A DNA stretch of 24,000 nucleotides, taken from positions 21,944 to 45,943 of the forward strand of contig JAYTSU010000034.1 in the NCBI GenBank assembly GCA_043745485.1. Reading direction: 5' to 3'. The first letter of the stretch is position 1; every line of letters begins with the position of its first letter. This stretch comes from Candidatus Saccharimonadota bacterium. GTDB lineage: Bacteria > Patescibacteriota > Saccharimonadia > Saccharimonadales > JACDBH01. The translations under genes and the position numbers were made by a program. The notes under the pieces are model-generated. The model was not told where the DNA came from, did not search any database, and worked only from the letters and a program-made list of their open reading frames with translations. Shown here one piece after another: positions 1 to 24,000 of the stretch.

Positions 1-706
1 GCGTTGTTACCACTACACGGAGTGGGTCAATCTTCTCTTTTTCTAGATATTTTTGTAACTCTCTACCAGCATAGGTAACATTACCGCCCTTGCCCCGCAC
101 TTCTCCTTCAATTACGGGGTGCTTAACGGCAACAGCGTGCATAAAATCCTTGCCATATTCTTTAACTAAATCGAGAGCCGACTGTTCCGACTGCGCGCCG
201 TTGCGCTCTTCGTAGGCAATAATCAGTATCACCTTTTTCATATCAAACTTGCTCGCCAGACAAGATTTGACGGTTGGTTCCAAAATCTCACGGCTTTCGT
301 TATAAGTGGCAATGATAAGCGCATGGATAACTTCGCTCGGGGGCAAACAGAGCGGCTGCTCTTTGAGACGCTCCACATTATTTCTATGCCACTTTGGTAT
401 CCATTTTAGATCATGCCGCACCTCGCCCGCCTCAATGTCATCAAGCAACATCTGCCAGTCAAGTTTCTGCTGGTTAGCCATGGCATTGTAGCCCTGCAAA
501 GACCGGACATTAAGCCCCACAGACTTAACAAACCAGATCAACAGGAATGCAATGATATAAATTGCAAATAGCGTTGGATTAACCAGACTTAGAACCAGAG
601 GCAACAACAAAAAGGTCCAGCTTACGGCTCCCGGAAAAATCTCCCAAAATCTATACCGCCAACTACGGTCGCGCTCATACGGGATCTCAATATCACGTAC
701 ATTCAT
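1..706 (-). CDS. Glycosyltransferase family 2 (cellulose-synthase-like) membrane protein, N-terminal part; the gene continues beyond the window start
   Basis: The minus-strand frame is open from the ATG at 706 to the window edge, so it is absent from the ORF track. My own translation is MNVRDIEIPYERDRSWRYRFWEIFPGAVSW..(TM)..VIHALIIATYNESREILEPTV..GKGGNVTYAG. The IIxTYNE and GK(G/A)GN motifs are typical of GT2/CESA-like enzymes. The start overlaps the upstream stop by 1 nt (TAATG). Confidence 0.7.
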   Translation of the reverse strand, partial: MNVRDIEIPYERDRSWRYRFWEIFPGAVSWTFLLLPLVLSLVNPTLFAIYIIAFLLIWFVKSVGLNVRSLQGYNAMANQQKLDWQMLLDDIEAGEVRHDLKWIPKWHRNNVERLKEQPLCLPPSEVIHALIIATYNESREILEPTVKSCLASKFDMKKVILIIAYEERNGAQSEQSALDLVKEYGKDFMHAVAVKHPVIEGEVRGKGGNVTYAGRELQKYLEKEKIDPLRVVVTT

Positions 707-1062
707 TATCTTTGTCCCAACAAGGATCCGCTCACAACAATAGCAAATACCGCTAAAATTGTACTCATCACTATTGCGCCAAGAGCTAAGTGTCGTCGCT
801 CATGGTAAACCCGAGTGCTAATCAACAACGACACACCAAAACTAATTAAAAAGAACAAGACAAAGCTGCTCATATCAAATGCATTACCCGTCTTAAATTC
901 GCCTGAACTTGAAACGCCACGGAACTGGATATAATACGTATTGCCTTTGGAGCTATCGAGTTGGAACAGCACCAATAAGATACCGGTTATAACCAAAATG
1001 CTGTTAAGAGCAAGCAGTAGCAGCACCGAACGGTCATGAAAATACTTGGTTGGAGTCGTCAT
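706..1062 (-). CDS. Small polytopic membrane protein, unknown function (about 3-4 TM helices)
   Basis: 118-aa ORF with hydrophobic stretches (VLLLLALNSILVITGILLVLF, FVLFFLISFGVSLLI, LGAIVMSTILAVFAIVV). It is translationally coupled to the downstream GT2 gene. A TATAAT box lies 13 nt upstream of the ATG. Confidence 0.6.
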   Translation of the reverse strand: MTTPTKYFHDRSVLLLLALNSILVITGILLVLFQLDSSKGNTYYIQFRGVSSSGEFKTGNAFDMSSFVLFFLISFGVSLLISTRVYHERRHLALGAIVMSTILAVFAIVVSGSLLGQR

Positions 1063-1088
1063 ATAGGTTCGTTTTATTATACACCATA

Positions 1089-1173
1089 CCCCATGAAACA
1101 GGTTTCATGGGGACCCCCAGTTGAGAGTCTGTCACTATCTGTTGTTCACTTCGCGGTTACAATCTCATTCGTT
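1089..1173 (-). repeat. Copy A of an approximately 85-nt structured intergenic element (5' box AACGAATGAGATTGTAAC ... GGGGTCCCC hairpin, read on the minus strand)
   Basis: Hand alignment with copies at 1738..1821 (+) and 11109..11193 (-). The hairpin CCCCATGAAAC/GTTTCATGGGG lies at 1089..1112. Confidence 0.6.
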
Positions 1174-1195
1174 TTAGGGGGCGTATACTAAAAAT

Positions 1196-1738
1196 ATGAA
1201 GAAGTTCATAAAACCCTTGATAGTAGTTGCGGTAATATCGATATTTTTCTCGACAATCTATGCAGCTTCTCAGTTTATATTACGCTCCAGCGCCAACGAC
1301 CCGCAGATCCAGCTTGCCCAAGATGCCGCCAGCCTGCTTAATGACGGCTCTACGCTAGCTTCGGTCATTACGCCCAAAATTAATGTCGCAACTAGCCTCA
1401 CGCCTGTTGTCATTGTTTACAATCAATCCGGCCACACTGTCGGTACGGCGGCATTTGCCGGGCAATTACCTATTCGCGATATACCCCTCGGAGTGCTCAA
1501 AGCAGCCAGCTCAAGCTATAATGCAGTCACATGGGAGCCAGAGTCCAACATTCGCCTAGCCGCCGTTGCTGTCAAAGCCAACCACTTCTATGTCGTCAGC
1601 GCACGATCGTTACGTGAAGTAGAAAATCGCGAAAGTACTGTATTTAAAATAACATCCCTCGGCTGGCTCATAACCCTGCTCATCATCGCAGTCGCTTACT
1701 TTCTCCCAAAATACTTCCACCCCAAAGACCAGCCTTAA
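1196..1738 (+). CDS. Hypothetical bitopic membrane protein (N- and C-terminal TM helices flanking an approximately 130-aa extracytoplasmic domain)
   Basis: 180-aa ORF with TM segments PLIVVAVISIFFSTIYAA and LGWLITLLIIAVAYFL. I recognise no family motif. A TATACT box (1184..1189) lies 6 nt upstream of the ATG. Confidence 0.6.
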   Translation: MKKFIKPLIVVAVISIFFSTIYAASQFILRSSANDPQIQLAQDAASLLNDGSTLASVITPKINVATSLTPVVIVYNQSGHTVGTAAFAGQLPIRDIPLGVLKAASSSYNAVTWEPESNIRLAAVAVKANHFYVVSARSLREVENRESTVFKITSLGWLITLLIIAVAYFLPKYFHPKDQP

Positions 1739-1821
1739 ACGGTAGTGGCTGTAACCGCGCGTCTAACCTAACAAATTGAAAAATTTCCATCTGGGGTCCC
1801 CGCAAAGCCTGCTTTGTGGGG
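1738..1821 (+). repeat. Copy B of the approximately 85-nt structured element (AACGGTAGTGGCTGTAACCGCG ... GGGGTCCCC hairpin)
   Basis: It starts at the last base of the ORF 1196..1738 stop codon. The hairpin CCCCGCAAAGC/GCTTTGTGGGG (1798..1821) ends 3 nt from the tRNA-Thr 3' end. My hand alignment to copy A gives about 54/85 identities. Confidence 0.6.
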
Positions 1822-1824
1822 AAA

Positions 1825-1900
1825 TGGAGCCACCTCGGGGGGTCGAACCCCGGACCTCATCTTTACGAAAGATGCGCTCTACCAACTGAGCTAAGGCGGC
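1825..1900 (-). tRNA. tRNA-Thr (anticodon CGT), CCA encoded
   Basis: The reverse complement GCCGCCTTAGCTCAGTTGGTAGAGCGCATCTTTCGTAAAGATGAGGTCCGGGGTTCGACCCCCCGAGGTGGCTCCA folds as a cloverleaf. The anticodon stem is CATCT/AGATG with loop TTCGTAA; the T-loop is TTCGACC. Confidence 0.9.
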
Positions 1901-1939
1901 GTTTAATCGAACAGGGGTAATTATACCAAACAATAATGA

Positions 1940-2443
1940 CTATTTCTCTGTTGAATTTACACCCTCTAAAATAAGTCGCTGCCGTTTTTCTTCCCGGATT
2001 GTCAGAATAATTATAAATGCATCAAATATGGTCAGTACCACGAGCCATATCGCAGGCTCATAAAACATCCTATACACCTGATATACAATAAACAGCCCTA
2101 GCAATACAATCATCCCTTTGTACGCCCAAAGTCGCTCACGAAGGATTTCTATAACCAATACAATTTTTGACAGCCCGTGCACGAGCAAATACACCGCCGC
2201 AAATGCCCTGCCCCCACCTGCAAAATGCTGGGCACTTTTTAAAATATGCGTAGCAATAAAATCATGAGGATCTGTACTCAACTCATGCTGGGTTATCCGT
2301 ACAGCTAAGTTCGAAATGCTCGCAGGGTTAATAAAAAGTATTACAATACCACCAATGGTTTCCAAAAGTCCATCAACGGCTTTTAGGATAATCGATACCT
2401 CAAAAACCCGGTCTAGCTTATTAGTAGCTTTAAATAATGCCAT
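1940..2443 (-). CDS. DUF2127-like integral membrane protein
   Basis: 167-aa ORF with 4 predicted TM helices. Its layout resembles DUF2127 proteins; this is recalled similarity, not a search result. A TGgTATAGT extended -10 lies 6 nt upstream of the ATG. Confidence 0.55.
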   Translation of the reverse strand: MALFKATNKLDRVFEVSIILKAVDGLLETIGGIVILFINPASISNLAVRITQHELSTDPHDFIATHILKSAQHFAGGGRAFAAVYLLVHGLSKIVLVIEILRERLWAYKGMIVLLGLFIVYQVYRMFYEPAIWLVVLTIFDAFIIILTIREEKRQRLILEGVNSTEK

Positions 2444-2556
2444 ACACTAACTATACCAGCTAAGGTACTACTTGCTTTTTTACCCCTGTTCTAGTACTAT
2501 TAACTAAACGTGTGACAGGCGTATTTGCTTGATCACCACGTTTTTCGGGCAAATAC

Positions 2557-2632
2557 GGATTCGTGGTGTAGTGGTTAACATGCCTCCCTGTCACGGAGGA
2601 GATCGCCGGTTCAAATCCGGTCGAGTCCGCCA
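2557..2632 (+). tRNA. tRNA-Asp (anticodon GTC), CCA encoded
   Basis: GGATTCGTGGTGTAGTGGTTAACATGCCTCCCTGTCACGGAGGAGATCGCCGGTTCAAATCCGGTCGAGTCCGCCA. The anticodon stem is CCTCC/GGAGG with loop CTGTCAC; the T-arm is GCCGG-TTCAAAT-CCGGT. Confidence 0.9.
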
Positions 2633-2669
2633 AGAAATAGCACTATAGAAATATAGTGCTATTTCTTTT
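2633..2669 (+). terminator. Intrinsic terminator after tRNA-Asp
   Basis: Perfect 15-bp stem AGAAATAGCACTATA / TATAGTGCTATTTCT with a GAAA loop, followed by TTT. Confidence 0.8.
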
Positions 2670-2699
2670 GCTAAAATTTACTGAAATATCCGACAATCT

Positions 2700-2728
2700 T
2701 TGACAATTTATTACTTTTATAATATAAT
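2700..2728 (+). promoter_or_regulatory. Consensus sigma70-type promoter of the hydrolase gene (leaderless-type spacing)
   Basis: TTGACA (2700..2705), a 17-nt spacer, then TATAAT (2723..2728). The ATG at 2738 is only 9 nt after the -10 box and there is no Shine-Dalgarno sequence. Confidence 0.6.
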
Positions 2729-2737
2729 AGTTTAATA

Positions 2738-3442
2738 ATGAACAGTTTCGAAGTAGGCTTTGTTCCGAGCCGTAAAATGGATGCCGGTGCAGCCGTAGTG
2801 ATTTATGGTCTCGACCCTATCGAAGGCCAGCTTGACCGGACTATAGCTGCTTTGGTTGAAGATAATAATGTATTTACCTATACTTATGGCGGCGAAATTG
2901 TACGTGCAGGTAATCCGTTTGCATTGCCCGAGATGATTTCAGCGATCGGTGTAGATATAAGAGATAAAACAGACGGAGTTAACCCTGATAGAGTCCGTAT
3001 GGCTGGTGCGAGCCTTGGGGCATTTGTAGCATACAACATCCAAGAACAGCTTGGATTGCAAACTCCTGGCCTCTACGCTACAGCAGGTGTAAATTTAGCT
3101 AAAAACGTTATGTTTAATCCTATATTTCGCCCTGCCCGAAATGCTTTTGTAAATAATGGAGTTGGTTTAGCCCAGCTCAGTGCAGCATGGGAAGACGTTG
3201 ATATTTTCGGCGATCGCCCAGCAACCGTGCCGAGCGTATGTGCCATAAGTCGAACAGATCCAGTTGTCCCCTACTTTTTTGCTAGTCGAAATTTACGTGC
3301 TTGGGAAGATGCAGGCGCACCAGTTAAAGTTCTGCCAAACTGGGCCACGCGATTTGAAAGTACTTGGCTCCACACTGCCGCTATAAATTATTTTGACAGT
3401 AATATCCGTGAAATTATCGAAATATCAAAATCTCTCAAATAA
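2738..3442 (+). CDS. Alpha/beta-hydrolase fold serine hydrolase (esterase/lipase-like)
   Basis: 234-aa ORF with the nucleophile-elbow motif GASLG (GxSxG). Candidate Asp (SRTDPVVP) and His (TWLHTAA) residues follow downstream in the canonical Ser-Asp-His order. Confidence 0.6.
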   Translation: MNSFEVGFVPSRKMDAGAAVVIYGLDPIEGQLDRTIAALVEDNNVFTYTYGGEIVRAGNPFALPEMISAIGVDIRDKTDGVNPDRVRMAGASLGAFVAYNIQEQLGLQTPGLYATAGVNLAKNVMFNPIFRPARNAFVNNGVGLAQLSAAWEDVDIFGDRPATVPSVCAISRTDPVVPYFFASRNLRAWEDAGAPVKVLPNWATRFESTWLHTAAINYFDSNIREIIEISKSLK

Positions 3443-3480
3443 TACAATTTAAATATCAAATCGAGACTACTATTGTTCAG

Positions 3481-3502
3481 AAATCCGACTCTATGTTCCG
3501 CC
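3481..3502 (+). repeat. Junction repeat R1 (AAATCCGACTCTATGTTCCGCC)
   Basis: Direct repeat shared with 4229..4250 and 4600..4621. It sits 39 nt after the hydrolase stop codon. Confidence 0.75.
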
Positions 3503-3548
3503 AAACGAAGCAACCCACCCTTGAAGGTGGGTTCTTTCGTTTGTTTTC
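3503..3548 (+). terminator. Intrinsic terminator 1 after the hydrolase gene
   Basis: Long imperfect hairpin AAACGAAGCAACCCACC-CTTGAA-GGTGGGTTCTTTCGTTT followed by GTTTTCT. Confidence 0.65.
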
Positions 3549-3571
3549 TAATTTACACTAAATAACAGATT

Positions 3572-3598
3572 ATAAGGTGAGACCTTATTTTTTATTTT
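3572..3598 (+). terminator. Intrinsic terminator 2 (tandem)
   Basis: Stem ATAAGGT / ACCTTAT with loop GAG, followed by TTTTTTATTTT. Confidence 0.65.
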
Positions 3599-3642
3599 CC
3601 GTTTTCATGCTCTGCATAAGCCATAGAGTCATAAAGTGAGTA

Positions 3643-3671
3643 TTGACTTTTTTTATACCATTATATATACT
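3643..3671 (+). promoter_or_regulatory. Promoter of the toxin-antitoxin operon (leaderless-type)
   Basis: TTGACT (3643..3648), a 17-nt spacer, then TATACT (3666..3671). The ATG at 3679 is 7 nt downstream. Confidence 0.55.
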
Positions 3672-3678
3672 TTGGTAT

Positions 3679-3966
3679 ATGAATAGTCTGGATAAAACAA
3701 TCATCAATGTTAAGATTAGCAAAACGCTCAAGCAAGATGCACAAGCACTTGCTGATGAGATCGGTGTGCCTCTCAGTACTGTTGTTATTGCTAACTTAAA
3801 GGAATTTGTACGGAGCCGTTCACTAACAGTTTCGGCATTACCGCGGTTAAAACCTGAAATAGAAAAGGAATTAGGTGATGCTATTGATGATTATCGTAAG
3901 GGTAAGAATGTCTCGCCTGTTATGCAAAATCCGCAGGCTGTTGCTGACCACCTCAAATCACTATGA
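3679..3966 (+). CDS. RelB/DinJ-family (ribbon-helix-helix) type II antitoxin
   Basis: The N-terminus MNSLDKTIINVKISKTLKQDAQALADEIGVPLSTVVIANLKEFV resembles the DinJ/RelB RHH. I chose the internal ATG at 3679 because the tracked TTG start at 3643 coincides with the -35 box. The stop overlaps the toxin start (ATGA). Confidence 0.75.
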   Translation: MNSLDKTIINVKISKTLKQDAQALADEIGVPLSTVVIANLKEFVRSRSLTVSALPRLKPEIEKELGDAIDDYRKGKNVSPVMQNPQAVADHLKSL

Positions 3967-4223
3967 ATGTCGTGTTTCATAAACGATTCGACAAAATGGC
4001 TTCCAGATTGAACCCTAAAATCAAGCAAAAAATGGTTGAGCGAATTACCCTGTTCACACGTGACCCATTAGATAGTCAACTTCGCAATCATGCATTACGT
4101 ACGCCATATAAAGGAAGCAACAGCATCGATATAAATGGCGATATAAGGGCAATTTATGAGCTGATCGATGACGAGACGGCTTTGTTTACTCATATTGGTT
4201 CTCATTCCCAGTTATATCGATAA
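3963..4223 (+). CDS. RelE/YafQ-family (ParE/RelE superfamily) type II toxin, mRNA interferase
   Basis: 86 aa. The stretch LRNHALRTPYKGSNSIDINGDIRAIYELIDDETALFTHIGSHSQLY matches the H-x-L...G...D-x-R-x-IY...G-x-H signature of RelE/YafQ toxins. It has a 4-nt overlap with the antitoxin gene. Confidence 0.8.
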   Translation: MNVVFHKRFDKMASRLNPKIKQKMVERITLFTRDPLDSQLRNHALRTPYKGSNSIDINGDIRAIYELIDDETALFTHIGSHSQLYR

Positions 4224-4228
4224 TTCGG

Positions 4229-4250
4229 AAATCCGACTCTATATCTCGCC
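4229..4250 (+). repeat. Junction repeat R2 (AAATCCGACTCTATATCTCGCC)
   Basis: It begins 6 nt after the toxin stop codon. GCATAAGC follows at 4252..4259. Confidence 0.75.
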
Positions 4251-4309
4251 TGCATAAGCACCTGGTTTACACAGGGTATATAATTAAGATGTAAGTATAG
4301 GAGGTTAGA

Positions 4310-4537
4310 ATGGCAGTAGATCAACTCAATTTAAAGCCTGGTAGCTGGCTCGTGGCTGACTGTGGCAGCATGCCCAGTGATAGTAAATGTCAGTTGGTAA
4401 TGTTGGCGCCAGAAGATCAAAAAGAAGACTTGCTTGATGCAGGCGTAGAACACGCTGTACGCAAGCATGGGCACCAAGACAGCCAGGAACTACGAGACGG
4501 CGTCAGTGGCATGCTACAAGTTGTCGAAATTAGTTAG
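4310..4537 (+). CDS. DUF1059-like small protein
   Basis: 75 aa. The segment ADCGSMPSDSKCQLVMLAPEDQKEDLLDAGVEHAVRKHGHQDSQELRDGV resembles DUF1059 (C-x-x-x-C...E-e-l...H-a...H-G); this is recalled similarity. A strong SD (TAGGAGGT) lies 6 nt upstream. Confidence 0.6.
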   Translation: MAVDQLNLKPGSWLVADCGSMPSDSKCQLVMLAPEDQKEDLLDAGVEHAVRKHGHQDSQELRDGVSGMLQVVEIS

Positions 4538-4599
4538 TTAACTCCAGCTTATTGGCAGCATAAAGTTTGTGTAAGAAGTTTATATAAACACCTATGGTG

Positions 4600-4621
4600 C
4601 AATCCGACTGTATACTCCGTC
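4600..4621 (+). repeat. Junction repeat R3 (CAATCCGACTGTATACTCCGTC)
   Basis: Located 63 nt after the DUF1059 stop. GAAGCAA follows, as after R1, and GCATAAGC (4637..4644) follows, as after R2. Confidence 0.7.
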
Positions 4622-4675
4622 GAAGCAATTGTCTCAGCATAAGCTTAGGCTTCTATTCTTTGACTATACTGAGCC

Positions 4676-5815
4676 TTATACCTTGATGTAGAGACGGGTT
4701 TTTTGTTTATCTTTTACTGGATTTAGGAATGTGCTAAGTTCGGCCAAGTTTATTTGAATATGGCTGGCGTGAGCTTTATCACCTTCAAAGCTGACAAGCC
4801 GGACAATTTCAAGGGCATAACCAGTGTCAATAACTGCGCTTGTCTGCCCTGGTTTGAGAGTGAACAGTGCGGCTGTAACACGGGCATTAATATCGCGGTT
4901 GGAGCGGTCTATAGTGCCCGCATAGTCCCCGTTGGTGGCAGCGGTAACAGCGTCGTTGGAGTATTTTTTGGCCACTTCTCCAAATCCTGCACCACCTCGT
5001 ATCTCGGCCAAAGCTGCATCAGCTTTGATATGTGCTGCTGCATCCAGCTTGCTCACGACTTTGCGGGCCAAGAGTTGCTCACGCAATGAACGTTTAAAAT
5101 CATTCAACGACCAACCCCAAAAGTCACGCAAGACATCTTCGAACACTTGGTCGCTAGTGCCAAGGCGGTTTTGAGCTTTAACAATTGCTATTTCGGCGTC
5201 GACTTCGCGGTTGGTAACGTTTACCTTATTTTTGGTAGCGAGTTCTTTGATGTAGGCGTCATCTACAACACTTTGAAGCGCACGCTGTTTGTAGTTTTGG
5301 AGCTGCTGTTTCCCTTCTTTGGTCTGGAAACTTAACTTCTGCTGCGTCTCGTAATAATGCATATAATGACGAAGTTCGAAAAGATAACTTTCGTAGCTCA
5401 CCATATTGCCATGCACGCGCGCAACTGGGAACGGCACAACCTGCGTAATACGGTACACGAAGGTTGAAGTAGTTTGCAGTTTATACAGCGATATTGCCCC
5501 ATACACAAAAAGGCCAATGACCATAGTAGCAAATATGCTTGAGGATATGACAACAATTCTGTGCTTGGAATGCTGGAGTGGATAAATGTATTTTCTAGCC
5601 CCCCGCAAGACTTCTTCGCGGTGTTCTGCAACAGTATCATTAGTTATAAACGGAACAACAGCCGAGCCCGTTATATTGGTCCGTGCGGCACGATATTCTT
5701 TGACGTGCCTAATTGGGTGACGCAGTTTCTTGGCCTGTTGTAGCCCTTTTTTAACGTTCGGCTTCTTAAGTTTTAGCTTCTTAAGTTGCAACTTTTTCAT
5801 AGCTGGTTTTTTCAT
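4676..5815 (-). CDS. SurA-N / parvulin-type peptidyl-prolyl isomerase (PrsA/PpiD-like), membrane anchored
   Basis: 379 aa with a Lys-rich N-terminus and one TM helix (IVVISSSIFATMVIGLFVYGAISL). A chaperone-like helical region follows. The C-terminal part (FGEVAKKYSND..GDYAGTID..L..LKPGQTSAVIDTGYALEIVR) is typical of PPIC/rotamase domains. Confidence 0.7.
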   Translation of the reverse strand: MKKPAMKKLQLKKLKLKKPNVKKGLQQAKKLRHPIRHVKEYRAARTNITGSAVVPFITNDTVAEHREEVLRGARKYIYPLQHSKHRIVVISSSIFATMVIGLFVYGAISLYKLQTTSTFVYRITQVVPFPVARVHGNMVSYESYLFELRHYMHYYETQQKLSFQTKEGKQQLQNYKQRALQSVVDDAYIKELATKNKVNVTNREVDAEIAIVKAQNRLGTSDQVFEDVLRDFWGWSLNDFKRSLREQLLARKVVSKLDAAAHIKADAALAEIRGGAGFGEVAKKYSNDAVTAATNGDYAGTIDRSNRDINARVTAALFTLKPGQTSAVIDTGYALEIVRLVSFEGDKAHASHIQINLAELSTFLNPVKDKQKTRLYIKV

Positions 5816-5823
5816 ATCAACAA

Positions 5824-6381
5824 TTATTCCTCGTCTTCAATATCTTGGCCCGCAACAGGTGAGGTTGAAGCGCTAATTCCCTGCTCACGCAGGATTTCGA
5901 GCAACTCTTTTTGGATAAGGGCCGGCTTATGTACTTCGTGAATGGTCAAACTGCCTACAAAAGTTTGTATCATTATTGTACCAAACCCAAGCAATGTTTC
6001 TTGCATGCCAGCGATTTCATAATTTACCATCTGTATCTGGTTTAAGCCCAACCCCACCATACTACGGTGGAATAGGCCTTTTTGCGTAATCTGAATCAGC
6101 CGCTGGTTGGTAATGATGTAAACACTGAAGTGCCAGCTAATCCAAAACGGCAGGAATACAAGCCCTGACAAAATAAATCCGCCAGCCAGCCCGCCAAAAA
6201 ACCAGCTAAATTCAGGTTTAATGAGCGCGGGAACTGTACCGAGCAAAATAGCAAAACTGGCTATGACAAGCCCCTTACGCATCACAACCGGATGCTTGCG
6301 GAAGACTAATAAAACTTCTTCGTCTTCAAACTGCTCTTTAAAAAGCTTTTTTTCATTTGATGCGGTTGTGTTTTTTGTCAT
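5824..6381 (-). CDS. Bacterial PH-domain (bPH_2 / YdbT-like) membrane protein
   Basis: 185 aa with two TM helices followed by YIITNQRLIQITQKGLFHRSMVGLGLNQIQMVNYEIAG..GTIMIQT, the typical bPH_2 pattern. The C-terminal tail is acidic. Confidence 0.6.
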   Translation of the reverse strand: MTKNTTASNEKKLFKEQFEDEEVLLVFRKHPVVMRKGLVIASFAILLGTVPALIKPEFSWFFGGLAGGFILSGLVFLPFWISWHFSVYIITNQRLIQITQKGLFHRSMVGLGLNQIQMVNYEIAGMQETLLGFGTIMIQTFVGSLTIHEVHKPALIQKELLEILREQGISASTSPVAGQDIEDEE

Positions 6382-6433
6382 AGTTATTATCTCTAGTATA
6401 AAGCATAGGCTCTATAAGATATAGGCGTGTATA

Positions 6434-6508
6434 TGGTGCCCCCGCCGCGACTCGAACGCAGAGCTTTTCCTTAGGACGGAATTGTTTTATCCATTGAACT
6501 ACGGGGGC
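6434..6508 (-). tRNA. tRNA-Arg (anticodon CCT), CCA encoded
   Basis: Reverse complement: GCCCCCGTAGTTCAATGGATAAAACAATTCCGTCCTAAGGAAAAGCTCTGCGTTCGAGTCGCGGCGGGGGCACCA. The acceptor stem is GCCCCCG/CGGGGGC and the T-arm is CTGCG-TTCGAGT-CGCGG. The anticodon loop is GTCCTAA. G32 and an A-A at the top of the anticodon stem are slightly unusual. Confidence 0.75.
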
Positions 6509-6524
6509 GCTCCCCTATTCTACT

Positions 6525-7034
6525 CTATTTCTTGGATTTGGCTTGGGTGTAAACTTCGTGCACAGTTTTGTAGTCAAAAAGTTCGCTGTCAGAGAACCAG
6601 TGTGCTATTTCCTGCCTGGCCTCGTCGGCATCGCCAGAAGCATGGATAAGGTTTGGAATTCCAACGCCGTTGTCGTCTGCATACCCAAAGCTCATATGTG
6701 CGTAGTCGCCGCGGATTGTGCCCGGTAATGCTGCTTTTGGCTCTGTCGTGCCGACCATTTTCCGCACCAGGCTTACGGCTTCAACACCCTCAAGTACAGC
6801 GCATATAACTGGACCTTCCAGCATCATCGCAAGTGTTACGTCGAAGGCTTTTTGACCCCTTCTAGAAATCATCTTGCTGATGCCTTCGTAGTGATGGTGA
6901 AAATGCTCCTCTGACGGACGAACCATCTTAGCACCAACAATCTTAAGTCCGGCTTTTTCAAAGCGTGTTAGAATTTCGCCGACAATACCGCGTTGGACTG
7001 CATCCGGTTTGAAGATAATGAATGTTCGTTCCAT
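6525..7034 (-). CDS. ndk: Nucleoside-diphosphate kinase
   Basis: MERTFIIFKPDAVQRGIVGEILTRFEKAGLKIVGAKM...GTIRGDY...NLIHASGD are canonical NDK motifs. The active-site His lies in NLIHAS. Confidence 0.9.
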   Translation of the reverse strand: MERTFIIFKPDAVQRGIVGEILTRFEKAGLKIVGAKMVRPSEEHFHHHYEGISKMISRRGQKAFDVTLAMMLEGPVICAVLEGVEAVSLVRKMVGTTEPKAALPGTIRGDYAHMSFGYADDNGVGIPNLIHASGDADEARQEIAHWFSDSELFDYKTVHEVYTQAKSKK

Positions 7035-7118
7035 GAGTATTGGTTTCCTTTTAATTACTTCTTGCTAGTTTAGCAGAAAACACCTTAGCTTTACATCTCT
7101 TTGGTATCAGCTACACTA

Positions 7119-8045
7119 ATGTTTATGCTTGTAAGTAAACTAAAAACTGATTTTTTGGAATATCTGGAGATTGAGCAAAACCGCTCGCAAAAAACAATCC
7201 AAAACTATGATCATTATTTGACGCGTTTGCTTGACTTTGCTGGCGATGACTTGAAGCTCAGTGATATTGACCCTGAGCTCCTACGCAAGTGGCGTCTGTG
7301 GCTCAACCGCCTTGGAACCAACGTCAGCGACGAGCTACAAAAGAACACGCAGAACTACCACCTGATTGCCCTCAGAAGCTTTTTAAAATACTGCACTAAA
7401 CGTGATATTGCCTGCATGAGTGCGGATAAAGTGGAACTAGCCAAGACCGTGCGTAAGCAAGTGACTTTCTTAAATCCAGAAGAGCTGGCTCGGCTGTTTG
7501 AATCGCCGGATACTAACACCCTTGCAGGGCTGCGCGACCGGGCAATTTTGGAGCTGCTATTCAGCTCTGGCCTGCGTGTATCAGAGCTGGTGGGACTAGA
7601 CAAAGACCACATCAATCTGAAGCGAAAAGAATTTACAGTGCGCGGCAAAGGTCAAAAAGATCGGCCTATATTTATAAGTGATGCCGCAGCCGACTGCATT
7701 GAGAAGTATGTTGCAGGTCGTAAAGATAACACTAAGCCTTTATTTGTACGCTATAGTGGTAATAAACAGATACGGCTCGATGGCAACTTCTACCGCTTAA
7801 CCGCACGGAGTGTTCAGCGCTTAGTAGCGCGACATGCCCTGCTAGCAGGCATTACCAAGCACGTTAGCCCGCACACGCTGCGACACAGTTTTGCGACCGA
7901 TCTCCTCATGAATGGGGCCGACATCCGTAGCGTGCAAGCCATGCTTGGCCACAGCAACATAGCAACTACCCAGATATATACCCATGTGACTGATCCCCAC
8001 CTTAAAGAAATCCATACAAAGTTTCACGACAAGCAACCAGACTAG
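7119..8045 (+). CDS. xerC: Tyrosine site-specific recombinase, XerC/XerD family
   Basis: The C-terminus HTLRHSFATDLLMNGADIRSVQAMLGHSNIATTQIYTHV carries the R..H-x-x-R..Y catalytic signature. The N-terminus is a SAM-like core-binding domain. I cannot separate XerC from XerD. A -35 TTTACA and -10 TACACT (7112..7117) lie 7 nt upstream of the second ATG (7125), so 7125 may be the real leaderless start. The tracked TTG at 7101 is unlikely. Confidence 0.85.
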   Translation: MFMLVSKLKTDFLEYLEIEQNRSQKTIQNYDHYLTRLLDFAGDDLKLSDIDPELLRKWRLWLNRLGTNVSDELQKNTQNYHLIALRSFLKYCTKRDIACMSADKVELAKTVRKQVTFLNPEELARLFESPDTNTLAGLRDRAILELLFSSGLRVSELVGLDKDHINLKRKEFTVRGKGQKDRPIFISDAAADCIEKYVAGRKDNTKPLFVRYSGNKQIRLDGNFYRLTARSVQRLVARHALLAGITKHVSPHTLRHSFATDLLMNGADIRSVQAMLGHSNIATTQIYTHVTDPHLKEIHTKFHDKQPD

Positions 8046-8051
8046 TAAAAC

Positions 8052-9146
8052 CTAGTCTATTAAACACGACCGCTCGGCACCGGCTGGTATACCAGAAGTG
8101 TCAACGGTAGTTGTTGGACCGACTGCCAAAAGCTTACAAACCGAATCAGCTGACTGCAACACGGTGCTACTCACAAATCCGGTTGGCTTAAGCGGCAAAC
8201 GTACTTGCACACGCCTAAAAACGTCATTTGCTCTACCTGTTACATCAACAACTGCCTGACCGTCCTTGAGGCTAACTTTAGTATTGGTCGTGTCCTTAAC
8301 ATCGGCAACATCTGCCTGTACTACGTTATATATTGCTTGCAGACGCAGCATGTAGCGCTTGCTTATGCCAGCACCCGTCAAAGTGATATCAAGCTTGCAG
8401 CGGAGGTTCGTAGGAGTGGGTGACGTATCACATGTTACTAGGTCTACGCTGCCCTGAGCTGCTGGGCCTGGGCTGTAGGATTTTGAAACTATACCAGCAT
8501 TGTCGGATGTAGGATATAAGAACATTGAGTATGAATTTGCAACGAGTGTTGCACGGTCAAGTGCGCCGTCAACAACAGGTACTACATCCATGCGGAGCAT
8601 ACCGACCTTTGTACCCCATGCTGCCCGTGGCGTTAAGCTTGGCACATTGCTGTTAGGCAACAGGTCGCCTTGAGTGGGTGAATCCCAATAAACCGAAAAT
8701 TTATCAAAGGGGTTACCAGACAATGAAGCCAATGTGACTGTTTTTGCGACACTAGCACCTTCTATACCAATGGAGCTAAAGCGGACATCGCTTGGGTTTG
8801 AGTTAATAAGCACACAACTATAACCCACGCTTAAAGCAGAGTCGTAATTATAGTTAAAACTACTCCCAGCATCTTGACCTTCGCACGTACTCTTATTATA
8901 TGTAGTCCCAGCTAACGCGGCAGCGGTAAGTGCCGTTTTGGCATCATTAATACCAGATTCCGCCGCGTAAAAAGCTTGGGTATTTAGTTGGTCATCCAGC
9001 GTGCGACGCTGAGCCTGGCGAGTGATATTAGAAAATCCCACCAGCACCAGGGTTAAGATGGACATGATGATGATAACAGAGAAGATAGATACAAAACCTT
9101 TGTCGTTATGTCTGCTTTTTATAATCAGCCGTTTCATACTACCCAT
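8052..9146 (-). CDS. PilX-N-domain-like pilus-associated protein (pseudopilin without Glu5)
   Basis: 364 aa. The N-terminus KGFVSIFSVIIIMSILTLVLVGFSNITRQAQRRTLDDQLNTQAFYAAESGINDA resembles the PilX N-terminal domain. It is the last gene of the minor-pilin block and overlaps the upstream stop by 1 nt. Confidence 0.6.
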   Translation of the reverse strand: MGSMKRLIIKSRHNDKGFVSIFSVIIIMSILTLVLVGFSNITRQAQRRTLDDQLNTQAFYAAESGINDAKTALTAAALAGTTYNKSTCEGQDAGSSFNYNYDSALSVGYSCVLINSNPSDVRFSSIGIEGASVAKTVTLASLSGNPFDKFSVYWDSPTQGDLLPNSNVPSLTPRAAWGTKVGMLRMDVVPVVDGALDRATLVANSYSMFLYPTSDNAGIVSKSYSPGPAAQGSVDLVTCDTSPTPTNLRCKLDITLTGAGISKRYMLRLQAIYNVVQADVADVKDTTNTKVSLKDGQAVVDVTGRANDVFRRVQVRLPLKPTGFVSSTVLQSADSVCKLLAVGPTTTVDTSGIPAGAERSCLID

Positions 9147-9829
9147 TATAACCGCCTTGTAACATAAGTAGTAATAGGAGATGTTGCACAGAACTGACCA
9201 CCAGTATTATTGGCAGTGCATTGGTAATAATTGGCAGATCCATCACCATTCTTAGAAAAGACATCGTCTGTTGCGCCATAAGCTACACCAATGTCTACTT
9301 TCCACGAATTACTTGGAGGCACTGGTGCCGTGATAGCAAATGCAGTTAGCCGCATGCTAGTACCGAGCAGTTCTTGGCCATTGATACCGCCAGGATTATT
9401 ACTTGTTATATCTTGCGGTGTGCATGGGCCACCAGCTCCTAGTCTGTCTTTCCACAGAATATGTGGCAGCTGGTCACTAGCGTTACTCCCTACAGATTTA
9501 CTCCGTAAAAAGTATGAATACCGAATATCTCCTATACATTGTGATTGTACAACGACACTTCCGTAGGATGCTGAACCCGCTACATTAAAACTCGGTTCAT
9601 TGGGCCCACCACCAAATTGTATTGCCTGGCTAATGTCGTCCACGACCCTGCGTGAGATAGCTTGGGTCTTGTTTATAACTGTGCCTTTATAGAATACCCT
9701 TCCGACCTGTACAATAGCCGTTGCACACAGCAGCAGAACTACCGAGAATACGGCAGTAGATATAAGCAGTTCAATGATAGTAAATCCACCATATGATTGT
9801 TTATTATCTCTAAATCGGAATAATTTCAT
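9146..9829 (-). CDS. Prepilin-type N-terminal cleavage/methylation domain protein (minor pilin, PilW-like position)
   Basis: MKLFRFRDNKQSYGG|FTIIELLISTAVFSVVLLL shows the class III signal G|FTxxE with Glu at +5. An ATGA overlap couples it to the upstream gene. Confidence 0.8.
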   Translation of the reverse strand: MKLFRFRDNKQSYGGFTIIELLISTAVFSVVLLLCATAIVQVGRVFYKGTVINKTQAISRRVVDDISQAIQFGGGPNEPSFNVAGSASYGSVVVQSQCIGDIRYSYFLRSKSVGSNASDQLPHILWKDRLGAGGPCTPQDITSNNPGGINGQELLGTSMRLTAFAITAPVPPSNSWKVDIGVAYGATDDVFSKNGDGSANYYQCTANNTGGQFCATSPITTYVTRRL

Positions 9830-10290
9830 ATTCTGTAAGCCATAATTATTTGGTTACGCGGCTGCCCCCTAAGCGCATCCCAGCGTACATAAAAGTGATA
9901 GCTGTTTAAGCCGTCATGAGTAATTGCGTAGTGATACAAGTTGTCGGCGCTTTTACAAATGCCATAATCCGTATAGACGTCGAGCGCAATGTTAGCATGG
10001 GGGCTGCCCCCTCCTATCGTCGTCACAGTCGTACCATTATTAGACAGGCAGAATGAGCTTGGTGAACTGGGTATAGCAACAGACTCCGTTTCTATAGCTG
10101 CGCGGAGCGCTTCAATCTGACCTTGGGCCCATTTACTTGCCTCAGTGCGTTCCTGGTTTTCACGGGTGATATTTAAGTTTCTATTCATGGTCGAAAGCGA
10201 AATTCCAAGGACGCTACTTGCAACCGTCATAGCAATCAAGACCTCTATAATGGTGTCGCCGTGCTGATTTTTATTCAGAATCTTACCCAC
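9826..10290 (-). CDS. Prepilin-type minor pilin with an atypical +1 residue
   Basis: (M)GKILNKNQHG|DTIIEVLIAMTVASSVLG has Glu at +5 but Asp at +1. I chose the GTG start at 10290, which gives an 8-nt overlap with the upstream gene. The tracked start at 10353 would overlap by 71 nt; the ATG at 10323 is an alternative. Confidence 0.65.
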   Translation of the reverse strand: MGKILNKNQHGDTIIEVLIAMTVASSVLGISLSTMNRNLNITRENQERTEASKWAQGQIEALRAAIETESVAIPSSPSSFCLSNNGTTVTTIGGGSPHANIALDVYTDYGICKSADNLYHYAITHDGLNSYHFYVRWDALRGQPRNQIIMAYRI

Positions 10291-11083
10291 AGTCGCTCCC
10301 CACGCCCGAATCAATAAGCACATTTGTGTCCACACTATTGTTGCCTGCGCCAATAGTTATCTCCGACTTCTTACCATTGCCTCCAAGCATACACAGTCGT
10401 ACACCACCTTGAATCTGCACCAACGAATTAGGTAAAAAGGGATTAGGTAAAACTAATGAATCAACGGTTGCATTCGTGGCAGCATTTCCTGGAATACCAT
10501 ACAGTAGCACTCCGTGGCTACCATTTGCCGTATTTGTTGATGTCGGACCACCTCCAAGTTCAACGATAAACGCCAGCGCATTATACGATGTAACGCCATC
10601 AGCAATGGAAATTGCACTTTGCAGTCGAAGATCATATAAGTAGTTGTATTTTTCGGTCACGTTGACAGTACCATTTGCAACTACTACTGGTGATGCTTCA
10701 GTTAAATCCTTTACATCTGTGTTTAATAAGCCAAAGTATTGTCGGCCTACCAACGTAATAATATCGGCATTTGTAGCCTTAAGATTAACAATCTTACCTA
10801 AAAATATGCAGCCAGCATTAGCTCCGGGTGTTTTTGCTGACCCATCAACTTTTACCGAAGTCCCAAATGGTAAGCAGTTAAATCCATTCGGATAGAACCC
10901 ATTAGCAACATCGCTCGTAACGTTTTGAAATCTGGCTTCTAACGCGCGTATCGACTGATTGTTTTCATTTTGAGCTTGTTTACCGCTTAAAAGCAGTGCG
11001 GACGAAAGAAAAAGAGCACCAGTAACAGCCAGTACAATCATTACCTCAATAATAGTATAGCCAGCAGATGAGTGGCGTTTCAT
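10283..11083 (-). CDS. Prepilin-type minor pilin (266 aa)
   Basis: MKRHSSAG|YTIIEVMIVLAVTGALFL shows G|YTIIE with Glu at +5. It is the first gene after a TGcTATACT promoter and has leaderless-type spacing. Confidence 0.8.
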   Translation of the reverse strand: MKRHSSAGYTIIEVMIVLAVTGALFLSSALLLSGKQAQNENNQSIRALEARFQNVTSDVANGFYPNGFNCLPFGTSVKVDGSAKTPGANAGCIFLGKIVNLKATNADIITLVGRQYFGLLNTDVKDLTEASPVVVANGTVNVTEKYNYLYDLRLQSAISIADGVTSYNALAFIVELGGGPTSTNTANGSHGVLLYGIPGNAATNATVDSLVLPNPFLPNSLVQIQGGVRLCMLGGNGKKSEITIGAGNNSVDTNVLIDSGVGSDCG

Positions 11084-11090
11084 ACCTGTT

Positions 11091-11099
11091 AGTATAGCA
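11091..11099 (-). promoter_or_regulatory. Extended -10 promoter (TGCTATACT) of the minor-pilin operon
   Basis: The minus strand reads ACGCTTATGCTATACTaacaggtATG, with the -10 box 7 nt from the ATG at 11083. The same ACGCTTATGCTATA-T string precedes pilM. Confidence 0.5.
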
Positions 11100-11108
11100 T
11101 AAGCGTAA

Positions 11109-11193
11109 CCCCCACAAGCATAGCTTGCGGGGACCCCTTTTGAGAATTTTATACGGCTGCGTGCTATACACTTCAGTTACAGTCTCTTTCGTT
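11109..11193 (-). repeat. Copy C of the approximately 85-nt structured element (AACGAAAGAGACTGTAAC ... GGGGTCCCC hairpin)
   Basis: It lies in the 162-nt gap between pilD and the minor pilins, in the same orientation as the operon. The hairpin CCCCGCAAGC/GCTTGTGGGG lies at 11109..11132. The first 18 nt match copy A at 16/18 positions. Confidence 0.6.
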
Positions 11194-11245
11194 CGACGCA
11201 TGACCGGTAATAGCCGAATCATCCTAGATCATGGCGAGTGGGCTT

Positions 11246-12118
11246 TTAGTATAAGAGGAATTTTTTGCGGTACCAGGCCGCAATACTTGCGCCGAAAAGC
11301 TTGACGATGATTGTCGCTACTATTAAGAACGGTCCAAATGGGATGTGGCTTTTGGTTGTTATTTTTTTACTCCAAAGCCCTGGTAAAATAACTACTGTTC
11401 CGATTAAAGAGGCAAAAAACAGTACCAAAAATGATTGCAGCGGCACTGCAATGATAAAGCCAGCTATTATTCCATACTTCACGTCTCCACCACCTATCCA
11501 CTTGCCCTTTGAGACCTGGAACAATGCCCAGAAAAGCCCAGCCGCGATTAACAAGCTGATAACAGTATCTTTAAACCCATGTAGCCCACTGTGAAAAACC
11601 GTGATGTTAACAACTGCAGTGATTGCACTGACAATAATGAGCGGATATGTAATGCGGTTGGGTAGCAGTAGCCACCGAAGGTCGTAAATAAGCAAAGCCA
11701 TGAATCCAACCAATAGGATGCACCACATAACAAAGTTGAAAGTGCCCATTGCATTGAAGTTATATGGCCAATATACATACGAAGCAACAAATAGTCCTGC
11801 TGTAAGCAGCTCAACTAATGGATACTGCTTGGATATGGGTTTATGACAATAGCGACACTTGCCCCCTAGCCCCAGCCAACTTAAGAGTGGTATAAGATCG
11901 CCAGCGTGCAGCGTATGATGACATTCAGGGCACATGCTACGCCCTTTTATGATGGACAAGTCTGCGCTTTTGAATGTAGCTCTCTTCTCAGTTGTTTTCT
12001 TATTGTGTTTTGGATGGTCTTGTTCATGTATACGCCAAACTAAAGCATTTACGAAGCTACCAAAACATACACCAAGAAGTATTAGTATTGTAATGACCAT
12101 TACCATGTATGGTATCAC
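11246..12118 (-). CDS. pilD: Prepilin peptidase / N-methyltransferase (A24 family)
   Basis: It has the Cys cluster CPECHHTL..GGKCRYCHKPIS and YPLVELLT. The two catalytic Asp regions are LIYDLRWLLLP and GGGDVKY, and the C-terminal motif is IPFGPFL. The start is GTG at 12118; the ATG at 12106 is an alternative. Confidence 0.9.
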   Translation of the reverse strand: MIPYMVMVITILILLGVCFGSFVNALVWRIHEQDHPKHNKKTTEKRATFKSADLSIIKGRSMCPECHHTLHAGDLIPLLSWLGLGGKCRYCHKPISKQYPLVELLTAGLFVASYVYWPYNFNAMGTFNFVMWCILLVGFMALLIYDLRWLLLPNRITYPLIIVSAITAVVNITVFHSGLHGFKDTVISLLIAAGLFWALFQVSKGKWIGGGDVKYGIIAGFIIAVPLQSFLVLFFASLIGTVVILPGLWSKKITTKSHIPFGPFLIVATIIVKLFGASIAAWYRKKFLLY

Positions 12119-12152
12119 AAAAAAGGAGCCCCCTTACAGGGACCCCTTTTTT
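12119..12152 (-). terminator. Bidirectional-type intrinsic terminator/attenuator between pilA and pilD
   Basis: The minus strand reads AAAAAA-GGGGTCCC-TGTAAG-GGGGCTCC-TTTTTT. This is an 8-bp GC-rich stem (two G-U pairs) flanked by A6 and T6. Confidence 0.6.
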
Positions 12153-12168
12153 CTTATTGATCGCTATT

Positions 12169-12648
12169 TTATGACTCTTGGCACTGTGCAACTTTTGCAC
12201 CACCACTACCTTCAATATCAAATACCGCAACTATACTACGAGCGGTTGCTCCAGTGACGACCGCAGCGTTATTTACGCATTTTGCGTAATTTGCTACTAC
12301 AATCTTGTCTAGATCAGCAGGATCAGCAACTATAGTTGCAGCAACTTGTTTTACGAATGTAACGTTTGCAGCGGTTTGATAGTAAGCAAGCGTAGGATTT
12401 GCGTTAGCAAATACTGTACTGAATACACCAGAAGCTGGCAGAGAACCATTATTGTTATTTGAATATTCAGTTACTGCACCGAGAATAGAACTAATATCTG
12501 ATCTTCGTTGTGTATTGCGAGAGTTACGCTGCAATGCAGGAACTGCCAAGAACACGATTAACATAATCAAACCGGCGATTGCCAAAACAATCAAGACTTC
12601 AATAATAGTGAAGCCTTCTTCTCTTTTACTTTTAAAGTTGCCCACCAT
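12169..12648 (-). CDS. pilA: Major type IV pilin (PilA-like)
   Basis: MVGNFKSKREEG|FTIIEVLIVLAIAGLIMLIVFLAVPALQRNSRNTQRRSD shows the classic class III signal. The C-terminal Cys pair (AKC...AQC) is consistent with a D-region disulfide. The internal ATG at 12648 has an AAGGGG SD 9 nt upstream, so the tracked start at 12723 was rejected. Confidence 0.85.
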   Translation of the reverse strand: MVGNFKSKREEGFTIIEVLIVLAIAGLIMLIVFLAVPALQRNSRNTQRRSDISSILGAVTEYSNNNNGSLPASGVFSTVFANANPTLAYYQTAANVTFVKQVAATIVADPADLDKIVVANYAKCVNNAAVVTGATARSIVAVFDIEGSGGAKVAQCQES

Positions 12649-12694
12649 CGTTGTTTTCCCCTTTCGGTTTGAGGATATTAATTTGTATATTCCG

Positions 12695-12723
12695 ATAATA
12701 CCGTTAATTCTTAAAAAGCACAA
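12695..12723 (-). promoter_or_regulatory. Candidate pilA promoter
   Basis: On the minus strand: TTGTGC (12718..12723), a 17-nt spacer, then TATTAT (12695..12700). This would give an approximately 40-nt leader with an SD. Confidence 0.35.
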
Positions 12724-12754
12724 GCGTTATACGACAGAGATGCTTCCCTGATGA

Positions 12755-13978
12755 TTAACGTATGTTCTGTGTTTGCCCTGCAAGACCATAAATTGGGAGT
12801 AAAATAGCGGCCACAAGGATGAAAGCCACAATTCCCAGAAGCACCATCATGACTGGCTCGATGATGGTCGAAATAGTCTTAATCTGTTCATCAACTTCTT
12901 TTTCATAATATTCAGCTACTTTTTCCATCATCTGTTCAATCTGACCAGATTGTTCACCAATCTTGAGCATGTTCGGGACTAGAACCAAGAAATTTGGATC
13001 TTTTTCTATAGCCGTAGATAAAGCCTTACCACCGCGAACTTTCTCGGCTGCCTTGTTGAGGGACCGTGCAATATGCACGTTATTAACCGCTCTGGACGTG
13101 ATATCAAGCACTTGGAGCAACGGGACACCGCTAGACACTAATGTTGTACCCGTACGAGCAAAGCGCGCCATATACATCTTCATGAATAGCGGGCCAATAG
13201 GCCAGCCTTTCATTTTGAGCTTATCTATAATTTCTTTACCGGGACCAGTGCGAGCCCACTTAGTTGTCATAAAGGTTAAGACTCCCATGACAATGAGCAC
13301 GAGCCACCAGTACTTGATGGTAAAGTGTGATATAGCTAACAAAAATATAGTGATGAATGGCAACTTTGCACCAGCGATACCTTTATAAATTCCCTCTACT
13401 TGCGGTAAGACTTTTACAATCATGAAGCCTACCACTGCCACCATCACGAGCAAGACGATAATCGGATATGCCATTGCCCCGCGCACTTTGCTGATAATTT
13501 CTGCGTCCTTTTCTTGCTGAAGAGCAACACGCTCCAAAGCCTTATCTAGCGTTCCAGATGCCTCACCTGCCGAAACCAAGCTCACGAACACTTGATTAAA
13601 TACCTTTGGATGTTTTTCTAATGATTTTGCAAACGCTCCACCCGCTTCAACATCACTAATAAGCTTGTTGATGACAATTTTTAAGGGCTTACTCTGCGTT
13701 TGGTCAGCAACACTGCGGAGGCTCTGAACCAACGGCAAACCAGCATTGATAAGTGTCGAGAGCTGACGAGCAAACAAAATTCTGTCTTTAGCTTTGACTT
13801 TGTTTAAGAGTTTGGAAACGGGGTTTGCACCACCAGCATCCTTGACAGTTATACTAAGAGGAGAAAGCCCTTCTTGTTGAATAAGCTTAGCTGCCGATTG
13901 TTCATTGTCTGCCTCAACCTCGGCCTTAACGAGCTGGCCGGTCCGAGAATCACGAGCTTCGTACTTAAAACTTAACAT
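12755..13978 (-). CDS. pilC: Type IV pilus platform protein PilC (T2SS-F family)
   Basis: 407 aa with the N-terminus MLSFKYEARDSRTGQLVKAEVEADNEQSAAKLIQQEGLSP. It has a duplicated T2SSF domain architecture and 3 TM segments. Confidence 0.9.
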   Translation of the reverse strand: MLSFKYEARDSRTGQLVKAEVEADNEQSAAKLIQQEGLSPLSITVKDAGGANPVSKLLNKVKAKDRILFARQLSTLINAGLPLVQSLRSVADQTQSKPLKIVINKLISDVEAGGAFAKSLEKHPKVFNQVFVSLVSAGEASGTLDKALERVALQQEKDAEIISKVRGAMAYPIIVLLVMVAVVGFMIVKVLPQVEGIYKGIAGAKLPFITIFLLAISHFTIKYWWLVLIVMGVLTFMTTKWARTGPGKEIIDKLKMKGWPIGPLFMKMYMARFARTGTTLVSSGVPLLQVLDITSRAVNNVHIARSLNKAAEKVRGGKALSTAIEKDPNFLVLVPNMLKIGEQSGQIEQMMEKVAEYYEKEVDEQIKTISTIIEPVMMVLLGIVAFILVAAILLPIYGLAGQTQNIR

Positions 13979-13984
13979 CTCAGC

Positions 13985-15055
13985 TTAGCTCCTCATCAAT
14001 CGGTCTAATTCTTCGATATCAACGGCATAATTGCGAGCCTCGTCATACGTAATTGTCCCTGCATGGATGAGCGTAACGAGTGTTTTATCCATGCTCTGCA
14101 TACCAAATTCGGCACCTGTCTGGATTACGGCATCAAGCTGATGACTCTTGCCCTCGCGGATAATGTTGCGTACTGCTGGCGTTGCTACGAGGATCTCAGA
14201 CGCAGCAATACGCCCACCACCAATGGCTGGTATAAGCCGCTGACTACAGATGGCCATTAGAATGTTACTCAACTGAGCTCGGATCTGTGGTTGTTGGTGT
14301 GGTGGAAAGACATCGATCATACGGTCGATTGATTGGGCTGCAGAGTTAGTGTGCAGTGTCGCAAAAACCAAGTGACCTGTTTCTGCAATGGTTATAGCCG
14401 CGGCAATAGTTTCGAGATCACGCATTTCTCCAATCAACACAACGTCTGGATCTTGGCGCAAAGCACTCCGAAGCGCTGCGCTAAAAGAGTATGTGTCGTA
14501 GTGCACTTCTCGCTGTACAATAACCGAATGCTTACTCTTGTGCGTAAATTCGATTGGGTCCTCAATGGTAATAATATGCTGAGATTTTTCGGAATTGATC
14601 TTATGTATTAAGGCAGCAAGTGTCGTCGACTTTCCTGAACCAGTAGGGCCAGTTACAAGCACAAGGCCACGTGGGTAGTCAGTAAACTTTTGCACGACAG
14701 GAGGCAATCCCAGTTGTTCGACAGTCAATATTTCGTTGGGTATCAAGCGAAGTGCAGCAGCCAAGTTGCCACGCTCGTGGAAGGAGTTCACGCGAAAACG
14801 GCCAAGGTCGCCAAAGGCAAAACTAAAGTCAAACTCTTTGTCTTTGAGCAAAATTTGCTTTTGATCTTCGTCTAATATGGCAAAAATTAAAGTCTCGACT
14901 GTTTCTTCTGTTAAAGCTTCAGCGCCAGAAACCGGTAATAATGCGCCATCAACACGGAGCGTCGGCGGAAGTCCAACTTGCAAGTGAAGATCGGAGGCCT
15001 TCTTCTTAATTACTTCTTCAAGTAAAATTTCAATACGCGGAGCAGCAGATGCCAT
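13985..15055 (-). CDS. pilT: Type IV pilus retraction ATPase PilT
   Basis: 356 aa with Walker A GPTGSGKSTT, the His box ATLHTNSAAQSIDRMIDVF and the PilT signature AVRNIIREGKSHQL. Confidence 0.9.
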   Translation of the reverse strand: MASAAPRIEILLEEVIKKKASDLHLQVGLPPTLRVDGALLPVSGAEALTEETVETLIFAILDEDQKQILLKDKEFDFSFAFGDLGRFRVNSFHERGNLAAALRLIPNEILTVEQLGLPPVVQKFTDYPRGLVLVTGPTGSGKSTTLAALIHKINSEKSQHIITIEDPIEFTHKSKHSVIVQREVHYDTYSFSAALRSALRQDPDVVLIGEMRDLETIAAAITIAETGHLVFATLHTNSAAQSIDRMIDVFPPHQQPQIRAQLSNILMAICSQRLIPAIGGGRIAASEILVATPAVRNIIREGKSHQLDAVIQTGAEFGMQSMDKTLVTLIHAGTITYDEARNYAVDIEELDRLMRS

Positions 15056-15106
15056 TATATGCCACCTACCTGTTGTTTAATTCGTATCATCCCCACTCCT
15101 TCTTTT

Positions 15107-16894
15107 TTATGCCACATCATCTGCAGCCACTCTGTTTACTTCTGCTAAGCTGGTCCTGCCGGCTAGTGCTTTTAGATACCCGTCTTGCTGCATTGTAATC
15201 ATACCGTTGCTTTGTGCAGCCTTCTGGATCTCTCCTGCCGTTGCCCGCTTCATGATTAGATCCTGAATGTTTTCCTTAACATCAAAGACTTCATAAAGCC
15301 CTAGTCGACCTTTGTAGCCACCAGGCGCATCGGGTGCATCCTTACCCTTACTCAAAGTATAAGCGGTTTGACCACGAAGTGGCAAGGTTTTATAGCCTAG
15401 ATCTGCTGCAAACGCTGCAACATCACTTTCTTTCTCAGGCAGCAAGTGTCCAATATATTTATTAATTGCCTCCGCTTCAATCTTGTCACACTGATATTCT
15501 TCTGGCACGGCAATCCGCCGGACCAAACGCTGGCCAATAACTACACGCACGGTACTGGCAATCAAAAATGGTTCTATGCCCATATCAAGAAGCCGCGGCA
15601 AAATTCCGGCTGCAGAGTTAGTGTGCAATGTACTAAAAACCAAGTGTCCTGTTAAGGCCGCTTGCACTGCCAGGTTGGCAGTCTCTGGGTCGCGAATTTC
15701 TCCGACCATCACGACGTTTGGATCTTGACGCAATATTGAGCGCAACCCAGCAGCAAACGTCAGGCCAACATCTGCATTAACCTGAATTTGGTTGATGCCA
15801 TCCATCTTATACTCAACAGGATCCTCAAGCGTGACGATGTTTATACTTTCGTTCTTTATTTCCTGAATGAGCGCATAGAGGCTGGTTGACTTACCCGACC
15901 CGGTAGGACCCGATGTCAAAACCATGCCGTTAGGGTTCTTTACACCGTCGCGAATGGTGCGAAGTGCACGGCCGGTATAGCCCATATCCTCAAGCTTAAA
16001 GCTGGTGCCAGATTTGTCTAGTAAACGAATAACCACTTGTTCTCCCCAAACTACCGGGCTGATTGCAATACGGAGGTCAATATCCTTGTCTCCGACATGA
16101 ATAGTAAACTGACCATCTTGCGGTATACGGTGTTCATCAATCTTGAGGTTACTTAAGATCTTAATACGGCTGACTAGTGGTGGCTCTGTTGATTTTGGTA
16201 ACTTCATGATCTCGCGTAACACACCGTCAATCCGGGCGCGGATCTTGAGTTCATTTTCGAGTGGTTCAATATGTATATCCGATGCGCGGCTCTTAGCAGC
16301 GTACTCTAAAATAGTCGAAAGCGCCTTTGAAATTGGTGAGTCCTGCACAATTGTACGGATATTCTTAACTTTTGATGTGTCAGTAAGGCTACCGCCAGGC
16401 TGATCTGTAACACTCTGATCCTCAAGTGAGTCTGTAACACCTTTTGCAAGTGATGAGGGATACTGCAGGAGTATGTTACGAATGCCTTCTTCACTGGCAG
16501 CATAAACCTTAAGCGGGCGTCCAATTTTGTTGCTTAAGAAATCTACAGCCTGAACATTGTCGGCATCGAGCATAGCCACTACAAGACGATGCTGCATTTC
16601 TCCCAGTGGGACCGCCATATACCGCTCAGCTATCTCTTGGGGCAACAACTCCAGTGTTTTTAGATCGACGAGTGTACTGACAAGGTTTACATACGGTACT
16701 TTTGTAACTTGGGCAATTGTCTTGGTTAGATGCTCGTTATCTATAAGTTTGTCTGCGACCAGTTGTGAAAATAAAGGGGTACTATTGAGCTCTGCTTTTT
16801 TCTTAGCTGCGGCTAGCTTGTCTACGGCAACTAATTTATCCTTAATAAGCTGGTCTTCTACCTGCTTTTGGATGGCGGCAGATAAGACGCTCAT
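15107..16894 (-). CDS. pilB: Type IV pilus assembly (extension) ATPase PilB/GspE family
   Basis: 595 aa with an N-terminal GSPII_E_N-like domain (LLPQEIAERYMAVPL). It has Walker A SGPTGSGKSTS, the Asp box and STLHTNSAAG. Confidence 0.9.
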   Translation of the reverse strand: MSVLSAAIQKQVEDQLIKDKLVAVDKLAAAKKKAELNSTPLFSQLVADKLIDNEHLTKTIAQVTKVPYVNLVSTLVDLKTLELLPQEIAERYMAVPLGEMQHRLVVAMLDADNVQAVDFLSNKIGRPLKVYAASEEGIRNILLQYPSSLAKGVTDSLEDQSVTDQPGGSLTDTSKVKNIRTIVQDSPISKALSTILEYAAKSRASDIHIEPLENELKIRARIDGVLREIMKLPKSTEPPLVSRIKILSNLKIDEHRIPQDGQFTIHVGDKDIDLRIAISPVVWGEQVVIRLLDKSGTSFKLEDMGYTGRALRTIRDGVKNPNGMVLTSGPTGSGKSTSLYALIQEIKNESINIVTLEDPVEYKMDGINQIQVNADVGLTFAAGLRSILRQDPNVVMVGEIRDPETANLAVQAALTGHLVFSTLHTNSAAGILPRLLDMGIEPFLIASTVRVVIGQRLVRRIAVPEEYQCDKIEAEAINKYIGHLLPEKESDVAAFAADLGYKTLPLRGQTAYTLSKGKDAPDAPGGYKGRLGLYEVFDVKENIQDLIMKRATAGEIQKAAQSNGMITMQQDGYLKALAGRTSLAEVNRVAADDVA

Positions 16895-16953
16895 TGGTTT
16901 ACCACTTTCCTGCCAGCAGTACTAAAGGTATTATTCACGTTTTTTTGCACCTC

Positions 16954-17199
16954 TTACTCGTTAGCGAATGGCTGACTGTTAGTGTTTGGCCCAATTGTAA
17001 TCACCGTCGTTGGATTAACTGCTTCAGTGTTAAAGATTTTCTTATCTGGCAAATCAAAGTTTGAGCCAATTGGATTTACCACTTCAACAGTGAGCTTCTG
17101 GTCTTTTGCACTAAACAAGAAATTACTGCAGATGAGGTAGGAGAATATACCTGCGATAAAAACCGTGATTATAATAACAACTATGTCTTTTTGTTTCAT
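16954..17199 (-). CDS. Small membrane-anchored protein of unknown function inside the T4P operon
   Basis: 81 aa with one N-terminal TM helix (IVVIIITVFIAGIFSYLI). An ATGA overlap couples it to pilO. It occupies the position where diderm loci carry pilP. Confidence 0.5.
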   Translation of the reverse strand: MKQKDIVVIIITVFIAGIFSYLICSNFLFSAKDQKLTVEVVNPIGSNFDLPDKKIFNTEAVNPTTVITIGPNTNSQPFANE

Positions 17200-17855
17200 T
17201 TGACCACCTTGGACCCTATCTTAAGGTCTTTTTCTGGTTGATAAAATGTATTAGCAGAAATTACAGCTTGTATATTAGTGTTCGTACCAGTGAGTAATAT
17301 ACTTTGGACTTGGAACGGTCGGATTGATTTTTCAAGAGTTGCACTTAATTTTTGGATGCCGGCATAATCCGACTTTATATCTACAGAGAATGGCATTGCT
17401 ACTGCTTTCGTAGCAGAACCTGTGGCTTGAGCGGATGCATCATCGGTACCAGTAATTGCATTGATCTTGTAGCCAGTCAGTAACTTCTCGAGGCTAGTCG
17501 CAAGTGCTGGGAAGTCATATTTACTTGGCAGAGCATCAAGCACCAGTTTCCCGTTGTCGCCATCGCGCTCACCAGAGCCTATACCACTTCCACCTATCAA
17601 ATTAGGGTTTTGCGCAGCAAATGATTTGTAGGAAGCTACCAAAGTAGCAACAGCGGTTTTATTAGCTTTTAGCTGTTTTACTGCCTTTTCTTTTTCGCTT
17701 GCAACTTTATTAAGATAATTAGCTTGAGACAAAAATGTTTTGCTGGCAACCAGTGAAAACATTGTAATAATAGACGCACCTATGACCAGTCCGAGCATCA
17801 TTGCCTGGGTTTTATCAACTTGTATCCGCTTTGTCTGATGGAGATTTTTTGCCAT
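17196..17855 (-). CDS. pilO: PilO-like pilus alignment protein
   Basis: 219 aa with a short cytoplasmic N-terminus and a TM helix (MMLGLVIGASIITMFSLV). A coiled-coil segment (ANYLNKVASEKEKAVKQLKANK) and a C-terminal domain follow. It sits directly after pilN and overlaps it by 1 nt. Confidence 0.65.
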   Translation of the reverse strand: MAKNLHQTKRIQVDKTQAMMLGLVIGASIITMFSLVASKTFLSQANYLNKVASEKEKAVKQLKANKTAVATLVASYKSFAAQNPNLIGGSGIGSGERDGDNGKLVLDALPSKYDFPALATSLEKLLTGYKINAITGTDDASAQATGSATKAVAMPFSVDIKSDYAGIQKLSATLEKSIRPFQVQSILLTGTNTNIQAVISANTFYQPEKDLKIGSKVVK

Positions 17856-18532
17856 TAGTTTGTTCCTTTCGAATCAAAAACGCCTGTACTTAAACCTGGC
17901 AGTTCTGTTTTGGACCGTGTTGTGATTGTCTTTGGAACATTGAGTGTTACTGTCTTTGAGCCATCGAATAAAGTAGCGTCAAATAAGAAGTCGATTGTGT
18001 AGGTGGCATTTACAGCATCCCGGTTAAATGCCGTCAGAACAACCTGCGAGAAGGCCTTGGATTCGTCTTTAGAGCCGTCAACGGAGTATGTCGTAAACTT
18101 AAGCGTGTCAATGTAACGATTTACTGCTTCCAGGCTTTTTGCAGTACCCGTTATATTAAGTGCAGTTGTATCAAACTTTATATCGATTTTCGTCATACTG
18201 ATATCAGCCGGTGTCGTGGATTGGATGTAGCTATACAGACGGCTTGTTACTGGACGTTGTTTATATAATTCAGGCAGACTATTGAGCTGGTTCTGAATCG
18301 TAAGGATCTTAGCCAGGTCTGGTGTGCCCGAAAGGCTTGATTCATAACTCTTTATGTCTTTATTCAGGTCCTTGATGTGCTTTTTTTGCAAAGAAACAGC
18401 CGAGAACATAAGTATAAGTATTATAAGCGACAGCGCTACCGACAGCCCTGAAGTGATCATGACTACTCGCTTTGCCTTCTGGGCCTTTATATACGCAACT
18501 TTAACATCAGGTAGCAGGTTAAACTGAATCAT
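17855..18532 (-). CDS. pilN: PilN (fimbrial assembly) protein
   Basis: The N-terminus MIQFNLLPDVK carries the conserved INLLP motif that binds PilM. A TM helix and a coiled coil follow. Confidence 0.8.
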   Translation of the reverse strand: MIQFNLLPDVKVAYIKAQKAKRVVMITSGLSVALSLIILILMFSAVSLQKKHIKDLNKDIKSYESSLSGTPDLAKILTIQNQLNSLPELYKQRPVTSRLYSYIQSTTPADISMTKIDIKFDTTALNITGTAKSLEAVNRYIDTLKFTTYSVDGSKDESKAFSQVVLTAFNRDAVNATYTIDFLFDATLFDGSKTVTLNVPKTITTRSKTELPGLSTGVFDSKGTN

Positions 18533-19572
18533 TATTCTTGCCTCTGTGCAAGACCAGCTGCAACACCGAAGTGATTAGATAGACTCAGCAATTCGTTTTG
18601 GCGATCTGCCGGGAATGCAATATTACGCCACGCATTACCAATTTCAACATTCAAGCCAAATTTATTTGCCAGAAACAATGGGAATTCTGCTAAGGTTGAT
18701 GCCCCGCCGGTTACGATAATTCTGTCAATACGCGTGTTTAAATATCGAGTGGTAAAGAACTTTATAGACTTGTCCACATCACCCACCAACAGCTCCACTG
18801 TGCCGACAATGGCGTTATAGATCTGGCCTTCAAGCTTATCTTTGCCAAGCCCAAACTTAAACACAAATTGTTGTGCTTGTTGTTCGTCAATGTTGAGGTT
18901 TTGCATCGCACTTTTTACAATTGCATCGCTGCCGGTTGGGATGGATCGGGTCAAACGCGGCACGCCGTTCATAGTAATAATAATGTCGGTTGTTTTGTTG
19001 CCAATGTCCAAAACCATCGTCGGCAATATAGTTTCTGGTGCGGTCATAGCACGTGCCAATGCCAGCGTATCAGGCTCAAACGCAATAACATTCAGCCCAA
19101 TTGATTCCAACGCGTCCAAGCGGCCTTCAATATATTCATTAGCCACACTTGAAAGCAACACTTCTACTTTTCCTTGATCCTTTGGAGAGTCTCCCAGCAG
19201 TGCCCAGTCTAGCTTACTCTCAGACACAGGAGTTGGGATCAACGCGTCTGCTTGGAAGTTAATTGTCTTGCCAAGTTCGCTTGGGCTCAGGCGGTCCATA
19301 TCAACAACTGTCGTAAACACTCTGTTAGAAGGCAGGCCAACGGCAACATCTTTGATGGTTATGTCAGCTTGTTCCAAAAGTCCTTTTATAACCTGCACAA
19401 GCTTCTGCTGATCTGCCTTAGCATCACTGACAGACAGCTTTTGTTCTATTGGTGCATAGCCGTATTTGACTAATGTCTTGTTAGGACCACTGCCGCGTAG
19501 CTGGACGGCCCTAACAGCCGTAGTCCCGATGTCTAGTCCAAAGAAGTCAGATACCCCACTCAGCATGCTCAT
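18532..19572 (-). CDS. pilM: PilM, actin-like ATPase-fold pilus assembly protein
   Basis: 346 aa with FGLDIGTTAVRAVQL (phosphate-1 motif), VLDIGNKTTDI and IIVTGGAS. Confidence 0.9.
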   Translation of the reverse strand: MSMLSGVSDFFGLDIGTTAVRAVQLRGSGPNKTLVKYGYAPIEQKLSVSDAKADQQKLVQVIKGLLEQADITIKDVAVGLPSNRVFTTVVDMDRLSPSELGKTINFQADALIPTPVSESKLDWALLGDSPKDQGKVEVLLSSVANEYIEGRLDALESIGLNVIAFEPDTLALARAMTAPETILPTMVLDIGNKTTDIIITMNGVPRLTRSIPTGSDAIVKSAMQNLNIDEQQAQQFVFKFGLGKDKLEGQIYNAIVGTVELLVGDVDKSIKFFTTRYLNTRIDRIIVTGGASTLAEFPLFLANKFGLNVEIGNAWRNIAFPADRQNELLSLSNHFGVAAGLAQRQE

Positions 19573-19583
19573 AATTACTTAAA

Positions 19584-19592
19584 ATTATAGCA
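19584..19592 (-). promoter_or_regulatory. Extended -10 promoter (TGCTATAAT) of the pilM operon
   Basis: The minus strand reads TTGATTacgtcACGCTTATGCTATAATtttaagtaattATG. The -10 box ends 11 nt before the ATG and there is no SD. Confidence 0.5.
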
Positions 19593-19665
19593 TAAGCGTG
19601 ACGTAATCAATCTACTACTTATACGTAAACGTAGTTTGCGCGTTTCAATAGATAAATGTGTCAAT

Positions 19666-22600
19666 TTAATAGACCGGTGGAAGGCTAAAGACCGCGTCAT
19701 ATTTGCCATAGATGCCTGAGGACTTTGTGGTTTGATTTGGGTCGCGCAGTGGCGACGGAGCCAGGTACATTTCGGGAGTATAGTTAATTACTTCTGCAGC
19801 GTTTGTGAATTCCCCGGTTGCAAAATTAGGTGTTTCAACTGGAGAACTATCCTTAAGCGACTTAAATGTACGCATAAACTTTACTTGTTGGGCTACGAGT
19901 GCACCATTAATAACAAGTTGAGAACTACATTTTGTATATAAGTCCGTATCACTTGGGGCTACTCCATTCGGCGCACAGGTATATATCCGTCCATCAGTTG
20001 GATTAGTGGTCGTTAGATCCTTAGGCTGCGCAATCAACAATCCATCGATCCTCGTTACTGTCGGGTCAATATATATATTTCCTGTGGCAATTATGGCTAA
20101 GTACGGCAGCTGGTCTTGGGTATTGGCACCAGTGCCGTACGTTATGTTCCCCTTGATATACACATCCCCGTCCACATACACTGCCACCTGACTGCCCGCC
20201 AACACCGATAACGCATTTATGGTTAATGGCCCAGACAGCGTATAGCGGCTCTTACCTGCACTAAATGATACCGACGACGCCATTATTGACTGGGCTGAGA
20301 TAGTTGTATCCTGTGTACGTGTGTAATAGTCGGGCATACAAGCTGCTTTACCACCAAATGCGCCACCGTACGTACCATTTCCTGCCGTATTACTGAATGT
20401 ACTTCCCTTTATAGGAGTTGTTGTACCCGAACCTTTCAGTGATGATGAATAGAAACCTTTTATGTCTAGAAGTGCCATAACACCAAGTTGTCCTGACGAT
20501 CCCTTGGCATTTGTACCGCTGCCGTTCGAGTATGTATAAATACCTCCACCGTCCGTTGCACACGCACTGGCGTTATAACTTCCGCCGGCCCACACATCCG
20601 CGCCATATGTTTTTAAATACGGCAGGTTGGCTCGGTTAATGGTGGTAGTGCATGTATTACTAACAGAGCTGCCATCGGCTTGTCCACTGACTGTCGCGGC
20701 CACAGTATACGGGCCAGGGGTAGGTGGTGTTGGTAAGGCTGAGGGTGTCATTATGAACGATGGAGTGCCAGTCGGTGAGTAAGCACTAGAGCTGTAAGTA
20801 AGATCGGGGAAGTTACCATTACTAGTCGTAGGTGTAGTCGGGTCATTAATCTGTACTAAAGTCGTACCGTTGGTTATAGGCGGAGTTCCGACTGTCCCAC
20901 CATTTTTTACAGATATGTTTGGCACATAAGTAGTGAGGGTTTCGGCAGTACCGTCAGGCGTTAGGGTGCAGGATATTGACGTTGGAAAAGTTAACGCAAA
21001 GTCATAGCCGCCGTCAAAGCTAACATCCCCCCAACGGTCGTAACCATTGGCTCCGTCTAGTCCTGCTACTTGGTTATCGTATCTTCCAAGGCTACCACTA
21101 GGTGTTGTAGTAGGGTTAGGTGCCGTACAGTAGTTTTTGGGGGTACGGGTAGTAACATCAAAGGCTGGGCATAGCACCGTATAGCCAACTGTCCATGGCC
21201 GAACATAGGAGCCGTTAGCACCTATAGGTAGAGCACTACCGACATACACACAAAACGAGGTCCCTTTAGGCACAGTGAACGAATAGTAGCCGTTACTGTT
21301 TGTGGTAGCCGATACACCGGCTACACAGGTATTGACTGTCAAACCTGAATACTTAAGAGAGACGTCATAGGCGTTCATGATGGTACCCTGTATGGTTACG
21401 TTCTGCACCGCCATACATTCTTGCGGTACGGCATTACCCGGGAAACCATAACCCACACCATTAGGGGGCGCAGTGCTGGCTGTATTTATACCTAGTGCAG
21501 TTCCACCGGCTATGATACCGCTAATGGTGTAACTATTGCCTTTTGTAAGCTGTCCGGCATTCCACTGGAAGCCGTAATTAGGTATTTTGGGTTGTCCAGG
21601 TTTGTTATTATTTAACCAGTTTTCTACATCAGGTGTTCGGTAGTCTATATCGCTGGCTAAGTTGTTAATACTCGGGCTAGGTGTTCCGCCTACTGCCAAA
21701 TTCACGGTTGGGTCACTGCTGGTTGTGGCAGTCGAACTCCACGCCCATCCATAGAATATGGTATTACCAGCCACAAGCTGGCACGAGTCTATGTAACCGG
21801 CTTGAGAAGGACAATTATTTGACGCTGTAATTAAACTAGGATCTATAGTAACATTATAGGTAATAGCATTAATATAAGACAGTCCATCTATCCTTAAAGC
21901 GTAGGGAGTTGCTGGCTGCAATGTAGCTGGATAAGACGGAGATAGTCCAGCGCCTGTCGTTCCATTTCCACCGGTTATAATTGTTGTAGGATAACCTGGC
22001 GTTAAGGTTATAGTAAGCGCCATAGGAAAAGCTGCTGATTGTTGATAGACCCCGTTATCTGCATCTGCGAACCTTATTGAGACACCTTTAGCAGTTGTAA
22101 TACTACAAGGTAGAGTAAAGTCAAGGTTATAGTCAGCAACGCTATTATTAGGACGATTGCGGTTAGATATATTGAAGAAACTAGGAATGCCACTCACCGA
22201 TGCGGGGAGAAATGTTAGTCCTGGGTTTCCTGGCCCCCCAATGGTTAGCCTAAAAGAATTTTCTGCTGCGGCCGGCGCTACCCCACCATATAAGGGGTTC
22301 TTTATTCCACTGACATTTGCTATAAAAAGTGCTGAGTATTTACCTGTAGTTGGGTTAAAGTTTGAAGGGCCCAAAGTAAAAGTGAAACCTGCAGTACGAG
22401 CTACACAATTAGCTACATAGCCTGTAGACAGGCTACCAATTGAAGCGCCCAATGAATTACCACCAACATTGTAGTTAAATACGTTAAAATTCGTAGAAAA
22501 ATAAGGCTGCGTATACCCGTCAGAACGTTTTGGTAAATCTAAAGCTCTGCCATATCCAGAATAGGCAGAGTTTGTATTACACCACTGTGCTTCATCAATA

Positions 22601-22848
22601 ATTAACCCATAAACTCCAGGGCTATCACTAATAATCACAGCTGCAGCTACTGAGCCGTCAAATTCACCAGTACCGATTGTCATATATAATGGATAGTTCG
22701 TGCTTGCGTTTGGATCTGGGAAAGTCTTTGAAATAAGTGGTGCAGCATAGCTCTTTGTCGGATTAATAAATAAAATGCTTGCTAGAATGCTAAACATCAA
22801 AAATATAAAACAAAATTTGTTATTGCTAACTGTAGTAATAAATTTCAT
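19666..22848 (-). CDS. Large secreted/cell-surface protein (1060 aa), candidate adhesin
   Basis: The N-terminal signal peptide is FCFIFLMFSILASILFINPTKSYA|A. The protein is rich in Thr/Gly/Ser/Asn/Pro. A carboxypeptidase-regulatory/Cna-B-like segment (TIQGTI...NSNGYYSFTVPKGTSF) is present. The C-terminal region looks beta-helix-like (GDVYIKGNITYG..IATGNIYIDPTVTRIDGLLIA). There is no LPXTG motif. Its start has an ATGA overlap with the upstream gene. Confidence 0.75.
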   Translation of the reverse strand: MKFITTVSNNKFCFIFLMFSILASILFINPTKSYAAPLISKTFPDPNASTNYPLYMTIGTGEFDGSVAAAVIISDSPGVYGLIIDEAQWCNTNSAYSGYGRALDLPKRSDGYTQPYFSTNFNVFNYNVGGNSLGASIGSLSTGYVANCVARTAGFTFTLGPSNFNPTTGKYSALFIANVSGIKNPLYGGVAPAAAENSFRLTIGGPGNPGLTFLPASVSGIPSFFNISNRNRPNNSVADYNLDFTLPCSITTAKGVSIRFADADNGVYQQSAAFPMALTITLTPGYPTTIITGGNGTTGAGLSPSYPATLQPATPYALRIDGLSYINAITYNVTIDPSLITASNNCPSQAGYIDSCQLVAGNTIFYGWAWSSTATTSSDPTVNLAVGGTPSPSINNLASDIDYRTPDVENWLNNNKPGQPKIPNYGFQWNAGQLTKGNSYTISGIIAGGTALGINTASTAPPNGVGYGFPGNAVPQECMAVQNVTIQGTIMNAYDVSLKYSGLTVNTCVAGVSATTNSNGYYSFTVPKGTSFCVYVGSALPIGANGSYVRPWTVGYTVLCPAFDVTTRTPKNYCTAPNPTTTPSGSLGRYDNQVAGLDGANGYDRWGDVSFDGGYDFALTFPTSISCTLTPDGTAETLTTYVPNISVKNGGTVGTPPITNGTTLVQINDPTTPTTSNGNFPDLTYSSSAYSPTGTPSFIMTPSALPTPPTPGPYTVAATVSGQADGSSVSNTCTTTINRANLPYLKTYGADVWAGGSYNASACATDGGGIYTYSNGSGTNAKGSSGQLGVMALLDIKGFYSSSLKGSGTTTPIKGSTFSNTAGNGTYGGAFGGKAACMPDYYTRTQDTTISAQSIMASSVSFSAGKSRYTLSGPLTINALSVLAGSQVAVYVDGDVYIKGNITYGTGANTQDQLPYLAIIATGNIYIDPTVTRIDGLLIAQPKDLTTTNPTDGRIYTCAPNGVAPSDTDLYTKCSSQLVINGALVAQQVKFMRTFKSLKDSSPVETPNFATGEFTNAAEVINYTPEMYLAPSPLRDPNQTTKSSGIYGKYDAVFSLPPVY

Positions 22849-23354
22849 GATTTTGATTCTGGGTCACTACTTACCCTCTTCACATCTTTTGGATTTATGC
22901 CTTTAGTGGCATTTTCCTGAATGAATAACCATATATTTTTTATACTTTCGTCTTTAGCTATAGCTTCAGATTTTAGTACTTCGTTTGCTAAGTTTATTAT
23001 CTCTGGCAGTTTGTTCTCTTGCTCTAGTGCTTGGACATATAAACCATAACAAACTAACTGAAGGTTATCCTTTAAGGTCGGACAGTGCGTTGTAGCTTTT
23101 GCAATAACTGAGTCATAACTTTTTTGTTGATATAAATCATATATTGCATTTGTCTCTTCGTCTTTTATGTATGCGCGCATATCATTATTTGATTGCTCAT
23201 ACAGTCTTCTTTCTAACTCTGGGTCTCGTTTAGACGCTATCAAGTCTTGTTTTTTATGTAATTTAGCTGTAATAACAGTCGCAGTATAACCAGAAATCCC
23301 ACATACAATTAATATCGTGGCCATTATTAGTTTGCGATTTCCCCCTAAAGACAT
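22845..23354 (-). CDS. Membrane-anchored helical protein, unknown function
   Basis: 169 aa with an N-terminal TM helix (LIMATILIVCGISGYTATVI) and a helical, TPR-like soluble part. It is translationally coupled to the 1060-aa gene. Confidence 0.55.
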   Translation of the reverse strand: MSLGGNRKLIMATILIVCGISGYTATVITAKLHKKQDLIASKRDPELERRLYEQSNNDMRAYIKDEETNAIYDLYQQKSYDSVIAKATTHCPTLKDNLQLVCYGLYVQALEQENKLPEIINLANEVLKSEAIAKDESIKNIWLFIQENATKGINPKDVKRVSSDPESKS

Positions 23355-23360
23355 AAGCGA

Positions 23361-23390
23361 ATTATAACTTAAATCAAATTTTTATAACAA
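23361..23390 (-). promoter_or_regulatory. Candidate promoter of the orf169 / 1060-aa protein operon (leaderless-type)
   Basis: On the minus strand: TTGTTA (23385..23390), an 18-nt spacer, then TATAAT (23361..23366). The ATG at 23354 is 6 nt downstream. Confidence 0.45.
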
Positions 23391-23403
23391 TTATTGTCAG
23401 CAG

Positions 23404-24000
23404 CTAACAAGTGATATCAACACGAGCTGTTAATGTACCGTAGTTACTGTAACCCCATGGTTCTTGTAGGGAAACCGTAAGCATGCCGGCAATATGCCCA
23501 TAGATCCCTGGCGATGTACCAACTGGATAACTACGACTGTCATATGTTTTTGCAACACCGTGCGTATCCGCATAAGCTGAACGTATTGAGTATTGATCAT
23601 AATTGTCTTCAACTAATTTTGTAGACATGCTCGTTCCTGTCATGTAGGCTGTATCACTATCTTGAGGCTTTAACCCGTCTACAATAGTAGTAAGTTGATG
23701 CCCTACCATTGGATTACCAAATATATCAGTGTAACTTAGAATTTGACAACTTAGATGTAGCTGATTAGCGGGATTAAAAGTTGGATAATGTTCAGGCATA
23801 CTCAAAACTGTATAACCTGATGCGCTAGTAACGGGACCCGTCCGTGTATCCATTGCCCTGTACGGCTTAATGAGTTGAACACTTCCAGCTGCATAGTAGC
23901 CGCTAACATCAATAAGCATATGGGCTGCAGCCGAAGCAGTTACGCAGACTTGGCCGTTAGCACCTACTTCAACATCAGTCCCATTGGCAATGTCTTGGTT
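23404..24000 (-). CDS. Secreted repeat-domain protein, C-terminal part; the gene continues beyond the window end
   Basis: The frame stays open upstream of the tracked Met at 23919 to the window edge (..NQDIANGTDVEVGANGQVCVTASAAAHMLIDVSGYY). The G-x-V-C-V...H-x-x-x-D-V-x-G-Y-Y / P-x-R-x-x-D-T-R pattern runs across that Met. The true start is therefore probably outside the window. Confidence 0.6.
   Translation of the reverse strand, partial: NQDIANGTDVEVGANGQVCVTASAAAHMLIDVSGYYAAGSVQLIKPYRAMDTRTGPVTSASGYTVLSMPEHYPTFNPANQLHLSCQILSYTDIFGNPMVGHQLTTIVDGLKPQDSDTAYMTGTSMSTKLVEDNYDQYSIRSAYADTHGVAKTYDSRSYPVGTSPGIYGHIAGMLTVSLQEPWGYSNYGTLTARVDITC

Follow-up and report, generated by a model that had tools for sequence, protein, structure and literature searches.

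Candidate phyla radiation genomes are small, at about 1 Mb, and are generally regarded as repeat-poor; hardly anything is known of the regulatory and structural elements in their non-coding DNA. The closest described systems include the REP elements and BIMEs of Enterobacteria and Pseudomonas (with the REPINs), of which REP elements are reported to stabilise upstream mRNAs and to act as transcription barriers. The element described here, present in three copies (A, B and C) within a stretch of 24,000 nt from a Candidatus Saccharimonadota genome (the window), resembles REP/BIME in being extragenic, in combining a GC-rich imperfect palindrome that carries a strand-defining mismatch with a short conserved motif at its 5' foot, in lying in 3' UTRs and between convergent genes, in occurring singly or as inverted pairs, and in lacking terminal inverted repeats and target duplications. 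Unlike REP/BIME, it is longer (85-135 nt), has a canonical terminator hairpin as a distinct part, along with three conserved boxes that are single-stranded, is seemingly present in about ten copies per genome rather than hundreds, and belongs to the phylum Patescibacteria. No RAYT is seen in the genes called around its copies, and the gene flanked by A and B encodes a hydrophobic 180-aa protein.

Other known systems share some of these traits. Like the MITEs (Correia/NEMIS, ERIC, RUP, BOX), the element is small, non-coding, intergenic and multi-copy, varies in presence among relatives and can supply terminators or hairpins to its neighbours, whereas its ends are unrelated hairpins and thus form no terminal inverted repeats, a short fixed target duplication is missing, and no related autonomous insertion sequence is known. 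Of its two hairpins, T1 fully qualifies as a Rho-independent terminator both ways; H2 resembles one as a GC-clamped stem-loop at gene ends, but has no U-tract and instead shows a conserved CCTG loop, TGGGGT flanks and a fixed distance to an 18-nt box, all of them foreign to ordinary terminators. Integron attC sites and the subterminal hairpins of IS200/IS605 likewise form strand-specific folded hairpins that tolerate G.T, place short motifs beside a variable middle, and lie directly after gene ends. In contrast to these systems, there is no complementary R''/R' core pair, CTGTAAC has no complementary partner at the H2 end, and an integron integrase is absent; a single tyrosine recombinase is encoded (7101-8045), which is of Xer type and keeps its syntenic position in relatives. 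Nor is there a tnpA or tnpB, conserved cleavage tetranucleotides at set distances past the hairpins are missing, and both orientations occur locally.

The three copies are independent members of an undescribed hairpin-bearing intergenic family, confined to one clade of soil Saccharibacteria. Further copies, whose absence the earlier note would have taken as a refutation, exist here and in relatives: about 20 distinct ones lie in related Saccharibacteria contigs, 13 found by pattern and more by covariance model, with no match in 87 kb of more distant relatives and none in 21 kb of the L023 lineage. The DNA examined holds at least 3-4 copies per genome; a strict pattern matches twice in the entire RYN_417 genome, and unbiased 20-kb samples contain 0 to 2 extra copies. 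No Rfam 15 family matches the element, only tRNAs being found in the window at the gathering threshold, and permissive scans of the element itself stay empty up to E values of 10 or 5. A pattern scan of viral contigs gives no match, BLAST gives none in phages and one 30-nt chance match in plasmids, and no description of such an element was found in the literature on Saccharibacteria or the candidate phyla radiation.

Copies A and B face each other around a single gene (Table 1). The earlier note had placed here two inverted copies of about 85 nt, their H2 hairpins pointing outward and their AACG..TGTAAC boxes toward ORF 1196-1738, and both coordinates and orientation are borne out. Aligning B globally with reverse-complemented A reproduces its count of 54/85 identities exactly, and the alignment passes the shuffle control, scoring 21 against -20.8 +/- 5.3 in 1000 dinucleotide shuffles (maximum 1; z = 7.9). 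The top inverted repeat of the window in a repeat search consists of 29-nt arms at 1089-1117 and 1793-1821. The string GGGGTCCCC occurs three times in the window against 0.09 expected, always within an element copy; all 18 of its distinct carriers are element copies, and it is absent elsewhere in the 211 kb examined, a set that does not include L028. The third copy that had been claimed is copy C (11108-11193, minus strand). Covariance model R2, trained on 11 copies from other genomes only and run on the window with filters off, recovers exactly A (64.3 bits, E = 3e-14), B (66.3 bits, E = 1e-14) and C (42.8 bits, E = 4e-9); its other matches are the reverse-strand H2 of A and B (E 0.04 and 0.36), the remainder having E > 4. 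Model R1 scores the same copies at 80.3, 82.8 and 66.2 bits. Two blocks had also been called invariant, and this holds for GGGGTCCCC, constant in 18 of 20 copies; the first block is common to A and B only as TGTAACCGCG (TTGTAAC in A, CTGTAAC in B), copy C has TGTAACTGAA, and family-wide only TGTAAC is invariant.

Table 1. Positions of the element copies, their parts and adjoining features in the window.
Feature	Position	Strand	Basis and remarks
Copy A	1087..1179 (core 1089-1173)	-	R1 and R2 matches; no T1 hairpin; in the divergent promoter region of ORF 706-1062 (minus) and ORF 1196-1738 (plus)
H2 of copy A, type 1, CCCCATGAAA-CCTG-TTTCATGGGG	1089..1112	-	Folding and covariation
GGGGT before H2 of copy A (GGGGTCCCC)	1109-1117		
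Box 1 of copy A, AACGAATGAGATTGTAAC	1156..1173	-	Pattern match; invariant AACG/G/G/TGTAAC columns
Conserved hypothetical protein, 180 aa	1196..1738	+	Hydrophobic stretches at both termini; does not belong to the element
Copy B	1732..1823 (core 1738-1821)	+	R1 and R2; same-position copies in L005, L010, L012, L014
Box 1 of copy B, AACGGTAGTGGCTGTAAC	1738..1755	+	Pattern match
GGGGTCCCC of copy B	1793-1801	+	
H2 of copy B, type 2, CCCCGCAAAG-CCTG-CTTTGTGGGG	1798..1821	+	G.T wobble on plus strand
tRNA-Thr(cgt)	1825..1900	-	ARAGORN, Rfam; convergent with ORF 1196-1738, 3' end abuts H2 of copy B
Downstream duplicate of pilD 3' end, ACGCTTATGCTATACTAA	11089..11106	-	Comparison with L023 empty site and L028
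Copy C	11107..11199	-	R1 and R2; between pilD (11246-12118) and a pseudopilin gene (10283-11083)
H2 of copy C	11110-11132		
GGGGTCCCC of copy C	11129-11137		
Box 1 of copy C	11176-11193		
T1 remnant of copy C, degenerate, GATGATTCGGCTATTACCGGTCATGCGTCG	11194..11223	-	Aligns with T1-GCCGA of full-length copies; weak fold
Upstream diverged duplicate, the working pilD 3' end (KKFLLY*)	11246..11266	-	Comparison with L023 and L028

A full-length member of about 135 nt runs from T1 through GCCGA, box 1 (AACGnnnGnGnCTGTAAC), a spacer of about 37 nt and GGGGT to H2. T1 is built of AAAAAG, a stem with a bulged T, and CTTTTT, and forms a canonical intrinsic terminator in both directions in the full-length relatives, the stem sequence varying between copies with its pairing kept. 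It is lost in copies A and B, absent in L005a and L028-C, and decayed in copy C; two head-to-head copies in L003 have one T1 in common. In L014c the terminator is of the reverse-strand-only form AGAGCT-cct-AGCTCT followed by a T-run, which suggests that the opposite strand is also transcribed across the element. The spacer drifts fast, with semi-conserved RTTAGAA and CTTTCAYNT motifs inside it. H2, a hairpin of 10-12 bp with mostly a CCTG loop, forms with GGGGT the part that is invariant in 18/20 copies (GGGGT plus a GC-rich imperfect palindrome of 24-28 nt, outside genes). The H2 sequence of copy A recurs in L002, L007, L014b and L028, and that of copy B is identical in L001, L009 and L014c. 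Within a copy, the left end (T1 or box 1) is unrelated to the right end (H2), and no terminal inverted repeats are found. H2 has no U-tract on either strand and is followed by AAA, TAT or GTT; it is therefore no canonical intrinsic terminator.

H2 is a real hairpin. In its alignment 92% of cells are paired, compared with 78% in shuffles, 7/10 pairs are altered on both sides, and the observed pairing or covariation score is matched by none of 500 shuffles. The wobble pairs are predicted to function on the forward strand only: G.U/U.G cells number 11 on that strand against 2 A.C/C.A cells, and the forward-strand fold is the better one for 14/19 cores. In L010B, CCCC/GGGG has changed to CTTC/GAGG, which leaves the forward hairpin intact and would give the reverse strand two A.C mismatches.

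Other candidate helices are less consistent. A long-range helix between box 1 and the region before GGGG is 67% paired in two registers, not above shuffles. The RNAalifold helix GACU:GGUC is 96% paired with covariation absent, one side never varying. By eye, the region immediately 3' of TGTAAC forms a perfect helix with ACTCTCA in L005a, pairs weakly or partially with it in several other copies and shows no such helix in one spacer subgroup. Folding the middle region of single sequences gives weak, inconsistent results, whole-copy folding z-scores are not significant, and none of the helices tested that contain box 1 or GGGGT is supported. The T1 alignment (MAFFT) is out of register between subtypes, and pair counts are omitted for T1. 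A pairing of the T1 U-tract with box 1 was rejected, as it holds in only 5/10 copies. Small ORFs on either strand were rejected as unconserved.

Transcribed from the other strand, the element might be a small RNA gene, with its 5' end at H2 (from a nearby promoter or tRNA 3' processing), the CU-rich GUUACAGUCUCUUUCGUU and ACCCC serving as anti-Shine-Dalgarno seeds, and its 3' end at T1. T1 does stand at a fixed distance from box 1, as a terminator would; the head-to-head copies of L003 with their common T1 resemble convergent transcription units, copies adjoining tRNAs are found, on the tRNA-sense strand, 2-3 nt past CCA, and the L014c terminator would act on the reverse strand only. The idea is nevertheless very unlikely: on that strand the H2 wobbles become A.C mismatches, two of them in L010B, conservation ends past H2, the place required for the promoter, T1 is missing from A, B, L005a and L028-C, and no structure is supported aside from the hairpins.

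Comparison of orthologous loci separates the histories of A and B and shows ORF 1196-1738 to be a core gene with vertical inheritance. The protein of ORF 1196-1738 has no Pfam match and no HUH signature, and 42 homologues occur in Saccharibacteria and other Patescibacteria. Five related loci were recovered, listed as L005, L010/L011, L012/L013 and L014, with constant neighbours: a 118-aa gene (not called in L012), a 530-aa gene, a DUF2127 gene, tRNA-Gly, tRNA-Thr and tRNA-Asp. A B-type copy is present in all five, down to 57% protein identity. Copy A is intact in the window species only (window, L021/L022); in relatives it is degenerate (L010/L011, 26 bits), reduced to a hairpin remnant (L014) or absent (L005 and L012). 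At the B locus, H2 is retained despite a decayed box 1 (L014c) or a decayed GGGGT (L010B), and its distance to the 3' end of the tRNA is 82 nt in L012 and 2-11 nt in the other four loci. In the window, box 1 of copy B starts on the final stop-codon base of ORF 1196-1738, and its H2 stops 3 nt short of where the convergent tRNA-Thr ends. The position of the ORF stop codon inside the B-type element varies between loci, which places the element on the mRNA of this ORF.

These loci decide against the first interpretation given to the pair, a MITE-flanked or mobilisable cassette in which A and B are inverted ends that move ORF 1196-1738 as cargo. The inverted arrangement with outward hairpins fits such a cassette, in the polarity also seen in the head-to-head pairs of L003 and L014. 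The idea is nonetheless barely credible: gene order is unchanged in the five related loci, so the ORF has not moved, A is absent, a remnant or decayed in 4/5 of them while B is constant, A and B differ in H2 type and positional lineage, and no target-site duplication surrounds the A-ORF-B unit. Mutually complementary 5' and 3' UTRs on one mRNA, also put forward in the earlier note, cannot be a conserved feature because most relatives have no copy A. The remaining alternative offered there, an RNA 3'-end or insulator module, is the best-fitting reading here, its function being a matter of interpretation.

Gain, loss and decay at orthologous sites are observed repeatedly, and A and B behave independently. 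The C locus carries a copy in the window and, at the same position, in L028 (75.8 bits), and an empty site in L023. The downstream duplicate of the pilD end now serves only as the pseudopilin promoter (TGC-TATACT); in L023 the pilD stop codon sits inside that promoter. The tRNA-Gly/tRNA-Thr spacer holds a copy in L005 and an internally deleted remnant in L012, and presence/absence turnover extends to the xerC and pilC loci and, among relatives, to the A locus. Direct repeats of at least 9 nt flank none of 12 out of 13 copies, the sole case being pilC. Two insertion sites show duplications of the upstream gene's end of unequal lengths, 18 nt and 45 nt, which look like the products of illegitimate recombination rather than transposition.

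This turnover also bears on a selfish REP/BIME- or MITE-like repeat, an explanation we regard as possible but doubtful, in which the hairpins would fold in single-stranded DNA and GGGGT with H2, perhaps with the boxes and the bulged-T T1, would be moved in trans by a transposase (for example of HUH Y1, RAYT or IS200 type), some old copies being later used by the host. The dispersal of copies over non-orthologous sites of several genomes and their gain, loss and decay are consistent with it, as is the spacer similarity of within-genome paralogues (0.74 for L014a/L028-C and 0.70 for L001/L002, against a shuffled mean of 0.52). So are the two H2 types common to genomes only about 57% identical in protein, the conserved bulged T of T1, the resemblance of the head-to-head pairs to BIMEs, and the conserved 5' motif adjoining a GC-rich imperfect palindrome with strand-specific wobble, a layout like the GTAG-plus-hairpin of REP. 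Terminal inverted repeats and short target duplications are missing, as hairpin-dependent single-strand transposition predicts. On the other hand, copy number appears low, as the strict-pattern count in RYN_417 and the 20-kb samples indicate, and no transposase occurs among the called genes in about 100 kb of flanks, with no Y1_Tnp domain in those called in L012, L014, L023 and L028. Both orientations occur within 24 kb, so that replication-strand bias is absent; the gene lying between copies A and B shows neither Pfam match nor HUH signature; and the two readable insertion sites carry the 18-45 nt gene-end duplications.

We tentatively favour a dispersed transcript-boundary module, whose forward-strand H2 would be under selection where a gene converges on a tRNA operon. 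T1 would halt transcription arriving from either side. H2 would fold in the forward-strand RNA, define or protect its 3' end and block read-through into the sequence beyond; for B and its counterparts this is a convergent tRNA gene's 3' end, for C, L002 and L006 the promoter of the gene that follows. The element has the orientation of the upstream gene in three tandem spacers (C locus, L002 and L006), and also in L001, L004 and the B locus, where the downstream gene is convergent or uncertain. The specificity of the family, the strand preference of H2, the bidirectional T1, the persistence of the B-type copy and the turnover of copies also speak for this reading. Copies may spread to new intergenic sites and later be lost, probably through recombination in naturally competent bacteria, and those useful in place, as at the B locus, would be retained; natural competence has been reported in Saccharibacteria (PMC10187176). 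Termination or insulation by H2, any role of the boxes and the route of spread are inferred; the family, its anatomy, both hairpins, the turnover at orthologous sites and the independence of A and B are observed.

A different role, that of a promoter and leader module, would have T1 insulate, transcription start near CTTTCA from box 1 (TGTAAC, similar to an ECF-type -35) and RTTAGAAT (similar to a -10), and H2 act as a 5'-leader hairpin controlling a downstream pilus or envelope gene. A same-strand gene does follow H2 by 11-190 nt at 10 of about 14 independent loci, among them genes for pseudopilin, pilin, pilin-like and secreted or membrane proteins; the spacings CTGTAA-N15-17-TAGAAT and TAGAAT-N17-GGGG recur, and conservation upstream of homologous genes is seen at both the C and the L007/L009 locus. 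We judge this quite unlikely all the same, since L001 and the locus with the best conservation (that of B and its counterparts) point at the 3' end of a gene or tRNA converging on them. The final T of the putative -10 is missing from about half of the intact copies, and box 1 is much more conserved than this -10, whereas normal promoters show the opposite. The genes downstream possess extended -10 promoters of their own, 0-26 nt from H2 and apparently without leaders, and box-only sites are absent elsewhere in the window. Promoter readings as sigma-70, as an ECF-like TGTAAC, as a sigma-H/ComX-like ACGAAT box, as sigma-28 or as sigma-54 were examined by eye and found unsupported.

As a transcript-boundary module, the family would offer a handle on the separation of transcription units in Saccharibacteria, where the genes examined are apparently leaderless and gene ends can overlap the next promoter, and ready-to-use terminator or insulator parts with which to extend the new genetic toolkit for these bacteria, which are naturally competent. 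It may also mark genome rearrangement, such as tRNA-Gly loss and gene-end duplication at insertion sites. A further, somewhat unlikely alternative is that the copies are the substrate or product of an undescribed Patescibacteria recognition system: either a module bound by a dedicated protein (a domesticated HUH/recombinase-type enzyme or a termination factor) or a multi-copy regulatory RNA tied to pilus or surface genes and tRNA operons. Either version would explain the invariant box 1, GGGGT and CCTG loop across genomes only about 57% identical in protein, and should the conserved boxes prove to be recognised by a protein, a factor not yet described would be implied.

Several features speak against the transcript-boundary reading. 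A simple hairpin barrier leaves unexplained why box 1 and GGGGT are so strictly conserved. Since T1 precedes H2 on the forward strand of full-length copies, little forward RNA should get as far as H2 unless T1 leaks. H2 itself lacks a U-tract, and the reverse-strand-only terminator of L014c implies that the opposite strand is transcribed across the element as well. Six copies, namely A, L008 and the head-to-head pairs of L003 and L014, occupy divergent promoter regions, into which no upstream gene reads. The L005b copy is antisense to its tRNA operon.

Copies A and B of an intergenic two-hairpin element flank ORF 1196-1738 as the earlier note placed them, which is confirmed on the sequence. 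When the reverse complement of A is aligned with B, the same 54 identities are counted as were claimed there, and the alignment scores 21 against -20.8 ± 5.3 in 1000 dinucleotide shuffles (maximum 1; z = 7.9). The third copy announced in that note is copy C, and its alignments with A and B give z = 6.6 and z = 6.8, respectively, against shuffles. The sequence GGGGTCCCC occurs 3 times in the window, with 0.09 occurrences expected. With filters off, the covariance model R2, consisting of 11 copies, all from other genomes, recovers exactly A (64 bits, E = 3e-14), B (66 bits, E = 1e-14) and C (43 bits, E = 4e-9). The remaining matches are the downstream hairpins (H2) of A and B read on the reverse strand (E 0.04 and 0.36), and all further matches have E above 4. 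A and B are without the upstream terminator hairpin, T1, and C keeps a decayed one. The blocks described as invariant hold in part: TGTAACCGCG is common to A and B, but family-wide TGTAAC alone is invariant.

Copies of the element in the window and parts of the full-length element in order
Feature	Position	Strand	Description
Copy A	1089-1173	minus	GC-clamped hairpin outward, AACG..TGTAAC box inward toward ORF 1196-1738
Copy B	1738-1821	plus	GC-clamped hairpin outward, AACG..TGTAAC box inward toward ORF 1196-1738
Copy C	11108-11193	minus	Includes the third GGGGTCCCC site
Decayed T1 of copy C	11194-11223		
T1			First part: CAAAAAG, stem-loop-stem, CTTTTT; canonical terminator in both directions
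GCCGA			Second part, between T1 and box 1
Box 1			Third part: AACGnnnGnGnCTGTAAC
Spacer			Fourth part: about 37 nt, A-rich, G-poor
GGGGT			Fifth part, between spacer and H2
H2			Sixth part: hairpin of 10-12 bp, loop usually CCTG

The exact pattern AACGNNNGNGNNTGTAAC-N34-42-GGGGTCCCC finds 8 sites across 7 metagenome contigs and 2 in one whole GTDB representative genome (MAG RYN_417). A second covariance model, R1, adds more divergent copies at orthologous loci, bringing the copies in relatives that the earlier note had called for to about 20 distinct ones in total. Across 211 kb searched, GGGGTCCCC always lies inside an element copy (the copy of contig L028 is not among them). In the DNA examined, each genome shows at least 3-4 copies; copy number seems modest, although the strict pattern matches RYN_417 just twice. 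Among more distantly related Patescibacteria with homologues of the bracketed gene, 87 kb gave no matches at E up to 1; there were none above noise in 21 kb of the pilus cluster of the relative L023, and no family copies in viral contigs, phages or plasmids. The element matches no Rfam family, and literature searches found no published description of it.

Copies outside the window are mostly longer than the 85 nt of the original description. T1 carries a conserved bulged T, and its stem sequence varies among copies with pairing retained. Within the spacer, RTTAGAA (about 15 nt past TGTAAC) and CTTTCAYNT (immediately ahead of GGGG) are semi-conserved. The spacer drifts fast but is homologous inside subgroups: its mean pairwise identity is 0.58 (0.52 in shuffles), reaching 0.77 among subgroup members. 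The H2 hairpin is strongly supported: pairing is 92% versus 78% in shuffles, both-sided changes occur in 7 of 10 pairs, none of 500 shuffles equals its pairing or covariation score, and every slid register collapses. Two of its stem types are shared between genomes, ATGAAA/TTTCAT (A, L002, L007, L014b, L028) and GCAAAG/CTTTGT (B, L001, L009, L014c); ACCCCGCC, GCTGAA and GCCGAA are further types. Between box 1 and CTTTCA, a helix tried in two registers does no better than shuffles; GACU:GGUC is compatible with pairing, and one of its sides never varies. The middle region folds weakly and without a consistent structure. Because no helix apart from the hairpins is supported, the conservation of box 1, GGGGT and the loop is one of primary sequence.

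The bracketed gene has 42 homologues, and its locus was recovered from contig L005 and from relatives whose protein is 74%, 59% and 57% identical. The order is conserved: a 530-aa gene, a divergent 118-aa gene, the ORF, convergent tRNA-Gly(ccc) and tRNA-Thr(cgt), DUF2127 and tRNA-Asp. A B-type copy stands at the 3' end of the ORF in every locus (62-83 bits; 55 bits in L014), and the ORF stop codon lies just ahead of box 1 in the window, within box 1 in L010, at the TAA of TGTAAC in L012 and at the TAG of TTAGA in L014. Copy A is intact in the window species (window, L021/L022), degenerate in L010/L011 (26 bits), reduced to a hairpin-like remnant in L014 (CCCGCACAAAACAGGCTTTGCC) and absent from L005 and L012, where the spacers measure 61-63 nt. 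With B in every locus, A differing from one to the next and gene order conserved, A and B are independent elements in neighbouring spacers around a gene that stayed put. The leading idea of the earlier note, a mobilisable cassette, is thereby refuted: gene order is kept while A is mostly decayed or missing, and it is hardly credible that the two copies are inverted ends moving ORF 1196-1738. In L005, L010, L012 and L014, tRNA-Gly(ccc) separates the B-type element from tRNA-Thr(cgt); the window (1821-1825) lacks this gene, and its element lies right beside tRNA-Thr, a pattern suggestive of a deletion with either repeated elements or the similar AAATGG junctions at tRNA 3' ends as its endpoints.

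The ORF mRNA of the B locus corresponds to the forward strand of the element, because the stop codon lies within the element. H2 is kept there as a forward-strand hairpin in all lineages, despite a decayed box 1 (L014c) or GGGGT (L010B), and in 4 of 5 loci a gap of 2-11 nt separates it from the convergent tRNA gene's 3' end (82 nt in L012). In three spacers between tandem genes (pilD/pseudopilin, pilC/pilin and L006), the element is co-oriented with both neighbouring genes, and H2 lies immediately upstream of the next gene's own, leaderless-looking extended -10 promoter. From the B-locus H2, the tandem orientation and T1, the most economical reading, held tentatively, is a compact transcript-boundary module, which matches the earlier note's alternative of outward-facing RNA 3'-end or insulator modules. 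T1 would end transcription; H2 would set or protect a 3' end and stop read-through into the convergent tRNA or downstream promoter. Against such a module, H2 has no U-tract, T1 comes ahead of it, the invariant boxes are left unexplained, 6 copies lie in divergent promoter regions, and a reverse-only terminator in L014c indicates that the opposite strand is transcribed as well. A promoter and leader serving envelope and pilus genes would fit the frequent pilin and secreted-protein genes downstream; the B locus speaks against this, as do a poor -10 and the downstream genes' own promoters, and the reading is rather improbable. The fixed link between element and T1, the sharing of one T1 by two copies and the location beside tRNAs would suit a reverse-strand small RNA with its 3' end at T1, a distinctly improbable reading, given that wobble pairs are asymmetric between the strands and that no promoter is conserved. 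In H2, G.U/U.G cells number 11 and A.C/C.A cells 2, favouring the forward strand; the clearest case is L010B, where CCCC/GGGG becomes CTTC/GAGG, leaving the forward hairpin intact and two mismatches on the reverse strand. Forward cores also fold slightly better (14 of 19). In L014, a hairpin AGAGCT-cct-AGCTCT (10510-10524) lies where the ORF orthologue ends, reaching partly into its stop codon, and is followed by a T-run on the tRNA-sense strand only; it probably ends the tRNA-Thr/tRNA-Gly operon after read-through of the element.

Occupancy varies from site to site. Copy C is matched by an identically placed copy in L028 (76 bits), a contig of the L014 genome; L023 is without it, pilD passing straight into the pseudopilin promoter. 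An element follows the xerC-like gene in L004 and is missing there in the window and L023; one lies between pilC and the pilin gene in L002 and not in the window. A second L005 copy lies between tRNA-Gly and tRNA-Thr, where L014 and L010 have none and L012 (10773-10805) has a 33-nt remnant, AAAACGAATGAGACT|TTTTGTGGGAA, joining the left half of box 1 to the H2 3' arm, which indicates an internal deletion. Head-to-head pairs lie between divergent genes in L014 (1809-2086; one T1 per copy) and L003 (1-161; left copy cut by the contig end, a single degenerate T1 for both), hairpins outward, with the same polarity as A and B around the ORF.

Both filled sites comparable with empty ones have the 3' end of the upstream gene duplicated beyond the element. 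L002 has the final 45 nt of pilC twice (3671-3716 and 3866-3910), with junction microhomology TATGG; the displaced copy evolved as coding sequence, because all 5 differences are synonymous, which points to recombination with DNA of a diverged strain. In the window (11089-11106 and 11246-11266) and L028 (9860-10060), 18-21 nt of pilD are duplicated, the downstream copy being retained as the pseudopilin promoter and the diverged upstream copy ending pilD (KFLLY*); at the empty site of L023 (9940-10030), the pilD reading frame stops within the pseudopilin promoter GCTTATGCTATACT. With duplicates of unequal length and a coding signature retained in the displaced pilC copy, the spread of copies resembles recombination, involving foreign or duplicated DNA, rather than transposition. 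Saccharibacteria are described as naturally competent (PMC10187176). A REP/BIME- or MITE-like selfish element mobilised in trans would account for turnover among sites, similar paralogues, hairpin types in common between genomes and the hairpin-plus-5'-motif layout, but is unlikely with an apparently low copy number, no transposase in the DNA examined and recombination-like junctions. REP/BIME elements, regulatory MITEs and intrinsic terminators come closest among described elements: the family has the hairpin-plus-motif arrangement of REP and, through T1, the character of an intrinsic terminator, whereas it lacks the inverted ends and target duplications of MITEs and does not match attC.

The window belongs to a Saccharibacteria genome, with Candidatus Saccharibacteria MAGs as its nearest named relatives. 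The window carries tRNA-Thr, tRNA-Asp and tRNA-Arg, genes for DUF2127, NDK, a Xer-like recombinase and a PpiC/SurA-type peptidyl-prolyl isomerase, and a complete type IV pilus cluster (7101-23919: PilM, PilB, PilT, PilC, pilin, PilD, three pseudopilins and a PilX-like gene). The cluster adjoins the Xer-like recombinase and NDK, in the same order in L023, L026 and L028. Long perfect palindromes after tRNA-Asp (2632-2667) and after ORF 2738-3442 (3502-3543) are ordinary terminator-like hairpins with no kinship to the family. The genes examined (2700-2740, 1181-1198, 1062-1085, 11083-11100) look leaderless or nearly so, with a -10 hexamer, often TGn-extended, ending 6-15 nt upstream of ATG; a perfect TTGACA-17-TATAAT lies directly upstream of ATG 2738.

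Follow-up and report, generated by a model that had tools for sequence, protein, structure and literature searches.

Considering that a hairpin-bearing element lies in the 162 nt gap which separates pilD from the first minor-pilin gene of a type IV pilus (T4P) locus, the question arises whether this element acts as a dedicated regulator of pilin expression or represents a more general feature of the genome in which it is found. In the current work, the term window refers to the whole stretch of DNA that was analyzed (24,000 nucleotides). It carries on its minus strand a Saccharibacteria (TM7) T4P locus with the gene order pilM, pilB, pilT, pilC, pilin, pilD and then four pilin-like genes, a gene set which matches that of T4P locus one of cultivated Saccharibacteria (PMC12206443). 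The identical sequence is also present on one Logan contig (SRR23617274_341579), and since the PilD protein of MAG RYN_417 is only 65% identical to that encoded by the window, the latter represents another species. The two genes enclosing the element, named copy C3, are the following:

11246-12118, minus strand: pilD (prepilin peptidase; Pfam A24_N_bact and Peptidase_A24), upstream of C3
10283-11083, minus strand: first minor-pilin gene (Pfam N_methyl motif), downstream of C3

C3 is one of three copies of a single element of approximately 95 nt present in the window. The three copies, the parts of C3 and the adjacent promoter are located as follows:

1086-1181, minus strand: copy C1, matched by covariance model R1 with 79.8 bits, its hairpin being at 1089-1112
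1730-1824, plus strand: copy C2, matched by R1 with 87 bits, its hairpin being at 1798-1821
11106-11201, minus strand: copy C3, a whole repeat unit of the alpha type, matched by R1 with 63.7 bits and aligned with the other copies
11183-11201, minus strand: alpha-type 5' module of C3 (..CGAACGAAAGAGA), which aligns with TTTGCCGAAACGAAAGAGA of other alpha copies
11176-11182, minus strand: invariant CTGTAAC box of C3 (GTTACAG on the plus strand), identical in five of five orthologs of the pilD intergenic region
11138-11175, minus strand: spacer of C3, 38 nt, of conserved length (37-40 nt) and poorly conserved sequence
11129-11137, minus strand: GGGGTCCCC box of C3 (G4-Y-C4), with 95% mean pairwise identity across copies
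11110-11132, minus strand: hairpin 2 of C3 (CCCC-GCAAGC-UAU-GCUUGU-GGGG, 10 bp), defined by folding and by covariation over 42 copies
11091-11099, minus strand: extended -10 promoter TGCTATACT of the minor-pilin genes, outside the repeat, with GCTTATGCTATACTAACAGGTATG kept in related T4P loci

The preliminary description of this DNA had placed a third copy in the pilD/minor-pilin gap at 11109-11193, which is confirmed here with slightly wider, model-defined limits. It had also stated that the three hairpins differ in sequence while retaining their pairing, and that the fifth pair is G-T in two of the three copies and would be A·C on the other strand, both of which hold: the stems (ATGAAAC/GTTTCAT, GCAAAG(C)/(G)CTTTGT and GCAAGC/GCTTGT) are all paired, and pair 5 of C3 is a G·U on the minus strand, where hairpin 2 folds with -16.9 kcal/mol as compared to -13.4 kcal/mol on the plus strand. 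The C4 of the GGGGTCCCC box forms the 5' foot of this hairpin, and C3 is devoid of the upstream terminator hairpin that is found in other copies. Within the window, exact GGGGTCCCC occurs only inside the three copies, and with at most one mismatch it is found at 7 sites, as compared to 1.9 +/- 1.4 in shuffled sequences, none of 100 of which reaches 7. Folds of the whole units give modest z-scores (-1.3 to -2.4).

C1 is placed between divergent ORFs at 706-1062 (minus) and 1196-1738 (plus), while C2 overlaps the stop codon of the latter ORF, its hairpin ending 3 nt from the CCA end of a convergent tRNA-Thr at 1825-1900 (minus). In locus L099, which is syntenic (1379-2690) with window positions 700-1900, C1 is absent, and a tRNA-Gly(ccc) together with a second repeat copy is located between the ORF180 homolog and a tRNA-Thr(cgt). 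Recombination between two direct repeat copies could be the source of the window arrangement, and the boundaries of a C1 insertion relative to L099 were not definable, the intergenic regions being too diverged. The ORF between C1 and C2 was considered as a RAYT or cargo gene and rejected, as its product of 180 aa is a predicted membrane protein without Pfam match and its L099 homolog occurs without a C1 copy. The window also contains a second short repeat, (TTC)AGAAATCCGACTCTATAT, with three intergenic occurrences around 3.4-4.6 kb (3476-3502, 4224-4250 and 4595-4621) and one at 17.4 kb (17366-17382).

It is well supported that C3 is one copy of an old, lineage-specific and dispersed family of intergenic repeats belonging to a soil subclade of Saccharibacteria, with about 40 further copies beyond the window, located in genomes of related Saccharibacteria and in contigs of soil metagenomes. 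When one genome per species was scanned with a two-box pattern, 9 copies were retrieved in MAG RYN_417 (JAQGGW01) and 1 in GFS_5930, in addition to about 30 matches in unrelated taxa that are apparently due to chance. A covariance model built from 15 copies, and applied to a metagenome scan as well as to loci fetched via PilD homologs, produced 42 matches in Saccharibacteria loci and none in other taxa; 41 of these are full-length, including 27 from outside the model-building set with scores of 36-88 bits. The viral contigs contain no copy. An Rfam scan of the whole window with E values up to 10 returned nothing at any of the copies, and three tRNAs plus chance-level matches elsewhere, while full-text searches of the literature gave no description of such repeats, of terminators or of transcript maps for Saccharibacteria; the family of ≈95 bases is undescribed so far. 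At least 9 exact-pattern copies in RYN_417, with 3 more in one locus, correspond to tens and not hundreds per genome. No two copies within one genome share a recent spacer (maximum identity 71%), and paralogs inside one genome are as diverged as orthologs.

In the description that follows, A sense denotes the strand reading AACG...CTGTAAC...hairpin and B sense the opposite strand. In A sense, the unit consists of an optional terminator, an alpha or a beta module, the CTGTAAC box, a spacer of 37-40 nt (mean pairwise identity 39% over all copies), the GGGG(T/C)CCCC box and a hairpin of 10-11 bp, of which the C4 of the latter box is the foot and which is closed by G4. About half of the copies open with a canonical bidirectional terminator (AAAAAGA-stem-loop-stem-TCTTTTT) of the same style as those after the tRNA operons of these genomes, and directly followed by the alpha (GCCGAAACGAAAGAGA) or beta (CACGAATGGAATGAA) module. 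Hairpin 2 is in no copy followed by a T-run, whichever strand is considered, in agreement with the preliminary description as regards the lack of a U-tract. Inverted pairs are in four of four cases composed of one alpha and one beta unit with their hairpins pointing outward (L050, L120 and twice in L125), placed 20-180 nt apart and flanking one or two terminator hairpins; no target-site duplication or flanking direct repeat was found at these four pairs. As compared to 42 full units, 3 units consist of the hairpin only. In L125 (8400-8435), a canonical terminator hairpin contains one of these, a hairpin-2 unit (CCCCAAGAAAAGATTTCTTGGGGACCCC), within its loop, which suggests that the hairpin of ≈30 nt can insert alone. 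In L019, an imperfect duplication of about 42 nt of the 3' end of the upstream gene (3675-3716 and 3867-3908; ..ATCGCCTCCCT..AACATTGGTGGATAAA) flanks a terminator plus repeat unit. Metagenome contigs L044 (3' end) and L092 (5' end) stop inside hairpin 2, as expected from assembly breaks at a dispersed repeat.

The conservation of the hairpin resides in its pairing. Over the 42 copies, which display 25 distinct hairpin sequences, 98.6% of stem pair cells are standard pairs, a proportion that falls to 61% or less when the partner columns are slid. Double changes are seen at five of six variable stem pairs and amount to 67 cells, as compared to 15.7 in shuffles. Pair 5, read in A sense, is of two kinds only, G·U (21 copies) and A-U (20 copies), so that structure is favoured on the strand running from CTGTAAC to the hairpin; the A-sense hairpin is the more stable one in 22 copies, and the B-sense hairpin in 2. 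A G at pair 5 is found in 8 of 10 tRNA-adjacent copies and in 13 of 31 elsewhere. These data support selection of the hairpin as a single-stranded structure. The preliminary description had argued for selection on an RNA structure transcribed from the AACG-to-hairpin strand, of which the covariation and the strand asymmetry are upheld; pair 5 would also be compatible with single-stranded DNA, hairpins of which tolerate a G·T wobble as well. RNAalifold, applied to the 42 copies, returned this one hairpin only, CTGTAAC and the modules being left without a partner to pair with. The T of TGGGG is never C, though C would strengthen the stem; the search patterns required this T and the CTGTAAC box, and both are also present in copies to which only synteny or the model had led (L043, L048, L050 twice, L120c and L045).

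In order to follow C3 through its relatives, the same intergenic region was compared across loci fetched by PilD homologs. A full unit is located between pilD and the promoter in L048, L043 and L120 (PilD 82%, 75% and 59% identical, respectively), and an inverted alpha/beta pair occupies this place in RYN_417 (L050, 65%). L045 (75%) contains the hairpin only, 12 nt from the -10 box, L052 (67%) an unrelated U-tract-less hairpin of 11 bp at the same spot, L049 (64%) unrelated long-palindrome insertions, and L053 (64%) no hairpin, pilD overlapping the promoter. The copy is orthologous in at least five species. Among five orthologous full units (PilD 59-82% identical), CTGTAAC is 100% conserved, also where the ortholog was found by synteny and not by search pattern, and the closing G4 tracts are kept, while spacer identity amounts to only 37% and compensatory substitutions have altered the stem (GCAAGC, ACGAAAC, ATGAAAC, GCAAAG). 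That the boxes remain invariant at orthologous sites while their surroundings decay argues for selection at each locus rather than recent copying, and the alignments would thereby point to constraint at the level of the host at the pilD site. The hairpin would be the part that matters there, judging from L045, which has kept the hairpin only, and from L052, where an unrelated hairpin is found.

GCTTATGC-TATACT follows the end of the C3 hairpin at 5 nt, and the minor-pilin ATG (11081-11083) is situated 7 nt after TATACT, a geometry which implies a leaderless or near-leaderless minor-pilin mRNA. The GCTTATGCTATACTAACAGGTATG sequence (window 11081-11104, minus strand) is identical or has few differences in six related T4P loci, and is kept in this way across species (L043, L045, L048, L050, L052, L053, L120) of which the PilD is only 59-82% identical. 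According to the preliminary description, the hairpin abuts this promoter where a -35 box would sit; the position is correct, and the hairpin was rejected as a -35 element, considering that it lies anywhere from 0 to about 40 nt away from the -10 box, depending on the locus. In L053, the GCTTATGCTATACTAACAGGTATG promoter is inside the 3' end of pilD. In L049 (10898-11140), the long inverted-repeat insertions (ccgttttctccgccacctggcggat...) are unrelated to the repeat family, the second of which interrupts the promoter, leaving TATAC in the -10 box both split and duplicated; the pilD/minor-pilin intergenic region is an insertion hot spot. Gene callers have run the first minor-pilin ORF upstream through the hairpin in L043 (10929) and L045 (10179), and the element is therefore hidden by annotated intergenic regions of 70 and 11 nt. 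The pilX-like gene is followed in all related T4P loci by a gene for a Xer-like tyrosine recombinase (window 7101-8045, plus strand; homologs with Phage_int_SAM and Phage_integrase domains), and since this gene is kept also where the repeat family is absent, a link to the repeat is unlikely.

The surroundings of the other copies show that C3 is not particular to pilus genes. Every copy is intergenic, and the neighbours are housekeeping genes, such as rnpA-yidC (in two genomes), ftsX and a CHAP hydrolase gene, and oxidoreductase genes, the rnpA-yidC and ftsX-CHAP copies being inside conserved clusters; no transposase was seen among 10 neighbouring genes. In ten of 41 copies, all in B sense relative to the tRNA, a tRNA CCA end precedes the unit by 0-3 nt, and several copies fill the entire gap of ≈95 nt between tandem tRNAs that are jointly served by a single TGTTATAAT-type promoter ahead of them and a single canonical terminator behind them. 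Seven copies are located -1 to 23 nt after convergent stop codons, an eighth being at 176 nt, and 19 lie 11-190 nt upstream of a co-oriented gene with its own extended -10 box. The tRNA promoters have the extended -10 consensus TGTTATAAT, TGTTAAAAT or TGTTAGAAT, 11-19 nt before the mature 5' end, with no recognisable -35 box (L024, L099, L111, L104, L100, L008, L074, L002 and window 1901-1935). In the preliminary description, copies equally frequent in either orientation relative to genes had been named as refuting its reading, and this is what is observed: the copies are co-oriented with their downstream neighbour in 19 cases and convergent in 19, the corresponding numbers for the upstream neighbour being 20 and 18, and the ten copies that abut tRNA 3' ends are in the opposite sense. 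Orientation does differ by class, solo copies between co-directional protein genes being in A sense in 10:2 and those after tRNAs in B sense in 10:0. Instead of being a regulator dedicated to the pilus, the hairpin is generic gene punctuation at the borders of genes and tRNAs, and the proposal of a cis-regulatory RNA that sets pilin stoichiometry is not supported in view of the copies at rnpA-yidC, ftsX-CHAP and tRNAs and of the single conserved hairpin.

As to what the hairpin does at such boundaries, we tentatively favour, with somewhat less than even confidence, an old REP/BIME-like repeat whose hairpin would mark transcript ends without a U-tract, here upstream of a leaderless promoter. 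In the mechanism proposed, pilD transcripts would run into the unit, there being no terminator between, and the RNA would fold into the hairpin, which on the pilD sense strand is fully paired by virtue of its G·U pair. Even though no U-tract follows, the 3' end of pilD would then be set by the hairpin, through protection against 3' exonucleases or else through factor-assisted or inefficient termination, and the separate leaderless minor-pilin promoter, 5 nt downstream, would be shielded from pilD read-through. That the hairpin acts in RNA, forms 3' ends and insulates the promoter is what we infer. Because no terminator lies between pilD and C3, and because the A sense of C3 is the sense of pilD, a U-tract-less 3'-end or boundary hairpin, as had been suggested in the preliminary description, is the best reading at pilD; it is weakened elsewhere by the fact that about half of the copies lie behind a canonical terminator, from which it follows that read-through transcription of the hairpin is not general and that the hairpin would rarely be transcribed in its best-pairing sense. 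Considering that a U-tract is lacking and yet canonical terminators are in use in these genomes, 3'-end protection or factor-assisted stopping is to be expected in preference to intrinsic termination of the classical type; the use of hairpin-plus-U-tract terminators likewise implies that the RNA polymerase probably needs a U-tract and that the hairpin may not terminate. Between tandem tRNA pairs (L008, L024, L100, L124, L099, L104), the unit lies in its weaker sense inside an apparently single promoter-to-terminator operon, which argues against efficient termination. Against the boundary-hairpin model also stands L053, without any hairpin between pilD and the promoter, and the model accounts for neither the invariant CTGTAAC nor the fixed spacing. 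A domesticated two-box module, in which a dedicated factor would read CTGTAAC together with the G4-Y-C4 hairpin at their fixed spacing so as to make U-tract-less transcript ends, in an orientation set by gene class (in sense behind protein genes, hairpin-first where a tRNA CCA end directly precedes), is a doubtful extension.

Among the alternatives, a functionless relic of a MITE- or REP-like mobile element, with alpha and beta units derived from either end of an ancestral transposon, the hairpin as single-stranded DNA substrate of a putative HUH/RAYT-like transposase and CTGTAAC as the recognition or cleavage site of the latter, is unlikely while deserving serious attention. It would suit the dispersal of the family, the consistently heterotypic, outward-facing pairs, the hairpin-only units with one nested in a terminator loop, the contigs that break at the repeat and the wobble tolerance of single-stranded DNA hairpins, as well as the variable presence at a given site among clades (none in L053, C1 missing from L099) and the other palindromic inserts taken up by the pilD intergenic region in L049. 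Recent copies are, however, lacking, spacers being on average as diverged as stated above, and boxes which remain invariant at orthologous sites while the spacer decays require selection at each locus; nor are there target-site duplications at the four pairs, a transposase adjoining any copy, or copies in viral contigs, and streamlined genomes of about 1 Mb are expected to delete dead inserts of 95 nt. An origin from a mobile element is compatible with a boundary function today. The two invariant boxes at a fixed 37-40 bp with a free spacer sequence, the GGGGTCCCC box being itself a 9-bp palindrome, and the T of TGGGG that never becomes C despite the gain in stem stability, as if the sequence were read out, would be explained by a bipartite double-stranded DNA site for a nucleoid-associated protein or regulator, with boxes about 38 bp apart that organise or insulate promoters; the copies do lie in promoter-proximal intergenic DNA in either orientation. 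We consider such a site improbable, as a duplex needs no stem covariation, yet five pairs covary, and as the distance from hairpin to downstream -10 box is variable; to our knowledge, there is no candidate protein.

The promoters of the tRNA genes bring in a further reading, somewhat more improbable still, of the unit as a portable promoter-plus-terminator cassette in the hairpin-first sense, in which the upstream tRNA or gene would be terminated by the hairpin, with GGTTACAGT serving as an extended -10 promoter for whatever comes next. Genuine tRNA promoters are the extended -10 sequences named above, 11-19 nt before the tRNA 5' end, GTTACAGT matches 6 of 8 positions at 17-21 nt before the second tRNA (L008, L024, L124, L099), and post-tRNA copies are always hairpin-first. 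The essential -7 T is nevertheless present in only 27 of 41 copies despite the invariance of CTGTAAC, the cassette would fire antisense into the upstream gene or into a terminator at pilD and most protein-gene sites, and the next tRNA of L104 has its own TGTTATAAT after the unit. Very improbable is a stand-alone small RNA gene or structured cis-regulatory RNA setting pilin expression: the sense-strand hairpin covaries, and the alpha and beta modules beside the terminator, read hairpin-first, could give rise to RNAs of ≈45 nt, but only one hairpin is conserved, Rfam gives no match, the copies are not linked to pilus genes, C3 has no terminator hairpin, and the pilD orthologs share no conserved internal promoter. 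Such an internal sense-strand promoter (cTGTAAc-N15-17-TAGAAT) was sought and rejected, its TAG being semi-conserved and its final T present in about one quarter of copies. An ECF-type promoter (TGTAAC as -35, CGT as -10) was discarded on account of a spacing of 11-13 nt instead of 16-17, and a small ORF ending at the TAA of CTGTAAC for want of a start codon and of frame conservation. Sigma-54 promoters, cre/LacI-type operators, IHF sites, dif and attC gave no fit when their consensus sequences were compared by eye with the boxes.

The genomes of Saccharibacteria, like those of other Patescibacteria, are streamlined to about 1 Mb, and full-text searches of the literature gave no account of their non-coding repertoire or transcript boundaries. 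Natural transformation has been reported for saccharibacteria (PMC10633639) and was put to use in PMC12206443. A conserved repeat family marking the boundaries of genes, operons and tRNAs would represent a handle on how transcripts are ended and separated in Saccharibacteria, and the two-box module, if true, would amount to lineage-specific 3'-end formation or tRNA-operon processing. The family would furthermore be an aid to annotation, as illustrated by the minor-pilin ORF overextended through the hairpin in two relatives, and a possible marker for the soil clade. As regards the pilus, what lies between pilD and the minor pilins is a generic boundary element followed by a strongly conserved leaderless promoter, and not a dedicated pilin regulator.

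REP/BIME sequences are known from enterobacteria and pseudomonads, where roles in mRNA 3'-end stabilisation and attenuation have been proposed. The present family resembles them in consisting of short, GC-footed, imperfect palindromes in extragenic DNA, within operons and at 3' ends, in the asymmetric tag on one side of the stem, and in the frequent inverted pairing of two subtypes around a short linker, which applies to four of four pairs as in a BIME. The hairpin (23-26 nt) is of REP palindrome size, but is nearly always accompanied by a further architecture of about 70 nt, so that the unit, being bipartite (CTGTAAC, 38-nt spacer, hairpin), extends over ≈95 nt, in contrast to the 20-40 nt of a REP. 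The REP tag is given as a conserved GTAG or CGTC tetranucleotide at one end (PMC3733652). The units described here have no such tag and are flanked by GGGG(T/C) on one side and by variable sequence on the other; they number about a dozen known copies per genome of ≈1 Mb instead of hundreds, are tightly joined to tRNA CCA ends and canonical terminators, and no RAYT (TnpA-REP), which in REP systems is flanked by REPs, was seen among the copy neighbours examined.

MITEs that have regulatory side effects, such as the Correia elements of Neisseria and ERIC/IRU, being intergenic, 100-250 bp long and, when complete, long imperfect palindromes, are approached by the alpha/beta pairs, which span about 230-290 bp, and half-elements and a location near promoters or terminators are common to both. 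Solo units, however, have unlike ends, without terminal inverted repeat or target-site duplication, and the copies are old and diverged rather than near-identical; we know of no parent insertion sequence. With integron attC sites and IS200/IS605 ends, which are strand-specific hairpins of single-stranded DNA, the unit shares the maintenance of structure over sequence and the better folding of one strand, and with attC a comparable length, whereas CTGTAAC does not fit RYYYAAC, the hairpin end has no GTTRRRY, no integrase or TnpA is associated, and the copies are single and dispersed at housekeeping loci. A canonical intrinsic terminator would have a U-tract, and the terminator scan does not call hairpin 2. 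The mycobacterial 'I-shaped' terminator-like hairpins, the activity of which is itself disputed, are likewise GC-footed stem-loops at gene ends without a U-run, but they form no repeat family, have no conserved flanking boxes and contrast with Saccharibacteria genomes that use canonical U-tract terminators too. The family is neither REP proper nor a MITE, a canonical terminator or attC, and, by analogy of organisation, it appears to be most like REP/BIME.
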